This document shows positions 1 to 64,000 of a stretch of 64,000 bases of DNA, in pieces. The notes beneath the pieces are model-generated. The model had not been told where the DNA came from, made no database searches, and was given only the letters and a program-made list of their open reading frames with translations. This stretch comes from a virus. How positions within the stretch are numbered: position 1 is the stretch's first letter; each line of letters begins with the position of its first letter. The position numbers and the translations under genes are program-made. The stretch is taken from positions 2,331 to 66,330 of IMG/VR virus record IMGVR_UViG_3300044846_002605, one strand, 5' to 3'.

Positions 1-3000
1 AACAACAATTGGAGCTTTTACTGCATTACCCATTCTGTGTTTAATAATATCAGCTTTCATCTTATAAAGTGCCTGCTCTAAAGCAGCTGACAATGGTGAA
101 TTTCCAATTGCAATTTGTCCTTTTGATGAAACTAATTCATTTGCAAATTGAATTTTATACTTGATGTTGCGGTTAAGCTCTGTGATAATTTTGTCATAAG
201 CAACAGCGGTTCCTTTTTCAAATTTTTCTTTTTCAGTTAAACTATCAAACCATTTGTTTTCTCTGTCATCATTAAACAGTTTTCCAACTAAATCTTTTGC
301 TCCTAAAGTACTAGCAGTTACTACTGGGCTATTAATATCATAGTTCAAATCTTCAAAAGAAGAAGTAGATTTTCTCATCTGATAATATTTTCCAATCGCA
401 GCATAAACAGGTACTTTTACATAACCTTGTTCTTCTAAATAATTTACAGCCATCTGATCCATTCCATTGGCAGTTCCAACATTAAATATTTTTACACCGG
501 CTTTAATTGCTTTATCAATGTTTGGCTTATGGTATGAATTAAAAGTGTTGTCTAAAGCAATTTGGAACTCTTCAATTGAAACATTTTTTATTCTGTTTGC
601 AAATATTCCACTACCAAATACCCAAACTACATCTGTAGATTTGAAACGTGTGCCTTTTTCCGCCAGTTTCCCAGGATATTTTGCTGTTAACTCATCAACA
701 TAACTCTGACTAGAAGATTTAGCGTTAGGGTTCACTATTGTTGCTTGTCCAATTGCCATTGTAGATGCATTTGCCATAGCTTCATCTTTAACTGAATGAA
801 CAGGCATAAGCTTTAATCCTAAACCGCCTATTGACAAGAATCCTTTTTTAGCGGATTTAGATTTATATTCTAGTGTTGGAAAATCCCCTGAGTTGTTTAT
901 TCCAAAGTAATCTAATAGCAACTTATCAAATTCACTTTGATTTTGATCTGTAGGAACAACCAGTTTCTGATTAAGAATTGCTAATTTTTTGTCTTTAATT
1001 GACTCAGCAAATTCTTCAGGAGTGTATTCTCCTTCTTCATCAAAAAACAAACCTGCTGTTAAAGCCAATGTGTCTTTAGGTAATCCAACCAATGAACTCT
1101 TAATAGAAACATTATTAAATGAAAGCAATGTTTCTGGAGTAGCTGTAGTTTTACCTAATGCCAAATTATTGACTTGATAATTGTAACCTCTTACACGCAT
1201 TCTATAATTGTTTTCAAGCATGTTAATAAATGACTCTTTAAATTGGCCAAGAAGTTGTAAATCTGGCACAATTGGTTCATTTTCTTTGTTAAGGTTATTT
1301 AATTCAGCAGCTTTGATGTTGTTATCAATTTGATTTAACTCATTGATAACTCTTCCAATACCAATTCCATTGTCAATAGTTTCATGCAAATGTTCAGCAT
1401 CAATAATTTTACCTAAGTCATATTGCGACCTGCGGTTTAATCCTGTTTGCATCATAGCAATGTGATTAAACAAACCAAAAAATTCTGCAATTTCTGGACG
1501 CGAATCATTTCTAAGATTAGCTAAGTTTTCTTTATACTGTTTTCTTAAATTAACATCAGAAATGTCAGGCAAGTACATGTTTGATTTTTTGCTTTTCTTA
1601 TCATTGTTAAATTTCATATCTCTGATAAGAGCATATTTTTCAACCAGCTCTGGATTTTCCTGCTTGAATCTTTTAAACATGTTGGCTACACTAGTAGGTC
1701 CGGTAAAGAAAGAATTATGATTTCTTGAATTGTAAAGAGCTATCTTTTGTTTTAGATACTCCGTTGGATATTTCTTTTTTGCACCATCCAAAAAGTAATA
1801 ATCTTTTTCTAATTGCTCCGTTGGAATACCATCTAGTTTTTGATATTCAATTTTGAATCTTACATACTGGTCTAAGTTTTTAAAATTGCTTTGGACATAT
1901 TTTAATTCCAACTCAGGGTTGTTAATATCATTACCTAATAATGCTCCACCAAAAGATACAGTTTTATTTTCTTCATCTATGGTAAATGGAGCATTTGGAT
2001 CTGAAAGATTAGGCTTAAACGTGTATCCACCATAAGTACCTTTTTTAAACAAGGAGTTTTGATACAAGAACCAGATAAAATCATTTTTAAAATCTGTTCT
2101 TAAAACTACATCAGAAGTACCTTTTGGTTTATGATCCATAATCTCTTTGTCCAATGACACTTTAACCAGTGCCGGATTATCTCTTAAACTAAAGTATCTT
2201 TCAAAAATGTCAACTAAAAATTGATCATTATCGAATTGACCAACTGGGCTATTTTTAATACCCTCACTTCCAAACCAAGCTTGAGGTACATAAGTTTCTC
2301 TTGATTTAAATTCTTTGATGTCATCAATTCTTTTTTGAGCTTCAGAAATTGTAGCAATTTTGTTAGTATCAAAACGAGTAAGTTGCTGAAATTTGGAAAC
2401 ATCACTAGCCATTTTTTCAATGTGAATATATTCTGCTAAAGCTTCAAGCTGTCTTTTATCAATTGTGCTTTGACCAACAAGTTCTCTTAACTCATTTTCA
2501 GTAAAGCTTTCTGTATTCCTATTAGCTATGCTTTTGTAGTTAAATGATTCATACCCCAAAACCGCAAATAATTCTGAGTGATTATTGAATATCATTTCTT
2601 GAGCTTTTGCATTCACCCTTGAATTATTGACAATAGGATTTACCTCTGGATCTAAATCAAGCGTAGAATAAACACCACTTAATTCTTTTTTGTACTGGTT
2701 ATATTCCATTACCAAAGGCGTAGATGAAAGATAAGTCGCACTTTCCAAACTTACACCTGCCATAATCATAAATAGCAATGTAGGCGTATTTTGTTTGTTA
2801 CCTTGCATGTTGAATATCCAGGCATCTTTAGCAACATCCACATAACCGTTAATCATCTGAGATAATAAATCTGAAATAGATTGGTTCTTAACATTGTTAG
2901 CAATACCAAGAGCAACATGCTCACCTAAAGCAGAAGTAAGTTTGTTGTGATCTAATTTAAAAGTGTAATCCTTAAATTTATTTACCACATTTTGAGCTTC

Positions 3001-6000
3001 TGTGATTGTCTTTTCATTTGGCATTTGCTTTTTCAAAGAAATCAATTCTTTTTGTGCATCTGCTGGCAAAGAATCACCGTGTTTTTCTCTTAATTCTTCA
3101 ATCTTTAAATTAATTTCTGAAGCAAGAGCTAAAACTTGTATTTGCTTATCAAATTCAGCTTGTTTTTTAGCAGAAACCGCATTTAACTTAGCACCAAATG
3201 TTTGAAACATTGCATAGTAAGTTGCTGTTACAGCTGCTATTCCAAGCGAATCCATACCAACAGAGTTCTCTTGGTGCTTCAACAAGTTATATTCATAGTC
3301 AAAGATTGTGGTAGGAGAAACACCATCAGTGCTGTCATCATTGATTCTTTCGTATTTGTTAAAGCGTGTAGCACCATCTCTTTTTCTAATTGCTTTTTCC
3401 ATTTCCTGAGCAATTGGTAAAGCGACATCTGTAGAGTTAGTAGTGATTAAGTCTTTAATGTTTGAAGGGAGCGTAATTTTTTCAGTAAACAATGCAAGCA
3501 TCTCATTTTCTAATCCTTTGATGGACTTGCCATAAATCTTTCTTTGAATTTCTTCTCTGGCTGCATCAAGTTGAGATAATTTAGATTTTTCTGCATCAAT
3601 TAAACTTTGATTGTAATTGTAAAAATCAGTTGCTAATTCGGCACCCAATTCATCAAACATAATTCTTTTAATTTCTGCTTCTTGGAACTCAATTAGTTCA
3701 TTTACCTGTTCTAGTTGCTCAGTGTACTGAGTAATGAACTTTTGACGTTGTTTAAATGAAACATTTTTAAATTTCCATAAACCATTTTCTGCTGCATTCA
3801 AATAACCATTTAATTCTCTTCTTGTTTCATAAAGATCTTTTTCTAATTTTTGTTGATCCTGAATTTGAGCTTTAACATCTGCAGCTATTTCATTACTTTG
3901 CTCCCAAAACAACTCACGGTCCTGATACAAAGTATCTATTCTTTCCTGAACAGCCTTTAGTTGCTGTGTATATTTATCTTTTTCCTTATACAACTCTTCA
4001 ACTGATTCTTTTACATCAGCTCTGTATTGTTGCAACTCGACTTTATTCCCAATCTTAACAATGTTTGGGAACTGAGTAAACAATTTATCAATATCATAAT
4101 CAGATCCAGCTTTAGCAACAATCTCTGCTGGCAAAATAACTATTGGACCAGCCCATTCAGGTAAAAATTCAGCAACTGTAATTGACTCCAATGCATTTGG
4201 TCCCTGTGATGGAATACGATCACCTGCAATTTGTAAAAACTGAGCATGCTTAGCATTCCATTCTTTATTGCGGATTGACTCATTCAATCTATTCAAAGAT
4301 GCATTGTAATTCAATACAGATTTACCATCTTTATCTTTTTCATAAACTGCAATTTTCTTACCATCAAAGTGATCAAGATACAAAAGCTTTTTAAATCCGC
4401 CCTGAAGTGAAATTTTCACCTCCATGCTTTTTACAATCCAACTTTTTGTGTCTTCTGTAAGAACCGGATTTCCATTTTTATCAGTTATGTGATAAAAAGA
4501 AAGGCCATTAGAACCATAATTAAAGATGTCTGCATCAGTTGGATTTTCAAGTTTAGCAAATTTAGCAGCGCGTTCTTTGTTCTCAAACATTGTTCCTGGT
4601 ACTTGAACTAAAGCTTCACCATTTACATTAAGCGAGCGTAGTTTTTTATCAGCCAATGTCATTAATATAGCCTCAATCTTTTCACTATACATAGACAATG
4701 AAAAATCAAGAGTTTCTGCATTTTTGGATACACTGATGATATAATCAATATCATCTGAAAGCATGTCATTGCTTTTCATTTGTTTTTCCAAATAATCCAC
4801 AAGCTTTTTAGGGCTACCTGTTAATTTTCCTGAAGCGTCATAAGTTAAACCTAAGTCATCAATTAACTCTTGTTTAAGATGAGTTTGTATTTTTGAAATT
4901 ACAACTTCATATCTTTTGTACCAATCATAATTTTTAGATGCGGCTCTTTTCTTTGACTCAGATAAAGCTTTCCACTTTTGAGTTCTTTCTGCTTCAGATA
5001 AATCTGTTTTATAATCTGTAGGGATTTGTTCTTCATCAAACAAACCAAGAGTAATCATCTTTCTTTTCTGCGTAGGCAAAGTAATTTTTCCTTTGTATCC
5101 CGGAGCTAAATAAATCTGATTTTTTAAATACTTTGAGTGGATTTGATTTACAGTAAACTGTACATCATTTGTTTTTCTTTCATCATCATAAAACTCATCA
5201 AACTTTGCAGTTGGCTCCATCCTTTTGGATTTTTTATCCATTGCCAATTCCACTTTAGAGATAGATGACAATTTAGATCCTGACTCCATGGTAATGTAAT
5301 CTACACCCTGCTCCATCATTTTTTCATGAAGATCTTGTAATGGAGTACCAGCTATAAGATCAGGAATCAAAGGCATCAAAGAGTACTTGTGGAACGCCAT
5401 CATTTGCAAGTTAAATGCAGCATCTGCATTATTTACTTGACCATAGTATTGAAACTTTCTTACAGGAAAAGTTACTTTGCGATCTTGATCAGTAAGAGGT
5501 GTGCCGTCAAGCATTTTTTTATAAACTGCATCTTGAGCATCAGACCATTCACCACAAGCAAGATTTAAAATACGGTACATGTCAAATGAAATCCAACCAG
5601 CACCATCTGCTTCTTTCATTTTGTTTTTAGTACCATAATCTTTTGTATCAATCAGTTCATTCCACTGTTTCAAATACACCGATGCAGTTTTCTTTTCTTG
5701 GATTACTCCAGAATTTATGTATCCTGAATAAGTACGGCCTGTTTGTTTTTGATTATGATTTTCTGCAAAACCAAATGCTTTAAAGCTTGGTTTGTTTACA
5801 TAACTCAAAAATGCTGAGTCATTAGCAAATATTTTACCAGTTGAAATTAAACCGGCAATACGCTTGTGATAACCTTCACCTTTAACATCATGAATTGCTG
5901 CATCACCAATAAACAGTGTAGCAAAGTTTGCATTTTGAATAAAGTTATTGATAACAAATGTTTTAAACATTCGCTGTCTTGTAACATCTACTTCTTCATC

Positions 6001-9000
6001 AGCAGTTTTTTTGTAATCTGCAAGAAGATTATCAGAAATAGTAAGCTGTTTATTTTTTCTGTTGAATAAACCTGTAGATCTTGTTTCAAAATAATTTTTA
6101 AGCTCTAAGTCAATTTTCTTTTTTAACTCTTTGCTAAGCAATTTATTTAAAACATTTGGATTATTAACATCAGCAACCTGAGATTGAGAAATGTTCAAAG
6201 CTAGTAATTGATCTTTAGTAGATTTAGAAAGTATATTTGCAAACATGTAAAATGCTCTACCTCTTTTCAAATAAGCAGCATCAAAAACAATTTCTTTTTC
6301 AGATTCCAAATCCTCCATTGCTTCATTAAGCCTGGTTATTCTAACCAATTCCGCTTCTAAATGAAGATAAAACTTATCATACAAAAGTGTAGTATTTTTA
6401 TCAATGTCGTAAGCAGGAGTAAAAATTTTATTGATGTCTTCTTTAGGAAACTCAAGTTGATTTTTAACAATCTGGCCATTTCTTTTAATTGGCGCATGTG
6501 CTGTTAAAGATGTAGACTTATCAGCAGTTCTTAGAATTTCTTGTTTTCCTTGTAAAGTCAAATCAAAATCAGTAATAAATTTGGCTTTTTCATCAAGCTT
6601 AATTGCACCACTACCTTTATCATCATTTTCAAAAATGATTTTAGATCCAGACAAACTTTCAACGGTGATTTTAAAATTAGAGTTTCTAGTACCGCGGACT
6701 GCCGGGTTAGTAGAATCCAAGTTAAACATATTGATTAACCACGGAGAAGCCGCAGCAAATGGATTAGTCTGAACATTGAATACCTCAAGACCTGATCCAT
6801 TTAAAATTTCATCGTAATGTTTAGCATCATTTAATGCACTCACCATTACACTCAATGAAGAGTTGTATGACTTTTCACTTTGATTTTCACCTTCAGCATT
6901 TTTACCCATGGAACTAGAGTTCTCATCAGAAAACATATACTGAAGTTCTTGCAGTTGTTTAAACCACCCGTTTAATCCAGTTTGAGTAATTTTTTCACCG
7001 TTGGATATGTAATCAAAATCATTGAAAACATCAGCAAGCTGAGTAATTTTTTTGTCTTTTTCTAAAACAGCGGTTTCTCTGTTCATCAAAGACTTTTGAA
7101 TATTGGCAACAATTCCTGGATCAATTCCCAAAGCAGGGCTTCCATTAACTAAAATATCTCTGACAATTGGATCATCAACTAAGTCAATTCCAATTTGATT
7201 TAAAAACTCAAATGGAAGAGCTGCAGCTTTTGTAAGTTTGCCGGTATAAACATCCCCTTCTTTAATATCATCTTTGCTTTCTACCCAAACTTCGCTGTCT
7301 TCAGTTCCAGAAATTAATCCAAATCCTACTTCAGCGTAATCTTCACCTAAATCAAATGCATTTAATGCATATTCACCAGTGTCCCCTATTTCTTCAAAGT
7401 ATCCTGTACCTGTTGAAGAAATATAAACAAAGTTGTCAGACCAATCTTTTCCAACTCTATTTGAAGCAGCTTTAGCTCTTCCAGAACGTGATTCTAACTT
7501 GACAGTTTTGGTTTTAGTTTTATTGTCAGTTGTAACAACCTTTTCAATAATAAACTCTCTTAAAAACAAATCTGTCTTATTCATTACTTGCCAAAATGCC
7601 AACCATGCTTTTTGCTCATCTTGAGTAATATTTGGATTAGTAATGTCACCAAGTTTTGCTAGTATCTGAGCAATCTCAAAATCTTTTTTAGCTGCCTCAA
7701 CAAGCTTTTTATGCATTTCAACTCTATCAGTTGTATTACGCAACACCTTGCTTGTTTTAGCAAGCATTTGTACAAATGGCTGAATTTTTTTAATACCTAG
7801 CGAGTTGACAATAAATGGACCTTTACCGTTATTAGAATGCGCGTGAATAGAACTCAACAATTGTCTTGTTTGAGCATCTGTAGTTTCAGCAAGAGATTGT
7901 TCTGTACCTGTTCTTCCAAATGTATAAGTCAACGCTCTTGTTTCCTCATCTAATGTATCCAAGTAATCTACATCTTCCTGGTTGATTTGAACATTGCTGT
8001 AATTATTCAAAAACAAACCAATTAAGTTTGTATTCTCCTCTGCATCTAAGTAAAGCATTGCATCTTCTGTATTACCAAAAGCCTCAATTGCTTTATTCAA
8101 AGTTTTTAATGCAAAATTATCTTCATCTGTAACAGAAGACTTGATGATGTCCCTTTGTTGAATCAACTTATTTTTAATAAAAGTCAAAGCTGATTCTAAG
8201 ATTTCAGGACTTTTTGCAACAGCAAACATACCGTAACCATTTACAACACCTACTTTCTTTTTAAGCTTTTCAATTTTTTTAAGAACAGCATCATGCTTTT
8301 TAGAACCAACCGGATAATTTGCTGATTCAATTTGTAAAGTAGCAATTTGCTTGTTTACTTTTTTGTCAAATACACCACTAGTTTTAAAATCAATGAACTC
8401 ACTCATTAATGACTGCATTGATTCCATCAAAACATTAACTTCTTCTAATGAAAAATCAGTATCTTGATATTCAGAAATGCCTTCAGATTTAATATCTTTA
8501 AGCATTTGCTTGTAAGCCTTTGCGTGTCTATCAATTGTTTCTTCTGAAACATTTGCTCTATTTACTCCAGCTGCAATATCTGCTTTTATTCTTTCTTTTG
8601 CTAATTCAGCATCTAAAGGCATCAATTTATACTGAATGTTTGATTCAGGCAGTGCTTCTTTAATAGCTTGAATAAAAGGTCTTCTTTTTTCTTTAGTTAA
8701 GTTTGTTGTATCAAAAATAATCTTCTTGCCATTTTTTATAGCCTGTATTGTTCTTAATGCAGCTTCCTTATAAATCTCTTCATCTTTAGATTTATTATTC
8801 ATGTCACCAGTAAATTCAATTCTCATTTCATCTGGTGAAATAACTTCAAAATCATTATTTGCATTAACTGATTTAATCCATGTTGATTTACCACTGCCAG
8901 ATGTACCAATTGTGAGTATAACATCAGCCGGTGTAGTAGCATTAATTTCAGATGATTTGTACAAAGCAGTTTTTGTAGCCTGCGGATTAAATTTACTTAC

Positions 9001-11394
9001 ATCAATGTTTCCTTCATACAAAGCATTAAACATGGTATTAACAACACTTGCGCTTTTATTAAGAGCAATTGCCTCATTGAATGTCATGTTTTTACCAAAC
9101 ATGCCTTCAAGCATATTCAAGACTTTATCAAAGAACTGCTTTATTCTTACAGATAGTTTTGACTTGCCGCGATTCATTGAATACTCTCTGAATTTTTCAG
9201 CTAGATATTCTTCAATTTCTAAATCTGTGGCAGTTGCAAAAGCTACTGTCTTTGCTTTACCCAGCACAGTTACTTTAAATGTTCCAGGAGTTTTAGCAAT
9301 TTCAGAATACATTGCCTTTCTCTCAGACTCAGTTAAGATGGCTTGAGTAAATGCGTGAAATGCTTCGTGATAAATATCTGTGTTGTTAGATCCAAGATAA
9401 AGATTGATTGAGCTATTCACAAACTCAGCAACAAAACTAGGTCCTTTTTCATGAATTTTATTTCTAAGTGTTTCATTTAAATTCAGGACTTTAAATAACG
9501 GATGAGTTTTAAACCAATTCATAGCCGCTTCTTTTTGCGCCTCAGTTGGTTCCGTTTCCATATTAGTTTCTGCTAAAGTTCTAAAGAAAACATCATCATC
9601 TATTTCATCTTCACCTACTTCTAAATCAGTAACATCTTTAGCAGTAACACCTAATGCTAGGAATGTAGAATAACCGCGTAGTTCATTATTTGAATTGGTG
9701 ACAATAGTTGTGTTTGTATTATCAAGGATATGCTGTCTAATGCTTTTATTACCCAATGAAATCACATTGTCTTCAATTGAAACAGGAACATTTATTACAG
9801 CATCAACATCTGTTACATCTTTAATCCTTAAATTTCTTTTGGCACCAGTTGTAATATACACCTTACCATCTTTGCCATAAAACAATTGGTTTATATCTGT
9901 AGTTTTATCAAATGATTCAAATGGTACAACATTAGTAAACTTAGTAGAATACTTGTATAGTTCAAAAGTTCTAGTTGTAAAATAGTCTTTAAGTGCTTGG
10001 CGAATTGTTTCAGCATTTTCAGGAATAGCTTCAATTTTATGATTATTGATAATCATAAAATATGACAACTTTCTTTTATTAGTTTCAGCATCCAGCTCTC
10101 TTTTAATCATATAAAGAAACTTACCCGCTTCCTTTTTATGAAAATGATAAATAGCTTCTTGTCTTTCACCAGAATCCATATCAGATTGATATTCTGCTCC
10201 AGTGTTACGCTTTGTTCCTTTCTTTTGCAGTTTAGGTTCAGTAATCAACTTTGTCAAAATATCCAATTCTTCATCAGAAATATCCGCCAATGAATTTTCA
10301 TACATTGGTTTTTCCTCTGGCATTGCAGTAGTTCCTAATAAAGGAACATGCATTACTGCAATGGTTTGGTTGTTTGTTTTCTTAACAATAATTGGAACCT
10401 GATCAACATTTGCAATAGTGTTCATTTGAGTTTTCTTGTGGATGTTTTCCTCCACAGTACCCATAGAACTATTTTGAATATTAATTGAAAAAGTAACCGC
10501 CTCTCCAGAAGCATGTTTCTTTTTCATTTGTTCTATAAGATCAAGATAGCCATTTACTTCTTGTTCTGTTTGTAAAGTAGCTTGTTGTAAAGACATACCT
10601 CTTGACATCAAAGAAACTGTTCGTTCTTTAATCCAAAAGTTCAAATCATACTTACTTTGCTTAAATGTAAATACGGGAGTTGTCCCATCTTCATCAATTT
10701 TGTTGTCAACAAATCTTACAATTTTTCCTGTAGAATCAACCGGCACCAAAACATAAGCATCTGGGTTTGTATCTTTGTTAGTATTTAAAACTTGATTTAC
10801 ATTTTGCAATTCGCGTTGCTGTACAAGTTTTAACTGTAAACCGTCAGCATTTTCTGAATTAATGATGGATCTTTGTACACCAAATTCAAATTCTTTTTCC
10901 GGATCTGTTACATTACCTCTGTACCCCACACCCTCTTCATAAACCATTTCCTGATTTGCAGTTTTAAACAAATCCAAAGTAATAGCATTAAACACCATAG
11001 CTGGTGCCGCAGGAATAACCACAGTTGATTTTCCAATTATCTGTCCTAACTTATCAATTACTTTTTGGAAATCCTTTTTATTCTTTGACTGAGATGCTTC
11101 ATAGATTTCCGCGCTCAATTTATTTAAAGCTCCTAGCACATTTGGGTTACTCGCAGAAGGTGTTTCGCCCATATATTGCTTAACCATTTGTGGTGCTATA
11201 GATAAGTGCTGTAGGATCAACTCTCGGTTTCTAGTTTCAGATAAACCAGTATTGCTAAAATCAGAAATTGCCTTATCAAACAATCTGTTTAATAAGGCAT
11301 TAGCTGAAATGTCATTTGTAAATTGGTTTGGAATCTCTTTTTTAAAATATGCACTAAACAATTTTATAGACTCCGGAGTAATACAAACATTCAT
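1..11394 (-). CDS. Giant virion-packaged DNA-dependent RNA polymerase polyprotein, crAss-like two-barrel type (at least 3798 aa, 3' end beyond window)
   Basis: ATG at 11392-11394 one base after the previous TAA, translating MNVCITPESIKLF. The frame is still open at position 1 and the track lists no stop-terminated ORF in this frame. Motifs read by hand: HEAFH (9355-9369), GTSGSGKST (8881-8907), EADGAGWISFDMYR (about 5575-5615), DRIPSQG (about 4200-4222), AGSDYDIDKL (DYDID at 4087-4101). The last matches the DFDID metal-binding loop of crAss-like virion RNAPs such as phi14:2 gp66. Confidence 0.92.
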   Translation of the reverse strand, partial: MNVCITPESIKLFSAYFKKEIPNQFTNDISANALLNRLFDKAISDFSNTGLSETRNRELILQHLSIAPQMVKQYMGETPSASNPNVLGALNKLSAEIYEASQSKNKKDFQKVIDKLGQIIGKSTVVIPAAPAMVFNAITLDLFKTANQEMVYEEGVGYRGNVTDPEKEFEFGVQRSIINSENADGLQLKLVQQRELQNVNQVLNTNKDTNPDAYVLVPVDSTGKIVRFVDNKIDEDGTTPVFTFKQSKYDLNFWIKERTVSLMSRGMSLQQATLQTEQEVNGYLDLIEQMKKKHASGEAVTFSINIQNSSMGTVEENIHKKTQMNTIANVDQVPIIVKKTNNQTIAVMHVPLLGTTAMPEEKPMYENSLADISDEELDILTKLITEPKLQKKGTKRNTGAEYQSDMDSGERQEAIYHFHKKEAGKFLYMIKRELDAETNKRKLSYFMIINNHKIEAIPENAETIRQALKDYFTTRTFELYKYSTKFTNVVPFESFDKTTDINQLFYGKDGKVYITTGAKRNLRIKDVTDVDAVINVPVSIEDNVISLGNKSIRQHILDNTNTTIVTNSNNELRGYSTFLALGVTAKDVTDLEVGEDEIDDDVFFRTLAETNMETEPTEAQKEAAMNWFKTHPLFKVLNLNETLRNKIHEKGPSFVAEFVNSSINLYLGSNNTDIYHEAFHAFTQAILTESERKAMYSEIAKTPGTFKVTVLGKAKTVAFATATDLEIEEYLAEKFREYSMNRGKSKLSVRIKQFFDKVLNMLEGMFGKNMTFNEAIALNKSASVVNTMFNALYEGNIDVSKFNPQATKTALYKSSEINATTPADVILTIGTSGSGKSTWIKSVNANNDFEVISPDEMRIEFTGDMNNKSKDEEIYKEAALRTIQAIKNGKKIIFDTTNLTKEKRRPFIQAIKEALPESNIQYKLMPLDAELAKERIKADIAAGVNRANVSEETIDRHAKAYKQMLKDIKSEGISEYQDTDFSLEEVNVLMESMQSLMSEFIDFKTSGVFDKKVNKQIATLQIESANYPVGSKKHDAVLKKIEKLKKKVGVVNGYGMFAVAKSPEILESALTFIKNKLIQQRDIIKSSVTDEDNFALKTLNKAIEAFGNTEDAMLYLDAEENTNLIGLFLNNYSNVQINQEDVDYLDTLDEETRALTYTFGRTGTEQSLAETTDAQTRQLLSSIHAHSNNGKGPFIVNSLGIKKIQPFVQMLAKTSKVLRNTTDRVEMHKKLVEAAKKDFEIAQILAKLGDITNPNITQDEQKAWLAFWQVMNKTDLFLREFIIEKVVTTDNKTKTKTVKLESRSGRAKAASNRVGKDWSDNFVYISSTGTGYFEEIGDTGEYALNAFDLGEDYAEVGFGLISGTEDSEVWVESKDDIKEGDVYTGKLTKAAALPFEFLNQIGIDLVDDPIVRDILVNGSPALGIDPGIVANIQKSLMNRETAVLEKDKKITQLADVFNDFDYISNGEKITQTGLNGWFKQLQELQYMFSDENSSSMGKNAEGENQSEKSYNSSLSVMVSALNDAKHYDEILNGSGLEVFNVQTNPFAAASPWLINMFNLDSTNPAVRGTRNSNFKITVESLSGSKIIFENDDKGSGAIKLDEKAKFITDFDLTLQGKQEILRTADKSTSLTAHAPIKRNGQIVKNQLEFPKEDINKIFTPAYDIDKNTTLLYDKFYLHLEAELVRITRLNEAMEDLESEKEIVFDAAYLKRGRAFYMFANILSKSTKDQLLALNISQSQVADVNNPNVLNKLLSKELKKKIDLELKNYFETRSTGLFNRKNKQLTISDNLLADYKKTADEEVDVTRQRMFKTFVINNFIQNANFATLFIGDAAIHDVKGEGYHKRIAGLISTGKIFANDSAFLSYVNKPSFKAFGFAENHNQKQTGRTYSGYINSGVIQEKKTASVYLKQWNELIDTKDYGTKNKMKEADGAGWISFDMYRILNLACGEWSDAQDAVYKKMLDGTPLTDQDRKVTFPVRKFQYYGQVNNADAAFNLQMMAFHKYSLMPLIPDLIAGTPLQDLHEKMMEQGVDYITMESGSKLSSISKVELAMDKKSKRMEPTAKFDEFYDDERKTNDVQFTVNQIHSKYLKNQIYLAPGYKGKITLPTQKRKMITLGLFDEEQIPTDYKTDLSEAERTQKWKALSESKKRAASKNYDWYKRYEVVISKIQTHLKQELIDDLGLTYDASGKLTGSPKKLVDYLEKQMKSNDMLSDDIDYIISVSKNAETLDFSLSMYSEKIEAILMTLADKKLRSLNVNGEALVQVPGTMFENKERAAKFAKLENPTDADIFNYGSNGLSFYHITDKNGNPVLTEDTKSWIVKSMEVKISLQGGFKKLLYLDHFDGKKIAVYEKDKDGKSVLNYNASLNRLNESIRNKEWNAKHAQFLQIAGDRIPSQGPNALESITVAEFLPEWAGPIVILPAEIVAKAGSDYDIDKLFTQFPNIVKIGNKVELQQYRADVKESVEELYKEKDKYTQQLKAVQERIDTLYQDRELFWEQSNEIAADVKAQIQDQQKLEKDLYETRRELNGYLNAAENGLWKFKNVSFKQRQKFITQYTEQLEQVNELIEFQEAEIKRIMFDELGAELATDFYNYNQSLIDAEKSKLSQLDAAREEIQRKIYGKSIKGLENEMLALFTEKITLPSNIKDLITTNSTDVALPIAQEMEKAIRKRDGATRFNKYERINDDSTDGVSPTTIFDYEYNLLKHQENSVGMDSLGIAAVTATYYAMFQTFGAKLNAVSAKKQAEFDKQIQVLALASEINLKIEELREKHGDSLPADAQKELISLKKQMPNEKTITEAQNVVNKFKDYTFKLDHNKLTSALGEHVALGIANNVKNQSISDLLSQMINGYVDVAKDAWIFNMQGNKQNTPTLLFMIMAGVSLESATYLSSTPLVMEYNQYKKELSGVYSTLDLDPEVNPIVNNSRVNAKAQEMIFNNHSELFAVLGYESFNYKSIANRNTESFTENELRELVGQSTIDKRQLEALAEYIHIEKMASDVSKFQQLTRFDTNKIATISEAQKRIDDIKEFKSRETYVPQAWFGSEGIKNSPVGQFDNDQFLVDIFERYFSLRDNPALVKVSLDKEIMDHKPKGTSDVVLRTDFKNDFIWFLYQNSLFKKGTYGGYTFKPNLSDPNAPFTIDEENKTVSFGGALLGNDINNPELELKYVQSNFKNLDQYVRFKIEYQKLDGIPTEQLEKDYYFLDGAKKKYPTEYLKQKIALYNSRNHNSFFTGPTSVANMFKRFKQENPELVEKYALIRDMKFNNDKKSKKSNMYLPDISDVNLRKQYKENLANLRNDSRPEIAEFFGLFNHIAMMQTGLNRRSQYDLGKIIDAEHLHETIDNGIGIGRVINELNQIDNNIKAAELNNLNKENEPIVPDLQLLGQFKESFINMLENNYRMRVRGYNYQVNNLALGKTTATPETLLSFNNVSIKSSLVGLPKDTLALTAGLFFDEEGEYTPEEFAESIKDKKLAILNQKLVVPTDQNQSEFDKLLLDYFGINNSGDFPTLEYKSKSAKKGFLSIGGLGLKLMPVHSVKDEAMANASTMAIGQATIVNPNAKSSSQSYVDELTAKYPGKLAEKGTRFKSTDVVWVFGSGIFANRIKNVSIEEFQIALDNTFNSYHKPNIDKAIKAGVKIFNVGTANGMDQMAVNYLEEQGYVKVPVYAAIGKYYQMRKSTSSFEDLNYDINSPVVTASTLGAKDLVGKLFNDDRENKWFDSLTEKEKFEKGTAVAYDKIITELNRNIKYKIQFANELVSSKGQIAIGNSPLSAALEQALYKMKADIIKHRMGNAVKAPIVV

Positions 11395-11395
11395 A

Positions 11396-14300
11396 TTATT
11401 TACATTTTGTTAACTGCTCAAGAATTTGTGAATTTAAATCAGCATTTTCAAGCTTTTCAAATTCAGCTACACTAGCTGTAAAATTATTAAAAATATCCTG
11501 ATATGCCTCTTTAATATAATCAATTTCTTGGTCATTAACAACTGTATCCAAGTTTAATTTTGTATATTCTTGACCTTCTTCAAACACATCTGTAGATTTA
11601 AAAAGTTGCTCCATAGGTAAAGTTTGAACTTCACCTGTAGTAATGTCAACCAAATCCACAGTTTTATCCGCCATGTTGTATGAAAAAATTTGCATTGGGA
11701 CTTCACCAATTAAAACAGACTGTCCAATAAACGCACCTCGGCCTAACCTCTTCATTAACCTGTCATTCAAAAAGTTTCTTTGCGGTAATGTAAATTGATT
11801 GAAAAGATCAGTATTGGTAATCCTATAAGCAGCCAAAAACAAGTTTAAATTTTTGTCATTTTCTAAAGCCTCAATCTGTTTAATTAAGAAAGGAACAAAT
11901 GGATAAGCATCCCCCATTTTTCTTAGTTCTTCTAAGAGTTCTGCTTCAGTTTTATCAACAGCAGTTTGTTTTGCTTGTATCTCATTTAAATATTCCAAAA
12001 AGTCATCAGTGCTCATGTCTTCTTCCGGCATTTCAACTTCTTGATTTGCTGCATCATTTGCTGCTTCAGGATCTGATACATCATAAAGCCCGTCTTCTAC
12101 AGCTTGATCAAATAAAAGTTGCTGAGCTGGAGTCAATGAAGAATAATCAAGCGTAGATAAATTAACCTGTCCTGTAGTAATTTTAAATTCAAGGGACTTA
12201 GTGTACTCTTCAAAATCAGCAGCCGCTTTTTCAGCTTCTTTAGTTCCAATCCAGTTTTCAAATTCCATTTCAGATTCATACTGGCCGTAATCTTGTTCTT
12301 CTTGAAGACTTCTAATTCTTTCTGCTATAGATGTAACCATATCAGAGATAGTCCTGTAATTAGCAAAAATTTCATTAACCGCTTCTTGCATATAAACATT
12401 TGCATCTTGTATATCACTTGCAAAGTCAGCAGCTGCAGCATCACCTACACCATCAGCAGTTTTGTATTTAGATTTGTTTGAAATAAAACTTTTGTAAAAA
12501 GCAATTTCTCCTTTTCCTCTTGCAACATTTTTGGTAATAAAATCCGGATGTACTCTATTTTCTGGATTAGAAAACCAATCCGCAACCAACGCTTCTTGAA
12601 ACAAAGGATCTGTAACCATCACCCCTGAATCATAAATAAACTCGCGAATGGTCATTTTATCCTGAGCTAATTTATTTTTAGGCTGAGCTCTCTTAGCTGT
12701 ACTTGCTCTTTCCTCCAGTGTATAAATAGAACCACTTAAAGCATTACTCCTAGCAATAGTAAGTTTAGTTCTAGAATTGTAGAATGCATAGTTTACAGCT
12801 TTAACAACAGATGGAAGCAGAATTCCTTTGTTCATTAACTCAAAGAATAAATTTATAGCTTGGTCTTCAATTTCTTGAGGAGTGCCTTCAAATTTTAAAT
12901 TCTTTTTGTAATTCTCAGCCTGGAATTTAGCATTTTGTACTACTTGATGTATATTAATCAAGAACTGAGTTTCATCTTCTTTTGTTTTTAAAGGTCTGCT
13001 AAATAACTCTTTGTTGTATAACGCAAGTGCCTTCAACTCGGTTGGTGTTAAAGTAAAACTATACTTCTTACCATTATAGGCAACCTTAATAGGTTCTTTA
13101 CTCTTTACATACTTAGATAAAAGACCATAGTTATAAACAGTACTATTCTCAGCCAACTCTTCAAAGATGTCTTTTTGATAACCAAGTACCGCTTCAGCGC
13201 GTTCTTTTGGTTCCAAGCCCTCAAGTTCGTCAGCAAATGTTTCATTAACAACAGCTATTTGTGAGTCTTGCTCAAGTTTTCTTTTTTTCTTGCTTACAAA
13301 AGCAATCACATCAGGAATCTTGAAGCGGAAAGTTTTACTATCATTCAACAAGTTGTCAATCAAATACGTCAAGTCTGCCTTTGTCAAAATGTCAAAGTCT
13401 TCTTTCAATACTTTTTGCAACAATTCACTTACTTGTTCGCGCTCCATAGCATTGATTGGAACAATTGCTTGTTTCCTTGCTCTGCGTCTAGCTCGCGCTT
13501 CTTCTTTCTGTTGATCTAAACGTTGTTGCTTTAATTGCTTTCCTCTTTCTATTTCAGCTGCATTATGTGCAGCAAGTTCTTCATCAGTTAATTCAACTGT
13601 TACTTGTGGTGGAGGTGCAGGTACAAACTCTTCAGGCTCCTGTTCTTTATTATACTCTATAATTGTTCTCAAGAAAGACATATCATTTGCCATCATTTTC
13701 TGAATGGCATCAATTTCTGCCTCTGAAGGTTCAGCATCAGATTTCACCGTGCCGATTTCAATTTTACTCTGCTCGTTAAGTCTTACAGTAAATCCAGGAC
13801 CAATTGAAGCAACAAGTGAATCAAATATATTTCCAAATTGTTCATCCAGCGCATCAACTTCTTCTTCTGGTGCTTGAGCCATTGAGCGATTTAAAGCCTC
13901 CAGTTGTCTTATCTCTGCTTTATACTTACTTCTTATTGCACCAACTGAATTAGCCGCTAAAACCATTCTGTATTGATCAATAAGCCTATTCTGCAATTCA
14001 CCTGGTAAAGAAGCAAAAGGAGTTCTTTCAGTAATAACCAATGTATTATCTATGTTTACTTCTTCTTCTACCGGTGTTTCTACTGCGGTAGTTTCTGTAG
14101 AAACAATTTGAGCTTCACTACCAAACTTTGCATCATACTCAGCTTGAAGATCTTTAAGATCAAGTAAAAGTTGTGATTTTTGTTTATCCAACTTCATTCT
14201 TTTTCTTAACTGCATTTTTGAAGAAGATGCAATTTGCTCATTGACTCTTTTCAAAAGTTCTCTCTTCTGATTAATTTCAGTTTTGAGTTTAGTTTCTGCA

Positions 14301-17300
14301 TCAATTAAATCCTGTTCTTCAGTTTGCACTTCTTCTTCTTGTGCAGGCACATCTTCTTCAGGAGCATCAATCTCAACATCAATTTCTCTTTCAACTTCTT
14401 CTTCAATTTCTTGAGTACTTCTAATGCCAGTAAACAAGTTAGCTTCTTGAGTTTTTAAATCTCTATCAATATCAGCAAAAACAGAACTTCCGTACTTATT
14501 AAATTTTGGATCTTGTCCCTGGTACATTGCTTTAACAAACCACTCATTACCATTAGGGTGTGTGCCTATAGCTAATAATGGAACCCATTCGCCAAGAGAA
14601 GCTGCTGTAGATCCTGTACCTGTAGATTTGTACATCAAGAATTTCACCTTCTTTGTGCCTTGCTGAACAGTTTCTTCACCTTCTTCAGTGATGTCAGTTT
14701 GTTCAGCATTTAATTCATCTTGAAGAGCATTTCTTTGTTTAAGTGTTGATTCTATTTCTGCATCAACATTTGCATCACTTTGATTAGTTTGTTGAGCAGC
14801 TGGACCATTTTTAATTATTGACTCAGCTTGTTCTATAATTTTTCCTGAAGCCTCTTTAGTAGATAATTTACCATTAAAAGTTTTTAAGTTATCTACAATT
14901 GGTTGAGCAATCTGTTCTGCTGTAAAACCTTCTGGAATTTCTATTGTTACAGAAACATATACAGATGGGCGATTAGTATCCACTGTAGTTACAACAGGAA
15001 CTTTAATATTTACAACTCTTTTTCCTTGAGTTGTGTAGCCTTCATCAAATTCGGCCCAATTTTGATTTCTTTTTACACCATACTCATGTCTAAAATCCGG
15101 GTGAGCATCTGAGCTTATTAAATCTTTGGTTGCGTTATTACTTTTGTTTTTAACTAACCATCCGCCAAGACCATCAAAAACTGTATAATTGAGTTCAGAA
15201 GTATTAGTTGTATCTTTTGTTGATTGAACAGCTTTAACAAAATTTTCAAAACCTCTTTTTTCTACTTCAGCTCTAGTAACAACTTTAACCTTACCAAAAA
15301 GAGGTTTGTTCTTTTTTGCTTCAGCTTCTAGTTCTTGTCTTGCCTCATAATAAAAAGTGCTTTGTACAGGTGTTAAATATTGAGAATCAAAAATTTCTTT
15401 TAATGCAACAACATCATTTCTTTTGGCATTGGTGTCAACTGTTGCTTTTCCTGTAGCTGTTTTTTTAGAACTCAGATCCTTTATTTTTGCATCTAAATCA
15501 GCAATTTCTTTTTGTAACTCTGCTACACGCGGATTAGCTTTTTTGTTTTGTATAGCTTTCTTTACAAATACCGGAACTTCAGCTGTAACATCAATGATTA
15601 ATCTTCCACCAACTTGAGCACGGATGTTTCCATAAACCCAATTGGTAATTCTTGCATCATCTAATTCTTTACCAAGATCAACAAGCTTTTGTGTCCATTC
15701 TGCAACAGCCAAATTATTATTGGAAACTACTTCAGGATGTAAAAAATCAGCAAACAACTCTGGATTGTCGTTAGCATTTTCCAAAAACTCAGTGTTTCCA
15801 ACTTCAATAGTGCGCGTAACTTTTTCTTTAACTTTTTGCTTAACTGTTTGTTTTGCAGGTTTAGTTTGCTCATTGAAATATTCTTCAGCTTCAGCTTTAG
15901 TATCAAATGCTTTAATGTTTCCATCTTTGTCAGTTACCTGCCAAACACCTGGAACCACTTCCATCAACTTGAAACCTTTCTTTTCTACAGAACTAACCGG
16001 TTCAGGTTTCTCTTCTTCTTCTACTGCGGTTTCATCTGCTTTTTCATCAATGTTATCAGTAATAGATTCATCTAATGCCATGTTAGCCAAACTGACCGCG
16101 CGTTGTAATACAGAGCCATCAAAAGTCTTATTAAAAGCTTTCATGATTTTAGCCATTAATGACTTCCACAAAGACTCTTTTTTTCCAGATACTGTATCTG
16201 TAACACCGCCCAAAAATGATTGAAATGCAGTATTGTTTAATGACTCAGATAAAAATTCAGCTGTGCTATTAAACAAAGAAATTTTATCCATATCCAGGTT
16301 AGGATACTTTTTAGCAAATGCATCTTTAGCCTGTTGCATTAAATTTTCAACTTCAGTTTGCAAACTTTCGTTTTCTGCTAAGTTGTCATTTAATTTAGCT
16401 TGAGTTAATGCAGAAAGAACAAGTGTTTCAAAGTTTACTGCAACATTTTTGTAATCAGATCCAGCGTATCTTACATCAATTACAAAGACACCATCTTCAT
16501 TTAATGAAATTGGAAACTCTGCATTGTCAACAAACATAATTTTTGGCATAGAGTCAGAAACTTTATCCAACATCTCTTTGTCAATTTGTGTAAGAAAAGT
16601 ACTACTCTTTAATTTTCTGAGCATTCTTTCTAATTGAACCGGATCAGATAAATCAATTTCTTTTCCAAGTTTGATTCCATATTGTCTAAGTAAACCTTTA
16701 ACGGTTCTCTTGTCTTCAGTGTAACGCAAACTGCGTTTAGAACCACCTGACTTATCCTGAACAATTGTTTTACCTGTAAGCCTAGCATAAAATTTAGAAA
16801 TAATATCTTGAGCTTTTTGGTATTCCTCTTTAGACGACTCTTTGTTTGATTCAATGTTGTAAATCTTAGAAGGCATTATTCCTTTGCCAACTAAATCATC
16901 TAATTCATTTAAATCAAAGAAAATACCGGCTTCCTGTAATTCAGTAAGCATTTCGCTTGATGCAGCTTTTTCTTGAAAAGCATACAACTGATTAGCAATA
17001 TGTTTTTCTTTGTTCTTATCCAAATCCGCCATCATTTCTGCATTGCGGTCAATCCACATTTTAGCAGATGTTGGATCTACAAGTGTATTTACAACATCTT
17101 GCAAAGCCTGAGATTCAGTTTTTAAATCTAAGTAGTCAACAATTGCATCAAAAGATTTTCTGCTAATTGCGCGTTTAACCTCTTCAGCTTCTTCTTTGCC
17201 ATAAAACATTCCATACTCTGCATCAATAGAACGGAAGTCATGATATGCTTCAAACAAATCAGAATAAGCGTCTTCAATTTCATCTACAGATGGTTCCTCC

Positions 17301-19714
17301 GCACTTTCCGCTTTTTCTACAGCAGTTAACGCCTTTTGATAATTCTGAAGAGCTTCTAATTTAAACTCTGCTTCCTTAGCTTTTTTAGCGTCATCTCCTT
17401 TTAGGTTTAAGTTTTTGTTTGCTTCAACCTGCGTTTGCAAAATTTTGATTTCTGTATCAAGACCTTCTTTAGAAATAAATGCTTGTACTTCAGTTGGAGA
17501 TAATCCTGATTCTTTGTTTAATTGTTTTTCAAGTTCAATTAATCTTTGAGCCTTGTTAGCAATTTTTCCATTATTGAAAAGCAATTCATCTTTAAGATTT
17601 TCCCAAGCTTTTTTGTAAATGATTAAATCAAGTTTTTGTTTTCTTTGTTCCGGATCTGATTCATCTAATCTATCAATATCACTTTGTCTAATTGGCGGAA
17701 CTACTTGCTCGTTGATTTGATCATACTTTGCTCTTAAAGACTTAATAGTTGCAGCTTTAGTTTGCAATTTAGCTTTGTATTTAGCAACATTCTCGGCTGT
17801 AATATCATTACGGCCCATTGCTTGATTCATTTGTTCAGGTGTGAACTTTTCAACCATGTGCTCAAGAAAATCAGTGAACATTCCTTCACTGTTATTTTTA
17901 AGCATTGTCTTGATTCCTTGCTGAAATGAATCATGTTTTTTATCTTCAAATACTTTTTTATCTCCTCTTTGTGCAGCATCTAAAATTGCTTCTTGAAATT
18001 CAGATTGAGTCACTAAAGGATTAGAAGTATGTTCTAAAAAACTACCAAGTTGACCATTAAAAATAGCAGTCAATTCTTTGGCTTTAGCAAGTGATTCTTT
18101 GTATTTAGTTTTTTGCTGTTTGATGTACTCCTGGCGATTAAATAAATACTGAGCTTTATCTTTTGCACCACCACCAACAATTTGTTTTTGTAAATAACCA
18201 ATACTACTTCCAAATGGAGAAGCTATTGTACCCATAAAGAAACCTGATCCAAATGTAGACAAACCTTCTTGATTCATTGTTCCTTTAATAGCACCACCCA
18301 CATCAGAAAATGACATATCTGAAGCAGCTTGCCACATATTTTCCAAAAACCCTCCTCTGACCTGCTGCCCTGCATGATTTCTACCATAGTAAGACTGTAC
18401 TGAATTTGAAACAACATCTTGTCCAAGTTCTTGAATACCCTCCATTGAATTAGAAAGCCCTTTCTTAATCAAATTTGCTCCAGCAACCTTATAGTTTTTA
18501 CCAATATATCTAGTAAGATCCTTTGCTGATTCCTTTACAGAAAATTCAGTAATTGCTTTTCTTCCCGCAGCCAATGCACGTTTACCGCTAAAATTTTTTA
18601 CAGCTTTAACAACAAGTCCATCTTTTCCTAAAGCTGTAGTAAATTTGCCTGGAATAGAAAACATCTTATTACTATATCGCATGCTTTTAAACATGTTGTC
18701 AAAAGTGATAGCGTTAGTCGCATAAATTAAACCTAAGTTACCCATGTATGTTGAGTTGTATACATTGGCAGCATCAGTTTCAATTTGATTTATAGCATCT
18801 TCATTTAATTGACCATCTGGACTTTTTAGTTTGGCCTTTTGAATTTCTTTTTCAATAAAATCACTTTTTGCTAGATCAGCTTCTAATTTTGACTCACTAT
18901 GAGTCATATAAAGTTTTCGTGCATCTCTAGCAATTGCACCCGCTCCAAGAGAAACTTTTTGTAAATCATTAAATTGACTAAACTCATCAAGTTTAGACTT
19001 TCGTAAAAAGTCTGCAGTTTCACCTATAGGATTTAATTTTTGACCAAGCTTGCCAAGATTTTGACCAAGGCCTTTCATACTAAAAAACTTGACGGCTTCA
19101 TCAATATTTCCTAATCTTGCTGCTTCATCAATATGACTAGCACTTCTTGTAATTCTATTAAGTCTATTAAATGCACGAGTTGCCTGCAAACCAACAACAC
19201 CAGCTGAACCAATATTTCCAAGCCCACCTGTTGTTAAAGCCATTGCAATTTCTTCAGCAGCAATTGCTCCAATAATACCAACAGTATATCCAGATGAAAG
19301 CATTGTGTTAGACCAAAACTGCGTATAGCCACCGCGAGTGGATGAATAATTTTTCATCACATCCGCAAAGTTTTTAGAACTATCGCTTTCAGCAGTTAAT
19401 CCAAATCCAAATGTATCTTGAAAACCTACACCGGCTAGTTTCCACATACCATCCCATGCGCGACCTACATCTTCAGACCAATGTGTCTTTTGATTGTAAA
19501 TTTTGTTGTTGTCTTTAAATGGATCAAAACCAAGCTTTCCATAAGTTTTAGAGTTATAAGTAGCAAATCTATCTACATCTAATTGTTTTGCAGATATTAT
19601 GGTGCTTTGCTCATTAAATGGATTCTCAATTATTTTTTGGTTCTTAATGTTAACATCGGACACAGCCATTTTTAACATCTCACCACGCGTGGGTTTTTTT
19701 GGATCTTCAGCCAT
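11396..19714 (-). CDS. Very large virion cargo/ejection protein (2772 aa), polyvalent-type
   Basis: Long ORF directly upstream of the RNAP gene, with hydrophobic Gly/Ala segments near the N-terminus (GYTVGIIGAIAA..., GSGFFMGTIASPFG), an EGIQELGQ motif, long coiled coils, acidic linkers and a degenerate zincin-like segment. Confidence 0.75.
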   Translation of the reverse strand: MAEDPKKPTRGEMLKMAVSDVNIKNQKIIENPFNEQSTIISAKQLDVDRFATYNSKTYGKLGFDPFKDNNKIYNQKTHWSEDVGRAWDGMWKLAGVGFQDTFGFGLTAESDSSKNFADVMKNYSSTRGGYTQFWSNTMLSSGYTVGIIGAIAAEEIAMALTTGGLGNIGSAGVVGLQATRAFNRLNRITRSASHIDEAARLGNIDEAVKFFSMKGLGQNLGKLGQKLNPIGETADFLRKSKLDEFSQFNDLQKVSLGAGAIARDARKLYMTHSESKLEADLAKSDFIEKEIQKAKLKSPDGQLNEDAINQIETDAANVYNSTYMGNLGLIYATNAITFDNMFKSMRYSNKMFSIPGKFTTALGKDGLVVKAVKNFSGKRALAAGRKAITEFSVKESAKDLTRYIGKNYKVAGANLIKKGLSNSMEGIQELGQDVVSNSVQSYYGRNHAGQQVRGGFLENMWQAASDMSFSDVGGAIKGTMNQEGLSTFGSGFFMGTIASPFGSSIGYLQKQIVGGGAKDKAQYLFNRQEYIKQQKTKYKESLAKAKELTAIFNGQLGSFLEHTSNPLVTQSEFQEAILDAAQRGDKKVFEDKKHDSFQQGIKTMLKNNSEGMFTDFLEHMVEKFTPEQMNQAMGRNDITAENVAKYKAKLQTKAATIKSLRAKYDQINEQVVPPIRQSDIDRLDESDPEQRKQKLDLIIYKKAWENLKDELLFNNGKIANKAQRLIELEKQLNKESGLSPTEVQAFISKEGLDTEIKILQTQVEANKNLNLKGDDAKKAKEAEFKLEALQNYQKALTAVEKAESAEEPSVDEIEDAYSDLFEAYHDFRSIDAEYGMFYGKEEAEEVKRAISRKSFDAIVDYLDLKTESQALQDVVNTLVDPTSAKMWIDRNAEMMADLDKNKEKHIANQLYAFQEKAASSEMLTELQEAGIFFDLNELDDLVGKGIMPSKIYNIESNKESSKEEYQKAQDIISKFYARLTGKTIVQDKSGGSKRSLRYTEDKRTVKGLLRQYGIKLGKEIDLSDPVQLERMLRKLKSSTFLTQIDKEMLDKVSDSMPKIMFVDNAEFPISLNEDGVFVIDVRYAGSDYKNVAVNFETLVLSALTQAKLNDNLAENESLQTEVENLMQQAKDAFAKKYPNLDMDKISLFNSTAEFLSESLNNTAFQSFLGGVTDTVSGKKESLWKSLMAKIMKAFNKTFDGSVLQRAVSLANMALDESITDNIDEKADETAVEEEEKPEPVSSVEKKGFKLMEVVPGVWQVTDKDGNIKAFDTKAEAEEYFNEQTKPAKQTVKQKVKEKVTRTIEVGNTEFLENANDNPELFADFLHPEVVSNNNLAVAEWTQKLVDLGKELDDARITNWVYGNIRAQVGGRLIIDVTAEVPVFVKKAIQNKKANPRVAELQKEIADLDAKIKDLSSKKTATGKATVDTNAKRNDVVALKEIFDSQYLTPVQSTFYYEARQELEAEAKKNKPLFGKVKVVTRAEVEKRGFENFVKAVQSTKDTTNTSELNYTVFDGLGGWLVKNKSNNATKDLISSDAHPDFRHEYGVKRNQNWAEFDEGYTTQGKRVVNIKVPVVTTVDTNRPSVYVSVTIEIPEGFTAEQIAQPIVDNLKTFNGKLSTKEASGKIIEQAESIIKNGPAAQQTNQSDANVDAEIESTLKQRNALQDELNAEQTDITEEGEETVQQGTKKVKFLMYKSTGTGSTAASLGEWVPLLAIGTHPNGNEWFVKAMYQGQDPKFNKYGSSVFADIDRDLKTQEANLFTGIRSTQEIEEEVEREIDVEIDAPEEDVPAQEEEVQTEEQDLIDAETKLKTEINQKRELLKRVNEQIASSSKMQLRKRMKLDKQKSQLLLDLKDLQAEYDAKFGSEAQIVSTETTAVETPVEEEVNIDNTLVITERTPFASLPGELQNRLIDQYRMVLAANSVGAIRSKYKAEIRQLEALNRSMAQAPEEEVDALDEQFGNIFDSLVASIGPGFTVRLNEQSKIEIGTVKSDAEPSEAEIDAIQKMMANDMSFLRTIIEYNKEQEPEEFVPAPPPQVTVELTDEELAAHNAAEIERGKQLKQQRLDQQKEEARARRRARKQAIVPINAMEREQVSELLQKVLKEDFDILTKADLTYLIDNLLNDSKTFRFKIPDVIAFVSKKKRKLEQDSQIAVVNETFADELEGLEPKERAEAVLGYQKDIFEELAENSTVYNYGLLSKYVKSKEPIKVAYNGKKYSFTLTPTELKALALYNKELFSRPLKTKEDETQFLINIHQVVQNAKFQAENYKKNLKFEGTPQEIEDQAINLFFELMNKGILLPSVVKAVNYAFYNSRTKLTIARSNALSGSIYTLEERASTAKRAQPKNKLAQDKMTIREFIYDSGVMVTDPLFQEALVADWFSNPENRVHPDFITKNVARGKGEIAFYKSFISNKSKYKTADGVGDAAAADFASDIQDANVYMQEAVNEIFANYRTISDMVTSIAERIRSLQEEQDYGQYESEMEFENWIGTKEAEKAAADFEEYTKSLEFKITTGQVNLSTLDYSSLTPAQQLLFDQAVEDGLYDVSDPEAANDAANQEVEMPEEDMSTDDFLEYLNEIQAKQTAVDKTEAELLEELRKMGDAYPFVPFLIKQIEALENDKNLNLFLAAYRITNTDLFNQFTLPQRNFLNDRLMKRLGRGAFIGQSVLIGEVPMQIFSYNMADKTVDLVDITTGEVQTLPMEQLFKSTDVFEEGQEYTKLNLDTVVNDQEIDYIKEAYQDIFNNFTASVAEFEKLENADLNSQILEQLTKCK

Positions 19715-19726
19715 TTCAATAAAGCA

Positions 19727-21964
19727 TTATAGATTTGAATAAGAGTTTTCTATTTTTTGAAGTCTTTGGAAGTATTCTTTAAACTGTCTTTCTGCAACTT
19801 CAATTTGTACATTACCAATAGGAATTTCATCTTGCTTTGTAATACCGTCTGTGTCTTTATATTTAAATGTAGCATACTTTATTCCATTCTTTTGAATGAT
19901 TGCTGCATCTTTGTACATGTTGTCTTTATCAGGTAAATCGCGTTTTCCTAACTTTTGAAAAATTGCTTCAGGTGTAGTCATACGAGTTTCTTGCCAAAAT
20001 GTTTCTTTGTTTTTTCCAATATAACTAGCAGGAGCAATCATTCTTAACTTTTCACCTGTTTTTTGATTAATGAATGTATAAGTAGAGTGATAATCAATAC
20101 TAGCATTCCTATCAAATTCTACAGTCATTTGACTTAAATCAGCATTTTTAAAAAACCGGTTATAAACTAAATCATTGTTAGCTTTTTGATTTTCAAGCAT
20201 ACTTTTACTAGCCTTAGAAAATTTACCTTGTTCAATATCATGGTCATCTATTAAAATAACATCTGTGTCATTTACAAGACCACCTTGGCCTTGCATCATA
20301 CCAAAAATTTTAGCTACATTGCCGCCTTTATAATCTTGCGTTTTAATCATTCTTCCATTTTTGTCTAATGTCATGTCAACATAATCATGATATAAAACAC
20401 GGTCTGCAGTGTTTCCACTACCCATATCTTTGTTTCTTTTTTTAGGATCATTTAAATCACTAAATTCTTTTTTGTAACTTTTTACAACATCATTGTATGC
20501 TTTTCTCATGACTTCATTAAAATCAGAATCATCATAAAAAAGTGTTCCGGCATTTGGATCCCAAAAACCTCTGAACGCTGTATAAACTGCATCTTGGTTA
20601 TCTTTTTTAGTTTGAATTTTTCTATCTCCCATCAAACCAGATTGAATCTTATATTGAGGACCTAGATTTTTTATAAACTGATGATAATTTTGAATTTTAC
20701 CATCTTCTCCAATTGCAGCTTGAAATGCAAGTTTTTTAACATAAGCAGCATGTCCTGAACCTTCCGAACCATCTGCTTCTGAAAATTTTAACATTGCTTG
20801 CTTTCTAGCAGTTACTTTATCTTTTTTAGTTTCAGCCATGTAATCTTGATGCCTTTGAATATTAGCATCAATCATATCAAGATTACCGGCATTTTTTTCA
20901 GAACCTTCATAATACTTTTCATTTTTACCCAGAACTTTTTTATGACGGTTATACATATATGTTGAACCATAGTAACCCATGTCTTCAATCATATCTGTAA
21001 TTTGGTTTGTTTTTTCAGATGTACTTAACTTTTTAATATAATTCATCTGGGCGTCCCAAGCAACTTTTGCATCTTCATTTTTTCCTAAACTGTTTAATTG
21101 ATTAAGATACTTTGTGGCATTTGCTTTATTTTGTTTATCTCTAGCTGTATCTCCAGATTGTGTACCATATTTACTAATAAATGTCAAAGCATCTTTAGTA
21201 TAATTTAGTGTGTTTTTTCTGTTATCAGCATCATATCTTCCTGCTGTTTTATCATCTGCATTAAACAAGTTAAATGCATTTCTACCCCAAGTTGTTACTA
21301 AAGGATTAACTTCTTTTTTTACTCTTTCACCTGAATTAAAAGTGTAATTTTTCATTTGCAAAAATCCGGCAAACGGATTGACACCTCCGCCACCAGGATT
21401 AGCTTGAGTAGTTGTTTTATCTCTTGCTTTAGGAACAGGATTATCAATTTCAAAAGTTGTTCTATCAACAATTATTTTTTTATCAGGATCATATACATAG
21501 TTACTTTTAGTTTGTGCACCTAGCATCATGGATATTTTTGCTTCTGCTGTGTCCGCATTTTTTCTGTATTTTTCAAATAGCTTTGGATCACCTACACCGC
21601 TTGAAATCTTTACCATTTCATCCATTGCACCTTTAGAAGAATTAATTAAGATCTTGAGTGTTTCCTTTGCTGCAGGATCAAGTTCTTTATTTGACAACAT
21701 CTTATCATATCTTCCATTTATAGCCTTCATCATGTGCAATGAATTACTATAATTTACTACATCGTCCCATCCTTCATGAGCATCAATAACTTTTTGATAT
21801 TGATCCCATGCTTTTGGAGCTTTAGGAGCAGTTGGTTTTGGTGCACCTGGTTGTGGCTTTACACCAGCTGGCATTGTATTAGGATCTTTATCAAATAACT
21901 CAGGTTTTTTTTCAGCAAGTTGCTGAGAACCTTGCTGCATTACTTTATTTAAATCTACAGGCAT
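19727..21964 (-). CDS. Putative virion cargo protein (745 aa), function unknown
   Basis: Long ORF in the cargo block with 11-12 bp spacers; Pro/Lys-rich N-terminus. Confidence 0.6.
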   Translation of the reverse strand: MPVDLNKVMQQGSQQLAEKKPELFDKDPNTMPAGVKPQPGAPKPTAPKAPKAWDQYQKVIDAHEGWDDVVNYSNSLHMMKAINGRYDKMLSNKELDPAAKETLKILINSSKGAMDEMVKISSGVGDPKLFEKYRKNADTAEAKISMMLGAQTKSNYVYDPDKKIIVDRTTFEIDNPVPKARDKTTTQANPGGGGVNPFAGFLQMKNYTFNSGERVKKEVNPLVTTWGRNAFNLFNADDKTAGRYDADNRKNTLNYTKDALTFISKYGTQSGDTARDKQNKANATKYLNQLNSLGKNEDAKVAWDAQMNYIKKLSTSEKTNQITDMIEDMGYYGSTYMYNRHKKVLGKNEKYYEGSEKNAGNLDMIDANIQRHQDYMAETKKDKVTARKQAMLKFSEADGSEGSGHAAYVKKLAFQAAIGEDGKIQNYHQFIKNLGPQYKIQSGLMGDRKIQTKKDNQDAVYTAFRGFWDPNAGTLFYDDSDFNEVMRKAYNDVVKSYKKEFSDLNDPKKRNKDMGSGNTADRVLYHDYVDMTLDKNGRMIKTQDYKGGNVAKIFGMMQGQGGLVNDTDVILIDDHDIEQGKFSKASKSMLENQKANNDLVYNRFFKNADLSQMTVEFDRNASIDYHSTYTFINQKTGEKLRMIAPASYIGKNKETFWQETRMTTPEAIFQKLGKRDLPDKDNMYKDAAIIQKNGIKYATFKYKDTDGITKQDEIPIGNVQIEVAERQFKEYFQRLQKIENSYSNL

Positions 21965-21975
21965 AATTCTAAAGT

Positions 21976-23805
21976 TTATTTTTTACCTTTATTTTTCATT
22001 TTTTCAGCATAGGCCGCTCTTTCTCTACCAAGTTTTTCTAACTGATAATAAAGAGATTCATTAGTATTTCCTTTTTGACCAGTAAAATATTGGTCAATTG
22101 TCCATTTATCCAAACCAGCAGATAAACCTTTATCTAAAATTCTTTGATAATAATTTGTTAGATAAGCCTCAGACATGCCAGATTTTTTAATTTCTAATGC
22201 AGTAATTACATCCGTGTATTTAGGATTTTCACCAATCTTTAATGCCTTTGCATTTGCATCATTTTTGAGTTTTGTCAAATTCAAACGCGCTTCTCTTTGA
22301 GCTTTTCTATATTTAGCCAAATCATCTTTTCCTGTAGGCACAGTAAAATTACCCATATCTGCTGTAGTAGCATCTGGATTTTTCATGTATATTTTATAAG
22401 TTTCTAATTCAGGATTCCATTTAGAAACATCAATCTCTGTATTTTCATAAGCCTTAATATCTGCTGGTTTGTATCCACCTGCACCGCCATTAATCTTATC
22501 GTTATACAGACCTTTTTCTAACTTCCATTCTTGCAACTTCATTTCATTTGCCGCTTTAACTCCTTCCAAAGCTACTGCATTAGCAAAGTCTTGTTGCTTT
22601 AATGCTTGATCATATTTAAAATCAACAGCCTTCAAAGCAAAGTCATCTGCTTCATACTTAACTTCAGAATCTTTAAAAGCAAGTGTTTGTGCAGCTTTAT
22701 CAATATCTGCCGCATAAAAATCTGCAGCGGATTGTTGATCAGCATAATCACCCAAAGCAGATAGTCCTCGCGCATTACCTGAATTGGCCTGAGCTTTTAA
22801 CATCATATCTGTATATGATTTTGCTTCAGTTGCGTTTTGCATCAATTGTGGTAAACTTACAAGAACATTGTACTCATCACTACCTTCTTTGATTCTTCCT
22901 TCTTCATAATCGCGTTTTAAACTCTCATACTTTTCTCCTAAAGATCCAAGATCAACATTTAAATCGTCAGCTTGCTTTCTTAATGCTTTTTGTACAGCAT
23001 CATTTCTTTCTTTAAAGTAACCAATTGATGCTGCATTTTCATCTGCATACTCACCCATATTGATTTTACTATACATCCAGTCTTTTCTTTGTGTATAGGA
23101 TTTAACCTGATACATTTTTTGAACATTAGGATCCTTACCAATAGTTTCTCCAAAAAGTTGAGTCAACGGGGACTTTAACTGAATCCCATTTTTAGTAGTA
23201 ATTAAATACTGACCATCCGGGCTAAATGAATCCATTGTAATACTTAATCCAGCATCCTTAGCAATTTTCATGGCTTTTTCCATTACATTGGTATAAGGAA
23301 CAAATTCTGGATCAGCCATATTCATTGCATCACCTGCACTTGCATTTTTAAATTCAGCTCTTTTGTATTGAAGATATTTTTCACCTTCTTCCCACCATTG
23401 GCCACCACATTTAGCAGGATCTAAACAATTTTTAAATGACTCACCTCTATCAACTTCATTGTTGTAGTTTCTTGTCCATACCATGTCTTTAACAATGTTA
23501 TTATTGGTATAAATAGATTGAAACACACTTGCTGCTGCTTGAACATTTTGATCTAATGAAAAATCCAAACCTCCCATTCTTTTAATATCGTCATTGATGA
23601 TTTGAAAAAACTCATCTCTTGCTGCAATATTATCTGTACGCGTCATAGATGCATTCAACAATGAGCCGTAAAGCTCGCTTACTTTTTTATGATTTGCATC
23701 ATACTTAGATTGCTTTGTTTGAAGAATCTGTGCGTCAAATGCCAGATTTGGCTCAGTTGGCTGAATCTGAGATATGTAATCCGTTTGACCTGTATATGTT
23801 GCCAT
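21976..23805 (-). CDS. Putative virion cargo/ejection protein (609 aa)
   Basis: Helical protein in the cargo block between the muzzle and RNAP genes, as in crAss-like gene order. Confidence 0.6.
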   Translation of the reverse strand: MATYTGQTDYISQIQPTEPNLAFDAQILQTKQSKYDANHKKVSELYGSLLNASMTRTDNIAARDEFFQIINDDIKRMGGLDFSLDQNVQAAASVFQSIYTNNNIVKDMVWTRNYNNEVDRGESFKNCLDPAKCGGQWWEEGEKYLQYKRAEFKNASAGDAMNMADPEFVPYTNVMEKAMKIAKDAGLSITMDSFSPDGQYLITTKNGIQLKSPLTQLFGETIGKDPNVQKMYQVKSYTQRKDWMYSKINMGEYADENAASIGYFKERNDAVQKALRKQADDLNVDLGSLGEKYESLKRDYEEGRIKEGSDEYNVLVSLPQLMQNATEAKSYTDMMLKAQANSGNARGLSALGDYADQQSAADFYAADIDKAAQTLAFKDSEVKYEADDFALKAVDFKYDQALKQQDFANAVALEGVKAANEMKLQEWKLEKGLYNDKINGGAGGYKPADIKAYENTEIDVSKWNPELETYKIYMKNPDATTADMGNFTVPTGKDDLAKYRKAQREARLNLTKLKNDANAKALKIGENPKYTDVITALEIKKSGMSEAYLTNYYQRILDKGLSAGLDKWTIDQYFTGQKGNTNESLYYQLEKLGRERAAYAEKMKNKGKK

Positions 23806-23847
23806 TTTTCTTGTAAATATATTAATTAAAGCCTAAACAAAAATTAG

Positions 23848-26196
23848 TTAAGACCGAACATCAGTGTTATTCAATTCACTTGACTTAGTAACTTGATCAT
23901 CTGGTTCAATTACATATTTACCAGATTTCATTGCTAAGAATGCTTTCATTTGCATGTCAGGACTCAATGTAGGAGTTGATTTAGCAAAAGCATTAAACTC
24001 TTGTCCAAACTCTTGTGAGTTATCTTTGACCGGTGTAATGGCTCTATCATTCATCTTAGTAATAATACCTGTAAATGGATCTTTCTTGAAGTTCTCCGTT
24101 GTGGTATTTAAGTTGTAGATGTTAGCCGCATTAGTGTATGCCTGATTAGACAACTGCGTAATTTTATCTTTAGCAGCACTGATGGAATTTGCAAGACTTT
24201 GCTTTAAGATGTTCTCTTTATCATAAAGACCTGTTGCCAATTGCGCATCCGCTGCATTTCTAGCATTTGCTAATTGTGCATTGTACTGTTCGCCTGCATT
24301 GAATACACCGACATTCTTATCAGCATAGTCGCTAATAGCATTTGCTACATCACCATAAGCTTGACCACTTAAAGCCATAGCTGTTGCACCAGCTGCTTGA
24401 GCATTTCCAAATGCTTTAACACCTTGCATCATTTGATTCAACTGCTCATTCTTAGCAGCAATTGTTCTCTCCGGTGAATAGTATGCGCGATCCGGCATAA
24501 CAACTTCAGCAGACTTAGCCCAAGGATGCAATTCAGGAATTTCAAATCTAGCTTGTACAGCACGATTAAGTGAAGCCAAGTCTTCTCTTCTAAAGCCATA
24601 AGGATTTACAAGCGGAGTAGTTTCACCTAATTTTTTATATGCTGGCGGTTTTGTTTCACAAGGAGGACAAGTACCGTCTGCATTTTTTGTAGGAGTTGTT
24701 CCATCCGGACATGTAGGGCATGGTTTTTCAATTGGCGGAGTACAAGGACAAGTTCCATCAGGTTGTCTTTCTGGAACAGTTCCATCTGGACATGCTGGAC
24801 ATGGGCCAGCAGGTTCGGTAAAATAAGATATTTCTCCGGCTGTAGTATTTGTATATGCGCCATCTGCTTTAGAGATTTTTCCTTTTTCACCAGCTTTTGT
24901 TCCCGCAACAACTTCATCAGCTACACCATAAGGATTAGCACCAAATGGCTTCATTACATCTTTTAATTCTTGATCATAAACATCTCTGTTTTTAGATAAG
25001 TTTTCAAAAGCAATGTAAGATAATTGTTCTTGTGTTGCTTTATCCATACTAGGAAGAGGAACACCTAATTCAGCAGACCATTGAGTAATATCTTTATTAG
25101 AAACTGCTCCTTTTGCTGATGGATTTTGATCTGTATCTTCTACTTTTTTACCATGTGATTGCAGAATTAAATTTCTTTTTTGAAACTCAAGATAATCCTG
25201 GAATACTTCTTCAGGTGATTTTCTAACAATTTTTTCTTTGTTTTTAGGATCTTTATCAAACTGAGCATTGTAACCTCTACCCCAGTTATCTCTTTGATCA
25301 GCAGCTCTTTTATATTCTTCAAATAAAGCTGCTTTAAACTTTTCATTAGTAGATAGTTTATTTACAATATAGTCATACTGTTTTTTAGAATTTGTATTAA
25401 CTGTACCCCAGTTTAGATCTTCTTTTTTCGGCTCCTCTGTTTTCTTTTCATTATTTGCTTCTGTAACATCGCCTGCTTCTGTATAATGCGGAAGCTGACC
25501 GCCCATAGCTAATGAAGGAAATGGATATTGCTCATTAGTTGTTGCAAAATCTCTAGCCATGCCGCCCATAGCTTTAGCAACAGCTTGATTAGCTGCACTA
25601 GCATCTTGTTGATTCATTGCAAACATTTCATTTGGATCAATTTGCAATTTATCAAAAAATGGAGATAATCCATTTGGAATACCATCCTTGAATCCTTTAC
25701 GGGATTCCTGAAGTAATTTCAAAGCAGCAATTTTAAATGCAGCATTGTCCATTGACATTTGGGCTGATTTCTTGCTTATTTTATCTGCAGTGTCATCAAT
25801 AAGAATTTGCTTAGATGTATTGATTGCATCAAGCCAGCTTTTTGAAATGTCAGCAAATGTTTTTGGCTTTTTAGTATCAACTCCAAAGTAATCCAAAATA
25901 GCCGGATCTTTGACAATCATCTTTTTGTTATCACTAAAAATAAATGATGTGCCGTCAGATTCTTTATCAGAGTCGGTAGGTAAGTTCAAAGGTGTTCCAC
26001 CTTGACTGTGTTTCTTACCGCCAATTGCATACATTTCATAGATGTTGTTTAAACCTCTACTCATGTTTGTAACTACTGTTTCACCTTTCTCAGCTTCAAC
26101 ATTAGCCATCTTCCTATTTACAGGACCAAGAACTTTTGATAAAGTTACTTTTGGTACTTCTTGACTAGGAAAACCAGTTATTGTGTACTTACCCAT
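23848..26196 (-). CDS. Putative virion cargo protein (782 aa)
   Basis: N-terminal NVEAEKGE...KKHSQGG...FIFSD segment of the kind seen in crAss-like internal proteins; AMGG twice; duplicated CPxCPDGT unit; Ala/Asn/Gln-rich helical C-terminus. Confidence 0.65.
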   Translation of the reverse strand: MGKYTITGFPSQEVPKVTLSKVLGPVNRKMANVEAEKGETVVTNMSRGLNNIYEMYAIGGKKHSQGGTPLNLPTDSDKESDGTSFIFSDNKKMIVKDPAILDYFGVDTKKPKTFADISKSWLDAINTSKQILIDDTADKISKKSAQMSMDNAAFKIAALKLLQESRKGFKDGIPNGLSPFFDKLQIDPNEMFAMNQQDASAANQAVAKAMGGMARDFATTNEQYPFPSLAMGGQLPHYTEAGDVTEANNEKKTEEPKKEDLNWGTVNTNSKKQYDYIVNKLSTNEKFKAALFEEYKRAADQRDNWGRGYNAQFDKDPKNKEKIVRKSPEEVFQDYLEFQKRNLILQSHGKKVEDTDQNPSAKGAVSNKDITQWSAELGVPLPSMDKATQEQLSYIAFENLSKNRDVYDQELKDVMKPFGANPYGVADEVVAGTKAGEKGKISKADGAYTNTTAGEISYFTEPAGPCPACPDGTVPERQPDGTCPCTPPIEKPCPTCPDGTTPTKNADGTCPPCETKPPAYKKLGETTPLVNPYGFRREDLASLNRAVQARFEIPELHPWAKSAEVVMPDRAYYSPERTIAAKNEQLNQMMQGVKAFGNAQAAGATAMALSGQAYGDVANAISDYADKNVGVFNAGEQYNAQLANARNAADAQLATGLYDKENILKQSLANSISAAKDKITQLSNQAYTNAANIYNLNTTTENFKKDPFTGIITKMNDRAITPVKDNSQEFGQEFNAFAKSTPTLSPDMQMKAFLAMKSGKYVIEPDDQVTKSSELNNTDVRS

Positions 26197-26198
26197 AA

Positions 26199-28919
26199 TT
26201 ATACTCTTGAAAGTTTAAATCCAGCCGCAGCTAGTTCCGCCAATTCATTATCATCTAAATCTACCTCTCCTCCAATTTCATATACACGCCCACCATAAGC
26301 AAAGATTTGTCTTTGGTTGTTATAGTATGTATCTGTAGGATTTAGAACTTGATTACCAATGTCATTTGGAATAAAGTTTCCAGCTTGATCATATAGACCT
26401 TGCTTCATTGTATCATAAGTATTGCTTGAACGATTTAGTGCAGAAAATCTAGCTGCATCCCTTTCAGGATTCATTGCATTCATTTTGTTTGCAAAGTTAG
26501 TTACTTTAGAAGCAGCGTTCATATACATGTCACCAGCAGCACCTGCAACTTGATTCCAATTAATATCTAGTTTTTTACCTGCAGATTGTTCAATTGTTCC
26601 GGTTTTGTTAAATGGATTTGGTTGATTCGCTGGTAAACTACTAGCTTGTAAGTAATCAGGAATGCCGTTTCCATCTGCATCTTCAGAACCTAAGTCTAAT
26701 CCATTATTTGCTCTTGGAATCATTCCTCCAAATGCACGGTTAATTAAAGCTATTGCATTTTTTAAATCCTTTGGATTAATGTTACCACCATAACTTTTCA
26801 TGCTAGGATACATAAATTCATCTTCTTCATTTGGAAAATATCCAGCAGATGAATTAGGACTTGAAACAGTTGAAGTAGTTGAAACAGGTTGGGTTTGATC
26901 AATGTTTCCTACAAAATCACCAGTTGGATTTGTAAAACCTGCTTTTCCAGCCATATTTTGAAGTGCTGGATCTACTTCAGTAGATGTTTGAATAACATTT
27001 GATTGCCCTGGAGAAACTACAGCTTGATTAGCTGTTACAACCGGGTTATTTGTTGTTACAGCTGGTTCATTTGTTGATAAAAAATCATCTCCTTCATTTA
27101 ACATACCCATACCAGAACCACCTGTTTTAGTAGAAACTTGCGAGTTTGAAGTATTTGCTGGAGGTGTAGTTGTAGTAGTTGAACTTGTTGAAGTACTAGC
27201 AGGTGCTGAATTATCAACTGTTGCTGTTACGCTAAATGGATCTTCATCCATTCTTTCCATTGCTCCCATGCCAGAACCACCTGTTGGTGTCATTGTACTT
27301 AATGAACCTTGTGGTTTTGTAGCAGGTGGATTTGTAGTAGTTGTAGCTGCAGGATTAGTTGTAGTTGCAGCTGGATTATTTTGAGGCCCTGCTGGATTCA
27401 TTGCTCCCGCAGTACCCCAATCAATTGTGTAACGTACTCCTTTTCTTCTGTTGCCTTTCCAAATACTTCCTTCTTTGAATTTTTCAGCCTCACCAAGTCG
27501 CCATGTTTGATCTCCTACAGTACCAGTCATTCCTGATGCTAGTTTGTCAACCCCACCTATGGCTCCAAGAAATTGATTAGCATTCATGCCACCTGGCAAG
27601 TTAGCTCCAGTAATACGAGGATCATACATATTATTTGTACCAAAACCAGATACCATTCTTGCAAATGGAGATGCACCCGCATACATGTTACCCCAAAGAC
27701 CATTACCCATTGGGTTTTGATATGCTACAGGATTTATTGCACTTGTACCATAATTGTAACCTTGGTTTTGAGTTGCATCTACAACTTTAAACTGTTTTGT
27801 ATTTGGATCATATTGATAATTCTTACCAGCCTCATAAGTTGGTTCAGGTGCTTTCCATGTTTTTAAAGTTGCTGCAACATCAAACTTAGCTTGTTCTTCC
27901 GGACTTAATCCTTGTCTGTAACGATAAGCCGCTAGTTCTGCTTCATCCGCAGTTTTATATTTTGTTACATCAAAACCATCTACAGCTTTAGGAAGATCAC
28001 CGCCATACGCCATTTGATTTCCACTAAGACTTGGAAACTCATCATCTAGTGTAGACTTAAATGCACTGTTTTTAACAGCACCAACAAACATAGATGTTCT
28101 ATCTTTTGCGTAAGTTTTAGAATCAGTTCCAGGAGCAACTGCTGGTCCACCGTAAGCACGGGACATTAATTTTTTAAGGTTCCCTCCAAATTTCATCATT
28201 TGCGCTTCTGGAGCAGCCATGTTTGGATCCATTTGTTGTGGATCTTGTGACTGTGCGGTCATAGTTGCGTCATCTCCTTGAGGATTTGTTGCTTGTTGCA
28301 TTCCGCTTAGTTGCTCTATTACAGATGTTGCAATTTCAGGACTAATCTGACCTTGTTGTGCAGCAGCTTGTATCTGTTCCATAACTTGTCTAGCGTCTGC
28401 ACCTTTTTGCATCATATCTTGAACTTGCTGCATTACTGCTTGCATTTCTTGATTGTCACCTCCTTCAGCGTATGAACGCAAACGTCTTGGCATACGACCA
28501 CCATATCTCATTTGAATTTCTTCAGCAGGAGATGGTTGTCCACCTTGATCTGGAGCAGGTGCACCTTGTTCAGCCATTTCTTCTTGTGGAGCACTAGCTT
28601 GACCTTCCATTTGTTCTTCACCTGGACCTTGTTGCTGTTGACCACCTTCCATAGCTTGTTGAATAGCCATTTGAGCTTCTTGCTCCGGCATTCCCATTTG
28701 AACAAATACCTGCATAATAACTTCAGGCGGAACTTGTTTGCTTAATAATTCAGCAGCAGCTTCAACAGGTTGTACACCTTGTTGCATCATCTGCTGAACC
28801 AATTGCATTATTTGTTGCATTTGCGGATCTTGACCACCTTGTTGAGGCTGACCTTGTTGCATTTGTTCTGGAGCCGGTCCTGGTTGACCTTGCGGCATTT
28901 GGGCTTGTGGATTTTCCAT
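26199..28919 (-). CDS. Low-complexity Gln/Met/Pro- and Thr/Ser-rich putative internal virion protein
   Basis: The track ORF starts at TTG 28949. ATG at 28917-28919 (MENPQAQ) after an A-rich leader is more plausible. First gene after the muzzle gene; nine xxxGG motifs. Confidence 0.65.
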   Translation of the reverse strand: MENPQAQMPQGQPGPAPEQMQQGQPQQGGQDPQMQQIMQLVQQMMQQGVQPVEAAAELLSKQVPPEVIMQVFVQMGMPEQEAQMAIQQAMEGGQQQQGPGEEQMEGQASAPQEEMAEQGAPAPDQGGQPSPAEEIQMRYGGRMPRRLRSYAEGGDNQEMQAVMQQVQDMMQKGADARQVMEQIQAAAQQGQISPEIATSVIEQLSGMQQATNPQGDDATMTAQSQDPQQMDPNMAAPEAQMMKFGGNLKKLMSRAYGGPAVAPGTDSKTYAKDRTSMFVGAVKNSAFKSTLDDEFPSLSGNQMAYGGDLPKAVDGFDVTKYKTADEAELAAYRYRQGLSPEEQAKFDVAATLKTWKAPEPTYEAGKNYQYDPNTKQFKVVDATQNQGYNYGTSAINPVAYQNPMGNGLWGNMYAGASPFARMVSGFGTNNMYDPRITGANLPGGMNANQFLGAIGGVDKLASGMTGTVGDQTWRLGEAEKFKEGSIWKGNRRKGVRYTIDWGTAGAMNPAGPQNNPAATTTNPAATTTTNPPATKPQGSLSTMTPTGGSGMGAMERMDEDPFSVTATVDNSAPASTSTSSTTTTTPPANTSNSQVSTKTGGSGMGMLNEGDDFLSTNEPAVTTNNPVVTANQAVVSPGQSNVIQTSTEVDPALQNMAGKAGFTNPTGDFVGNIDQTQPVSTTSTVSSPNSSAGYFPNEEDEFMYPSMKSYGGNINPKDLKNAIALINRAFGGMIPRANNGLDLGSEDADGNGIPDYLQASSLPANQPNPFNKTGTIEQSAGKKLDINWNQVAGAAGDMYMNAASKVTNFANKMNAMNPERDAARFSALNRSSNTYDTMKQGLYDQAGNFIPNDIGNQVLNPTDTYYNNQRQIFAYGGRVYEIGGEVDLDDNELAELAAAGFKLSRV

Positions 28920-28981
28920 TTTTAATCTTGCTTGTGTTTTAATATACAAAAAAATTTTTACTTATCTTAACTATAAAATGT

Positions 28982-31900
28982 TTATCTGTGAGATAATTGC
29001 TGATTACTTGCAGCCAAACTCACAAGGATTTCTACATTGTTGTTTTTAGTTCTTTTTAAAATTACTCTATTATTAAAATGTCTGAACTTTTTTCTTTGAA
29101 ATTCTTGCTTGTTGTAGTTCAAGTTTACAGGATTCAAATTGCGAATGTAACCATTATCTTCCGTCATCCAAATTCTTTCTTCAGCACCACTGTACTCACC
29201 TCTATCATTTGTTACATCCCAGAATTGATTAAATCTGTACTGTTGCTCTTCTTTAGAAAACAAGATATTGATGTAGTTAGTTTGAATATTTGGGAATGTA
29301 AGCAACAATGGCAAGTTATTCTTTGGTGTAAGATGTAGTTTAAGTAATCCGGAAACTTGTTCTGAATTGTAAACTATAGCCTCATCAAATCCATGATCTA
29401 ATACATGGAAACGGTCATAACAGTTTTGCTCATCATAAACATAACTTTCAATGTAGTATTCAACATTGCGCATAGTTGCTACAGCAAGTTTATTGTCTAA
29501 CTGAAACTCAACTTCAAATGGATAATCCTCACCATAGTAATTACAATATTTGTTACAAACATTGTTGTGTTTCCAAATGCTATTATCCTTAGTTGTAAGG
29601 AATGTATTCTTTGCTCCTAAAGATAAATCTGGATGCCAATCATGGAATGACACAAACTCTTCAATTTTTGGATCATAACTCAAAGTCCATGAACAATCAT
29701 CAAAATAAAGCGGATCCCCTGTTTTGGCAATAAACACACCGTTAATTAAAAACTTAGAACCTCCAATATATTCTACTGTTACCGGCAAGTTTTTCTTTAG
29801 TCTGTAATCTTTCTTACAGAAATAAACCAAACTGTACTCATTGTCATAAATAGTTTGACATCCAATTCCAGCAACAGGATTATCTGTAACAGAATATGTT
29901 GGAAAGTCTTCTAGGAGTTTATACGGCAAGTAAATGTTTAACCAGAATCTATTTCCTTTAAGTGAGATTTCTTTTAATCCACCCGCGTAACAAAATATCT
30001 TACCTTGGTTAAGATTCATCCAGAATACACCGGCTGGCGTATTTAGTACAGACAGTCTACTTTGACATGATCCATATTCATAAGATAACTCAGAGTTTGA
30101 TAATTGCTGTAGTTGTCTTGAAAATAATCTACCATCGCCAATTGTGATATTGGCACCACCTGTTGTTTGCATTTCATCTACACCCGGTAACATTCCCGGT
30201 GCTTGATTTTCAAACAAAATCAGCGCGGCTGTTCTATTAATTGGTTTTATAGATGTTACATTACTTTCATAATCAGCATAATTATTTGGTAAGAATACTC
30301 TCCATTGATCTTTTTTAGCAAGTGAAACATTTTGCGCACCAGCTGCTTGTGGCAATGAATACAGTAATCTTCTTGGGTATTTTGTATAACATGTTTCAGA
30401 TAGCAATGGATTGTAATCTCTAGCCTGCATTACTCCCCATGGAATCTTTTGACTTGCCATAAATGACCATGACAAACTTCTATCAATTTGATAATAGTTG
30501 TCTGCCTTAATCAAGTTCATATTAAATATGGTTTTTAAATCTGAAAGAATTGGATAATGTTTTTTAGCATCTGTGTCTTGCCAGTCACGCATATCTACAT
30601 TAAACTCTGATTCTACAAAGAAATCGCGAACACCTGAATTGAATAAATACATGTATGCTCTTTTCAACAAAAACACACCGTTTTGTCCATTCAATCTATC
30701 AAAACAATGTTTATCACTTGGAGTAACCAAACTTGAAAAGAATGTTGATATTGAACCCGAAGTTATTGCAGTTTGTAAAGCTGCAGGAACACTTTGAACA
30801 AACTCCATTAAATCAAAAGGATCAGTGTCCATCCAAAAGGCTGTCCACTCAAACATTTTTTGCTTATTGTAATTTAAAATAGCACCATCTGGTTGACCAT
30901 TTAACCATTGTTGAAAATAAAACAAAGTGTTTTTTTCAGAGTATTTTCCAATATAAGTATCACCACCAAATAGTACAGGTGAATTAGTTGTTGCTATAGG
31001 TGTTACACATGAAGAAACCAAAAGTTGTCGTATAGATTGCAACTGTCCATATTGATTACGAAGTCTTGTTTTAAGTGCAACATAATGCGAAGAGGCTCTT
31101 CTAGAAAAATTATCAAGATGTCTGTCAGCTGGCATTGTTGAAACTCTAGGTGGTCTAGAAACATCTACTATTGCTCCAGTAATATTTTCAATATTAACAG
31201 GTGTATCAAACATCACAGTTTCATTTCTGTAAATGTGATTAACAATATAATTTGTTGAATAATCTTGTACCCCAGGATTTAAGTATCTAGCATCATTTAT
31301 TCTGCGTCTTCTGTTATTTGCATAAGGCGCGGCAAATTTTTCATACTTACACAATGATTGATATTGTAAAGCAAATTGATGCCATGCACCTAATGACTCT
31401 ATTAACTTAAAAGTTGTATCAGCACCTGCGGCCATGTAACTTAAAAACATTGGATTACCTAATGCCAATAATGCTCCTTTTAATATACCAGGAGCAGCAT
31501 CTTGATCTTTATATGTAATCTCAACAAATCCTGTAGTAACCCCAGTTAATGGAACTTGAGCCGCAGTTCTTGAAGCTGTAAGTAGTCCTGTTTGAGCACC
31601 ACCTACTGCTGATGCTACACCAATATTTTGTCCACTTAAAGCATCGGCCATACCTTGTACACCAACTGTACCCAAAGCCGCAGTTTCTGCCGCAGTTAAT
31701 ACTGCTCCCAATGGAACAACGTTACCTGAAGATGTTGATGAACCAGCAAAAATTGGATCATTATCAATTTGGTATCCGCGGTATTTTGCTTCACGAGAAC
31801 CAATCATCTTAGTAATTGCATAACCAAATCCAACTACAATTCCTGTAATAAAAGATACATCAGTTATAAATTTATGACGCGGATGATTTTCTGGTTCAAC

Positions 31901-33889
31901 ATAAGCACCTTGACTATTTCCCCATGCCGCACCATAAATTTTAACTTCATCATCTACTAAGAATGGTCTTGCAAACATGCAATCCGGAGAATGAAAAGTA
32001 AAGTGTTTTTTACTATAATTTGCATTAGGTGTGTAATTTATCAAACCTCCTTGAAGTGGTTCGTAACTAGTTGGCAAAGGATTAGATGAAATAAATGGAT
32101 CAGGTCTTAAATCATTAAATGGATAATTTGCATACAATGCTGTTCTGTTTGTTATTAAGTTAGGCGCATCATATTGAAACATGTTATTAATAAGCCCTTT
32201 GTATAAAACTGACTTAGATCCCGTTCTGTTGCCTCTTAAAATTTCATATCCAACAATGTTTGTAATTACATTTCCATTATTATCTACAGGCGGCTGAATG
32301 TTATCAAATCTAACACCCATTATTCTAATTTTATCTCCACCATCTTTATAATGGTTGGTGATTGTAGTAGTAGATCCACCAGAAGTAATTACATTTTCTG
32401 GAAACTTATGGTGACGAATTGGTTGTCCACATAAATTCCAATCAGGTCTACCAGGTACATTTGAGTTCCAAATTTCTGGATGTTTATCATCATATAATTC
32501 AACTGACTCCCAATAACCCATTTGTCCTTCTGCAACTAATAGTCCGCCATCAGGTGTTGGTGTATTTGGAGTTGATATTAAAGTAGCTGTATTATAAACC
32601 TCAAATACTCTTGGTGTGTAATCAGGAGATTCAATATCATTTATTGTAGCAGGACAAGGTGCAACTTCAGATATAGCACCTGCATTTCCACCAGCATCAT
32701 TTGTTAAATAAAATTGACCTGCACCGCGTCCTGGAATATGATAACTATTTGATTTATCACCTGTGTTATAGACAAACCGAATAAAAAATGAATACACTTC
32801 ATCACGCATGTATCCAATATTAGTTCCTCCGCTTTTATAGTATTCATCCTTATACTCTACACATTGCCAAAAAGTTCCAATTTGATTTGCCAAAGGTTGA
32901 TAATTAAAGTCAAACTTTGTTGTTGGCCCTACTCTTAAAGCATACTGGCCAACATTAAATATAGCTTCTGACTTATCGGGAATTGGAGTAATCACCGTTA
33001 GATCCGCTAATGGAACTACCGGAAGAGTGATGTCAATATAATCTATAGAAACAACATTCTGTCTGGTGCTATAAGTACCAATCCTTCTAGCTACAGTTTT
33101 TTCATTTATAGTTGAAATCAACACCAATTCATAACTGTCAAAATTGACATCTAAATTGGAAATGTAAATATCTATAGAGCTATTGACATTAGTATGATCA
33201 AAAAGAGTTAATGGATTAGATGGAATAAAGTAATCAGTTACTCGTTGATCATCTTCCATATAAGCTACTTGCGCTTGATATGTACCATTTAAAATACTTG
33301 CTACACCCTTTCCTTTAACAATATTAATGCATGGTGTTTCAATGAAAGATTCCAATCTAATTTTATCACAATCTAATTCATCTGTATCTACACAAGTTGT
33401 ACATCCATTTACAGTTGTGCAAATTTGTTTCCATGGAACATCTCCAATATCCAATACTCTGGATACATTGCGACCATCATCCCAATAAGCATTAAAAGAA
33501 CAATCAAAAGTTGCTCTTGTGATTCCTTTAATCAGATTATCAGTATGAAAATTTAAACATTTGTCATTTACAATAGTATTGTAAGAACAAGTGCCTTCTT
33601 TGAAAAGACCAATTTCAGAATCAGTGTTATTTGTAGAAAAAATTACCCACTTGTCTTCTTCTAAGTGTAATGCTCCAATAATTGTATATGGAACAAATGT
33701 ACAGAAGTTATTAGCAGGCTCAGTGCTAAGTTTACCTAAGTCCCCTTTTCTTGTATTGTTAATTGCGTTTCTGGCATAAGTCCATGAATTTTCCGGTAAA
33801 TGAAAATCACTTGTATCTGTTACAAGTGATTTATCAAATGTTTTTTGATTCTTAAATGTAGAACTGCCACCGCTTCTTTGCTTTGCCAT
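28982..33889 (-). CDS. Tail stabilization / muzzle protein (1635 aa)
   Basis: Motifs typical of crAss-like tail stabilization proteins (YARNA, GYMRDEVYSF, IRHHKFP, GYEILRG, LFGGDTYI, WTLSY...SFHDW); lies after the ring genes and before the cargo genes. Confidence 0.8.
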   Translation of the reverse strand: MAKQRSGGSSTFKNQKTFDKSLVTDTSDFHLPENSWTYARNAINNTRKGDLGKLSTEPANNFCTFVPYTIIGALHLEEDKWVIFSTNNTDSEIGLFKEGTCSYNTIVNDKCLNFHTDNLIKGITRATFDCSFNAYWDDGRNVSRVLDIGDVPWKQICTTVNGCTTCVDTDELDCDKIRLESFIETPCINIVKGKGVASILNGTYQAQVAYMEDDQRVTDYFIPSNPLTLFDHTNVNSSIDIYISNLDVNFDSYELVLISTINEKTVARRIGTYSTRQNVVSIDYIDITLPVVPLADLTVITPIPDKSEAIFNVGQYALRVGPTTKFDFNYQPLANQIGTFWQCVEYKDEYYKSGGTNIGYMRDEVYSFFIRFVYNTGDKSNSYHIPGRGAGQFYLTNDAGGNAGAISEVAPCPATINDIESPDYTPRVFEVYNTATLISTPNTPTPDGGLLVAEGQMGYWESVELYDDKHPEIWNSNVPGRPDWNLCGQPIRHHKFPENVITSGGSTTTITNHYKDGGDKIRIMGVRFDNIQPPVDNNGNVITNIVGYEILRGNRTGSKSVLYKGLINNMFQYDAPNLITNRTALYANYPFNDLRPDPFISSNPLPTSYEPLQGGLINYTPNANYSKKHFTFHSPDCMFARPFLVDDEVKIYGAAWGNSQGAYVEPENHPRHKFITDVSFITGIVVGFGYAITKMIGSREAKYRGYQIDNDPIFAGSSTSSGNVVPLGAVLTAAETAALGTVGVQGMADALSGQNIGVASAVGGAQTGLLTASRTAAQVPLTGVTTGFVEITYKDQDAAPGILKGALLALGNPMFLSYMAAGADTTFKLIESLGAWHQFALQYQSLCKYEKFAAPYANNRRRRINDARYLNPGVQDYSTNYIVNHIYRNETVMFDTPVNIENITGAIVDVSRPPRVSTMPADRHLDNFSRRASSHYVALKTRLRNQYGQLQSIRQLLVSSCVTPIATTNSPVLFGGDTYIGKYSEKNTLFYFQQWLNGQPDGAILNYNKQKMFEWTAFWMDTDPFDLMEFVQSVPAALQTAITSGSISTFFSSLVTPSDKHCFDRLNGQNGVFLLKRAYMYLFNSGVRDFFVESEFNVDMRDWQDTDAKKHYPILSDLKTIFNMNLIKADNYYQIDRSLSWSFMASQKIPWGVMQARDYNPLLSETCYTKYPRRLLYSLPQAAGAQNVSLAKKDQWRVFLPNNYADYESNVTSIKPINRTAALILFENQAPGMLPGVDEMQTTGGANITIGDGRLFSRQLQQLSNSELSYEYGSCQSRLSVLNTPAGVFWMNLNQGKIFCYAGGLKEISLKGNRFWLNIYLPYKLLEDFPTYSVTDNPVAGIGCQTIYDNEYSLVYFCKKDYRLKKNLPVTVEYIGGSKFLINGVFIAKTGDPLYFDDCSWTLSYDPKIEEFVSFHDWHPDLSLGAKNTFLTTKDNSIWKHNNVCNKYCNYYGEDYPFEVEFQLDNKLAVATMRNVEYYIESYVYDEQNCYDRFHVLDHGFDEAIVYNSEQVSGLLKLHLTPKNNLPLLLTFPNIQTNYINILFSKEEQQYRFNQFWDVTNDRGEYSGAEERIWMTEDNGYIRNLNPVNLNYNKQEFQRKKFRHFNNRVILKRTKNNNVEILVSLAASNQQLSHR

Positions 33890-33891
33890 AA

Positions 33892-34863
33892 TTAGTAAGA
33901 TCTAAACATGTTATAAAAATTATGATACTGAGCTTTTCTATTCACTTCCCAGATGCGTCTTAGTTCACTAAAGTTTGGTGTATTTACCAAACTATATGCA
34001 TTGTTTCTAGCTGCTCTTAATCTTTGTTCAATGATTTGAATTTGGTTTCCATTTACATTTTCACCATTCATAATCATGTTTTCTAATACGCGTTGTTTAA
34101 TTGCATACTCATAAAACTCATTAAGCATATCATGATCCGGAACCAATAAGTTTCCATCATCATCTTCCATCATTCCTTGATAGTTCACATACAGCTTTCC
34201 TGTTTTAAAAGATGTGTATATAAATCCATCTTTGATATAGGCGGTATCTCTAGCCTGCCACGTTTTATTTGGACAATCTGGATCTACAACATCAGGGCTA
34301 TTTATCATTCTTATAGAACGCATAGTTGTCCATCTCCTCGTGTGATATTTAAAGTGTTGGGTTAAGGCCACAAAATTACCTTTGCAATCTAACTTTACAT
34401 CTCCTATAGGTTTACACGAACATGTTTCATATTTAGAACCACAATCATTGCAACTATGTGGATGAGGAACAGCACACGGCTCACAACTTGGTTCTGTAGG
34501 AGCAAGTGCAGGAGAACACAGATTTACATCATTCCAATTTCCTGGATTATAAACTGGCCCTAAGTTAACACTTTCAACATGTGTTCCAGAAATCAATGGC
34601 TCAACAATAAAATGATCAATCAGCATGAATGTAAAATTCAATACCTGAAAGTTATTAGGGAGCTTTGCTCTTCCTTTTTCTATATCCAATACAACTTCTT
34701 TGGTTTTAAAAATCCTAAGTCCTAATTCATAGTTGCATCTTTTTGCAACTTTGATGAACTCTTGAGGATTAATAAAATCTTCTAAGTAGTATTTTTTAAA
34801 ATCAGATTGGATCTCAGCCAATAACTGATCATAAGTTCTGTAATTTAAAAAAGTATTTGGCAT
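33892..34863 (-). CDS. Tail ring / tubular (head-tail adaptor) protein with Cys-rich insertion
   Basis: 323 aa directly upstream of the muzzle gene; YIKDGFIYTSFKTGKLYVNYQGMMEDDDGNLLVPD resembles crAss-like tail tubular proteins. Confidence 0.7.
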   Translation of the reverse strand: MPNTFLNYRTYDQLLAEIQSDFKKYYLEDFINPQEFIKVAKRCNYELGLRIFKTKEVVLDIEKGRAKLPNNFQVLNFTFMLIDHFIVEPLISGTHVESVNLGPVYNPGNWNDVNLCSPALAPTEPSCEPCAVPHPHSCNDCGSKYETCSCKPIGDVKLDCKGNFVALTQHFKYHTRRWTTMRSIRMINSPDVVDPDCPNKTWQARDTAYIKDGFIYTSFKTGKLYVNYQGMMEDDDGNLLVPDHDMLNEFYEYAIKQRVLENMIMNGENVNGNQIQIIEQRLRAARNNAYSLVNTPNFSELRRIWEVNRKAQYHNFYNMFRSY

Positions 34864-34864
34864 C

Positions 34865-35536
34865 TTATCTCAGTATATTTTGTGAATTATCTCCAGTATC
34901 TGGTGGAAGTTTGGCAAGTGTCATCAACTCTTGTTGAGTCATTTGTTCAATTTCAGCAAACATGTAATCTGGAATTGTTACATTTCTATCTTGAGCTTGT
35001 GTGCAATCAGAATCATTCTCATTACAAAAAGCATCAACCGGTTCTTCAAACATTCCTTCTACAGATACAGCATCCCAAACAATATCTGGAAAATACAAGT
35101 ACCCATTTTTGTACCAATAGTAGTGCGTCTTGTTGTATTTAAAATTTGTTGATTGTGTCATAGAAACATAAACTGCAGCCAAACATTGTTGAAACACATC
35201 GCTCCCATCAATTGGTGCAATTGTTCTAAAGATTGGACCATTACTTCCAGACATTAACTTTGGAAGTTTGTTTTTGGTTCGCATAATCTTGCATCCAGTT
35301 TTTATTCTAGCGCAGTCTGCTTCAATTCGGTCCACTTCAATTAACTCAACATACGGCAATGTTTCAAATAAGCTGTCGTACTGCATTAATTTATTTTCTA
35401 CATCTTGTCTTCTAATTAAAGCTTTTGAATACTTTATAAGCAAGCTGTAAATAAAACGGTCTGTTAAAAATGCATCTTCATTTACTAACTTGAAGACATT
35501 TCTAATTCTTGATATGGACTCTCTTATTGTTGTCAT
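34865..35536 (-). CDS. Tail ring protein
   Basis: 223 aa; RTKNKLPKL and YYWYKNGYLYF...VEGMFEEP pattern; size and position fit a crAss-like ring protein. Confidence 0.65.
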   Translation of the reverse strand: MTTIRESISRIRNVFKLVNEDAFLTDRFIYSLLIKYSKALIRRQDVENKLMQYDSLFETLPYVELIEVDRIEADCARIKTGCKIMRTKNKLPKLMSGSNGPIFRTIAPIDGSDVFQQCLAAVYVSMTQSTNFKYNKTHYYWYKNGYLYFPDIVWDAVSVEGMFEEPVDAFCNENDSDCTQAQDRNVTIPDYMFAEIEQMTQQELMTLAKLPPDTGDNSQNILR

Positions 35537-35538
35537 GG

Positions 35539-36030
35539 CTATATGTTAATATCAACAGTGGAATTATAATTTACACAAAGACATCTAGCCCAATGCTTTT
35601 TAAAATAAGCACTGGCTTGTCTTCTGAACTGTTGAAGAGGATTAAATGAAAACATGTTAGCATTTTTTACCATGGTTCTTTTGGTTTGATTAATATACAC
35701 AATTCGCATCATGTTGTTATCTGTATCCCAATTTTTATGATAAACTGTTTTTCCTGCCAACTTTGACTTAGCGTAGTCTATAGACTTACCCTTTGCTTTT
35801 CCAGCATTATTAATAAACACAGCACCAATATTTTCAGGAAGTATTACTCCATAAATATTGTTCATTGTTTCTTCTGCCATGTTTGAATTAAATGCTCTCA
35901 TGATTTTTATGATTGCAGACTTATCTAAATTGTACTTTGGGTGCAACTTATTAAAGTCTTTAACTTCTTTATAGTTAATTACTTTTCCCTTCTTCTCAGT
36001 TACTCTTGGTTTATTTAAGTCAACCTGCAT
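35539..36030 (-). CDS. Basic IHF/HU-like protein
   Basis: Likely start is ATG 36028-36030 (MQVDLNKP), because the longer track start runs through a terminator. Helix-helix followed by VILPENIGAVFI resembles divergent IHF-like genes next to crAss-like tail genes. Confidence 0.5.
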   Translation of the reverse strand: MQVDLNKPRVTEKKGKVINYKEVKDFNKLHPKYNLDKSAIIKIMRAFNSNMAEETMNNIYGVILPENIGAVFINNAGKAKGKSIDYAKSKLAGKTVYHKNWDTDNNMMRIVYINQTKRTMVKNANMFSFNPLQQFRRQASAYFKKHWARCLCVNYNSTVDINI

Positions 36031-36069
36031 ATAATATACTAATTTATCCTCAAAAATACAAATTAAATA

Positions 36070-36099
36070 GTAAAACAAACCCCAGATTGCTCCGGGGTT
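36070..36099 (-). terminator. Rho-independent terminator
   Basis: Minus strand AACCCCGGA-GCAA-TCTGGGGTT then TGTTTT: 9 bp stem with a GNRA tetraloop. Confidence 0.75.
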
Positions 36100-36140
36100 C
36101 ATCCTAGTCAGTCACATAAACCAACCTTCTGTGACATTTT
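36070..36140 (-). ncRNA. Candidate two-hairpin 3'-end-derived antisense RNA element
   Basis: Hairpin GTCACA-GAAGGTTGGTTTA-TGTGAC followed by the terminator hairpin; complementary to the start regions of three minus-strand genes (see findings). Confidence 0.3.
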
Positions 36141-36142
36141 TT

Positions 36143-37231
36143 TTAACACACTGGTGTAGGTGTCGGTATTGTTTCAACGCATGGTCCTATAAATCCGGTT
36201 AATCCGTCTATGATAATCCAAAATCCTCCAATCTCATTTGGATCATTTGCATTAATGCTAATTGGATATTCCTCCGTTGTTTTGAAAAAAGGTCGTGCAT
36301 CTTGATTACTTGATGAAACACTATCGTGAACATTAACTGCAGATTTAAAATCTGTGACTTGATGACCTTCTGTTACATTAGAAACTGCATAATTTAATGC
36401 AGATGTGCTCCACGCTCCTGGGCGGCATCCTGAAACAAAACTTTCTTCTAAATCTGCAAGACATCCCCACACTAAAGTACCTGCAGGACTAATACCAACA
36501 TTTGCAAAAGAAGTTAATACTGTATTACAACTACCGGTATCCATAGCTCTCCAGTTTAATCTCCATCCAATGCTGTAACTATTGTCTAAAACATACCCGG
36601 CAGGTAAAACTGAAGCAGGAATTACACTATTTCCATTATTAAAAGTTAAACCTCCAGATGTACTTATACTAACACCACCTGATCCAGTATATGGTTTTTT
36701 ACCATGAGCGGGAGATGTAGGAGATGATACGCCTTCATAAGTATTTGTACCTTGTTTATATAACCATGTTACAACAGAACCAACTTTAGTAAAATCTTCT
36801 AATGGGATAACTACACTACCTCTAAAGTGCAAAACATTCCCAATACGTCTTACTTGTGGTCTTTTAACCGTCATAGTAGGATCCGTAGAGTAGTGATTAA
36901 AACCAAGTAAATTTACCCATCCTGTATCTTGTACTTTTGCACTCAACACGCCTGCAGTATAACTAAGATCTACAGTTGTTGTATCTTCAATAGATGTAGG
37001 TATTCCGGCAGCACCTTGTGGTCCGGCAGGACCAATGGCTCCCGGAGTTCCAGCTGCACCACTAGCACCTTGAGGCCCTTGTACTCCTTGAGGACCAGGT
37101 GCACCTTGCAACCCTTGAATACCCTGTGGTCCAACGGGACCTTGCGGACCAGCCGGTCCAACAAATCCTCTTGGTCCTCTTAGTTTTATCTCATTGCTCT
37201 TGCAATCACAACTTCCTTTACAATTACACAT
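36143..37231 (-). CDS. Collagen-like fibre protein with C-terminal receptor-binding-type domain
   Basis: Cys-rich N-terminus ([10 protein letters not shown]), about 19 Gly-X-Y triplets, DTTTVDL neck, and DTGW...[12 protein letters not shown] head typical of phage fibre tips. Confidence 0.7.
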
Positions 37232-37243
37232 ATCATTTATTAT

Positions 37244-39013
37244 TTATGGACAAACTGGGACACTTATTCCTAAAGCTGTAAGAGCAGCAACTATTTGATC
37301 TCTATAGTAAGTTGGTGTACTTCCAGCCAGTGTGTCTAAATTACAGTTAAAGTTTATTGAGTAGTAGTCAGATACATTATTAGGAACATTGTATGCACCG
37401 TTGTTTATAAAAGTAGCTTTAGTCAACTCACGGAATCCCGGATAAAGATTAGGACCTGTATTTACTCTAAAAGCAGTTCCTTTTATTGTGTATGCAACAG
37501 TGGACATTATATTTCTTAAATAAGCAATATCTGTGTCATAGCCTGCTGTACGCGAAGCATTATTAAATGGTGCAGATCCTCCGTAACCATATATGTTAGA
37601 TTCATCAGCAAAAGTTAAATTTATTACTTGATCAACTGTTGTGTCTGTTGCTCTTTGAAAATTTCTTTCTTCTGCTAAACATCTAATAAATCTTTCATTA
37701 TAATCCCATCCTGTTCCGGAGAACATATTTAAAACCTTGACTCTTTCATTATAGAGAGTTACATCATTATTGTAAATAGGTAATAAACATGCTTGAAGAA
37801 TAGTTGATTGCATAATCTGCAAAGGTTGCAATGTTGTATTCATTGAACCTGAATTATCAAACCAAATATTTATTTCAGTAGTACTTGTTAATGGGTTTCC
37901 TTGACCACACGGAATAGAATCTGTAACAATACATTGTGGTGCACCATTACAAAAATCTACAGGTCCACCATCTGGACAAGTCCAAGTAATAGTTTCACCC
38001 GGAGCCGCAATTAATAAGGGTGGAGTTTGTATCAAACTTTCAGTAGTAAATTCAATAAATGGCGCAAAATCTGCTAATGTAACAGCAGTACTGGTCATAA
38101 ATGCATGCATTGTTTGATTTACAGGCCAAACATCTCCAGGAGAACCAACAGGTATATTATAAATTTCAGCTCCAAATGCCGCAGGTGTTCCAAAATCATA
38201 ACCGGATAATTGCAAAATATGATTTCCTGCAGGTAATGTAATTGGAAACATGTGCCACAAAGTAAAAGTTCTTGTTACACCTGCACTTTGAGGAGTACCG
38301 CTTGGATTAAATGAAGCCCATAAATTCACAAGATCAAAATTAGTTACACCTCCCATAAACGTTGAAGATGTAATACTCGCTCTAATTTGATTATCTCCTG
38401 CAATAGCAAATATGTATGTTTGCTCATTAGGTATATTAATACAAAATTCTACAGGCAACCACTGATTAATTCCATATCCTGTAGCCCATAGACCTATATT
38501 GTTTAACCTGTCATTATTAGCACCAGTGTTAACAAATACGGTATTCCCTGCTACAGCTACTTCATCAATATTTAAAAGCGTTCCAACACCTGCATTATCA
38601 TAAACTTGATAACCAAGAGTACACCCAGGTGATCCTACAGGACATAGAGTAGAATCCGACCACCCATTTAAAGGAAAAGGTTTAGCTGAAATATCTTCAT
38701 ATAATCTGGCTCCTGAACTTCCATAAGCTGGACTTTGGCCACCGGCAATAATAGGAACAGTAGTTCCACCGGTTGCAATTGCGGGAACTACGCTTGTTGA
38801 TTCACACGAATTTGTTGCAGGGTTAAATGTGTATCCATCTGGACATTGACAAGGGCATGTTATAGGACACCAATTAGTTCCATCAAAATAACTTATGATA
38901 CAAAGATTTGGATTAAGCAAACGGTAAGTTACTCCATCAATTTCCAATATGCTAATATTGCAATTACATGGATCTACCCAATTTGTACCATCAAATATTT
39001 TAAAGTTGCTCAT
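37244..39013 (-). CDS. Putative adhesin/fibre protein with Cys-rich modules, beta-sandwich region and C-terminal vWA domain
   Basis: FDGTNW twice; CQCPDGYTFNPATNSC; MIDAS-like INIWFDNSGSM and a downstream LTFADES. Confidence 0.6.
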   Translation of the reverse strand: MSNFKIFDGTNWVDPCNCNISILEIDGVTYRLLNPNLCIISYFDGTNWCPITCPCQCPDGYTFNPATNSCESTSVVPAIATGGTTVPIIAGGQSPAYGSSGARLYEDISAKPFPLNGWSDSTLCPVGSPGCTLGYQVYDNAGVGTLLNIDEVAVAGNTVFVNTGANNDRLNNIGLWATGYGINQWLPVEFCINIPNEQTYIFAIAGDNQIRASITSSTFMGGVTNFDLVNLWASFNPSGTPQSAGVTRTFTLWHMFPITLPAGNHILQLSGYDFGTPAAFGAEIYNIPVGSPGDVWPVNQTMHAFMTSTAVTLADFAPFIEFTTESLIQTPPLLIAAPGETITWTCPDGGPVDFCNGAPQCIVTDSIPCGQGNPLTSTTEINIWFDNSGSMNTTLQPLQIMQSTILQACLLPIYNNDVTLYNERVKVLNMFSGTGWDYNERFIRCLAEERNFQRATDTTVDQVINLTFADESNIYGYGGSAPFNNASRTAGYDTDIAYLRNIMSTVAYTIKGTAFRVNTGPNLYPGFRELTKATFINNGAYNVPNNVSDYYSINFNCNLDTLAGSTPTYYRDQIVAALTALGISVPVCP

Positions 39014-39016
39014 AAA

Positions 39017-39508
39017 TTATGGTGTGCATGATTGAATCCAAATATCACCAGGTCTTAGTGCATTATTTCCAGGAATAAAGTTTATACCAAATCCGTCAAT
39101 ACCGCCATATTGCGCATTAAAGTCTGCTGGAGTTGGTTGGCTAGTTTGAACAAATACAGCAACTCCGCGACCAGAAAGACCTTGATCACCTTGTAAACCT
39201 TGTGCACCAGTTGCTCCCGGTGCTCCATCATTACCGTTTGTTCCATCAATACCATTTGCTCCGGGTAATCCGCCTATTCCTGGTAGTCCTTGTGGCCCTA
39301 TTGGCCCTTGGATTCCTTGCGGCCCTTGAGGTCCGGTTAATCCAGTCAAACCTTGAGCACCAGACGGTCCTTGTGGACCAGTTAAACCAATTGGTCCTTG
39401 CTCGCCTTGATCTCCTTTATCACCTTTATAACCTCTTGGGCCACGCAGCCCTTTAGGAATTACATTGCAATTTCCAGAGCATTTATTATTTCCGCAGTTT
39501 TCACACAT
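39017..39508 (-). CDS. Short collagen-like protein
   Basis: Cys-rich N-terminus, about 30 Gly-X-Y triplets, C-terminal VFVQTSQP...RPGDIWI motif common in phage fibres. Confidence 0.75.
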   Translation of the reverse strand: MCENCGNNKCSGNCNVIPKGLRGPRGYKGDKGDQGEQGPIGLTGPQGPSGAQGLTGLTGPQGPQGIQGPIGPQGLPGIGGLPGANGIDGTNGNDGAPGATGAQGLQGDQGLSGRGVAVFVQTSQPTPADFNAQYGGIDGFGINFIPGNNALRPGDIWIQSCTP

Positions 39509-39518
39509 GTCTAAAAAT

Positions 39519-40316
39519 TTATGCTAATACAACAACTCTTACTCTTACAGGTGTTTCAACAGCTGTTATATTTAACTGAATTCGTACTGTTCCTGTTGCA
39601 TCTACTATTTTTAGATCATAACCTTGATCTGTACTAAAATATGGCAAATTTGGTATTTTGTACCAAATTCCTGAGTCTAAATAATAAACTTGAAAATGCA
39701 AATCACAAACTTCATCAACTAAACTATCATTTCCCAAACACGCAGTTGGAACCAAACCACAAGCTTCTAATTGTGGTCTAGTAATATCAATAAAATCACC
39801 ACCTAAAACTGAAAGTTCTTCATAAACAAATTTATACGCAGTTGTGCCATTTGTTCCCGGTTCACCTTGTGGACCTTCTGGTCCCGTTTCTCCTTGGATT
39901 CCTTGTGGACCTTCTGGGCCTTCCGGTCCTGGAGTTAATTGAATATTGCAAATAAAATTCACTACAGCTTCTAATGCTTCTTGTATAGCTGATCCGGCAG
40001 GAACAATTACTATATCTCCGCAAAAAATATCACTAGTGGTAACTAACCCGCTTTGTGCACAGAAATAATTTACAATTTGGTTTAGAGCTGTAGAAACAGA
40101 TGCATTCTGTGTTACTACAGTATCATTACCACATTGAATTGCAGCATCTGTATAAATTATACATTTACTGTCTGTAATTTCAGTACATGGTTGAGGTGTA
40201 GGGCACACCGGTTCCTCACAACCACAAGCACATTCACAATTAACTTGTGCAGTTGAATTGTGTACATGCGTACTTGGTACTACATGATTATTTTGTTGAC
40301 AAGATGAACATCCCAT
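39519..40316 (-). CDS. Cys-rich collagen-containing fibre protein
   Basis: Cys-rich N-terminal half with a duplicated IxCG...AL...VN(Y/F)xC unit, about 10 Gly-X-Y triplets and a beta-rich C-terminus. Confidence 0.65.
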   Translation of the reverse strand: MGCSSCQQNNHVVPSTHVHNSTAQVNCECACGCEEPVCPTPQPCTEITDSKCIIYTDAAIQCGNDTVVTQNASVSTALNQIVNYFCAQSGLVTTSDIFCGDIVIVPAGSAIQEALEAVVNFICNIQLTPGPEGPEGPQGIQGETGPEGPQGEPGTNGTTAYKFVYEELSVLGGDFIDITRPQLEACGLVPTACLGNDSLVDEVCDLHFQVYYLDSGIWYKIPNLPYFSTDQGYDLKIVDATGTVRIQLNITAVETPVRVRVVVLA

Positions 40317-40340
40317 TTTTAGTAATTTTTAATTTTATAA

Positions 40341-41168
40341 TTATGCAGGTACTGGACCACCACCGTTAGTTGCTTCCCACCATTTTAAATATGTTTCTGC
40401 AGAAGCAATTATCATTTCACAACCGTTACACTGAATAACAAGTCCCAAATTTACAATAACTCCTAAAATATTTAAGTAGTCTTCAGCAGTTAATTCTGGA
40501 TGGTTTAATTGCAGATAGTTAAACAAAATACCTAATCCGCTGTATCCATTAAATGATGAGGACTCTAAGATTCCAATTTGAAAAAGATCATCCAAATAAA
40601 AATTAGCACTTGATGAACTTGATGCATCAAACCATTGTTGGAATGCTTCATTAAAATCAGTATGACAACAAGGAAAATCATTACCACCAAGTGATTCCAA
40701 TACCTTTAACCACGTTTCAACAGTAGTCGCATGTTCTAAACAGCAAATTCTTGTTGTTGAATAACGTATAAACTCCTGTACCTGTAAAAAACTTTGCGCA
40801 CCACCTAAATAGTATATTCCATTTTTGCAATCAGGACAACAAAGATTTTTGTTATTTGAAATAGATATTCCTCCAGATAATGTTTCAATCAATGCTGTAG
40901 TTACATCTAAAGTAAATTTAAGTTGTCTATCAGGAACTGCATCAACAGGATATTTAATTCCAACTCCAGCATTAACTGCAATGTCACCTATTGGAACTTT
41001 AACAATTTCTTCTCCTTTTGAAATCTTTGCTAAAATTTGCAATACTGTAAGATTATCTGAATCAGTTCCTACCAAAGAAAATACTCCTTTCATCATGTAG
41101 ATCAAAGGATTGATACATGTAGTTACTTCACATGTACACTTACTTGTTTTACATTTTTTACAACTCAT
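40341..41168 (-). CDS. Cys-rich hypothetical protein, paralog of 41180..41908
   Basis: Shares CxxPxxY, CCPDC, PCCxTDF and ETxLKWWEAT motifs with its neighbour. Confidence 0.7.
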   Translation of the reverse strand: MSCKKCKTSKCTCEVTTCINPLIYMMKGVFSLVGTDSDNLTVLQILAKISKGEEIVKVPIGDIAVNAGVGIKYPVDAVPDRQLKFTLDVTTALIETLSGGISISNNKNLCCPDCKNGIYYLGGAQSFLQVQEFIRYSTTRICCLEHATTVETWLKVLESLGGNDFPCCHTDFNEAFQQWFDASSSSSANFYLDDLFQIGILESSSFNGYSGLGILFNYLQLNHPELTAEDYLNILGVIVNLGLVIQCNGCEMIIASAETYLKWWEATNGGGPVPA

Positions 41169-41179
41169 TTTCTTTTAAT

Positions 41180-41908
41180 TTATGCTTGTAATGGTGGTGT
41201 TACAGTTCCACATCCGCCTGTAGCTTCCCACCATTTTAAAAATGTTTCAATTGAACCAATAATTACATTGCAATCACAACAGTAAGCAACAAAACCTTTA
41301 TCTATAATGCGGTCAAATACTTCTGATAATGTTGCACCTTGCAATAAATCTTCCGGAGTATTAACAAACAATTCATAAATTTTGCAAAGCAAAGTATTTC
41401 CATCAAAACCATTTGCTTCTACAACCCCTTTATCAAGTATTCTATCTAAATTAGCAATAGTTGAAAATTGATTTAAACATGATTCAAAATCAGTTTTACA
41501 ACATTCTGGTTGATCAACTTGCCAAGCTTGATTGTATTTTAAATAAGTTTCTATACTTGCTTGAACGTTTGTACAACATGGTTGATTTGTATCATCCTTT
41601 ACCCAACCTATAGCCTCAGCTAATTTTAAAAATGATTCAACACTCGCTAAAGCATAAATTGGATTTTCAGTGCAATCAGGGCAACATACATTTGCTGCAC
41701 TTGATGCCACTAAACCTTTATCTGTTAACCTATCAAAATGTTCTGCTACAGAAGATGTGTCATCAAGTAATGCTTGATTAACCGCCATGTTCCACGCATA
41801 TGTAAATGGATCTACACATCCATCAACTATAGGAACAATCGGTGTTGGACATTCAACAGGAGTTTTAATTTTAATCGCATTGTTTTGCGGAGTACATTTC
41901 TTTTTCAT
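41180..41908 (-). CDS. Cys-rich protein with internal repeats, paralog of 40341..41168
   Basis: DRxxDKGxV three times and (A/G)S(I/V)E(S/T)(F/Y)LK three times. Confidence 0.7.
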   Translation of the reverse strand: MKKKCTPQNNAIKIKTPVECPTPIVPIVDGCVDPFTYAWNMAVNQALLDDTSSVAEHFDRLTDKGLVASSAANVCCPDCTENPIYALASVESFLKLAEAIGWVKDDTNQPCCTNVQASIETYLKYNQAWQVDQPECCKTDFESCLNQFSTIANLDRILDKGVVEANGFDGNTLLCKIYELFVNTPEDLLQGATLSEVFDRIIDKGFVAYCCDCNVIIGSIETFLKWWEATGGCGTVTPPLQA

Positions 41909-41909
41909 C

Positions 41910-42422
41910 TTATCCGCCTATTAAAAGATTAACCTGTGCTTGCAATGCAGAAATTTGTTGTTGCATTTGCGCTAAAGCATTATTCTGAGTTTGAATCAAT
42001 ATTTGTTGATCACATAGTTTAACGCCAATTGCGGTTACATACTCAGTCATTGACATAACTGTTCCGTACTGTTGTTGAAAACATGCAGCTACTGCCATTT
42101 CGCATTCAGGACAACCAGTAGTTCCACCTGCTGTTACAGATGTTCCCAAATTGACTTTTGCAACAGTATCAATAAGTAATTGAATAAGCTCAACAAAATT
42201 TGCTGGTGGACATTCTTTATCTATCAGTTCTGATAAATCATAAGATTGAACATCAAGCATTTCAAAGATTTTGCAAATTCTTTTAGCTAATTCATTTATG
42301 ACATCACTAATTGTATCACCATGACACAAATTAATGCAACATAAATCTGGTCCTTGCCATACAACGCAATTGCTTGTTGTTACAGCGCATCCAGAACTTC
42401 TAGTATTTGTTGGCTTTCCCAT
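41910..42422 (-). CDS. Cys-rich protein with C-terminal coiled coil
   Basis: CAVTTSNCVVWQGPDLCC...IC resembles the Cys module of 39519..40316; heptad-like C-terminus ALAQMQQQISALQAQVNLL. Confidence 0.65.
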   Translation of the reverse strand: MGKPTNTRSSGCAVTTSNCVVWQGPDLCCINLCHGDTISDVINELAKRICKIFEMLDVQSYDLSELIDKECPPANFVELIQLLIDTVAKVNLGTSVTAGGTTGCPECEMAVAACFQQQYGTVMSMTEYVTAIGVKLCDQQILIQTQNNALAQMQQQISALQAQVNLLIGG

Positions 42423-42428
42423 AGCTAA

Positions 42429-42440
42429 TAATATACAAAT
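42429..42440 (-). promoter_or_regulatory. Candidate phage late-promoter motif (ATTTGTATATTA)
   Basis: Related copies on the minus strand at 28940-28950, 36032-36043, 46305-46317 and 52954-52967, each in an intergenic gap just upstream of a gene. Confidence 0.45.
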
Positions 42441-42461
42441 TTTTAATTTAATTTCCTAATT

Positions 42462-43913
42462 TTAATTACAGTCTGCACCTTCAGCAAACTGCACTTGCAG
42501 TAAATCCTGAGTAGTTGTTAGGATATAAATATCAGTTGATGTTTGACCGGTTATTCCGCATACATAAACATCATAAGCTGTACTCACTTCATAAAACATA
42601 ACTGTTCTCTGAACACTAGCGCAATCCTTAAAATATAACCAACCTTCTACTCCCATTGGAATTGTTACTGAATATTGTTTACATGTGCCCGGAAGCGGTG
42701 CTATTGGACAACATGCATCTGGATCCTCCGCAATATCCATTTTTAAGATTTCATGTTCTATGGTTGATTGCATTAGATCTGTAGGACAACAGAATTGTAT
42801 TCCATATCTGAGGGCTAATACTTTTTCATAGTTTGCATCTCCAAATGCACAGAATATTTGTTCTGCATCAAAAGGTTCTGCATTATTTACAATGAAATCC
42901 GGATAAATTGTTTTGTGATTTGTAATCGGAGGAATTACTTCTGGTTTTGGCAAACATTCTTTACATGTACTCACACATTCAGTTTGTACAAAAAAGTCTT
43001 GCCAAAGTATTTCTTCCCATTCTTCAAAACACTCTGCTTCTGTTACGCGGTAGCATCCGGTAATAACATTTGCATTAATGTCTTTAATAGTTGTTAAAAC
43101 AACTTCTAAAAAGTCATCTGGATGATTGTCATTACTTGTTTCTCCTTTAAATACAAATACAGCAGGTAATCCATTTATAACCAAAGGTTCGCCTGTTGAA
43201 CAACAAGTCAATTGGTATCTTTCTTCTGGATAATTTAAAAAAGGATCTATTGTTGGAACAACTGGCTCAATTGCTTTGCAAATGTAAGATTGAAATCTTC
43301 CGCTTTGCCATGGTGTTATTGCACCTTCTTCAGCTGGAATTGAGTTTGTTGAATTAAGAGTGTCAATAATAGTTGATACATCTCCTAAAACAGTTGATGA
43401 ATACCAAACTTGATTATCTACCGAAAACCAAATAAATACAACTGGTTCTGTCCAAGTATTAAGAATCTCATAATAATTATGTCCACCGTATGAACCAGTT
43501 GGTCCTACAAAAGAATAAATAGGTTGACCTAGTGCAATATCACCAACGCCCACCCATTGAAAAAATAATGAGTTACATGAAGTATTACAATCACAGCACA
43601 TTGGTGTTGTCGTTACCGCAGTGTAAATAGCATCATACCAATTTTGTGTATTTGCTGGATCTGGTCCAGCTGGTGGATTTGCAGCTTTTAAAATAAAACA
43701 ACCATTGGTTACATTACCTGATGAATCTGTAAAACTTGTTATTATTTCAGGCTGATTTACAAGATCTATAGGCGCAATACCAAAATGAGTTCCCGTGTAT
43801 TTAATATACACAGGCTGTCCCGCATAAGGATGTCCTGTAGGATACACATACGCTTGATTGCTGCAACAATCTACAACAGTATAGTAATAAGCTTTATCTA
43901 GATCTTTAGCCAT
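42462..43913 (-). CDS. Cys-rich structural protein (possible tail hub/fibre-attachment protein)
   Basis: 483 aa with two CC...GC(F/Y)...CxxC modules and an LRYGIQFCC segment; position matches the hub genes after the auxiliary capsid gene. Confidence 0.5.
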   Translation of the reverse strand: MAKDLDKAYYYTVVDCCSNQAYVYPTGHPYAGQPVYIKYTGTHFGIAPIDLVNQPEIITSFTDSSGNVTNGCFILKAANPPAGPDPANTQNWYDAIYTAVTTTPMCCDCNTSCNSLFFQWVGVGDIALGQPIYSFVGPTGSYGGHNYYEILNTWTEPVVFIWFSVDNQVWYSSTVLGDVSTIIDTLNSTNSIPAEEGAITPWQSGRFQSYICKAIEPVVPTIDPFLNYPEERYQLTCCSTGEPLVINGLPAVFVFKGETSNDNHPDDFLEVVLTTIKDINANVITGCYRVTEAECFEEWEEILWQDFFVQTECVSTCKECLPKPEVIPPITNHKTIYPDFIVNNAEPFDAEQIFCAFGDANYEKVLALRYGIQFCCPTDLMQSTIEHEILKMDIAEDPDACCPIAPLPGTCKQYSVTIPMGVEGWLYFKDCASVQRTVMFYEVSTAYDVYVCGITGQTSTDIYILTTTQDLLQVQFAEGADCN

Positions 43914-43914
43914 T

Positions 43915-44055
43915 TTATTTCTTTATTTGTCCTTCAGCAATTTGCTGATTGACTGTATTAACACAAGCAGTGCAACAAGATTTACCATTTGTTGCATTTA
44001 CAATGTATGTTCCTGTACAAGTACATACTCCACAATTTTGACAATTTTGTGCCAT
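43915..44055 (-). CDS. Small Cys-rich protein (46 aa), not in the ORF track
   Basis: MAQNCQNCGVCTCTGTYIVNATNGKSCCTACVNTVNQQIAEGQIKK; fills the gap exactly with 1 bp spacers on both sides. Confidence 0.75.
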   Translation of the reverse strand: MAQNCQNCGVCTCTGTYIVNATNGKSCCTACVNTVNQQIAEGQIKK

Positions 44056-44056
44056 C

Positions 44057-44617
44057 TTAACAAAGTTTACATGAATAATTATCTAACAATTTTTTGGCAT
44101 AGTTGTATAAAACCATTGCCTGATCATGGTCTAAACAGTATTCAGCTTTTGCTTGAGCTGCATCTATATAGCCAGTAATCTCCATCAAAGATAAAAATTT
44201 ATTCTTAGTTTCTGGAACCGGCTCACATGCACTCAATTTAAGTTTACACCACTCCTCTTTTAGTTTTTTTCTTAAAGCTGTAACACGCAAATGATTGTAT
44301 TCAACATACATTTTATCATGCGGAGAAAGCGCATATTTGATTACATAAATTCCATCAGGTAATGAGTGAAACTCTGTACCACAACATTCAGTTTGTACTT
44401 TTAAATCACAAGCCGTGAGGTTAAAAATAAACCCTTTGTTGACTACCGGAATAGTAGTATCATTAAAAGTGACGCAATCTCTATATCCAGGTACTAATAC
44501 TTGGACAGTAGGGCAAACATAAGGCATGAGTGAGTCATACACACTTGTGTCTTCTATACGAAGAACACAGTCAGTCATAATGTTTGGAATATTTAAACTT
44601 AATGAATTTGTTGCCAT
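44057..44617 (-). CDS. Putative tail hub / collar protein
   Basis: 186 aa; LRIEDTSVY and LPDGIYVIKY motifs plus a helical C-terminus, like crAss-like genes following the auxiliary capsid gene. Confidence 0.55.
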   Translation of the reverse strand: MATNSLSLNIPNIMTDCVLRIEDTSVYDSLMPYVCPTVQVLVPGYRDCVTFNDTTIPVVNKGFIFNLTACDLKVQTECCGTEFHSLPDGIYVIKYALSPHDKMYVEYNHLRVTALRKKLKEEWCKLKLSACEPVPETKNKFLSLMEITGYIDAAQAKAEYCLDHDQAMVLYNYAKKLLDNYSCKLC

Positions 44618-44629
44618 AAGATTTTGATT

Positions 44630-44670
44630 AAAAAAAATGGAGAATAGAGAAAGCCTCCATTCTCCATTTT
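44630..44670 (-). terminator. Rho-independent terminator after the 44692..46272 gene
   Basis: AAAATGGAGAAT / ATTCTCCATTTT inverted repeat followed by a T-run on the minus strand. Confidence 0.7.
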
Positions 44671-44691
44671 AGGAAGATATTTTTTACAATC

Positions 44692-46272
44692 TTAAAGTAC
44701 TGCTGGTGTGTACGCAGTGTGACCGAAAGTTTGTAATGTTACTACACCACCAACCGCAGCTGCACCCAACCATGTTGCCATGAATGTTTCAAATGCTGTT
44801 GCTGTAGCAGCAGTAACATAGATGTTCAATGCATATTGATCATCATCATAAACACCGCTAGGGTTGTTATAACGAGGAACGCTGTGTTGAATTACATAAC
44901 GTGTGTACAATGCATTACGGTTAACCGCATTGAAGTACTGATTTCCTTGAGTAATCTCACGGATACGCGGATCATCAGAGAAATGATTTTGCAAGTATGA
45001 CTCATCAAGAATCACATCGCGCAATACAGTTTCACCATAACCTTGTCCTGCAAATCCTGCGTACTCTTTAGTAGCACAAAGAGCAGAGAAATCACATGGA
45101 TCACCAGTCAAATCTGTCAATGACAAGTTCATTTGAATAACTTCTTTCTCATAGAAATCAGAATTCTGGAATGAACAGTTACCAAATTTAGTTTCAACAT
45201 AAGCACCAATCAAACGGATACCAGCTAATGCGCCAGCAATATGTCCTGGAGATACATAAGTTGACCAAACGTTAGTTGCAGGGAAACCTGCAGCAACAGC
45301 TTCAGCAGCAGTAGCAAACAACGGAACACCTGTTTGAGTATAAACGATTGGACGAACAAAGTACTGTAACCATACATCATTTACGATTTGGTTAGCCCAG
45401 TCAATCATTACCAATGTAGAATCTACATTTCCTGGTACAATTGTACCTGTTGGACAACAACCTGTATAAGCTGCAAAAGTTTTGTACAAGTCATGGTTCA
45501 AGTAACGCAATACTGGTGAACCCCACAAGTCAATACGAAGATTGTATGTTTCTCCACACACAAAGTTGAATTTACATGGAGCAGATCCTGCAGCGTTATA
45601 TTTAATCGTTGCTACAGTAACCGTAGCCGCTGTACCTGCAACAAAAGGAATTGAACTTGGTAAACCTAATACATTACCAACTGTATAACCTTGACCAGGT
45701 TGTGTAATAGTTACAGCTGTAACAACACCACCCGCAACAACTACAGTTGCAAACGCACCAACACCTGAACCACCTGTAAGAGCAACGTTAGTGTAAGTAC
45801 CATTGGTATAACCTGTACCTGCAGTAAATGTTACTGTTGCAATTGAATCAGAGTTCCAGTTAGTGTTTCCTAAATGCCAAATTGATTGCTCTGGAGCAGC
45901 ACCTGTCATTTTAGAAAATTTGTGAACAAATCGCGGATTGATCATCTTTGACTTGTTAGACTCTTTGTATCCTCCGTGAAAAGGACCAATCTTATCATCA
46001 GTAAACAAAGATGCAGCAGCAAAAACCAATGGTTTTCCTGCAATAACTTCCGCAGATGCGTTGTTTACAGATAAGTAAGTGTTTGGATTAAAGAAACCAT
46101 AGGTTCCTACTCCTAATCCATTTGGTGCTACAGCATTTGCTAAAGCTGATGTTGGTACACCTGCGTCAAGCAAAAATCCGTTATTCACCGCATTCTGAGT
46201 ACCTGGTACTGCAGCCTGTGTTGCTTTGGTTCCCACAAATGATTTGCGGTAAGCATGATTAAAATAACTCAT
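44692..46272 (-). CDS. Abundant structural protein, probable auxiliary capsid (decoration) protein
   Basis: 526 aa; own upstream intergenic region and terminator; codon style similar to the MCP gene; position downstream of MCP and ring genes. Confidence 0.6.
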   Translation of the reverse strand: MSYFNHAYRKSFVGTKATQAAVPGTQNAVNNGFLLDAGVPTSALANAVAPNGLGVGTYGFFNPNTYLSVNNASAEVIAGKPLVFAAASLFTDDKIGPFHGGYKESNKSKMINPRFVHKFSKMTGAAPEQSIWHLGNTNWNSDSIATVTFTAGTGYTNGTYTNVALTGGSGVGAFATVVVAGGVVTAVTITQPGQGYTVGNVLGLPSSIPFVAGTAATVTVATIKYNAAGSAPCKFNFVCGETYNLRIDLWGSPVLRYLNHDLYKTFAAYTGCCPTGTIVPGNVDSTLVMIDWANQIVNDVWLQYFVRPIVYTQTGVPLFATAAEAVAAGFPATNVWSTYVSPGHIAGALAGIRLIGAYVETKFGNCSFQNSDFYEKEVIQMNLSLTDLTGDPCDFSALCATKEYAGFAGQGYGETVLRDVILDESYLQNHFSDDPRIREITQGNQYFNAVNRNALYTRYVIQHSVPRYNNPSGVYDDDQYALNIYVTAATATAFETFMATWLGAAAVGGVVTLQTFGHTAYTPAVL

Positions 46273-46347
46273 TTTTCTTTTTTTTAGTTAATAAACAATG
46301 TATTCAATATAGCAAAAATAATTCAATTATGCAACACTTGATGCAAA

Positions 46348-46827
46348 TTATTTTAAAAATAAAAGTTTGTACTTTGTTGCTGACAATAGTCTTTTTACAT
46401 TATCAAGCTCATTGCCAATTTCTGAAAAACACATGATGTCTTGTAGAGCACAAATCATATCATAGATTTCTCTGATGTAAACAATAGCTTCTTCTACAGA
46501 ATTAAGTGTTCTTGGACAACAATCTGTAAGAACCAAAATTCTTTCAGCTGCACCTTGATAAGCTTCCGTAATTGTATCTACTAAATCAGGCAATCCTTCA
46601 TAAAGTGGACCTAGTGCAACATGAATAGCGTGCGCACCTACACCATTTACTTTTAAATGCAACTTGTGAAAAGAAATAGTAGCATTCATTAATTCACAAA
46701 TACATGCCGTTGTTTCTTCAACGCAATGATCACCTGACGGCTTTGTATACGTTTGACTAGGTGTTGCTGGCCTTTGCATTGGTGCAGCCGCTGGTCTTTT
46801 TAATAGACCTCTTTGTGGTGAGTTCAT
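46348..46827 (-). CDS. Dps/ferritin-like four-helix protein
   Basis: HKLHLKVNG...HVALGPLYEGLPDLVDTITEAYQG parallels the Dps H-W-x-V-x-G...H...Y...D-x-x-x-E pattern. Confidence 0.65.
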   Translation of the reverse strand: MNSPQRGLLKRPAAAPMQRPATPSQTYTKPSGDHCVEETTACICELMNATISFHKLHLKVNGVGAHAIHVALGPLYEGLPDLVDTITEAYQGAAERILVLTDCCPRTLNSVEEAIVYIREIYDMICALQDIMCFSEIGNELDNVKRLLSATKYKLLFLK

Positions 46828-46833
46828 TTATTC

Positions 46834-47535
46834 TTAGTTATTAGTTTCTACTGAATTATCCGCAATTTGGTTTGCTGTAACATCTTCAAGATCTCCTGCT
46901 AGAATTTTTACACATTCATCAATAAATAGTTCTACAAGGTCATCTTTAAATTCACATTCAACATCTACAGTTGATATAATTCCTGTGTATGGATCGGATG
47001 TTCCTGGAATCTGTATCCTGCGTGGTTGTCTGTAATAAGTCAAAGTTGCTGACTCAATATCAAAATCATTGTTTGTATAAATCTTGATTCTATTTCCTAG
47101 GACTGTAGCAAAAGTTTCAGCCCATTCAAAACTTGGTTTTTTATTATGATCTCTCAAAAGTTCATCTACGTTTGCTTCTTCAGCAAGATACACAACCATT
47201 TGTCTTTTATCACAACAATCTTTGTTTGCTTTTGCAGAAATTCTTTTCCACTCAAAATAATCTGCAGGTAAAGCTGGGGATTGAAAATACAAATCTTTTT
47301 TAACCATTTGCAATGGCTTGTCTGAAAGAAGAACTTGTAAATCATCAATACGTCTTTTACTGGCTTCATCACCAGTCTTAGTCATATTTGTTCCCATCAA
47401 GTTTCTTCGGCACCATGCAACTTGACCTTTATTAAAAGCTTCAACAATCTGCCAAGGCATAATGTTGTCATAGTCATTACTAGCCAATTTATTAATTCGC
47501 TGTTTGACTTTTATTTGAATAGTGTCATTTGTCAT
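46834..47535 (-). CDS. Tail ring / head-tail connector protein
   Basis: 233 aa; INKLASN, RIDDLQVLL, LPADYF and LTYYRQP motifs typical of crAss-like ring proteins downstream of MCP. Confidence 0.65.
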   Translation of the reverse strand: MTNDTIQIKVKQRINKLASNDYDNIMPWQIVEAFNKGQVAWCRRNLMGTNMTKTGDEASKRRIDDLQVLLSDKPLQMVKKDLYFQSPALPADYFEWKRISAKANKDCCDKRQMVVYLAEEANVDELLRDHNKKPSFEWAETFATVLGNRIKIYTNNDFDIESATLTYYRQPRRIQIPGTSDPYTGIISTVDVECEFKDDLVELFIDECVKILAGDLEDVTANQIADNSVETNN

Positions 47536-47699
47536 TTCCCTTTAACTTTTTTAAGGTTTGGATTTTTGCGTTTAGCCGCAGGAGATGCTTTTCTTGAAGC
47601 AGATGCCAAAATAGCACCGGCAGCTTCCATTGACACACCTTGCTTTTTTGCTATACCTTTTTGGGCTGCTTTGAAACCCATTCCTTTTTTTATTGCCAT
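47532..47699 (-). CDS. Small basic protein (55 aa), not in the ORF track
   Basis: MAIKKGMGFKAAQKGIAKKQGVSMEAAGAILASASRKASPAAKRKNPNLKKVKGK; TGA overlaps the next ATG (ATGA). Confidence 0.75.
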   Translation of the reverse strand: MAIKKGMGFKAAQKGIAKKQGVSMEAAGAILASASRKASPAAKRKNPNLKKVKGK

Positions 47700-47710
47700 A
47701 ACCTATGTAA

Positions 47711-47983
47711 TTAACAGTTCCATTTTCTTAAAGCAAGAGCTTTTCTTGTAGGTCTTCCTTTTTCATCTTTCATTGGACCTTTAACACCAGACATTCTAGC
47801 ACAAAAAGATTTTCTTCTTTTTGCATCTTTGCTACCAGCTTTTAGTTTAGACGGCTTAGTCGTTACAGCAGTTTGTAACTTACTACCTGGATTTGCTCTT
47901 CTATAAGAAGCAACCCCTTTTGCATTTAATCCTCCTTTAGGATCTTTGCCTTCCTTGCGAGTCCAAGCTGGTGTTTTTGCCAT
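47711..47983 (-). CDS. Small basic protein (DUF6321-like)
   Basis: AWTRKEGKDPKGGLNAKG...RRKSFCARM...LRKWNC, a family I recall from aquatic phages; ATG at 47981-47983. Confidence 0.7.
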   Translation of the reverse strand: MAKTPAWTRKEGKDPKGGLNAKGVASYRRANPGSKLQTAVTTKPSKLKAGSKDAKRRKSFCARMSGVKGPMKDEKGRPTRKALALRKWNC

Positions 47984-48111
47984 CACTTTTTCTTTTTAGA
48001 ATCAGGCTTTTTCATATTGCGCCCTACAATCAGTCCTGCTTGAAAAGCTTTTTTAGTCTTTTCTCCGCACTCTGATTTTTTTGAGCTTGCGCTAGATACT
48101 TTTTTTGCCAT
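47983..48111 (-). CDS. Small basic protein (42 aa), not in the ORF track
   Basis: MAKKVSSASSKKSECGEKTKKAFQAGLIVGRNMKKPDSKKKK; TGATG coupling to the next gene. Confidence 0.7.
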   Translation of the reverse strand: MAKKVSSASSKKSECGEKTKKAFQAGLIVGRNMKKPDSKKKK

Positions 48112-48113
48112 GA

Positions 48114-48452
48114 TCATATATTTTTTACTCTTCTTCCCATACCTACTCTTGACTTTTCAGCTTTTTTAGCAGCTAGTTTAGAAGGAGAAATTTCACTTTT
48201 TGTTTTAGGAGTATCTCGCGATACCCTTTTGGTAGGCCGGCAGTATTCATTCTTACCACCGGCTCCGCAAGGTTTTCCTGTTCGGGTGTCTTGCCATTTT
48301 TCTGCTTGCCATCTTTTAAGTTTTGTACCTTCTGAAGTCTTTCTTACACTCCCAGATGCCTTACGGCATTTGGCAATAGCTTGAGAAGCCCTCGCTGAAG
48401 GAAACACATCGTACTGTGCTTTTACTTTTTTATAACAAGCATCTTTTGGCAT
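48114..48452 (-). CDS. Small basic protein (DUF5872-like)
   Basis: Start ATG 48450-48452 (MPKDACYKKVK); VFPSARAS...KCRK and LKRWQAEKW...YCRPTKRVS motifs. Confidence 0.65.
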   Translation of the reverse strand: MPKDACYKKVKAQYDVFPSARASQAIAKCRKASGSVRKTSEGTKLKRWQAEKWQDTRTGKPCGAGGKNEYCRPTKRVSRDTPKTKSEISPSKLAAKKAEKSRVGMGRRVKNI

Positions 48453-48453
48453 C

Positions 48454-48588
48454 TTAACAAGCTTTTTTACCCATTTTGCCACCCATGGCTTTTTTAGGCA
48501 TTGCTACCTTTCCACCCATTGATTTTTTCATTGATCCACCATTTTTCATAACTGGTTTCGCAGTTGCTTTTTTCATTGACGTTTTCAT
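48454..48588 (-). CDS. Small Lys/Met/Gly-rich protein (44 aa), not in the ORF track
   Basis: MKTSMKKATAKPVMKNGGSMKKSMGGKVAMPKKAMGGKMGKKAC; stop lies 1 bp before the next ATG. Confidence 0.7.
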   Translation of the reverse strand: MKTSMKKATAKPVMKNGGSMKKSMGGKVAMPKKAMGGKMGKKAC

Positions 48589-48606
48589 CTTATTTGAGTT
48601 TAAAAA

Positions 48607-49599
48607 TTACTTACTCCAAATATCTTCAACTTTAGCCATCAAAAGATCCAACATGTCTTCATTAGTTGGATTTTTCAAATACTCTAAGATGTCAGATACA
48701 TTTCTACCAAGCATCACATTTTGCGAAGCCTCATGCAACATGCCATCTGGTTTTGCAATAATGTATTTGTAGAAACTTGCATCTTTGATAATTGCTTTGA
48801 TTTTTAAATCTTCCACACTCATCTGTGAACTTTCAATAAACGTTGTTGCACAACGCTTCATATTATTGTCAAAACCTTTACCATTAATGTAGTTATCTAA
48901 ATTGCTATAAATAACTCCAGGTAATGTTTTGTTTGAATACTGAGCACTGTTTCCATCAATGTTCTTAGCAATGTAGAACAATTTTCTTGGGTTATCTTCA
49001 GACAACTGTTCCAATATTGCTCCGGCTTTGTTTTTCAACTTGCTAATACTCACACTTGTTGCTACAGTATCAATTAGTCTATCTAAATACCACTTTGCTT
49101 TTGTTCTCTTTGCCTCTTCAAAGTTTGAAGCAATTAATGAAAACCCTCCATTCTCAATAGCTTTAACAAGAATGAGATGGTCTAAATTTTCTTTTGGATC
49201 CAAAACAATGTCATCATTGCCTAATTTCAAATATACTTTTCCCCAGATTTCAGAATTGTCTGGTTTAAATAACTCAACTTTACTCCAGAAATCTTTATCT
49301 TCCGGATCTATTTGATTAAATGCTCTTTCTCTTTCAAGTAGAGCAACTGTTTCTCTGATGTCTTTAATTACAGCAGCTTTTTTCTCGGAGTCTTTAATTT
49401 GTTTCACCTCTGGTGCAAATTCATTAAGACCTGTCAAATAACGCATTTTGCCATTCTGTTCAACGGCAGCAAGAGTTTCTACTTGGAACGTATTAGGAAA
49501 AACAACATAGTTGTATTTTTCAAGTCCCATGTTCTCTTGGTTTGGATCTGTGAAAGGTTTAATAGTAACCTTCCCCATGTTTTCTAATCTTGTACTCAT
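48607..49599 (-). CDS. Conserved crAss-like head-module protein downstream of MCP, function unknown
   Basis: 330 aa; RYLTGL and FW...LD motifs; position matches the conserved gene following MCP. Confidence 0.55.
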   Translation of the reverse strand: MSTRLENMGKVTIKPFTDPNQENMGLEKYNYVVFPNTFQVETLAAVEQNGKMRYLTGLNEFAPEVKQIKDSEKKAAVIKDIRETVALLERERAFNQIDPEDKDFWSKVELFKPDNSEIWGKVYLKLGNDDIVLDPKENLDHLILVKAIENGGFSLIASNFEEAKRTKAKWYLDRLIDTVATSVSISKLKNKAGAILEQLSEDNPRKLFYIAKNIDGNSAQYSNKTLPGVIYSNLDNYINGKGFDNNMKRCATTFIESSQMSVEDLKIKAIIKDASFYKYIIAKPDGMLHEASQNVMLGRNVSDILEYLKNPTNEDMLDLLMAKVEDIWSK

Positions 49600-49636
49600 T
49601 TTTTGTTGGTTTATTATTTATGACTGACAAATATAA

Positions 49637-49670
49637 TAAAAAGAGGCAGTCTAGGATTCTGCCTCTTTTT
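49637..49670. terminator. Bidirectional-type Rho-independent terminator
   Basis: AAAAAGAGGCAG / CTGCCTCTTTTT inverted repeat with A/T runs on both sides. Confidence 0.75.
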
Positions 49671-49676
49671 ACCTTT

Positions 49677-49934
49677 CTAGGATAATGCTGCTATAAGAGC
49701 ATTCAATTTTGCTTCAATTGCATCTAGTCGTGCTTCAACTTCTACACGCAATCCATTAACGGTTGTTGCGGCTAAATCAGTTGATGCCGGTAAAGCACCT
49801 ACTGCTGCACAATCTGCTTTTACTAAACGAATTGCTTCATTTACATGAGCAATACGAGCTAAAGCTGCTTCAGAATAAGCTACTCTTTGCAATACTGGAT
49901 CTGGGCTTGCTACCCCTACTTTTACTTGTGGCAT
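49677..49934 (-). CDS. Small coiled-coil protein, possible head fibre
   Basis: 85 aa immediately after MCP; C-terminal LDAIEAKLNALIAAL resembles trimeric head-fibre coils. Confidence 0.5.
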   Translation of the reverse strand: MPQVKVGVASPDPVLQRVAYSEAALARIAHVNEAIRLVKADCAAVGALPASTDLAATTVNGLRVEVEARLDAIEAKLNALIAALS

Positions 49935-49944
49935 GGCTTTTAAT

Positions 49945-49975
49945 TTTAAAAGGGAGCCAAACTAATGACTCCCTT
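49945..49975 (-). terminator. Hairpin/terminator after the MCP gene
   Basis: Minus strand AAGGGAGTCA-TTAGTT-TGGCTCCCTT then TT. Confidence 0.6.
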
Positions 49976-49992
49976 ATGAATAAAATATGAGA

Positions 49993-51609
49993 TTACAATG
50001 ATCCTCCCGTAATTGGGTTTCTCATCACAATTTTCAAGACTTTAGTAGGATCTTCTACTTTGATTGCAGGCATTGCCTGAGTCATGTAGATTTGGTATCC
50101 ATTGAAGTTACCTGAAGAAGCAAATCCTTGAGTACGTCCCATATAGTCCATAGAACCATTTACATAACGCCATACAAGATCTTTGTTCCAAGCACACTTC
50201 AACAATTTAATGTTGTCTTGTCCGTTCTCAGTAATATCAAAGATGATAAATGAGTAAGAAGACAAACGGAAACCGTCAATGATTGGGTTTTCAATCTCGT
50301 TGTTTTGCAAGTTGTCAAATGCAGGGTTCAATACAAACTTCACATTTGCCAAGAAAGGAATTGTGTAGCTTGTGAAAGAGAATCCATAAGACAAGTCCAT
50401 TCCTGAACCTTTTACAGCTTCCAATTCTTTTGCGTTCATTACCAATCCTGATGCAAAAGCCTCACGCTTGATTGCTTCATTGATAATACGCATACCACCC
50501 ATACCTGTTTGAACAATCAATTCACGTTTTGGATCTGGTCCTTGGAAGTCAACTTTACCATTGTAGAAGTTGAAAATTTCAGAACGGAAGATGTCAAGAC
50601 GGAAATCAGATTTGTTGTAAACATGCTTGTAAGACAAGTCTAATTGTTTCCACAAACCAACTGACAAACGAAGATCATCTGGACCATCTTGCTTGATACG
50701 TCCACCTTTACCCCACATAAGGTAAGTTTCAATATCATAAGCAATTTTAGAAAGGTGAGCTGCTTCCAACTTAGTGATGAAAGAACGAACCAAGTTTCCA
50801 TTGTCCATTGCTTTTTTCACATAACCTTGTCCTTTAGCAGCAACCATTCCTTCCAATGTATTGATAGATGGATCCATTGACGTATCAAAGTTTTTCCAAA
50901 TCTCAGTTACAGGAATTGAACCGTCAGCATTCATACCACCTTTCTCCATCAATTTCACTTTAGATGAAATTGTATAGTGAACGTGTGCATCTGCATTACC
51001 AACATAGTTGTAGAACTCACGAGTTGTGTGAGTCATAGAAAGATCTGAGTAACGCTCACCATACTCACCACGCGCAGAACCTACACGGAAGAAGTAAGTG
51101 TTGTTAGTCAAGAAACGGTTATCAAAAGTTGCAGCTGAATCATTGTTCGGCATTTGAACTGTATAGATAAATCCGTCACCCATATCCAAGATGTCTTCAT
51201 CTGTGATATAAAGTTCTTTTCCATTGAATTTGTCATAAGTGATGATGTCACCATGTCCAAATACACGCTTGTTCAATTTGATTTTGAACGGAGTACCATC
51301 TACACCTTTTACAGTGTTAGTCGGATCAAGATCTTCCATAATGAAAGGAAGTTCTTCAGATACAGGTGTTGACCACTTGTATTCACCACGCGGGTGGTTT
51401 ACCTCAATAACATTCTTTCCGTTAAAAGAAGACATTTGATAAAGAGGCATTTCCAACTTTTTAACTTGAGCCCAAAGTTCAATTGGACCTAAGTCATCCG
51501 GTTGTGCATCCTTCATCAAATTCATCAAGTGGTAAGAATCCACATGAGAGCTTGCTGTGTAATAGTTGTCCCGAAGGAACATACCATTATTTAAAACTGG
51601 TGTACTCAT
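49993..51609 (-). CDS. Major capsid protein
   Basis: 538 aa after the portal and acidic scaffold-like genes; EYKW, LMWGKGG, GLWKQL, VQTGMGG, FVLNPAFD and IKVEDPTK motifs of crAss-like MCPs; strongly biased codon use. Confidence 0.85.
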   Translation of the reverse strand: MSTPVLNNGMFLRDNYYTASSHVDSYHLMNLMKDAQPDDLGPIELWAQVKKLEMPLYQMSSFNGKNVIEVNHPRGEYKWSTPVSEELPFIMEDLDPTNTVKGVDGTPFKIKLNKRVFGHGDIITYDKFNGKELYITDEDILDMGDGFIYTVQMPNNDSAATFDNRFLTNNTYFFRVGSARGEYGERYSDLSMTHTTREFYNYVGNADAHVHYTISSKVKLMEKGGMNADGSIPVTEIWKNFDTSMDPSINTLEGMVAAKGQGYVKKAMDNGNLVRSFITKLEAAHLSKIAYDIETYLMWGKGGRIKQDGPDDLRLSVGLWKQLDLSYKHVYNKSDFRLDIFRSEIFNFYNGKVDFQGPDPKRELIVQTGMGGMRIINEAIKREAFASGLVMNAKELEAVKGSGMDLSYGFSFTSYTIPFLANVKFVLNPAFDNLQNNEIENPIIDGFRLSSYSFIIFDITENGQDNIKLLKCAWNKDLVWRYVNGSMDYMGRTQGFASSGNFNGYQIYMTQAMPAIKVEDPTKVLKIVMRNPITGGSL

Positions 51610-51641
51610 TTGTATATTTATTTATTTGTTTACTTTTTCAA

Positions 51642-52925
51642 TTACCTAGAAAAAAGTGATCTACCTTGCCTTTTAATCGGCTCTCTTTTGTTAGACACTC
51701 TGCTAGGATTTGTGTTTTGTTCCCCGATTCCAGTTGATGACGCATTTCTTGAAGCCTCTTCTGTTCTTAAAGCTCTTACCGTGTTTGCATTTGCAACATT
51801 AGCACCAAGTTGTTTCACTGAGTTACGGTAATTAACCGGATCAGCAAGTAACCACAATGCTTCAGCTACCAATGACGGATTTGCTTTTTCCCCAAACTGA
51901 TGTTGCTCCAATAAGTATCCTAATGCATTTGTAGGATTACCTTTTGAATCTTGATACTTAGTAGCATCTGTAAGACCATAGTACAACATGGTTTGAACTT
52001 TGTTGTTCAACGGAATACCATTTAGGTTGTTGCTGTTTAAAGTATTGTAAACAACATCATGGTATTTCTTTTCCATGTCATTTTTGCGAGCTTGAGCTGC
52101 TTGTTGATCTTTTAATCTTTTTTCAATTACTTCAGCTTGTCTTGCATCCAATTTTGGTTTGTATCTCTCAGCATATTTTGCTAAATCACCGCGATCTTTA
52201 AGAACATTGATTTCATCTTCAATTTCTTCTATAGAACCAAATCCGGAAAGGTTTAAGTATTGTCTTGCAATACTTTCTTGGTCTTGCTCATTTGAAACAT
52301 CTAAATCAAAAGTTTCTTGTGCACGCGCTAATTGGCTAAATACTGATTTGATGTCTTGACCACCATTCAATGCATAGTGAATAACCGCTTGAACTTCTTC
52401 TGGTAATTGTTGAAACAATTGAACCGGTGCGTTCTGTGCAACTTCACTTGTTTGAGAATCAATATTTGCTTGAATTAATTCTTCAAAATCATCAACAGTG
52501 TAATCCGCCAAAGCTTTTCCATCATCAAATGGTTGAAGAACACCTTTGTCAATTAACCTTGTTGCAGCTTCAATCATTGCATCTTTGGTTAATTTAGGTC
52601 TTCCTCCTTTGTTTACTTGCGCTATATCATCTGCATCATCTTCTTCCTCATTGTTATTTAAGGGTTGATCAACAATTGCAGCTACCGCAGCTTTAGCAAT
52701 TTCTGGATCTTTTAATGATTCAGTATCATCATCACCAATTTCATCTAGGAACGATATGTCAACTTTATCTGATTTTAAAACTGAATTCTTAGATTCTGCA
52801 GGAGCAATAACTGAACTCGCTGATGGGATTCCAAGTAAATCATCCAAGTTATCAAAATCAACCTCGGCTACCGTTGTAGCAGAGCTTTGTGCAGCCGCTT
52901 GAGCTGCTTTTTCTTCTTCTGTCAT
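51642..52925 (-). CDS. Acidic helical protein between portal and MCP, probable scaffolding protein
   Basis: Very acidic N-terminus, coiled coil, basic C-terminal tail; canonical position. Confidence 0.65.
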   Translation of the reverse strand: MTEEEKAAQAAAQSSATTVAEVDFDNLDDLLGIPSASSVIAPAESKNSVLKSDKVDISFLDEIGDDDTESLKDPEIAKAAVAAIVDQPLNNNEEEDDADDIAQVNKGGRPKLTKDAMIEAATRLIDKGVLQPFDDGKALADYTVDDFEELIQANIDSQTSEVAQNAPVQLFQQLPEEVQAVIHYALNGGQDIKSVFSQLARAQETFDLDVSNEQDQESIARQYLNLSGFGSIEEIEDEINVLKDRGDLAKYAERYKPKLDARQAEVIEKRLKDQQAAQARKNDMEKKYHDVVYNTLNSNNLNGIPLNNKVQTMLYYGLTDATKYQDSKGNPTNALGYLLEQHQFGEKANPSLVAEALWLLADPVNYRNSVKQLGANVANANTVRALRTEEASRNASSTGIGEQNTNPSRVSNKREPIKRQGRSLFSR

Positions 52926-53053
52926 CTTTGTTGGTTTTAGTACTGACTGTAATTAATATAAGCAAATTTATTCAATTGTAAACATATATTGTTTAACTAT
53001 TTTTGGTTAGCTAAAAAGTTTTTTCCATACTATAGTTAAAACATGTAATATTC

Positions 53054-55789
53054 TTACTTGCTAGGTTTTTTCTCATCAAATCTGTTTTTATTTTCCTTAG
53101 CAATTGCTAATTCCATTTGCTTATTCCTGGACTCATTCATCATTTTTTCTCTTTCAATGTCCAATTTTTGCTGATGTAAATCTGTTTTATTGGTTTCTTT
53201 TTCTCTGTTAAAGTTCATAGTATCAGCATATTGCTCAGACTGTTTAACATCTTTCAGTACATCTTGGAAATCAGATTGTTCATTTTTATTGACATCCTGC
53301 ATTGCTCCATAACCAGCAGCTTTAATTTCAGCTTCAAGCAATCTAGCTCTGCGGTCTTTTTCTTTCTCACGAGATTCATGATCAAGTTCCATTTGTTTTT
53401 CAGCTTTCTTAGCAGCGATTTCAGCTTCTTGAGCTTGTTGTGCGGCTTGCATTTCTTCTTTTCTTCTTTCTTCAGCTTTTGTTTCAATGCCTTTAAGAAT
53501 AATATTAAGTGAGCCAATGGAATCAGATTGCATTAATTCACCTAAATCATAAACAGAAGCACCTGTAGTGTTATTGCTCATGAACACTTGTTTTAATTGC
53601 TCAAGTGTATTTCTATTGTTGGCATTGGTTAAACAGAACACATTTAAATCAACCATTAATAAATCTGTCCCATTTATTTCAAAGTTTGTTCTCTCATCTG
53701 GAGAAATCATTCCTTGTAATCTAACGGACGGTTTTGTTGAATGGTAGAATTGTGCCAAGTCGGTTCTCATTGCATGCACACGCGGCATTAAATGATCACT
53801 GTGTTGAATAAAGTAAGTTTCAGTTTGAGCATAAGAACCGGACATGGCTTGTTCAATTCCTGTGGCTGTATTAATTTGTCCAAGTTGTTGTCCCATTCGT
53901 TGAGGGTTCAAACCAACAACTTCCATGGCTTGGTTCTTAAAGTAATTAGCCAATTGAATTCTTGACATTAATCTGTTAGACTGCTCAAGATTTAAAACTT
54001 GATAATGCTGAAAGTTTGTTGCGCTTTCTGTGTTGGCAATACTTGGATCCAATGGAAGCATTGAGAAGTCCTTCATTGCCACATAAGCTTTTGCTAAATT
54101 ATTTTTCCCCCAGTCTTCACCCATTGAATGTTTTGGAATTGCATTTTGGTCAAGAACAATTACTGATCCTAATTCATCCACAAGAATATCCGCAATTTGA
54201 TTATTGCAAATATTATATCCAATCTGTGCGGGCTTTAGCAAATCAACAAATGAGGTTGATTTGGTATTTCTATCAGAAAAGACTTTTCCTTCAATTGGAA
54301 GTTTAGCACCATACATGGTTTTGTCACCACGGAATTGGAATTTAAGTGGTCCCGGTTTCTGTCTGTCAATCCCTAAATAGATTGGATCAAAATCTGTATC
54401 AGTTTCAGTATTGAAAATAGTTCTGTTGTTTCCAATTTTAACTCCACCCCAAACTTGATTAATCCAGAACCAATCAATGTGATCACCAAAGATTAAGTTA
54501 TCTGCAGTTTCTTTTTTCTCAAATACTTTGTTGTAAATAGGTTTTGTAGTTACTACATAGTTCTCATCTACTATTTCTGTAATAACTGCACCGTCTTCAT
54601 CAATCTTGGTTAATTGACCAACTCTTCTTTGTGTTTTCCAATATGATGTAGATACACGCAATAATTCAACTGTGTGCAAATTTCCTGCATGTTCACTTTG
54701 TCCAACAATATAAGATACCACATCATGCGGATCATGTGCATTTTCTAAAAATGACAGATGTCTACGCATATCTAGACCAGAACGTCTGTTAGATTCATAA
54801 GTATCATCCGTATTGTACAAAGAACCATCATTTGGAATACCATCAATCATATATCTTGCTGATCGTGCAGGGTGCAATAATTCCAATGATTCTAATTGTT
54901 CAGCTGTCATCAAGTATCCATACTTATCTACAACATCTGCAATAGTAAGCATGTCAATCCATCCGGCCCAATTTCCTTGAGAAATGTAATGAACATTTGG
55001 TGACTTGTGATAAAAAGTAAGGGCTGGATTTAACAACTCAATATTGTAATCATCTTCTAGCATTTTAAAATGCCAAAATTCACTGTCCGTAATTAATGAA
55101 TCTCTGAAAGCAATTTCTTCCATCTCATCCATTTTAAAACGGTTTACATCAATTGCATGTTGCTTTACCGCCCATTTTTCAGCAAGTGTTTGATATTTTT
55201 TAGAGTAAAACTCTTCAATTTCTGGAAGTCGTTTTAATGCTTCTGGATCTAATTGCTGCTGTGCTTCTTGTGAGTTTGGATCCAATCCCATTTCAACCAT
55301 CTTGGCAATAAGTTTTTGTTGAGCATATTCAACTAAAACTTTACTGATTTCCTCAGTTTTCTTTTCCATGATTTCATTGTAGGAATATTCATCTACAGCA
55401 CGGTAATCAACTTTGGTATTTCTTTTTGCAAATTCAGATACAAGAGTATTTACCAAATTAGGAATAATTGGATAAAACTTTAACTCCAATGCTTCATTTT
55501 GCCCTTCAGTCAAATTTTCAAGCATTTCGGTCATCTCATTTTCTACAGATGGTAAATAATCAGTCTTATCAATTACTCCTTTAGCCAACTTATAATTCTT
55601 CATTATGCGTCTAGCTTTAGAGCCAATCTGTTTAATACCTTGCCATTCTAACCAATCAATATTCCACTTTGACCACTCATCATCTTTTTCATCTGCTGGT
55701 ACAAATTGAATTGGCTGAGTAAAGACACCAAACTTATTCTTCTTGGTTCTTTTACCCTTTTTTAAATCTATTGCATTTAATATTTCCAT
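53054..55789 (-). CDS. Portal protein
   Basis: 911 aa directly after TerL; KFYPIIPNLVNTLVSE, WINQVWGG, QIGYNI and PQRMGQ motifs; C-terminal coiled coil. Confidence 0.85.
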   Translation of the reverse strand: MEILNAIDLKKGKRTKKNKFGVFTQPIQFVPADEKDDEWSKWNIDWLEWQGIKQIGSKARRIMKNYKLAKGVIDKTDYLPSVENEMTEMLENLTEGQNEALELKFYPIIPNLVNTLVSEFAKRNTKVDYRAVDEYSYNEIMEKKTEEISKVLVEYAQQKLIAKMVEMGLDPNSQEAQQQLDPEALKRLPEIEEFYSKKYQTLAEKWAVKQHAIDVNRFKMDEMEEIAFRDSLITDSEFWHFKMLEDDYNIELLNPALTFYHKSPNVHYISQGNWAGWIDMLTIADVVDKYGYLMTAEQLESLELLHPARSARYMIDGIPNDGSLYNTDDTYESNRRSGLDMRRHLSFLENAHDPHDVVSYIVGQSEHAGNLHTVELLRVSTSYWKTQRRVGQLTKIDEDGAVITEIVDENYVVTTKPIYNKVFEKKETADNLIFGDHIDWFWINQVWGGVKIGNNRTIFNTETDTDFDPIYLGIDRQKPGPLKFQFRGDKTMYGAKLPIEGKVFSDRNTKSTSFVDLLKPAQIGYNICNNQIADILVDELGSVIVLDQNAIPKHSMGEDWGKNNLAKAYVAMKDFSMLPLDPSIANTESATNFQHYQVLNLEQSNRLMSRIQLANYFKNQAMEVVGLNPQRMGQQLGQINTATGIEQAMSGSYAQTETYFIQHSDHLMPRVHAMRTDLAQFYHSTKPSVRLQGMISPDERTNFEINGTDLLMVDLNVFCLTNANNRNTLEQLKQVFMSNNTTGASVYDLGELMQSDSIGSLNIILKGIETKAEERRKEEMQAAQQAQEAEIAAKKAEKQMELDHESREKEKDRRARLLEAEIKAAGYGAMQDVNKNEQSDFQDVLKDVKQSEQYADTMNFNREKETNKTDLHQQKLDIEREKMMNESRNKQMELAIAKENKNRFDEKKPSK

Positions 55790-58014
55790 TATCTAAAATT
55801 TTTAAATGGATTCCGCGGTTTTTTCATGCTCAATGATTCACTGCTCGCTCCAATATGTCTAAACGGACTCCTATTTAATTTATACAAATTTTCTGACTTT
55901 TCCAAATCTTCTTCATTATCATATTCAACTCTTTTCTTCAAACCTCTGCTTGCTTCCTGTATTTTTACAAATGTAATCAAAGCTCCCAAAGAAATTAATC
56001 TATCCACATTGACTCCTGGTTGATAATGTTCCATTTCAACCATGGCCATGTAATCAGGAATTCTAGATATGCCATAATGCTTTTTGTAGATCTTACCATC
56101 TTCATCAGTTTCCACATCTAGTTCTTCCCGAAGGTACTCAATTAAATAACTCAACATGACTGTTTTGAATATAGTAGAAACATTTCGCCAACCGTATTGC
56201 TGAAACTGAGTTTTAGACTGTTGTACCTCTTTAGAAAATACAATCTGAGATGATGGTACCAAATACTTTTGTTTGCGCTTAAACTGCATGTATTGGATAA
56301 ACAGAGGGACGTTGTTCTCAACCACTGTCCATGCTTGATACCATTCAATAATTAACTCAAGTCTTTCATGTGTTTTATTGATGTCATCATACCTTCCGGT
56401 CCATGCGCACACTATTTTATCTCCTTCAATGAAAGTTTCTACTTCACCGTTAGCCAATACCCTTTGTATTTGTACAGGGTTCTTGTAAACATGAATAGAA
56501 CAAAGTGAATCAGAGGTTACTGTTTTTCCCTCTGACACGGGATCGACTGATGCAAAGTATGTAGTGCAAAAGTCTTTTTCCTCATCCGGTTCCTCCCATA
56601 CCTGTATTGCACCAGATTTATCTTCTGAGCTTTTATCTATAGGAAAAACCAATATAGGTTTCTTGGTTGTTGGTGATGCAATAATCTCACCTTTATTATC
56701 ATAAGCCAAGTTATAACAAGAATAAGGATAATCTCCTTCTTCAATATCGCGTTTGTGTGATTTTACAAGTTCTAATGGAAACACGCTCTCACCTCTGAAA
56801 GCAAATGCTTCTTCCATATTGGTTGGTCGCTGAGAACATCTAATTTGATATGTTTCAGGATCCAAATCTTTTTTCCACTGCTTTTTTAACTCAACCAGTG
56901 CTTCTAATGCTTCTTCTACTTTTGAATTACCAAACTCATCAATGTATGGCGGCATTGACCATTGCTCTGGAATAAATAATCCTGTGTTAAGAACTGTTCC
57001 TTTTGAGTCAGCCCATCTATTAGGTACTTCATAAAATCCATTTCCTTTGGCTTTATACATGTATTTGCGCAAAGGTTCACACTGTTTTAAGTCACCCACA
57101 GTTCCTGATGCAATAAAATAACCTGTGGTTATTTCACCGGCCTGTAATGCAGGAAGCATGAACTCATAAGTTTTGTCCATGGATTTGGCAATTCCAGCTT
57201 CTTCGTAGAAAAACAAAGTACAAAGTCCCCCTACACCGGCTGTATCTGATTGCTCAAATGACAATGCTTGAAGAACTCCTTTTCTACCTCTTTCAGTTTT
57301 TCTACCATTTTCAACATACTCAATTTTCTGTTGCCATTCACCAACTCCTCCTGGATTCATTGGTCGGTACCACGCAGTATGTTGATTCAAAAAGTTTTTG
57401 TACTCATTGATCATTTTCCATGTACCATTTACACCAGTTACATACGCGCTTAATGATGAACCAATTTTTAATACTGGTCCATATTCAAACCATAATACAT
57501 TTACAAGTTTGGCTCCATGATAAAATGAAGATCCAAACTGTCTTTTCTTTAAGATGACTCCATGCTGATAAAACAATTCACCAATTACTTCATAAAGTGA
57601 CATGTGATACTGAGCGTCATGAATGTCTGGAAAATCTGTTTTTCTTTTTACTTTGTCAATGATTGGTAAAAAATTAATCCAGAAATAGTAGTCCCGCGGT
57701 AGGTAATACTTTTTATCACCTTTCCAAAACAAAACTCCTTTTCTGGATTTTAATTTTTCATTGTTCCAATAATCAATAAAATCTTTAGTGCCGTCTGCAG
57801 CATCACAGAAGTAACCATCTTTTTTAAACTTTAACCCTTGTTTTTGAAATTCAAAAACTACTTCATCAAAGTCGTACTGTCCCGGTTCTTTAAAATAATC
57901 TGCTTCTAAAGTTGTAGCCATATCAAGCCTGCTTGGAAAACTGTACGTTGTCCAAACACCGTCATGCCACAAAGGTATGTCTTCATGGAACTCACCCAAA
58001 TCATCCTTAATCAT
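55789..58014 (-). CDS. terL: Terminase large subunit
   Basis: Walker A-like ILKKRQFGSS, Walker B FFYEEAG, coupling motif GTVG, nuclease ASVDPV and NVDR. Confidence 0.9.
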   Translation of the reverse strand: MIKDDLGEFHEDIPLWHDGVWTTYSFPSRLDMATTLEADYFKEPGQYDFDEVVFEFQKQGLKFKKDGYFCDAADGTKDFIDYWNNEKLKSRKGVLFWKGDKKYYLPRDYYFWINFLPIIDKVKRKTDFPDIHDAQYHMSLYEVIGELFYQHGVILKKRQFGSSFYHGAKLVNVLWFEYGPVLKIGSSLSAYVTGVNGTWKMINEYKNFLNQHTAWYRPMNPGGVGEWQQKIEYVENGRKTERGRKGVLQALSFEQSDTAGVGGLCTLFFYEEAGIAKSMDKTYEFMLPALQAGEITTGYFIASGTVGDLKQCEPLRKYMYKAKGNGFYEVPNRWADSKGTVLNTGLFIPEQWSMPPYIDEFGNSKVEEALEALVELKKQWKKDLDPETYQIRCSQRPTNMEEAFAFRGESVFPLELVKSHKRDIEEGDYPYSCYNLAYDNKGEIIASPTTKKPILVFPIDKSSEDKSGAIQVWEEPDEEKDFCTTYFASVDPVSEGKTVTSDSLCSIHVYKNPVQIQRVLANGEVETFIEGDKIVCAWTGRYDDINKTHERLELIIEWYQAWTVVENNVPLFIQYMQFKRKQKYLVPSSQIVFSKEVQQSKTQFQQYGWRNVSTIFKTVMLSYLIEYLREELDVETDEDGKIYKKHYGISRIPDYMAMVEMEHYQPGVNVDRLISLGALITFVKIQEASRGLKKRVEYDNEEDLEKSENLYKLNRSPFRHIGASSESLSMKKPRNPFKNFR

Positions 58015-58519
58015 CGTAACTTAGTTTTTGTCCACCACGCGCTCTTGATGATTGTTCTTCTTCAAGATCCTTGGCTACTCCTTTAAATGATTTTCTGATA
58101 GCATCAAAGTTTTTTGCTGCACTTACAATAGCTGTAATATTACCATCTCGTCCATCAGTTATGGTTTGATTTTCCATGTAGAATGCAAGTTTTTCTAACA
58201 TGTTGGCAATACCATTGTATGCGCGAATAGTTGGGGTTTCATACATTTCCTTGCATCTATCCAAAGCCATTCTTATGAGTCTGTCTTCTGGATCAAAGTT
58301 AGGATTTAAATCTGAAAGAATTTCATCTTGCACTTCGTCTTGAGGACGGTTAAAATATGGATTTTCTGAACTCCGGCAACTCATGTAAAACAAGTACGCA
58401 TAGATTTCCAAATGATTATCTGGGTACTCTTCCATTATCCTTCTTAAAAAAGGAATTGTGTGACAATGTTCCGTTGGGACTACCTTGCCGTTTATTGCAT
58501 CAAATAACTTAATGGCCAT
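58007..58519 (-). CDS. Probable terminase small subunit
   Basis: 170 aa helical protein overlapping the TerL start; C-terminal RARGG. Confidence 0.5.
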   Translation of the reverse strand: MAIKLFDAINGKVVPTEHCHTIPFLRRIMEEYPDNHLEIYAYLFYMSCRSSENPYFNRPQDEVQDEILSDLNPNFDPEDRLIRMALDRCKEMYETPTIRAYNGIANMLEKLAFYMENQTITDGRDGNITAIVSAAKNFDAIRKSFKGVAKDLEEEQSSRARGGQKLSYDD

Positions 58520-59348
58520 GGTTTAATATTTTTTCTCTGTGTTCTTGAACATACTTGAACATTGCAATTACCTCTTTCTTCATGTAAGGTAATTCATACG
58601 GTGTTACACTTTTTACTAGCGGATCACCCATAGCATCTGTAGCAACAACTGGATAGCCATTCTTATCTAAGTGGTCAATCTCAAATTCAATATGATCTAA
58701 TTGGATTTTACCCGGCTTTAAATTAAAGTTGTGTTTTAACATGATGTACATGTATGTGCTTAATTGTAACGCATACTCATTGTAATTGCACTCATCTAAA
58801 TGAGAAAGAGGGCCTAGCATTTTTTTGCTTTTACCAGCTCTGTCTACAAATCCTTGCAATTTAATTTCTTTGTTTGTTTTGTAGTCATACACATCAATTG
58901 TATCATCTACAACTTCAATTCTATCTGCTTGTCCACAAACTCCTACAGATTTTAAATAAACCAAATGCTCAGGATAAATGCCATCAGTTAATTGTTGCTC
59001 TGGAGCCAACTTGACTAATCCATCCATTAACGGATTTATGATTGTCAATTCTTTTCCCTTCCTAGTAATTGTGTTACAAGCAAGAACATCTTTTTCTCTT
59101 TGATCATGATACCATGAACCTAAGTTAACTGCTCGTTTGTTTTCAGTTTCCCAAAGTTTAATAATTTCTTCAGGAGTCATTTTGTTGTATTTAGGGTTCT
59201 TCCCTTTAGAACACGCTTCAGCCATTTTAACTGTGTCAAATGGCTCTTTAAAGTAATGAATCAACCGTGTCACACTTATCCAATCAATTGGATCTCTTTC
59301 ATCAATACTGATGTATTTGTGCTCATCGGCATAAAATTTTACACTCAT
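58509..59348 (-). CDS. PD-(D/E)XK family nuclease
   Basis: ISVT...GSWYH...PEHLVY...CGQADRI...YDYKTN...YALQLSTY, a RecB/Cas4-like motif set. Confidence 0.85.
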   Translation of the reverse strand: MSVKFYADEHKYISIDERDPIDWISVTRLIHYFKEPFDTVKMAEACSKGKNPKYNKMTPEEIIKLWETENKRAVNLGSWYHDQREKDVLACNTITRKGKELTIINPLMDGLVKLAPEQQLTDGIYPEHLVYLKSVGVCGQADRIEVVDDTIDVYDYKTNKEIKLQGFVDRAGKSKKMLGPLSHLDECNYNEYALQLSTYMYIMLKHNFNLKPGKIQLDHIEFEIDHLDKNGYPVVATDAMGDPLVKSVTPYELPYMKKEVIAMFKYVQEHREKILNHGH

Positions 59349-59677
59349 AGTTTTCCCTTTTGATTTAAAAATATGATACCTGCATTTCTTACTTCTTCAT
59401 CTTTACTTCTAAGTAAAAGCTTCAGTTTAAAGTATTCTTGCGGTGAAATCACAGAACCTGCTAACAAATCTGCAGCCAAAGCAATTGTTTCCAGATACTC
59501 TTTTTCATCTGCGGAAATTGATACAGTTTTGAATGGATCATAAACATTTGCGCTGCTTTGAGTTATCTGACTCCATAATCCTTGTGCATTACTAGGATCA
59601 ATTGGCATTATACCTGAATCATCAAGATGCGACTTAATAGGACCAGCATTGTATAAATTACTTTTGTTCAGACTCAT
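59345..59677 (-). CDS. Hypothetical protein
   Basis: Tiles between its neighbours with short overlaps; ATG at 59675-59677. Confidence 0.6.
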   Translation of the reverse strand: MSLNKSNLYNAGPIKSHLDDSGIMPIDPSNAQGLWSQITQSSANVYDPFKTVSISADEKEYLETIALAADLLAGSVISPQEYFKLKLLLRSKDEEVRNAGIIFLNQKGKL

Positions 59678-59981
59678 CACTTAATTTTTTTTGAAGTAAA
59701 TAACTTTCTTCATGAGATAACACGGCATCCCATTTTCCTTCTGGACAATTAGAACCAAGAGCCCTAAGTTTTAGTCCCATACTGCAACCACAAGATCCAC
59801 AACAAGGTCCGGTTCCAGGAACAAGACACTTATCTCCTTTTTTATCTAATAGCGGACAACCCTCGCAAATCATCCATCTTTCTTTGGCAATTTCTTCAAC
59901 ATGTTCATTTTTGAAAATGTTATTTTTGATCCCCTCCAGGATTTGCCCTTTTGCTTTCCAAACTTTTATTACGCTTTTCAT
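59658..59981 (-). CDS. Small Cys-rich metal-binding protein
   Basis: RWMICEGCP...CCGSCGCSMGLKLR...CPEGKW; likely start MKSVIK at 59981. Confidence 0.65.
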   Translation of the reverse strand: MKSVIKVWKAKGQILEGIKNNIFKNEHVEEIAKERWMICEGCPLLDKKGDKCLVPGTGPCCGSCGCSMGLKLRALGSNCPEGKWDAVLSHEESYLLQKKLSDESEQK

Positions 59982-60315
59982 ACAACGGTTTATAGTATTC
60001 ATTACACATTTCTAACCCTTTTATTTTGCTATCCAGCAGTGATTTAGAAAGATTGAATTTAATGACTTTTTTAAAATCCTCTTGAGAGTTACTTTCCAAT
60101 AATTTCTGCATTTTTTCAATGTTCTTCTCAAGCTTTTTTCTGCTTAATCTGAGAGTACCGAATCCATGTAGAAAAATTGTAGGACTTTCTAAATTCTCAA
60201 TCTTTCTTGTTACTACTGAATAGTAAAACTCAACAACATCTTTTACCATTTCTTCTGGTAAATTTAATTGCTGTGCTGTTTTTTTAATTAGGTCTTTGCC
60301 CTTGGTCGGTTTCAA
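59920..60315 (-). CDS. IHF/HU-like DNA-binding protein
   Basis: KDLIKKTAQQLNL...VKDVVEFY...IFLHGFGTLRL matches the HU/IHF N-terminal helices and GFGTF-type motif. Confidence 0.7.
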   Translation of the reverse strand: MKPTKGKDLIKKTAQQLNLPEEMVKDVVEFYYSVVTRKIENLESPTIFLHGFGTLRLSRKKLEKNIEKMQKLLESNSQEDFKKVIKFNLSKSLLDSKIKGLEMCNEYYKPLYEKRNKSLESKRANPGGDQK

Positions 60316-60667
60316 GATGATACACTTTTAAATTCAGTAATATGGTTCCCTCTGTCAATAACTCCAAACTCTTGTTTAAAGAAACAAGTTTGTTTCCTAA
60401 TCCACTTCTTGTTACTAAATCTTCTTTTACACACTTGGTGATAAAGTTTCTGGTAGTTTGAACATTACCAAAGATTTCTTCAGAAACAACTTCATTACAG
60501 AAATCAGACATGTTTATTTCACCATACAATCCCAATAAAGACAAACAATCTAATTGTGCCGGACTTAACCTGATCTTGTTTATGAAGCAATACATGTTTA
60601 TTTGAAACTTGATTACTTCAATCAAAGATAGCGGCACTTGCTTGTTTACAACTAACGCCTTTGCCAT
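60284..60667 (-). CDS. Possible winged helix-turn-helix protein
   Basis: LSPAQLDCLSLL...MSDFCNEV...QTTRNFITKCVKEDLVTR resembles a MarR-type wHTH. Confidence 0.5.
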   Translation of the reverse strand: MAKALVVNKQVPLSLIEVIKFQINMYCFINKIRLSPAQLDCLSLLGLYGEINMSDFCNEVVSEEIFGNVQTTRNFITKCVKEDLVTRSGLGNKLVSLNKSLELLTEGTILLNLKVYHLETDQGQRPN

Positions 60668-60669
60668 GA

Positions 60670-60942
60670 TTACTCTTCTTTTGTTTCTTGTTCTACATTA
60701 TTTTTTTCTGCTTCTTCTTCTTCAGCCGCGTCTTGCATAGCTTGGTTAATTTGCATCATTCTCATAGAATAATCAAATGCTTCAAACTGTGCTTTTTTAA
60801 TACGAGCTTTGTACTCTTCAACTGAACATTGAGCAGCAAGAACCTTTTCTTGACTCTTGTAATATGCAATTGTTTTTTCTTGCATTGCGCGTATCTCTTG
60901 TGGAGTGTACTCGCGTTCTTCTTGGTTGGTTTGTTCTGACAT
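60670..60942 (-). CDS. Hypothetical coiled-coil protein
   Basis: 90 aa, first gene after an AT-rich intergenic region. Confidence 0.65.
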   Translation of the reverse strand: MSEQTNQEEREYTPQEIRAMQEKTIAYYKSQEKVLAAQCSVEEYKARIKKAQFEAFDYSMRMMQINQAMQDAAEEEEAEKNNVEQETKEE

Positions 60943-60944
60943 AA

Positions 60945-61000
60945 TTTTTAATGTTTATTATGCCAAATGTAATAATAAATGTTTAACTATTTAATGTTTA
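60945..61000 (-). promoter_or_regulatory. Candidate promoter/operator region
   Basis: TACATTTG (Bacteroidota -7 consensus TAnnTTTG) on the minus strand at 60964-60971; three direct copies of AATGTTTA on the plus strand at 60950, 60978 and 60993. Confidence 0.45.
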
Positions 61001-61002
61001 AT

Positions 61003-61030
61003 AAAAAAGCCCTCTGTACTTGAGGGCTTT
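61003..61030 (-). terminator. Rho-independent terminator ending the lysis cassette
   Basis: Minus strand AAAGCCCTC-AAGTACA-GAGGGCTTT then TTT. Confidence 0.75.
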
Positions 61031-61061
61031 GACCAATGAAATAAAATTCAAAGGGGTGAAT

Positions 61062-61355
61062 TTATTTTCTTCTAGGATTGTTTCCTTTGCCGTTTCTAGC
61101 GCGGTTTGTAGAAGCTTTCTCACTTACCAGTTTTCCTTTTTTGGTGTGTGATTTATCTTTACCATCCCCATTGCCATAAGTTCCAGATTTTCTATTAGCC
61201 GCATTTAATTCTTCTCTGTATTTAATGCGCGAAGGACTTGAATGATACTCTTTGTTGTATTCATTCTTTTTCTTACGCGCTTCAGGATTAGAAGCAAAAT
61301 ACTTTGCAGATTTACTTTTTCCAGTAGACTTGCCTGCTAATGAATTTCTAGCCAT
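61062..61355 (-). CDS. Small basic protein, reduced HNH-like
   Basis: GDGKDKSH...STNRARN resembles the DxxH...N...R core of minimal phage HNH proteins with the loop shortened. Confidence 0.45.
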   Translation of the reverse strand: MARNSLAGKSTGKSKSAKYFASNPEARKKKNEYNKEYHSSPSRIKYREELNAANRKSGTYGNGDGKDKSHTKKGKLVSEKASTNRARNGKGNNPRRK

Positions 61356-62037
61356 TCTTTAATGCTTTTAACATTGCAATTAACTTTGGTTGTGGAGAAA
61401 CATCAGATTTATCTTTACGGTATGAGTTATGGGTAAAAACCCCATTCTCTCCTTTTAAAGCTCTAACAGATATATCCCAGATGTCTTCATTGTAAGTTAA
61501 ATCAATTCCATGTACTTTGTTCCAATAAACCAACAACTGACGCACAGACTCAATTTGTGCATCCGTATAGGCATGGTAAAACTGATGTCCTTTGTACGGC
61601 TTCTGCAATGTGCAAACTTGATCCGCAGGTACTTCTCTGTTTACATAGTTATAAAACTTACCATCTCCTTTTACTGTTAGTGGTCCCCAATTACAAATCT
61701 CAATACCTATGGCTATAGGATCAAGTGATTTATAAGGTACACGGTTTGCTCTGAATATGTCTTGTTTTAAGCCTAAATGGTATCCCCATTTTTTTGAAGA
61801 GAATGCTTGACAGATCTCGCCATCAAAAGTATCTTTTGAAAGCCCTTTTCCAGAAATTACAACACATGTTGCAATTCTGCCACGATCATCGGCATTCCAC
61901 ATTCTAATGGTTGCAGGTGCAGAAGAATTTCCAGCAGTGTGATGCAAAACAATTTGAACTTTTTTTACATCTTCATCTACATACTGAGATGTAGATAATG
62001 GAACTTGCTTAATTTTTTTTAGATCTAACTCTCCCAT
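61348..62037 (-). CDS. Endolysin, N-acetylmuramoyl-L-alanine amidase (Amidase_2 type)
   Basis: IVLHHTAG, AIGIEI, YTDAQIES, FTHNSYRKDKSD; likely start MGELDL at 62037. Confidence 0.85.
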   Translation of the reverse strand: MGELDLKKIKQVPLSTSQYVDEDVKKVQIVLHHTAGNSSAPATIRMWNADDRGRIATCVVISGKGLSKDTFDGEICQAFSSKKWGYHLGLKQDIFRANRVPYKSLDPIAIGIEICNWGPLTVKGDGKFYNYVNREVPADQVCTLQKPYKGHQFYHAYTDAQIESVRQLLVYWNKVHGIDLTYNEDIWDISVRALKGENGVFTHNSYRKDKSDVSPQPKLIAMLKALKNG

Positions 62038-62041
62038 GTTT

Positions 62042-62335
62042 TTATTTGTTGAATTTTTTAACAAATATCTTTGAGATGAAATTGCCAATTTTTTTCAAAA
62101 ATCCATTTTCTGCATCTATTTCAACAGTAGTGCCGGTTTCATCTTTTCTTACATGAACATCAAGTTTTTTAGAATCTAAATCAAATTCTTTTCCATCTGT
62201 TCCTTGCTCATACTTTACATCAACCTTTTCAGTATTGACTTCAGCTTTGAACTTGTCATCTTTTTTTTCTACATGAACGTCAACTTTTTTAGTATCCACA
62301 TCCACTTTGAAATCTTCAACTTTTTTCTTTGCCAT
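62042..62335 (-). CDS. Repeat protein with amphipathic basic C-terminal helix
   Basis: Three K(V/L)DV-containing repeats, then GFLKKIGNFISKIFVKKFNK. Confidence 0.65.
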   Translation of the reverse strand: MAKKKVEDFKVDVDTKKVDVHVEKKDDKFKAEVNTEKVDVKYEQGTDGKEFDLDSKKLDVHVRKDETGTTVEIDAENGFLKKIGNFISKIFVKKFNK

Positions 62336-62337
62336 GA

Positions 62338-62580
62338 TTATTTATTTTCAGGTGTTTCTTCTGGTTTATCTTCAACTGTAAGCTGTGACAAAGTAGCTGT
62401 TACCCCACCCACTGCCACAAGATACCCTGCACCAGATATAATTGCTGCTGGTAATGCTACTGGTGCTGCAAGTAAAAGTGCACCAATCGCTCCAGCTGCT
62501 ATTCCAATTCTTTGCATTTTTTTCCAAAATTTTGGTGTTTTTGCCTTCCATCTTTCTTTAAGCGTTTTCTTCTCCATCAT
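62338..62580 (-). CDS. Small two-TM membrane protein (holin/antiholin-like)
   Basis: Basic N-terminus, two hydrophobic segments, acidic tail; likely start MMEKK at 62580. Confidence 0.6.
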   Translation of the reverse strand: MMEKKTLKERWKAKTPKFWKKMQRIGIAAGAIGALLLAAPVALPAAIISGAGYLVAVGGVTATLSQLTVEDKPEETPENK

Positions 62581-63103
62581 TCTTTGTTTTAGGTTCATCT
62601 TTAACGTACTGTGACAACTTTTTAAGTATCGGTACATACTCAGTCCATCCTATTCTTTTAAAGTTCTCCAGATTGGACCAAATCAAGTTTATTAGCACAA
62701 AGTTATAAAATCCATAATGCAACCACTCATAAATGTTAAAATTCCAACTAAAGAAAGTTTTTACTGGAACATAAACAGCTAATGCATGAGAACATCCAAT
62801 CATGATCATGTAAATTAACAACTTTAACCAACCTTTTCCAAATAATTCTGAGTCAAATGCTTTGTTTTCTTTTCTAGAAGCTTTTATTCCAGTAAACATT
62901 TCTAAACCAAATAGAACAATCAAAACTATTCCTACAGGTAGTTCAATACCAAAAATTGCATTGAAGTAGTAAGCTATTGTTGCCAATAGTGTACTTAACA
63001 TGGTTGCTGGTCCAGCAAGATTTGGATGAAACGCGCTATCTATAAAGTGAGCAGAATCTCTGTATCCTGCTGACATTGCTATTTTGCAAATTATTGTTTT
63101 CAT
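62558..63103 (-). CDS. Phage holin
   Basis: Several TM segments, FTGIKAS and SNLENF..IG motifs of the holin_4_1 type; upstream of the amidase; likely start MKTIICK at 63103. Confidence 0.7.
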   Translation of the reverse strand: MKTIICKIAMSAGYRDSAHFIDSAFHPNLAGPATMLSTLLATIAYYFNAIFGIELPVGIVLIVLFGLEMFTGIKASRKENKAFDSELFGKGWLKLLIYMIMIGCSHALAVYVPVKTFFSWNFNIYEWLHYGFYNFVLINLIWSNLENFKRIGWTEYVPILKKLSQYVKDEPKTKNDGEENA

Positions 63104-63105
63104 TG

Positions 63106-64000
63106 TTAACATGGATTATATGTGTTTAAACAATCTTGGCAAGTATTGAATGGGTTATATACTTCAAATTCATTTGTAAATCCGCTTGTGCTTAGTCCTA
63201 ATAAAGTGTAACAACCTACTACGTCATTTAAGACATCATACAAAGAATAAGTTCCACCAACTCCATTGCTAAATGCACCTGTGACATATCCTACTATAAT
63301 GCTATTATCGCAACAATTTTGCAACTCAACTATTTTGGGAGCTGATGTATATAGACTACAAAGCTCACATGTTCCCGCGCTCCAGTTTAATGATAAATCT
63401 ATTTCAATTATAGGATCACCAAATGCAGGATAACCATATCCAATTATTTGATAACATTCTAGTGATTTTTTATCAAAGTAATATTGTCCAAAATTTATAG
63501 GGCTAAACGGCAGTCTGCACATTGCAAAAGATATTACATCTGTTATACAATTTTTTACTTCAAATAACATAAAACAAGTTTTACCACCATAAACTTGGTT
63601 TGTGCAATCTCTGCAATTTTTATAAACTGGAACTGAAGGTTCGTCAGGCCAATTCCAAATTTGATAAGTTTCAGTACCAACAGTAGAAACTGACATTACT
63701 TCCCAACATAATTTCCATACATCGCTAATAATAAAGCCTTCACCAAAATTAAGAAACTGTGCAGGAATTGATGTAACCTCTACTCTATCTGTATCACAAC
63801 ATGCGCGTATTGTTAAAAAATACTCTGTTGGACATGGGTTAGCAGCTGTACATTCTGGACAATTTTTTTCTCTAGGTGTTGGTGTAGGATACACTGTAAC
63901 AACTTCAATGCTGTAATCTGTTGGTAATTGATCTGCTTCACCCATGCACATCCAACATCTTCCTAACTGATCCACAAATGAATCACCTTGATTTAAAGTA
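63106..64000 (-). CDS. Cys-rich repeat protein, 5' end beyond the window
   Basis: The frame stays open upstream of the track's GTG start (TLNQGDSF-VDQLGRC). Four C(C)...C(W/Y)...CxxC modules. Confidence 0.7.
   Translation of the reverse strand, partial: TLNQGDSFVDQLGRCWMCMGEADQLPTDYSIEVVTVYPTPTPREKNCPECTAANPCPTEYFLTIRACCDTDRVEVTSIPAQFLNFGEGFIISDVWKLCWEVMSVSTVGTETYQIWNWPDEPSVPVYKNCRDCTNQVYGGKTCFMLFEVKNCITDVISFAMCRLPFSPINFGQYYFDKKSLECYQIIGYGYPAFGDPIIEIDLSLNWSAGTCELCSLYTSAPKIVELQNCCDNSIIVGYVTGAFSNGVGGTYSLYDVLNDVVGCYTLLGLSTSGFTNEFEVYNPFNTCQDCLNTYNPC

Follow-up and report, generated by a model that had tools for sequence, protein, structure and literature searches.

The stretch of DNA analysed here (hereafter the window, 64,000 nucleotides) corresponds to bases 2331-66330 of a viral contig 66,330 bp long, which is itself a fragment (CheckV 55%). 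Its positions 1..11394 are occupied on the minus strand by a single frame of 3798 codons which, according to the ORF list and the translation, starts with ATG and is open at the window edge, as had been stated in the original prediction. Translation of the reverse complement of 1-11394 together with the adjoining DNA revealed zero in-frame stops splitting the ORF, which continues for 391 further codons past the window edge (contig 1155-2330) to a full length of 4,189 aa (472.9 kDa); calculated from the base composition of the same strand, the probability of 4,189 stop-free codons is about 1e-159. The gene, situated at the far end of a terminase-portal-capsid-tail-cargo module, is preceded on its own strand by genes of the terminase, portal, major head protein and tail fibres and is flanked by two other giant protein genes. 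The upstream one (11396..19714, minus strand) encodes a protein of 2,772 aa, which is gp67-like by gene order, while the downstream one is cut by the contig end. This order matches that of g067-g066-g065 in the phage phi14:2, where all three genes were annotated from virion MS/MS.

All the motifs quoted in the original prediction were found in place in the translation: HEAFH (aa 676, window 9355-9369), the P-loop GTSGSGKST (aa 830; GSGKST at 8881-8898), DGAGW (aa 1930, 5593-5607), RIPSQ (aa 2393, 4204-4218) and GSDYDIDK (aa 2430, 4084-4107). Considering the cargo and mosaic readings jointly, the ORF very probably encodes the virion RNA polymerase (vRNAP) of an uncultivated phage of the crAss-like group. 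The crAss-like phages count among the most abundant known viruses, and the locus bears on the packing and order of their very large cargo proteins, on the passage of these through the tail and on their activation. The predicted mosaic would consist, from the N-terminus, of an N-terminal domain (aa 1-590), a zincin-like domain (aa ~610-810), a polynucleotide 5'-kinase cassette (aa 820-977), the polymerase (aa ~1000-3400), a Rossmann-like module (aa ~3537-3720), a DUF7831 cassette (aa 3915-4049) and a short tail ending with Cys4189.

The RNA polymerase module (1195..8397, minus strand) displays homology to gp66 of phi14:2, a protein reported to be present in virions and to perform Mg-dependent RNA synthesis (Drobysheva et al., bioRxiv 2020), over aa ~1729-3070 (window 2185-6210). 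A family profile built from 70 sequences matched the gp66 structure in the PDB with hmmsearch (6vr4_A, E 1.3e-101, profile positions 30-1126 against chain positions 561-1673); 6VR4 was reached by this profile only, as a single-sequence phmmer search of aa 1499-2998 against the PDB gave zero matches. No polymerase family matching the ORF was found in PHROGs, and the comparison of aa 980-1700 with the N-terminal third of gp66 gave 6.3 bits, below significance. The AF2 model of the catalytic core (aa 1699-2698, 3300..6300, minus strand; pLDDT 87.3, pTM 0.84), read together with the alignment, contains both double-psi beta-barrels; the fold predicted around DYDID is of the two-barrel type. Its best structural match was 6VR4 (Foldseek E 5.7e-21; VIA Z 19.8, rmsd 3.4 A over 651 residues), followed in Foldseek by QDE-1 (E 4.6e-3) and in VIA by RDR2 and QDE-1 (Z 13.3-14.2, 330-405 residues aligned). 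The latter are cellular single-function RNA-silencing enzymes of eukaryotes with ~10-14% identity to the modelled core, and are not virion cargo; next-best structural likeness of the QDE-1 type was reported for gp66 as well (Drobysheva et al., bioRxiv 2020). The assignment of the protein as a crAss-like virion RNA polymerase, made previously from the sequence letters, is upheld by these results, and homology of the profile and of the predicted core to the gp66/6VR4 family is firm.

The alignment of the 70 sequences contains 17 invariant columns, which include K1844, R1845, D1930, K1980, K2003, K2041, R2393 and the three Asp residues of the catalytic loop DYDID (D2432, D2434 and D2436; 4087..4101, minus strand), whose fourth residue is not Gly. 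The Tyr variant of this loop, which had been pointed out as notable, turned out to be ordinary: among 221 family sequences, DFDID was found in 106, DYDID in 49, DFDVD in 43, DYDVD in 15 and other variants in 8, i.e., the DY-type motif occurs in 66. With gp66 the present protein shares the family, the fold, the D-[FY]-D-I-D loop with a non-Gly residue in position 4, the location between two giant virion-protein genes and terminal cysteines. In contrast, gp66 is 2,180 aa long and possesses no zincin, kinase, Rossmann-like or DUF7831 module, an HExxH protein of phi14:2 being encoded separately by the downstream gene (gp65, HEIMH at aa 245), and pairwise identity between the two polymerases is only 24-35% in three short stretches. 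A metagenome scan returned only loci with 24-45% identity and did not deepen the close clade.

The N-terminal domain (9625..11394, minus strand) is conserved in the close clade. It was covered by blastp in 65-71 of the 96 homologs per 50-residue bin, its AF2 pLDDT is mostly 80-95, and its matches in BFVD are crAss-like proteins only. Pfam and NCBIfam searches at E<=10 of aa 1-600, 560-820 and 3400-3800, as well as of the downstream ORF, gave nothing meaningful. The zincin-like domain (8965..9567, minus strand), present in one copy each in 128 ORFs of the loci, was recognized previously by its HEAFH motif. Within 116 sequences, H676, E677 and E729 (codon 9208-9210) are invariant, and H680, E728 and E733 are found in at least 90%. 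The AF2 topology (helix 618-630, strands 638-640, 657-659 and 662-664, helix 673-685 with HEAFH, helix 724-740 with E729) fits the zincin core described by Iyer et al. (2017); the helices were modelled with pLDDT of 73-90 (10-residue block means over aa 611-640 and 671-740), and the region of the strands 657-659 and 662-664 (aa 641-670) with pLDDT of 48-69. All five rows spanning aa 616-801 among the top 50 VIA matches are zincin peptidases (PprI, Z 5.4; PPEP-2, 5.0; PPEP-3, 4.6; lethal factor, 4.6 and 4.5), but these matches are weak, falling below the VIA caution line of Z = 8. The Pfam scan of the segment gave nothing significant, one of 57 members matching Tox-MPTase2 at 0.0019; the PDB profile search was without match, and Foldseek gave none at E<=0.001. 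The domain is thus marked by an HE..H...E signature without variation and by a predicted topology of the zincin kind, whereas matches to known folds are only weak. A zincin linked to a crAss virion polymerase, mentioned in the original prediction as a reported fusion, has indeed been published (Drobysheva et al., bioRxiv 2020).

The P-loop belongs to a cassette (8464..8937, minus strand) of the Pnkp/T4-Pnk polynucleotide kinase type, which specifies the kinase noticed earlier: it matches Pfam AAA_33 (E 3.6e-17, 63.4 bits against a cut-off of 27) and phrog_505 of PHROGs. The best solved relatives of aa 815-980 are the kinase domain of Clostridium thermocellum Pnkp (1.9e-6) and T4 polynucleotide kinase (1.6e-3); both the P-loop and the D-x-x-R stretch fall within the alignment (4jst). 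The D-x-x-R stretch has a catalytic role in polynucleotide kinases. The kinase described here lacks the phosphatase or ligase partners found in RNA-repair enzymes and is inserted in a virion polymerase. The second cassette, beyond the window edge on the same strand, matches DUF7831 (PF25176) at aa 3915-4024 with E 7.8e-36 (122.9 bits, cut-off 27). One relative (P0005) is the same protein minus aa 820-977 and 3915-4049, being 97-99% identical elsewhere; consequently, the pair marks two insert-tolerant sites in the polymerase chain, and the kinase and DUF7831 are separate cassettes that have been acquired or lost between nearly identical relatives. Their clean-cassette nature is a new observation, and the cassette pair suggests that the polymerase serves as a carrier for enzymes of the first minutes of infection. 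The kinase was detected in three of 68 evaluable relatives, at the same site in each (P0008, P0012 and P0015).

Accessory Pfam domains of eight kinds, at least one per protein, were revealed in 27 of the 96 homologs: DUF7831 in 11, 2OG-Fe(II) oxygenase in 10, AAA_33 and NADAR in four each, His phosphatase in two, and ART-PolyVal, cpYpsA and a PIF1-type helicase in one each (the helicase-type families of P0088 were counted as one kind). A zincin-like domain combined with varied enzyme domains which differ among relatives is what Iyer et al. (2017) describe for polyvalent virion proteins, and the predicted architecture conforms to this description; the earlier idea of a delivered toolkit agrees with the published one. 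By analogy with the work on phi14:2 and crAss001, the protein would be stored inside the capsid, enter the host by ejection and transcribe the early genes, while its extra enzymes may act at the first moments of infection in RNA-end repair or counter-defence. The crAss001 proteins gp47, gp49 and gp50 are similar by description (giant, mainly helical and found in virions) and are thought to be stored in a capsid cargo zone and ejected partly unfolded (Bayfield et al., 2023); as a difference, accessory enzyme modules and terminal cysteines are not mentioned in the available part of that source. The vRNAP of phage N4 (gp50) is likewise a giant polymerase that is ejected and has an HExxH zincin-like domain fused to it, and its relatives carry variable extra domains (ART, lysozyme, RNase) in a delivered multi-enzyme chain (Iyer et al., 2017). 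However, the polymerase of N4 is of the T7-like single-subunit type and has no relation to the two-barrel fold, its zincin lies C-terminal to the polymerase, and the likeness is one of architecture, not of descent.

The segment designated earlier as SLOG-like corresponds to a conserved beta-alpha-beta (Rossmann-like) module (235..786, minus strand) supported by the alignments and by 285 library matches. The module itself is thus retained, whereas the SLOG family was absent from all the sequence tests: it was not matched by the segment in Pfam at E<=10, by the module-profile library search (none of the 285 matches), by Pfam on small homologs (0 of 51) or by the YpsA model PF06908 run against the contig at E<=10. 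Two module profiles gave only weak thermosome matches in the PDB, no SLOG was found by tblastn against phages or by a word-index search (13 matches, none with Pfam), and neither an HMM comparison with the cpYpsA stretch of P0089 nor hhalign against it (0.8%) gave a match. The Atlas gave weak leads (0.77-0.80) to phage clusters in which a minority of members carry YAcAr, DprA or YpsA.

In the polymerase and both giant proteins next to it, cysteines lie at the facing ends and are almost absent elsewhere, which is a new observation. The polymerase has Cys4 at its N-terminus (MNVC..., codon 11383..11385, minus strand), and the sole Cys of the upstream protein is residue 2771 (codon 11402-11404). 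A Cys lies at position 3-5 in 82 of 96 homologs and within the last 7 residues in all 209 polymerases with a complete C-end, at an overall Cys frequency of 0.06%. Exactly two Cys residues were found in 77 of the 96 complete polymerases, with a Cys in the last 8 residues in 96 of 96 and in the first 8 in 78; among complete neighbours, exactly one Cys occurs in 13 of 14 upstream and 45 of 52 downstream proteins. Over 131 distinct loci, a Cys was present at the polymerase C-end (121/121) and the facing downstream N-end (111/112), and at the polymerase N-end (87/106) and the facing upstream C-end (76/94). The pattern is polar: Cys is confined to the C-end in the upstream protein and to the N-end in the downstream one (C-end 0/52), and the polymerase has it at both ends. 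The proteins of phi14:2 are alike, possessing only Cys1797 (gp67), Cys3 and Cys2179 (gp66) and Cys3 (gp65). As a control, in the 34 other ORFs of the window a Cys was found in the first 8 residues in seven and in the last 8 in six, with Cys making up 1.9%; a control with the other ORFs of the loci was dropped because proteins of the downstream type were among them (Cys in the first 8 residues in 16 of 24).

Nineteen polymerase ORFs lack the N-terminal Cys. Of these, 18 are extended at the N-terminus by a long stretch, and among 15 such extensions tested, 12 showed homology to the upstream protein in its separate form. In other words, relatives with a fusion of the upstream gene to the polymerase do not have the polymerase-type N-terminal Cys, and this loss suggests Cys-mediated head-to-tail joining. 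Judging from sequence patterns, we tentatively consider that the three giant cargo proteins (gp67-like, polymerase and gp65-like) may be joined head to tail via the facing-end cysteines, with disulfides arising in the virion as the simplest link, a reading to which we give somewhat less than an even chance. Such a cysteine-linked chain would be the post-translational counterpart of the fused polyprotein of other members; it would set the ejection order and, once reduced in the host cytoplasm, would separate with no protease involved. From the terminal-cysteine rule, which holds across the family, a redox-cleavable link between the three proteins is to be expected; if real, this link would explain the release of a 'polyprotein' with no need for a protease, and the zincin domain would need another role.

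It is rather unlikely, in our opinion, that the terminal cysteines do not join proteins and serve instead for metal or portal binding or as a packaging signal, or result incidentally from a nucleotide signal located where the genes meet. Passage through the oxidising periplasm could by itself account for the low Cys content, but the polar end pattern across the three proteins and the coincidence of the N-terminal Cys loss with upstream-homologous extensions speak against this explanation. A nucleotide motif as the cause was rejected: the junction spacing varies from -9 to +58 nt, both TGT and TGC are used, and, apart from the stop and start codons, no junction base carries more than 0.9 bit.

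As for the zincin-like domain, it might act on the host rather than on a phage protein, opening peptidoglycan or cutting host proteins during or just after ejection, although we regard this as doubtful. Peptidoglycan digestion was proposed as an option by Drobysheva et al. (bioRxiv 2020), and among the nearest folds are those of PprI and Pro-Pro endopeptidases, whose substrates are other proteins. Moreover, the downstream gene holds a second, paralogous zincin-like domain (22 bits against the zincin profile), implying that the function is not bound to one chain. On the other hand, neither Pfam nor the PDB profile search linked the domain to known cell-wall peptidases by sequence, and the fold matches are too weak for a substrate to be deduced from them.

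A still less probable role is self-processing, suggested as a possibility in the original prediction, in which the zincin would cleave the chain of 473 kDa, either inside the capsid or following ejection, and free the kinase, the polymerase and the C-terminal modules. The domain is indeed kept beside the polymerase in the 128 locus ORFs; fused forms were considered 'likely cleaved', with the zincin possibly activating the RNAP (Drobysheva et al., bioRxiv 2020), and autoproteolysis was proposed for such peptidase domains by Iyer et al. (2017). The same source, however, states that the N4 vRNAP, which has such a domain too, is packaged unprocessed; no shared flanking motif was found at the cassette borders, and the terminal cysteines at both ends of the polymerase fit a chain that stays whole. 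The terminal-Cys pattern offers an alternative to self-processing, a putative route by which cargo proteins could be both linked and released. Finally, since the contig is metagenome-derived, the giant ORF or its cassettes could in principle represent an assembly chimera, but the chance of this is negligible, given the kinase at the same site in three independent proteins of other sources, 12.6 kb of unbroken frame and a cassette GC (0.31 and 0.32) like that of the flanks.

The original prediction placed a single open frame at window positions 1-11394 on the minus strand, and ORF listing and translation bore this out: it comprises 3,798 codons, starts with ATG, is free of stops up to the window edge and carries all of the quoted motifs (HEAFH at aa 676, the P-loop at aa 830, DGAGW at aa 1930, RIPSQ at aa 2393 and GSDYDIDK at aa 2430). 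On the contig, which is viral, linear and 66,330 bp long with a CheckV completeness of 55% (the window being its bases 2331-66330), the frame continues for 391 codons past the window edge, resulting in a protein of 4,189 aa and 472.9 kDa. By the base composition of the strand, a stop-free run of this length would be expected by chance at about 1e-159. The gene is tightly packed, as the stop of a 2,772-aa ORF lies 1 nt upstream of it and the next ORF, cut at 383 aa by the contig end, starts 4 nt downstream. The same strand encodes, in order, terminase large subunit, portal, major head protein, tail-fibre-like proteins and large virion structural proteins (PHROGs); judged by these annotations, this is the layout of the crAss-like structural module. 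Antisense to the zincin-kinase region lies a 181-aa plus-strand ORF (window 8801-9346), which is probably a chance frame.

A tblastn search with the polymerase core against 50,697 phage records matched 19 of them, belonging to uncultured crAss-like phages (cr108_1 and others), Dulem viruses, IAS virus and Cellulophaga phage phi14:2. In the latter the match falls within g066, annotated as 'Catalytic RNA polymerase subunit', and the gene order is g067 (1,797 aa), g066 (2,180 aa) and g065 (1,421 aa), the annotation of all three originating from virion MS/MS. The ORF is a genuine gene, and its place in the crAss-like virion RNA polymerase family is firm. The core of the first interpretation is correct and already in print: gp66 was described as an RNA polymerase that has a DFDID loop and is packaged in the virion, and orthologs of gp65, gp66 and gp67 as virion components (Drobysheva et al., bioRxiv 2020). 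The protein is an architectural variant of this known type of enzyme; the new elements are the architecture of this clade, two cassette sites delimited by a natural near-identical pair and a rule of terminal cysteines.

A search with aa 1700-2700 yielded 96 homologs of 2,451-4,881 aa; further relatives numbered at least 502 from viral contigs and at least 423 from metagenome contigs, with 79 and 77 loci retained, respectively. In an alignment of 70 sequences, 17 columns were invariant across aa 1699-2698 (K1844, R1845, D1930, K1980, G1985, K2003, K2041, Q2109, G2259, R2393, P2395, F2410, P2422, G2430 and the three Asp of DYDID). The profile built from this alignment matched phi14:2 gp66 (6vr4_A, chain residues 561-1673) with E 1.3e-101, a match missed by the single-sequence search. 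The profile of aa 2640-3400 gave 33.9 bits against gp66 1551-1757, and that of aa 980-1699 had no significant match to gp66. The AlphaFold2 model of aa 1699-2698 (pLDDT 87.3, pTM 0.84) retrieved with Foldseek, in this order, 6VR4 (E 5.7e-21), QDE-1 (4.6e-3), AR9 nvRNAP, RDR2 and bacterial beta-prime, and VIA-align scored 6VR4 at Z 19.8 (rmsd 3.4 A over 651 residues), RDR2 at 14.2 and QDE-1 at 13.3-14.0. By both comparisons, a double-psi barrel is present around DYDID in the predicted core, and the absence of this fold, named in the original prediction as a refutation, is not borne out. The Tyr of this motif, originally considered notable, turned out to be ordinary: when the 221 family sequences with the loop pattern were counted, duplicates between collections included, DFDID occurred in 106, DYDID in 49, DFDVD in 43, DYDVD in 15 and other variants in 8.

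Coverage by the 96 homologs, averaged per 50-residue bin, is uneven along the polymerase, amounting to 65-89 homologs at aa 1-800, 4-6 at aa 851-950, 69-96 at aa 1000-3400, 60-67 at aa 3400-3750 and 8-14 at aa 3800-4189. One homolog, P0005, aligns in three collinear blocks of 97-99% identity; what it lacks is precisely the kinase at aa 820-977 and DUF7831 at aa 3915-4049. The kinase site is empty in 65 of the 68 evaluable relatives and filled with a kinase in 3, and the tail past aa ~3906 varies from 13 to 604 aa in 13 evaluable relatives. DUF7831 itself was recognized beyond the window, at aa 3915-4024 (E 7.8e-36); as a partner module it is common both in these polymerases and among small phage proteins, and a full-text search found no paper naming it. 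Precomputed accessory Pfam domains are present in 27/96 homologs: DUF7831 in 11, 2OG-Fe(II) oxygenase in 10, AAA_33 and NADAR in 4 each, His phosphatase in 2, and ART-PolyVal, cpYpsA and PIF1-type helicase in one each. Such variation is the pattern of a 'polyvalent protein', as published accounts describe it for virion proteins that include N4-like polymerases.

The predicted P-loop kinase was recovered as Pfam AAA_33 over aa 825-962 (E 3.6e-17), named polynucleotide kinase in PHROGs. Its nearest solved proteins are the Pnkp kinase domain of Clostridium thermocellum (1.9e-6), Pnkp1 (2.4e-4) and T4 polynucleotide kinase (1.6e-3), with which both the P-loop and the subsequent D-x-x-R stretch, catalytic in T4 Pnk, align; from this sequence evidence the assignment of the cassette as a kinase is firm. 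In another phage, a module 74% identical to aa 823-977 lies within the gp67-like upstream giant ORF (L050:3431-3925) rather than in the polymerase; the cassette is mobile among different cargo proteins.

In the segment called SLOG-like, a conserved module with a beta-alpha-beta pattern does exist at aa ~3537-3720 (window 235-786); the link to SLOG is unproven. The module is widespread (285 library matches, 115 of them at E<=1e-10), often in small proteins and beside DUF7831, AAA_33, 2OG-Fe(II) oxygenase, DUF4326, NADAR, RNase H or PIF1 domains. Pfam reported SLOG neither on the segment itself nor on 51 small homologs, the YpsA model did not match the contig, two PDB profile searches returned no SLOG protein, and hhalign against the cpYpsA domain found in one family member gave 0.8%. 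Only Atlas pointed towards SLOG, with weak scores (0.77-0.80) for phage clusters in which YAcAr, DprA or YpsA occurs in a minority of members. The PDB profiles repeatedly but weakly matched thermosome apical domains over a stretch of 45-59 residues (E 0.0025-0.016), which probably reflects a shared beta-alpha-beta motif. Both this module and DUF7831 recur elsewhere, at aa 909-998 of a protein of locus L085 and at aa 700-823 of one of L008, respectively.

In the HEAFH domain, H676, E677 and E729 are invariant among 116 aligned sequences and H680, E728 and E733 are kept in at least 90%; 128 ORFs of the collected loci bear one zincin-like domain apiece. Sequence searches assigned the segment to no known family, and Foldseek found no match for its model. 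In the model of aa 1-815 (pLDDT 78.4), one helix is followed by three short strands, then by the helix with HEAFH and by another that bears Glu; Iyer et al. (2017) describe this core topology for the zincin peptidases found in polyvalent proteins. All five rows spanning aa 616-801 among the top 50 of an exhaustive VIA search are zincin peptidases, namely PprI (Z 5.4), PPEP-2 (5.0), anthrax lethal factor (4.6 and 4.5) and PPEP-3 (4.6); as these values lie under the caution line of the tool, the zincin fold is considered likely but unproven. In a comparison with predicted viral structures, the same model matched 16 entries at E<=0.001, 13 of them by name from crAss-like viruses or marine virus NIOZ-UU157 and 3 nameless in the tables used; the names include 'Putative RNAP associated protein fused to zincin protease' and 'ART-PolyVal-like domain-containing protein'. 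The downstream ORF (contig bases 2-1150, minus strand, at least 383 aa), by position corresponding to phi14:2 gp65, has its own HEFCH motif and scores 22 bits against the polymerase zincin profile, and so bears a further zincin-like domain that is paralogous to the first. In phi14:2 it is the downstream gp65 that contains HExxH, and a zincin-like domain was reported in gp65 orthologs (Drobysheva et al., bioRxiv 2020).

Self-processing of the polymerase had been proposed as a possibility, and in some phages gp65, gp66 and gp67 are fused as one polyprotein, 'likely cleaved' (Drobysheva et al., bioRxiv 2020). The distribution of cysteines, on which the original prediction did not touch, offers an alternative: the three giant cargo proteins are nearly devoid of cysteine apart from their facing ends. 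The polymerase has only three in 4,189 residues (Cys4, Cys1947 and Cys4189, the last residue), the upstream 2,772-aa protein a single one at residue 2771, and the downstream fragment Cys3 and one within HEFCH; at the upstream junction the codons occupy window positions 11383-11385 (polymerase Cys4) and 11402-11404 (upstream protein). The pattern is the same in phi14:2, in which the only cysteines are Cys1797 (the last residue) of gp67, Cys3 and Cys2179 of gp66, and Cys3 of gp65. All 209 polymerases with a complete C-end carry Cys within the last 7 residues, at an overall Cys frequency of 0.06% and a chance expectation of 0.7% over the last 12 residues. Across 131 distinct loci, Cys was found at the polymerase C-end in 121/121, the downstream protein N-end in 111/112, the polymerase N-end in 87/106 and the upstream protein C-end in 76/94 evaluated cases. 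Among complete proteins, exactly one Cys occurs in 13/14 upstream and 45/52 downstream proteins and exactly two in 77/96 polymerases; the last 8 residues are free of Cys in all 52 downstream proteins. For comparison, the 34 other ORFs of the window contain 1.9% Cys, which falls within the first 8 residues in 7 and the last 8 in 6.

The zincin lies at a median position of aa 1812 in the 19 zincin-bearing ORFs without N-terminal Cys vs 765 in the 95 with it. Of 15 such N-terminal extensions that were compared, 12 are homologous to upstream proteins encoded separately in other phages, phi14:2 gp67 being one of these proteins. Consequently, fusion of the two genes goes along with absence of the polymerase-type N-terminal Cys. 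The spacing at the junctions ranges from -9 to +58 nt, TGT and TGC are each used for Cys, and no base beyond the stop and start codons exceeds 0.9 bit, indicating that selection acts on the residue and not on a DNA signal. The simplest reading of these sequences would be a cysteine-mediated head-to-tail link of upstream protein, polymerase and downstream protein. Structural disulfides are present in crAss001 virions (Bayfield et al.); the searched main texts of the Drobysheva preprint, Bayfield et al. and the N4 structure paper do not mention terminal cysteines, and a literature search combining crAss-like phages, cargo proteins and cysteine found nothing.

Additionally, a 782-aa protein of the cargo region (window 23848-26196, minus strand), without a PHROG match, has eight paired cysteines (466/469, 483/485, 493/496 and 510/513), which look like a metal-binding cluster. 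A tail-fibre-like protein (window 36143-37231, minus strand) and the next ORF (37244-39013, minus strand; no PHROG match) are also Cys-ending (...PVC and ...PVCP), and these ends may be connected with the disulfides that have been reported in the crAss001 tail.

Follow-up and report, generated by a model that had tools for sequence, protein, structure and literature searches.

A probable orphan 5'-OH polynucleotide kinase cassette in a polyvalent giant protein of crAss-like phages

The window analyzed here, a 64,000-nucleotide stretch (positions 2,331 to 66,330) of the IMG/VR virus record IMGVR_UViG_3300044846_002605, comes from a freshwater crAss-like phage and encodes a giant protein related to the virion RNA polymerase of crAss-like phages, within which a kinase-like segment is found. 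This raises the question of what this segment is, whether it belongs to the polymerase and which acceptor it would phosphorylate. A sequence-only reading had proposed a T4 PNK-like kinase at positions 8470-8930, embedded in the virion RNA polymerase and possibly involved in the repair of tRNA or RNA ends.

The peptide quoted in support of this proposal has been found on the minus strand, where window positions 8425-8967 are translated without a stop through ...PADVILTIGTSGSGKSTW... to ...EETIDRH... (residues 824-959 of an open reading frame starting at window position 11394), and its match is far above chance. Indeed, Pfam AAA_33 matches residues 825-962 with an E-value of 2.8e-17 (63.8 bits for a cut-off of 27) over profile positions 1-141 of 143, while PHROG 505 "polynucleotide kinase" (E = 4.2e-16) and the kinase part of NCBIfam TIGR04075, bacterial Pnkp (E = 1.9e-11), also match the cassette. 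On the basis of the AAA_33 match, a PDB search by family profile, an AF2 model and the indel relative to the closest relative, locus L004, this polynucleotide-kinase-type domain corresponds to an in-frame part of the giant open reading frame, residues 819-975 (window 8470-8940, minus strand). The region initially proposed was thus correct, the comparison with L004 making the module 10 bases longer.

Searched against the PDB as a single sequence, the cassette retrieved the kinase of Clostridium thermocellum Pnkp (CthPnk, E = 1.3e-6), Pnkp1 from Capnocytophaga gingivalis (2.4e-4) and T4 PNK (2e-3). With a family profile, CthPnk was matched at E = 3.7e-20 (profile positions 6-156 of 159) and Pnkp1 at 7.1e-17, followed by PSTK (3.7e-11), T4 PNK (3.4e-10) and mammalian PNKP (8.5e-7), nucleotide kinases appearing at 9.3e-4 or worse. 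The AF2 model of the cassette (P0002; pLDDT 84.2, pTM 0.78) led to a similar picture: in a Foldseek search of the PDB, the top six matches were all CthPnk (TM 0.69-0.75, rmsd 2.1-2.5), then came T4 PNK, mammalian PNKP, Pnkp1 and PSTK, and the weaker matches included adenylate, UMP/CMP and APS kinases. Both flanks of the cassette are disordered in this model. The N-terminal linker (residues 810-823; window 8926-8967, minus strand), which contains the indel boundary relative to L004, has a pLDDT below 50 at model residues 1-5 and 7-9, the first ten residues averaging 47, and the C-terminal linker (residues 980-990; window 8425-8457, minus strand) falls below 50 at model residues 171-181. As judged by profiles and modeling, residues 819-975 form an intact and self-contained domain of the polynucleotide 5'-kinase family, the Pnkp kinase of bacteria being its nearest relative. 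"T4 PNK-like" is therefore adequate for the family, the closest solved relatives being CthPnk and then Capnocytophaga Pnkp1, not T4 PNK.

In CthPnk, Lys21, Ser22, Asp38 and Arg41 are essential, as previously described (PMC3902929), and all the residues reported as essential have counterparts in the cassette. The P-loop GTSGSGKST (G830-T838; window 8881-8907, minus strand), aligned to CthPnk 15-GSSGSGKST-23 with a single difference, contains K836 and S837, equivalent to Lys21 and Ser22. The DEMR motif (window 8821-8832, minus strand) provides D855, at the general-base position, and R858, aligned to Asp38 and Arg41, for which the T4 counterparts are given as Asp35 and Arg38 (PMC3902929). In the DTTN motif (window 8701-8712, minus strand), D895 is equivalent to Asp78, the first residue of CthPnk DATN, and T897 is aligned to Thr80, which has been described as anchoring, with Arg41, the first phosphodiester of the acceptor and has Thr86 as its T4 counterpart (PMC3902929). 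A 31-member family alignment (A1) shows no variation at K836, D855, R858, D895 or R935 and very little at S837, T897 or R946; within the P-loop, two G and the K are invariant and the S is nearly invariant. The P-loop, DxxR and TNL-type motifs previously read as intact are thus all present and, with the AAA_33 and PNK profile searches being positive, the assignment to the PNK-family P-loop kinases is sustained.

The lid, which had been described as altered, calls for a more nuanced statement. It corresponds to RIKADIAAGVNR (window 8557-8592, minus strand) and carries R935 and R946, aligned to Arg116 and Arg123. In CthPnk, Arg116 is reported to stack on the NTP base and Arg123 to touch the gamma phosphate, a contact for which Arg120 and Arg123 are redundant (PMC3902929). 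Compared to CthPnk, the cassette lid has a four-residue insertion and no arginine at the Arg120 position, but it is not lost, the Arg116 and Arg123 counterparts being kept. The residues of CthPnk packing against the first base, Val129 and His133, are partly matched (T and H in the cassette), the H not being kept in distant family members. Overall, the two kinases, both of about 150-170 residues, are 25-26% identical. Since PSTK, the third-best relative, phosphorylates aminoacyl-tRNA and not a 5'-OH, homology by itself does not reveal which acceptor is used.

The protein hosting this cassette is encoded by a giant open reading frame of 4189 codons, 3798 of which are in the window (1-11394, minus strand), the gene extending another 1176 bases beyond the first base of the window and ending at base 1155 of the record, which totals 66,330 bases. 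From its N- to its C-terminus, it comprises an unknown region, a HExxH module, the kinase, a gp66-like RNA polymerase body and C-terminal add-ons including DUF7831 (E = 2.1e-36). The polymerase body, about residues 976-3400 (window 1195-8469, minus strand, limits approximate), was delineated by BLASTP to g066 of phi14:2, a crAss-like Cellulophaga phage, with three colinear HSPs (E = 2e-10 to 7e-6) pairing residues 1896-2046, 2387-2471 and 2840-3011 with g066 residues 919-1070, 1316-1403 and 1599-1748, respectively; by tblastn, crAss-like "putative RNA polymerase" genes were matched in 82 phage records. The only DxDxD motif of the protein, DYDID (residues 2432-2436; window 4087-4101, minus strand), is the counterpart of 1361-DFDID-1365, described as the catalytic motif of phi14:2 gp66, the fourth residue of DxDxD being I or V (bioRxiv 10.1101/2020.03.07.982082). 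Together, DYDID and the three colinear matches confirm that the host protein is homologous to a crAss-like virion RNA polymerase. The phi14:2 protein lacks a kinase and is 2180 residues long; the giant protein, of 4189 residues, has about 975 additional N-terminal residues, among which are the HExxH module and the kinase, as well as additional C-terminal modules. The kinase does reside in the same protein as the polymerase, but its junction is located after the HExxH module and before the gp66-colinear stretch, so that, for this window, "embedded" was an overstatement.

The HExxH...EE module preceding the kinase (window 8941-9537, minus strand; HEAFH at 9355-9369, EE at 9208-9213) is zincin-like by motif only. 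The two histidines and the glutamate of HExxH, as well as both glutamates of the EE, are identical in six aligned sequences, among which is a paralogous module from the next gene downstream. Pfam and PDB sequence searches with this module gave no match, and its AF2 model was poor (pLDDT 49.9), the fold search yielding a best Z of 4.4 and a few zincins (Z 2.7-3.5) mixed with unrelated entries.

It has been reported that phi14:2 gp66 transcribes early genes once delivered (bioRxiv 10.1101/2020.03.07.982082), and phi14:2 g065-g067 are annotated as virion proteins proven by MS/MS. In the window, the giant gene comes after the terminase, portal, capsid and tail genes, the same post-tail-gene place as in phi14:2. 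By homology with gp66, we infer that the giant protein would be packed in the virion and enter the cell with the DNA, in which case the kinase would be present before the expression of any phage gene.

The comparison with L004 defines the cassette precisely. Residues 1-818 and 976-3913 are 70% and 71% identical to residues 6-820 and 821-3759 of L004, which is devoid of exactly the 157 residues 819-975, and no kinase was found elsewhere in the 64.7-kb record of this relative. In another locus, L013, the cassette is split by a stop. Being absent in one case and interrupted in the other, the cassette is dispensable. Both junctions are backed by independent assemblies, since contigs from a lake-water run (X2) cover positions 8095-8542 and 8514-9163 with 0 mismatches and a variant from another lake-water run (X4), with 61 differences over 670 bases, covers positions 8481-9150. 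No flanking DNA repeat bounds the cassette, the sole feature being a 6-base TCTGAA microhomology, possible by chance.

Close copies of the kinase, 50-77% identical and located at variable positions, occur in 142 metagenomic proteins: 14 are RNA polymerase-like, 22 gp65-like and 6 gp67-like, 3 match another part of these giant proteins and 97, many of them from short contigs, remain outside the crAss-like protein classes. Likewise, 102 cluster representatives match at E <=1e-30, the kinase occupying any position in host proteins of up to 5234 amino acids, and nine IMG/VR loci carry a kinase 68-76% identical to that of the window. In four of these loci (L005, L007, L010 and L011), the open reading frame also aligns to the polymerase body, at just 23-30% identity, and the kinase is placed either N- or C-terminal of DxDxD. 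Gain or loss of the kinase and its relocation are thus both seen among relatives, and the presence of the same domain at many positions in related giant proteins makes it look like a swappable injected tool rather than a part of the polymerase. On a kinase tree of 39 rows, the class of the host protein appears not to be clustered, changing 14 times for a shuffled mean of 16.5 (85 of 1000 shuffles being as low), although this apparent mixing may partly reflect a lack of resolution, as only one of 36 branches is well supported.

Other carriers combine the kinase with ART-PolyVal, NADAR, DUF7831, PD-(D/E)XK, GNAT or RecD-like helicase cassettes, which belong to the repertoire described for polyvalent proteins in the survey by Iyer, Burroughs, Anand, de Souza and Aravind (2017, PMC5512222). 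The giant protein of the window similarly associates unrelated domains (RNA polymerase core, kinase, DUF7831 and HExxH module), the content of which varies among relatives. The kinase is not part of the polymerase fold; inserted in frame, it is a portable cassette occupying a linker slot of a polyvalent giant protein. Among the 98 GenBank phage records matching the kinase, no crAss-like phage was found, either in those listed (fewer than 90 distinct records) or by organism tallies. The insert, for which no characterized polymerase fusion was known to the sequence-only reading, is widespread in metagenomic crAss-like giant proteins; it is apparently not described in print, our literature search having found no published PNK cassette or RNA polymerase-PNK fusion.

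Is this domain an active enzyme and, if so, of which type? Its absence from the nearest relative, its disruption in one record and its location in a linker slot could be expected for a non-catalytic passenger, whether it serves as a spacer, regulates the polymerase by binding ATP or is an insertion in decay. Such a scenario is highly improbable given the conservation of the catalytic residues and dN/dS values of 0.11-0.22 in 21 of 21 pairs among seven cassettes, which show purifying selection. In addition, the cassette is far better conserved across carriers than the polymerase bodies where these can be aligned, and its composition matches that of the host gene (GC 0.314 vs 0.326), which speaks against a recent acquisition free of selection. 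A zeta-toxin-like kinase, which would phosphorylate UDP-GlcNAc and so make the cell wall weaker while the DNA enters, has a precedent, as such kinases have been described in polyvalent proteins, including fusions to MuF, with a proposed cell-wall role (PMC5512222). Pfam Zeta_toxin reaches 22.7-37.8 bits, above its cut-off of 22.3, in six of eight relatives scanned (the other two having no match at E <=1e-4), but AAA_33 outscores it in all six (39-69 vs 23-38 bits) and the window's cassette, with a weak match of 16.9 bits, is below this curated cut-off. Moreover, no zeta or PezT chain is present in 47 PDB sequences at E <=0.01 or among the Foldseek matches listed, and the domain, with about 150 residues, is as large as a minimal PNK kinase module, making this function very hard to sustain. 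A kinase acting on a free nucleoside, a nucleotide or an immune signal, which would neutralize a defense or feed the polymerase, is unlikely as well, although less remote. AAA_33 is a broad family, the weaker fold matches of the cassette model include adenylate, UMP/CMP and APS kinases, T4 PNK itself accepts 3'-NMPs, and partner cassettes such as ART-PolyVal and NADAR act on NAD/ADP-ribose chemistry. Polynucleotide kinases are, however, far ahead in the profile search, and the counterparts of Arg41 and Thr80, which grip the first phosphodiester, are invariant or nearly so.

Another explanation is a T4-style RNA repair, in which the injected kinase would heal 5' ends cut by anticodon nucleases or HEPN RNases for their religation. 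The cassette shares its family with T4 PNK and bacterial Pnkp, and the stand-alone relatives listed from GenBank phages are annotated as polynucleotide kinases, several having an RNA ligase as a neighbor or a 3'-phosphatase as a fusion partner. Yet a Pnkp-type route cannot mend 2',3'-cyclic-phosphate/5'-OH breaks unless a ligase and an enzyme healing the 3' end are also available. Ligases (PF09414 RNA_ligase and PF01139 RtcB) and 3'-healing families (PF00149 Metallophos, PF08645 PNK3P and PF13563 2H) were found in none of the five kinase-carrying records, three of which are rated 100% complete (the window's own record being 55% complete), while controls were detected; PF09511 (T4 Rnl1) was similarly missing from the five, but its control genome was also silent. 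No 3' end-healing or ligase domain was found within the giant protein either. With no such partner in these records, T4-style repair is not supported, nor is the role in tRNA or RNA end repair first put forward. Furthermore, the host RtcB route requires a 5'-OH, which means that the kinase would block this route instead of aiding it. We thus regard T4-style repair as quite unlikely, and it is unlikely that the kinase is one arm of a phage-encoded repair pathway.

We consider it probable that the domain is an orphan kinase for polynucleotide 5'-OH ends, carried as a cassette by a polyvalent and probably ejected cargo protein. With neither phosphatase nor ligase, the kinase would most likely be an orphan effector modifying ends during the first minutes of infection. 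With an NTP and Mg2+ as cofactors, D855 would take the proton from a 5'-OH, either at an RNA or DNA end or on a 3'-phosphorylated nucleoside, the substrate being held by R858 and T897. K836 and S837-Mg would stabilize the transferred gamma phosphate. The 5'-OH ends produced by host or phage nucleases would be converted into 5'-phosphate ends, as a counter-defense or in order to steer the fate of RNA or DNA.

The biological role is the weakest step of this proposal, the cassette being an orphan 5'-kinase without an obvious single target. Tentatively, freshwater crAss-like phages may bring a pre-made orphan 5'-kinase, as an interchangeable cargo cassette, to act early on 5'-OH ends, a scenario that is conceivable though doubtful. 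Breaks that HEPN or anticodon RNases of the host, or DNases generating 5'-OH ends, leave behind could become ligatable by host ligases dependent on a 5'-phosphate. The opposite outcome can also be envisioned, cleaved host RNAs being made unrepairable by RtcB and marked for 5'-phosphate-dependent decay. Finally, the kinase may be directly coupled to transcription, e.g. by acting on the 5' ends of RNAs made by the polymerase itself, as in three RNA polymerases (L045, P0150 and L054, the kinase of the last being only 36% identical) the P-loop is located 32-46 residues past the DxDxD loop.

Compared to known systems, bacterial Pnkp (CthPnk, PDB 4gp6, 4jst and 4mde; Pnkp1, 4xrp) is the best match by sequence, profile and fold, Lys21, Ser22, Asp38, Arg41, Thr80, Arg116 and Arg123 of CthPnk all having counterparts. 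In bacteria, the kinase shares its polypeptide with a metallophosphoesterase and a ligase-like domain and cooperates with Hen1, whereas the phage cassette is alone in a giant protein. T4 PNK (PseT; PDB 1ly1, 1ltq and 2ia5) is likewise a phage enzyme and shares family and fold with the cassette (Foldseek E = 1.3e-6). T4 Pnkp is made after infection and is not known as virion cargo. It has a 3'-phosphatase domain and an RNA ligase partner, neither of which was found for the cassette, which is part of a presumed virion protein. The acceptor-site logic, based on the same Asp, Arg and Thr residues, is common to both (PMC3902929). The whole protein resembles polyvalent proteins, with the same giant mix of unrelated enzymes, a HExxH module, effectors shuffled among relatives and a presumed co-delivery with DNA, for which ART fused to N4-like virion RNA polymerases constitutes a precedent (PMC5512222). 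The kinases described in the available part of this survey are zeta-toxin-like P-loop and Ser/Thr/Tyr-type enzymes, PNK-type kinases and crAss-like RNA polymerases being unmentioned there.

Virion-delivered enzymes act before phage genes are read and, as such, show which host barriers have to be overcome first. Known PNK-type kinases carry out repair after infection, together with phosphatase and ligase partners. A lone and conserved PNK kinase, repeatedly moved among three giant cargo proteins of an abundant group of uncultured phages, suggests that phosphorylation of 5' ends is used differently in the conflict between these phages and their hosts. Phage pairs about 70% identical and differing by exactly the kinase module represent a natural and well-delimited experiment, and the cassette slots mark where a crAss-type polymerase tolerates the insertion of a whole domain. 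Should the cassette prove to be an ordinary end-healing kinase, hundreds of giant proteins lacking an annotation would still gain a useful one.

The peptide quoted in the sequence-only reading corresponds to residues 824-959 of a giant minus-strand open reading frame, which starts at window position 11394 and extends without interruption past the window start. In the source record, which is linear, 66,330 bases long and rated 55% complete, this ORF has 4189 codons. A Pfam search of its first 3798 residues returned AAA_33 on residues 825-962 (E 2.8e-17) and no other domain, the weaker Zeta_toxin, AAA_18 and AAA_17 matches overlapping the same stretch. The kinase region (residues 819-975; window 8470-8940) was assigned by PHROGs to polynucleotide kinase (4.2e-16), and its top NCBIfam match was the kinase part of bacterial Pnkp (1.9e-11). 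Among solved structures, a single-sequence search retrieved the Clostridium thermocellum Pnkp kinase (CthPnk, 1.3e-6), Capnocytophaga Pnkp1 (2.4e-4) and T4 PNK (2e-3). A profile of 31 aligned family members returned the same proteins from the PDB (3.7e-20, 7.1e-17 and 3.4e-10, respectively), together with PSTK (3.7e-11) and mammalian PNKP (8.5e-7), and no zeta toxin occurred among its 47 PDB sequences with E <=0.01. The AlphaFold model (pLDDT 84.2, pTM 0.78) consists of a compact domain with disordered tails on both sides, and its top six Foldseek matches were all CthPnk (TM 0.69-0.75, rmsd 2.1-2.5). Sequence, profile and fold searches thus designate the bacterial Pnkp kinase, and not T4 PNK as had been proposed, as the closest relative.

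According to the available text of the CthPnk Michaelis-complex study (PMC3902929), the essential residues are Lys21, Ser22, Asp38 and Arg41. In the same account, the acceptor is gripped at its first phosphodiester by Thr80 and Arg41, the NTP base stacks against Arg116, and Arg120 and Arg123 make redundant gamma-phosphate contacts. The equivalents K836, S837, D855, R858, T897, R935 and R946 are invariant or near-invariant across the family. The sole missing equivalent is that of Arg120, a position at which another residue stands, and the lid exceeds that of CthPnk by four residues. Since all other CthPnk equivalents are present, the initial description of a PNK-like domain with intact motifs and an altered lid was right in substance. 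The domain is very probably an active PNK-type kinase.

The protein carrying this kinase was identified through residues 1900-2800, which by tblastn matched 82 phage records, crAss-like, with many genes annotated "putative RNA polymerase", including g066 ("catalytic RNA polymerase subunit", gp66) of the Cellulophaga phage phi14:2. BLASTP against g066 gave three colinear segments (residues 1896-2046, 2387-2471 and 2840-3011 of the giant protein on 919-1070, 1316-1403 and 1599-1748), and the only DxDxD motif of the giant protein, DYDID at residue 2432, corresponds to the DFDID catalytic loop reported for gp66 (accessible part of bioRxiv 10.1101/2020.03.07.982082). The genes upstream in the window encode terminase, portal, major head and tail proteins, as in phi14:2. 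Collectively, these data identify the giant protein as a crAss-like virion-RNAP homologue, which, by homology with gp66, is presumably packaged in the virion and injected. As residues 976-1896 are about equal in length to residues 1-919 of gp66, the kinase directly precedes the gp66-like body; the proposal of a kinase embedded in the virion RNAP is therefore sound as to the protein and has to be corrected as to the position. The giant gene had no megablast match in GenBank phages, and profile A2 had no significant match in g065-g068 of phi14:2.

The P-loop lies 32-46 residues past DxDxD in three further giant proteins of the RNAP-like class: in L045 (DFDID at 1423, P-loop at ORF residue 1469), in P0150 (DFDVD at 2426, kinase from 2453) and in L054 (DxDxD at 3303, P-loop at 3339), where identity to the kinase of the window is only 36%. 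From these motif positions, the kinase of these three proteins is truly within the polymerase core region, and the slot behind DxDxD looks like a recurrent insertion site.

The segment immediately preceding the kinase (window 8941-9537, minus strand) is a module in which HExxH is invariant and followed farther downstream by EE. Its paralogue, with HEFCH, opens the next downstream gene (positions 2-1150 of the source record, minus strand); in g065-g068 of phi14:2, the only HExxH lies in g065. This module had no Pfam match and, in a profile search, no PDB sequence match under E 0.4. Its AF2 model is poor (pLDDT 49.9), and VIA-align of this poor model reached no Z above 4.4. Structures of lethal-factor-like proteins, PPEP-3, ArdC and neprilysin scored Z 2.7-3.5 amid unrelated proteins; a protease or zincin assignment is suggested at the motif level only. 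Toward the C terminus, residues ~3530-3660 (window 420-800, minus strand), initially read as SLOG-like, had no Pfam match at E <=0.01 in a scan of residues 3300-4189. DUF7831 was found at residues 3915-4024 (E 2.1e-36; positions 1653-1982 of the source record, minus strand, beyond the window). The 2772-residue neighbor in the gp67 position (window 11396-19714, minus strand) has zero Pfam or PHROG matches and is ~25% identical to N-terminal parts of the kinase carriers P0006, P0011, P0042 and L039.

Comparison with relatives points to the kinase as a portable unit. The nearest relative, IMG/VR locus L004, is 70% identical over residues 1-818 and 71% over residues 976-3913, and is devoid of exactly the 157 residues in between; no kinase was found anywhere in its 64.7-kb record. 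A second module swap distinguishes the C termini (residues 3914-4151 versus 3760-3867 of L004). In nine other IMG/VR loci the kinase is 68-76% identical to that of the window (best BLASTP segments 52-74%), while the RNAP body, alignable in four of them (L005, L007, L010 and L011), is only 23-30% identical. The kinase is upstream of the DxDxD of the same ORF in L005, downstream of it in L007, L010, L011 and L012, and in ORFs devoid of DxDxD in L006, L008 and L009. When all 1.84 billion cluster representatives were scanned, 2564 relatives were obtained at E <=1e-3 and 102 at <=1e-30, the closest being 55-76% identical, with the kinase anywhere along proteins of up to 5234 residues; a separate word-based search gave 112 carriers of 320-2000 residues, and a second IMG/VR scan at least seven further close loci. 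Close copies, defined by >=50% identity over >=100 residues, were present in 142 of the 215 proteins from the cluster-representative and word-based searches. By BLASTP, 14 of these carriers are RNAP-like, 22 gp65-like and 6 gp67-like; 3 match another part of such proteins and 97, many on short contigs, are unclassed. As to the survey of crAss-like RNAPs advocated in the sequence-only reading, the insert was recovered in RNAP-like and also in gp65-like and gp67-like giant proteins, with no description found in the literature searched. Host-protein class is unclustered on a tree built from the kinases of 39 classed carriers, in which only one branch is well supported: 14 class changes were counted, the mean after shuffling being 16.5, and 85 of 1000 shuffles gave a value as low. 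A scan of genome contigs with the family alignment gave at least 25 loci; among the matches listed, obtained with a single P-loop pattern, there was no close copy, the best match covering part of the domain at 37% identity and higher identities occurring only across 30-60-residue stretches around the P-loop. In all likelihood, the kinase is a cassette. The copy of one relative, L013 (record G009, 31127-31586), is broken into two pieces by an in-frame TAA, through either decay of the cassette or misassembly.

The insert starts at N/ATT and ends at ISE/YQD or, under equivalent gap placement, at EYQ/DTD. Inteins require Cys/Ser/Thr and His-Asn at their junctions; these residues are missing here and the reading frame is continuous, so an intein or intron was rejected. 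A repeat search of window 8400-9010 gave five short two-copy families, none bracketing the cassette; by eye, TCTGAA is present at both borders (SEIN and SEYQ), which chance could give. Composition (GC 0.314 versus 0.326 for the gene; GC3 0.159 versus 0.227) gives no sign of a recent foreign arrival. Among seven cassettes, dN/dS was 0.11-0.22 in 21 of 21 pairs. Both junctions are bridged by contigs of independent lake-water runs (X2, 0 mismatches; X4, a variant that shows 61 differences over 670 bases), and none of runs X2-X5, of which X3 and X5 give partial coverage, contained a contig joining the flanks directly. Near-identical contigs of window 7900-9500 occur in 13 lake-water, freshwater or aquatic metagenome runs from 11 studies (share 0.21-1.00). 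Of the four runs aligned, X2 and X3 contain contigs that match at 0 mismatches, and X4 additionally a variant ~9% diverged; the phage lineage therefore appears widespread in fresh water. No RNA run was among the sequencing runs found to contain this stretch.

Regarding novelty, no description of a kinase within the RNAPs or cargo proteins of crAss-like phages was found in the main text of the openly accessible papers searched; the supplementary material of PMC5512222 (domain lists) and of PMC7886860 might include it. Within that scope, the earlier statement that no characterised RNAP-PNK fusion is known stands. Other carriers pair the kinase with ART-PolyVal, NADAR, DUF7831, a PD-(D/E)XK nuclease, GNAT or a RecD-like helicase. 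DUF7831, present in 5 of 215 carriers plus L045 and the giant protein, was dropped as a functional partner because this co-occurrence is too rare. The domain mix follows the pattern reported for polyvalent proteins. The same publication describes zeta-toxin-like kinases and an ART fusion to the virion RNAPs of N4-like phages; its available portion mentions neither a PNK-type kinase nor a crAss-like phage (PMC5512222).

Classical tRNA repair was considered and, as T4-style repair requires a 3' end-healing activity and a ligase, these were sought. RNA_ligase, RtcB, Metallophos, PNK3P and 2H were found in none of five kinase-carrying records (three rated 100% complete), although they were detected in control genomes. 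The search for an RNA ligase elsewhere in the genome, proposed in the sequence-only reading, was thus negative in these records for the RNA_ligase and RtcB families; a T4 Rnl1 family search was also empty, its control being likewise silent. Classical tRNA repair by this kinase is consequently improbable. GenBank phage relatives (98 records, all <60% identical and <=41% among the matches listed) are mostly annotated as polynucleotide kinase, several having an RNA ligase gene as neighbor or a fused phosphatase. In the large Bacillus phages H96, H97, H102 and H109, stand-alone relatives overlap or abut genes annotated RNA ligase. No crAss-like phage was among the 90 rows listed of two overlapping lists, and the two "uncultured" matches are phages of 635-642 kb. 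In contrast to the Bacillus phage relatives, the cassette of crAss-like phages is an orphan. It is no commoner in RNAP-like than in gp65-like carriers, and the common feature of carriers is being cargo, not polymerase.

Injected polyvalent proteins are already known, as are virion RNAPs with fused effectors. The chances that the acceptor of this kinase is a polynucleotide are slightly better than even. Because repair partners were not found, GenBank relatives differ in context and carriers share a cargo role, we favor an orphan 5'-OH polynucleotide kinase which would be injected and act as an early effector.

Follow-up and report, generated by a model that had tools for sequence, protein, structure and literature searches.

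In this analysis, we identified a conserved RNA hairpin in the 3′ untranslated region (3′ UTR) of a tail-fibre gene of a crAss-like phage and found that its invariant loop word, GUUGGUU(U), is the exact complement of AACCAAC, the invariant word of a leader tag carried by head-module genes of the same phage clade. The sequence under study, called the window here, is a single stretch of 64,000 nucleotides of virus DNA. The hairpin is a conserved RNA structure and is a member of no described RNA family, and the antisense relation of its loop to the clade-wide leader tag is beyond chance. Its reading as an antisense RNA located in a 3′ UTR appears well supported by comparison, and a putative role of the element as a trans-acting regulator is the best explanation of the data. 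We give an even chance to the full proposal, namely that the loop of this tail-fibre 3′-UTR RNA pairs with the AAACCAAC leaders and represses or tunes the translation of the head module.

The minus strand carries all long open frames of the window, and gene order together with PHROG profiles reveals the layout of a crAss-like phage (Table 1). The virion-gene block ends (window 1-19714, minus strand) in two giant frames, one of 2772 aa and one of at least 3798 aa that is open at the window end; these could be the packaged proteins of crAss-type phages. Leptolyngbya phage Lbo-JY46 is the only cultured phage with a full-length match to the capsid protein, at 26% identity; the Cellulophaga and Azobacteroides crAss-like phages match the capsid protein only partially, and a nucleotide search with window positions 35000-38000 against deposited phages gave no match. 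Much closer is a 117-kb record, 98% complete (G001), which shares about 99% protein-level identity with the window genome. Some spacers of the window may be coding: the 143-nt 'intergenic' stretch at 44056-43914 (minus strand) holds an ATG-opened, Cys-rich small frame of about 45 aa with C-x-x-C pairs, which falls below the size limit of the ORF list, and the spacers at 48606-48483 and 48113-47987 resemble Lys-rich coding sequence whose starts would lie further upstream.

Table 1. Features of the window discussed in the text (positions are those of the window; duplex energies are for pairing with the element, ranked among 43 start regions).
Feature	Position	Strand	Basis or remark
Conserved gene 3′ of the element, 163 aa from ATG 36030	35539..36030	-	phrog_12177; opens a new unit after the terminator
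Intrinsic terminator, 16 pairs, T-rich tail	36106-36071	-	common to the fibre mRNA and the element
Single-stranded tail TGACT	36110-36106	-	with the 3′ arm complementary to leader word GTCAGTCA
3′ arm TGTGAC	36116-36111	-	
Loop seed GGTTGGTTT, complement of leader word AAACCAAC(C)	36118..36126	-	complementarity to three starts
Loop GAAGGTTGGTTTA, 13 nt	36129-36117	-	
5′ arm GTCACA	36135-36130	-	
Anti-leader hairpin, 6 bp, 13-nt loop	36135-36111	-	fold; covarying stem pairs in relatives
Stop codon TAA of the fibre-like gene	36145-36143	-	sequence; followed by 7 A/T bases, then the hairpin
Last gene of the tail-fibre block, 362 aa	36143..37231	-	PHROG tail-fibre families, best E = 4.5e-19; hairpin in its 3′ UTR
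Collagen-like tail-fibre proteins, several, including the 36143-37231 gene		-	PHROG profiles
Virion proteins downstream of the fibre genes		-	PHROG profiles
Site 1, GTCAGTCA-N8-AAACCAAC-AAAAA-ATG	49605..49628	-	5 nt before ATG 49599 of a 330-aa gene; duplex -25.3 kcal/mol, rank 1/43
Major head protein	49993-51609	-	PHROG profile
Site 2, AGTCAGT-N4-AAACCAAC-AAAG-ATG	52930..52948	-	4 nt before ATG 52925; duplex -21.1 kcal/mol, rank 2/43
Promoter-like boxes TAAATTTG (52970-52963) and TATATTA (52960-52954)	52954..52970	-	read from sequence; just upstream of the site 2 leader
Portal	53054-55789	-	PHROG profile
Terminase	55789-58014	-	PHROG profile
Site 3, ATG-TCAGAAC-AAACCAACC	60924..60942	-	start codon ATG 60942 and codons 2-7; duplex -20.9 kcal/mol, rank 3/43

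The 77-nt 3′ UTR of the fibre gene folds into the hairpin and the terminator at -28 kcal/mol (z = -4.4), and none of 200 shuffled sequences folded as well. The terminator has the core stem CCCCGGA/TCTGGGG with the loop GCAA at 36090-36087, and the loop of the first hairpin is predicted to be unpaired except for two or three weak pairs. A first-pass annotation of this DNA had noted a hairpin, a tail and a GCAA terminator in the 3′ region of the fibre operon, had put the seed in a hairpin loop and had proposed a 3′-UTR origin. All of its words and coordinates are as it described them, the fold places the seed within the 13-nt loop, and the element lies between the stop codon of the fibre gene and that gene's own terminator. 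An intrinsic terminator was rejected as the whole explanation of the structure: the anti-leader hairpin is followed by UGACUAGG, which contains no T-run, and it is the second hairpin (36106-36071) that has the make-up of a terminator. When the window was compared with Rfam, no family scored at or above its gathering threshold, and at E values of up to 10 the stretch 35950-36250 yields only chance-level matches to unrelated families; Rfam 15 lacks the motif, which could become a new family there. A promoter of the element's own was also rejected as its main source. The only candidate is a weak sigma-70-like match inside the fibre gene (36237-36210), and because the upstream gene differs between relatives, a conserved promoter at this place is hardly possible. 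A plus-strand promoter and leader, or a plus-strand small ORF from GTG 36131, fared no better: the sequence immediately 5′ of it is the terminator hairpin, there is no ATG further on, and an antisense frame would enter fibre sequence that is not conserved.

Relatives were located in three independent ways, namely through the neighbouring 223-aa virion protein, through a degenerate pattern search of IMG/VR, and through contigs of a distant clade. At all 13 protein-anchored loci, the element was found in the same place, even where the end of the upstream gene is unrelated; the exact loop 8-mer is present at 12 of them, the remaining one (L008) reading GGTTGGTTG. The pattern search matched 50 contigs, of which 47 were kept as real and three (L094, L112 and L121) were judged to be chance matches in coding sequence. 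A long open frame ends no more than 45 nt upstream in 46 of the 50 matches, and a terminator-like hairpin with a T-run lies within 80 nt in 44. Since the pattern itself prescribed the loop word of the 47 contigs, stem positions 1-4 and the CTGAC tail, evidence free of this bias comes from pairs 5-8, from the protein-anchored loci and from the distant clade. In that clade (about 70% capsid identity), nine places holding GTTGGTTT were examined; five of them, one per contig, proved to be the element and the other four coding sequence, so that five of five contigs carry the hairpin, with a stop codon before it and a terminator behind it. The loop word GTTGGTT shows no change at the 13 protein-anchored loci or in the five distant-clade contigs. 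Five of five whole genomes contain one element each; the stop codon of a variable gene lies 1-7 nt upstream of it, and a conserved gene follows after about 100 nt; in G002-G005, N-termini homologous to that of the 163-aa gene lie about 100 nt downstream of the element.

The stem changes in sequence while its pairing is kept. A stem of at least five pairs encloses the loop in each of the 41 distinct sequences, the variants being GTCACA/TGTGRC, GTCATAG/CTGTGAC, GTCATGG/CYATGRC, GTCACG/CGTGRC and GTCATG/CATGRC, and, around the same loop in the distant clade, GTTRCAG/CTGTRAC, AGCGG/CCGCT and GTTACG/CGTAAC. Covariation was scored on 36 distinct rows of the window's clade; five distant-clade rows, which MAFFT had misplaced, were left out and analysed by script. 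Helix 1 is paired in 99.5% of the cells of these 36 rows, slid controls pairing in only 26-51%. Pair 11-34 is CG in 23 rows, UA in 7 and UG in 6, and pair 12-33, which the search pattern did not constrain, is AU in 20, GC in 10, GU in 5 and other in 1. Both the covariation score and the count of double changes lie above those of all 500 shuffles (0/500 reached the score). Pair 8-37 is U.G in 19 of the 36 rows, where the other strand would read C.A, and these wobbles, together with others, fit only an RNA of the gene-sense strand. Conservation in relatives, without which the first-pass annotation would have abandoned its proposal, and covariation, which it had suggested looking for, were therefore both found. 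Lbo-JY46 (L202) has TTTGTTGGTTG inside an A/U stem, ATATAAA/TTTATAT, at about 33660-33730, with a terminator-like hairpin behind it; this may be a chance occurrence in an A+T-rich genome.

Read in reverse complement, the element gives GTCAG-N3-10-AAACCAAC, and this combination occurs in sense orientation at three gene starts of the window (Table 1). GTCAG-N2-11-AAACCAAC has four matches over both window strands, with half-word spacers of 3, 4, 5 and 10 nt, compared with 0.04 expected (sd 0.20, largest 1; 100 dinucleotide-preserving shuffles). The bipartite motif therefore exceeds chance, a point on which the first-pass annotation had made its proposal depend. AAACCAAC alone occurs nine times on both window strands, with GTCAG close upstream in four cases, and in G001 its intergenic or start-site copies are limited to the same three sites and the inverted element. 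The site 1 gene is the first after a terminator at 49665-49638, the site 2 gene encodes a 427-aa scaffold-like protein and heads the capsid operon, and the site 3 gene (90 aa) heads the terminase/portal block; all three genes come first after a terminator or a long spacer, each behind a promoter-like box. The matches at three gene starts had been reported in the first-pass annotation with correct coordinates, and sites 1 and 2 do precede their ATG, but site 3 is coding sequence and reads M-S-E-Q-T-N-Q. This N-terminus, M-S-E-(Q)-T-N-Q, is kept in G002, G003 and G005, and its Thr-Asn pair is written ACC-AAC in four distinct genomes. In the window, ACC makes up 7% of the Thr codons and AAC 30% of the Asn codons; that ACC-AAC is kept despite the rarity of ACC points to selection that would act on the nucleotide word itself. 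A second gene of G001, at about 4685 on the minus strand and outside the window's contig, starts M-S-E-N-T-N-Q, written ATG-TCAGAAAAC-ACCAACC, and belongs to an opposite-strand block; this look-alike of site 3 is a possible fourth target.

The leader tag is widespread at the clade's head genes: AACCAAC lies no more than 16 nt before the ATG at the scaffold-gene position at 71 of 79 related capsid loci and within 700 nt after the capsid gene at 60 of 71 related loci. The word sits 0-16 nt before a few start codons, those of operon-first genes of the head module. In G002-G004, complete genomes at a greater distance, five to eight leaders of this type are present, all on the late strand and upstream of the single element. 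The leaders of G006, G007 and G010 read AAACCAAAC or AAACCAAA and the loop is unchanged, so that pairing there needs a bulge or amounts to 7-9 bp. No AACCAAC leader was found next to the head genes in the 36 kb of Lbo-JY46 that were examined. In several relatives, the gene that follows the capsid gene has a tRNA-like 3′ end (GGTTCGATCCTG...) immediately 5′ of its AACCAAC leader (G002 at about 47500, L080 at about 4700, and the G019 and G024 loci, L193 and L196); the window has a terminator where these relatives have the tRNA-like 3′ end.

Translation starts in this genome lack Shine-Dalgarno (SD) words. A word resembling the SD sequence (GGAG, GAGG or AGGA at -18 to -4) is present at only one of the 44 window starts, and these starts are A-rich at about -14 to -11, at -7 and at -4/-3, a pattern that suggests a host without SD use. 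The A-rich, SD-less starts of the phage resemble initiation of the Bacteroidota type.

When the element was paired with the start regions of the window, along the lines that the first-pass annotation had recommended, sites 1-3 took the first three places by duplex energy among 43 regions, the next region reaching -19.0 kcal/mol. Of 300 shuffled sRNAs, which matched the element in mononucleotide composition only, none reached the third-best energy and two reached the best. Two helices, of 8-10 bp and 5-8 bp, are predicted with each of the three sites. When the energy scan took in all 64 kb of the sense strand, site 1 alone came out on top, sites 2 and 3 (-21) lying below several coding windows (-23 to -24 kcal/mol). 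The region ranked fourth, the start of the fibre-like gene itself (37231, minus strand; -19.0), has a 13-nt run, CATAAATAATAAA, in common with the site 1 leader.

Comparison between genomes gave a divided picture of the pairing. Cognate sRNA-leader pairs hardly differ in energy from non-cognate ones, either at site 1 (-23.65 vs -23.4 kcal/mol, n = 16, p = 0.36) or at site 2 (-22.4 vs -22.0 kcal/mol, n = 20, p = 0.29), which means that there is no genome-specific co-evolution beyond the shared invariant words. At the level of clades, the two partners of the second helix occur together: CTGAC follows the stem at all 13 protein-anchored loci, the window's sub-clade has the CUGAC tail as well as the GTCAG leader word, and the distant clade has neither. 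Within the sub-clade, GTCAG is exact in 14 of 20 site 2 leaders, partial in three and absent in three. The purine before CUGAC, opposite a leader U, is A or G, which is neutral for RNA pairing and would be a mismatch for a DNA motif. Formation of helix 2 needs the 3′ arm of the hairpin to be opened. The trans-acting, 3′-UTR-derived sRNA put forward by the first-pass annotation thus stands in part: a conserved 3′-UTR hairpin has a loop that complements clade-wide leaders, but cognate pairs have no advantage and the AAACCAAAC leaders are not compensated in the loop.

The element lies 13-25 kb downstream of its candidate targets, behind the terminators at 49665-49638 and 44670-44634. Between the fibre unit and the leader-bearing units lie the latter, a strong terminator, and a promoter-like box near 42440, so any pairing would be in trans; pairing between the 5′ and 3′ ends of one transcript was considered and judged unlikely in view of the same terminator. 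Upstream of the site 2 leader, a TTTTG-N0-3-TATATTA box is present not only in the window but also before the orthologous leader in most relatives, and we infer that it is a promoter. The GTCAG word of site 1 shares bases with a promoter-like TAnnTTTG box and may therefore be missing from the primary transcript. Before other operon-first genes, the TTTTG-N0-3-TATATTA box is also seen at 42440-42430, 46310-46295 and 36050-36033 (minus strand), often preceded or overlapped by TAnnTTTG. The box ends 1-7 nt before ATG 42422 and ATG 36030, a distance that would mean nearly leaderless mRNAs or a mis-set start.

In the mechanism that we propose, the 3′ end of the tail-fibre mRNA would carry an antisense module made up of a 6-8 bp hairpin with the loop GGUUGGUUU, a single-stranded CUGAC tail and an intrinsic terminator. 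The element would be made as the 3′ end of the fibre mRNA and could act within that mRNA or after trimming to an RNA of about 70 nt. Among public sequencing runs looked up for window positions 35001-45000, neither an RNA run nor any other was listed, which speaks neither for nor against such an RNA. The loop of the element would pair with the A/C-rich AAACCAAC, which at sites 1 and 2 immediately precedes the start codon and at site 3 immediately follows it; in the sub-clade, the 3′ arm and the tail could add a second helix with GUCAGUCA further upstream. The seed would then cover about -13 to -5 of an SD-less, A-rich leader and reduce 30S loading; since these genes are SD-less and reliant on open A-rich leaders, covering the leader should lower ribosome loading. 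In this way, tail-fibre transcription would feed back on the translation of head genes. That the RNAs meet, that their pairing matters and that its effect is repression are steps that we infer. A broader reading, to which we give somewhat less than an even chance, is that this large lineage of uncultured crAss-like phages uses AAACCAAC as a private tag, instead of an SD sequence, on the first genes of its head operons, together with one antidote hairpin in the tail-fibre 3′ UTR that would throttle or time head-protein synthesis.

The hairpin might instead serve the fibre mRNA in cis, by stabilising its 3′ end, by marking a place for processing or by acting as the operator of an RNA-binding protein; the complementarity of the loop to the leaders would then not be used for pairing. 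Its place, 1-7 nt after the stop codon and directly before the terminator, is typical of elements for 3′-end stability, and the lack of cognate-specific co-evolution and the uncompensated leader variants speak in the same direction. However, a stabiliser needs no invariant 8-nt loop, a chance match between the most conserved loop word and the most conserved leader word is unlikely (roughly 1e-4 for a 7-8-mer, by our estimate), and the joint appearance and disappearance of the CUGAC tail and the GTCAG leader word between clades would be left unaccounted for; a role in cis alone is therefore rather improbable in our view. Slightly less probable again is that the pairing is real and has another outcome, such as shielding of the 5′ end that protects or activates the message, tethering of fibre and head mRNAs, or a 5′-3′ contact within read-through transcripts. 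Helix 2 would lie at the extreme 5′ part of the site 2 leader if the transcript begins, as we presume, about 7 nt after TATATT, and termination between site 1 and the element, at 44670-44634 and at other places, may be leaky. Against this, the seed would cover the very region before the ATG, about -5 to -13, that is needed for ribosome loading in SD-less mRNAs, and the strength of the 44670-44634 terminator and the separate box near 42440 argue for distinct units.

Readings at the level of DNA fit the variation poorly. The first-pass annotation had offered as its alternative an orientation-independent protein-binding site, that is, a motif recognised in DNA by a binding protein of the phage or its host and located at three promoters and again after the fibre gene, and the bipartite word is indeed found on both strands near promoter-like boxes. 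A DNA operator should have fixed spacing and be conserved equally on the two strands; here the spacing of the half-words varies within one genome, and the inverted copy is part of a covarying hairpin whose frequent U.G pair would be a mismatch in DNA or on the other strand. Moreover, half of the relatives' inverted copies read GTCAGCC, compared with GTCAGT in the leaders, and the plus-strand copy has no promoter-like box upstream. With variable spacers and strand-specific wobbles both arguing against it, we regard such a site as very improbable. It is scarcely credible that the conserved block is a recombination boundary for the swapping of fibre genes, free of any RNA function: the upstream gene does differ among close relatives in which the hairpin, the terminator and the downstream gene are kept, but an anchor for homology would keep its sequence, whereas here the stem changes with its pairing intact and the loop is invariant. 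DNA inversion sites were likewise rejected, since the copies have only 8+5-8 nt in common and their spacers differ. The antisense reading, in which the fibre 3′ UTR would pair with head-gene leaders, is the one that we favour.

To our knowledge, phage-encoded regulatory RNAs described so far are mostly concerned with lysogeny, immunity or the control of host genes. Searches of full-text literature returned no description of the element; AAACCAAC turned up there only in primers and in unrelated papers. In the accessible part of a 2025 review of phage sRNAs, the terms 'crAss' and 'structural genes' do not occur (PMC12197685), and another paper, in its accessible part, treats host phase variation and not phage RNAs (PMC8375218). 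If the broader reading of a private tag and its antidote is true, the phage would possess an internal RNA circuit that balances head and tail production and that is conserved from 66% to 99% capsid identity. For the abundant, uncultured crAss-like group, it would be new to find the structural operons of a lytic phage regulated by a conserved RNA of the phage itself. Such an RNA would act on SD-less translation by way of a common leader tag, and a single hairpin with a single 8-nt tag would then provide a simple, testable handle on the ratio of head to tail proteins.

Base-pairing sRNAs derived from 3′ UTRs are well known in bacteria, CpxQ, SroC, DapZ and MicL being of this type. Like them, the element lies between a stop codon and the intrinsic terminator of the mRNA itself, and it has a conserved, accessible seed upstream of the terminator hairpin that is complementary to translation-initiation regions. 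It differs from them in being encoded by a phage of lytic type, in having that phage's own structural operons as candidate targets and in carrying the seed in a hairpin loop; moreover, its host system is probably SD-less.

Among phage RNAs, the c4 antisense RNA of phages P1 and P7, credited to Citron and Schuster in 1990, reportedly uses two short stretches to pair with a leader and to cover the ribosome-loading site of the downstream gene; it is said to lie upstream of its target in the same transcript and to control immunity (ant). The complementarity of our element to leaders is similarly bipartite and would similarly cover the ribosome-loading site. In contrast to c4 RNA, it matches no Rfam family, and it is located at the 3′ end of a different, late, downstream unit and has several candidate targets. 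DicF of the Qin prophage is, according to the accessible part of the review cited above, an untranslated product of a polycistronic phage operon that has a terminator-like end, pairs with mRNA and blocks translation; it targets host genes (ftsZ and others) and depends on Hfq (PMC12197685). The element resembles DicF in being untranslated, borne by a phage operon, ended by a terminator and proposed to pair with mRNA; unlike DicF, its candidate targets are phage head genes, and the two have no sequence similarity.

A further parallel is offered by the seed itself, which lies in a hairpin loop and is complementary to translation-start regions. The same arrangement is known from the loop-seed sRNAs of Bacteroides thetaiotaomicron, such as GibS, whose loop seed pairs with translation-start regions in Hfq-independent hosts without SD use. 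The sRNAs of the GibS type are chromosomal and independently transcribed, whereas the element described here is phage-borne and forms part of a 3′ UTR, and its conservation extends over a large clade of phages.
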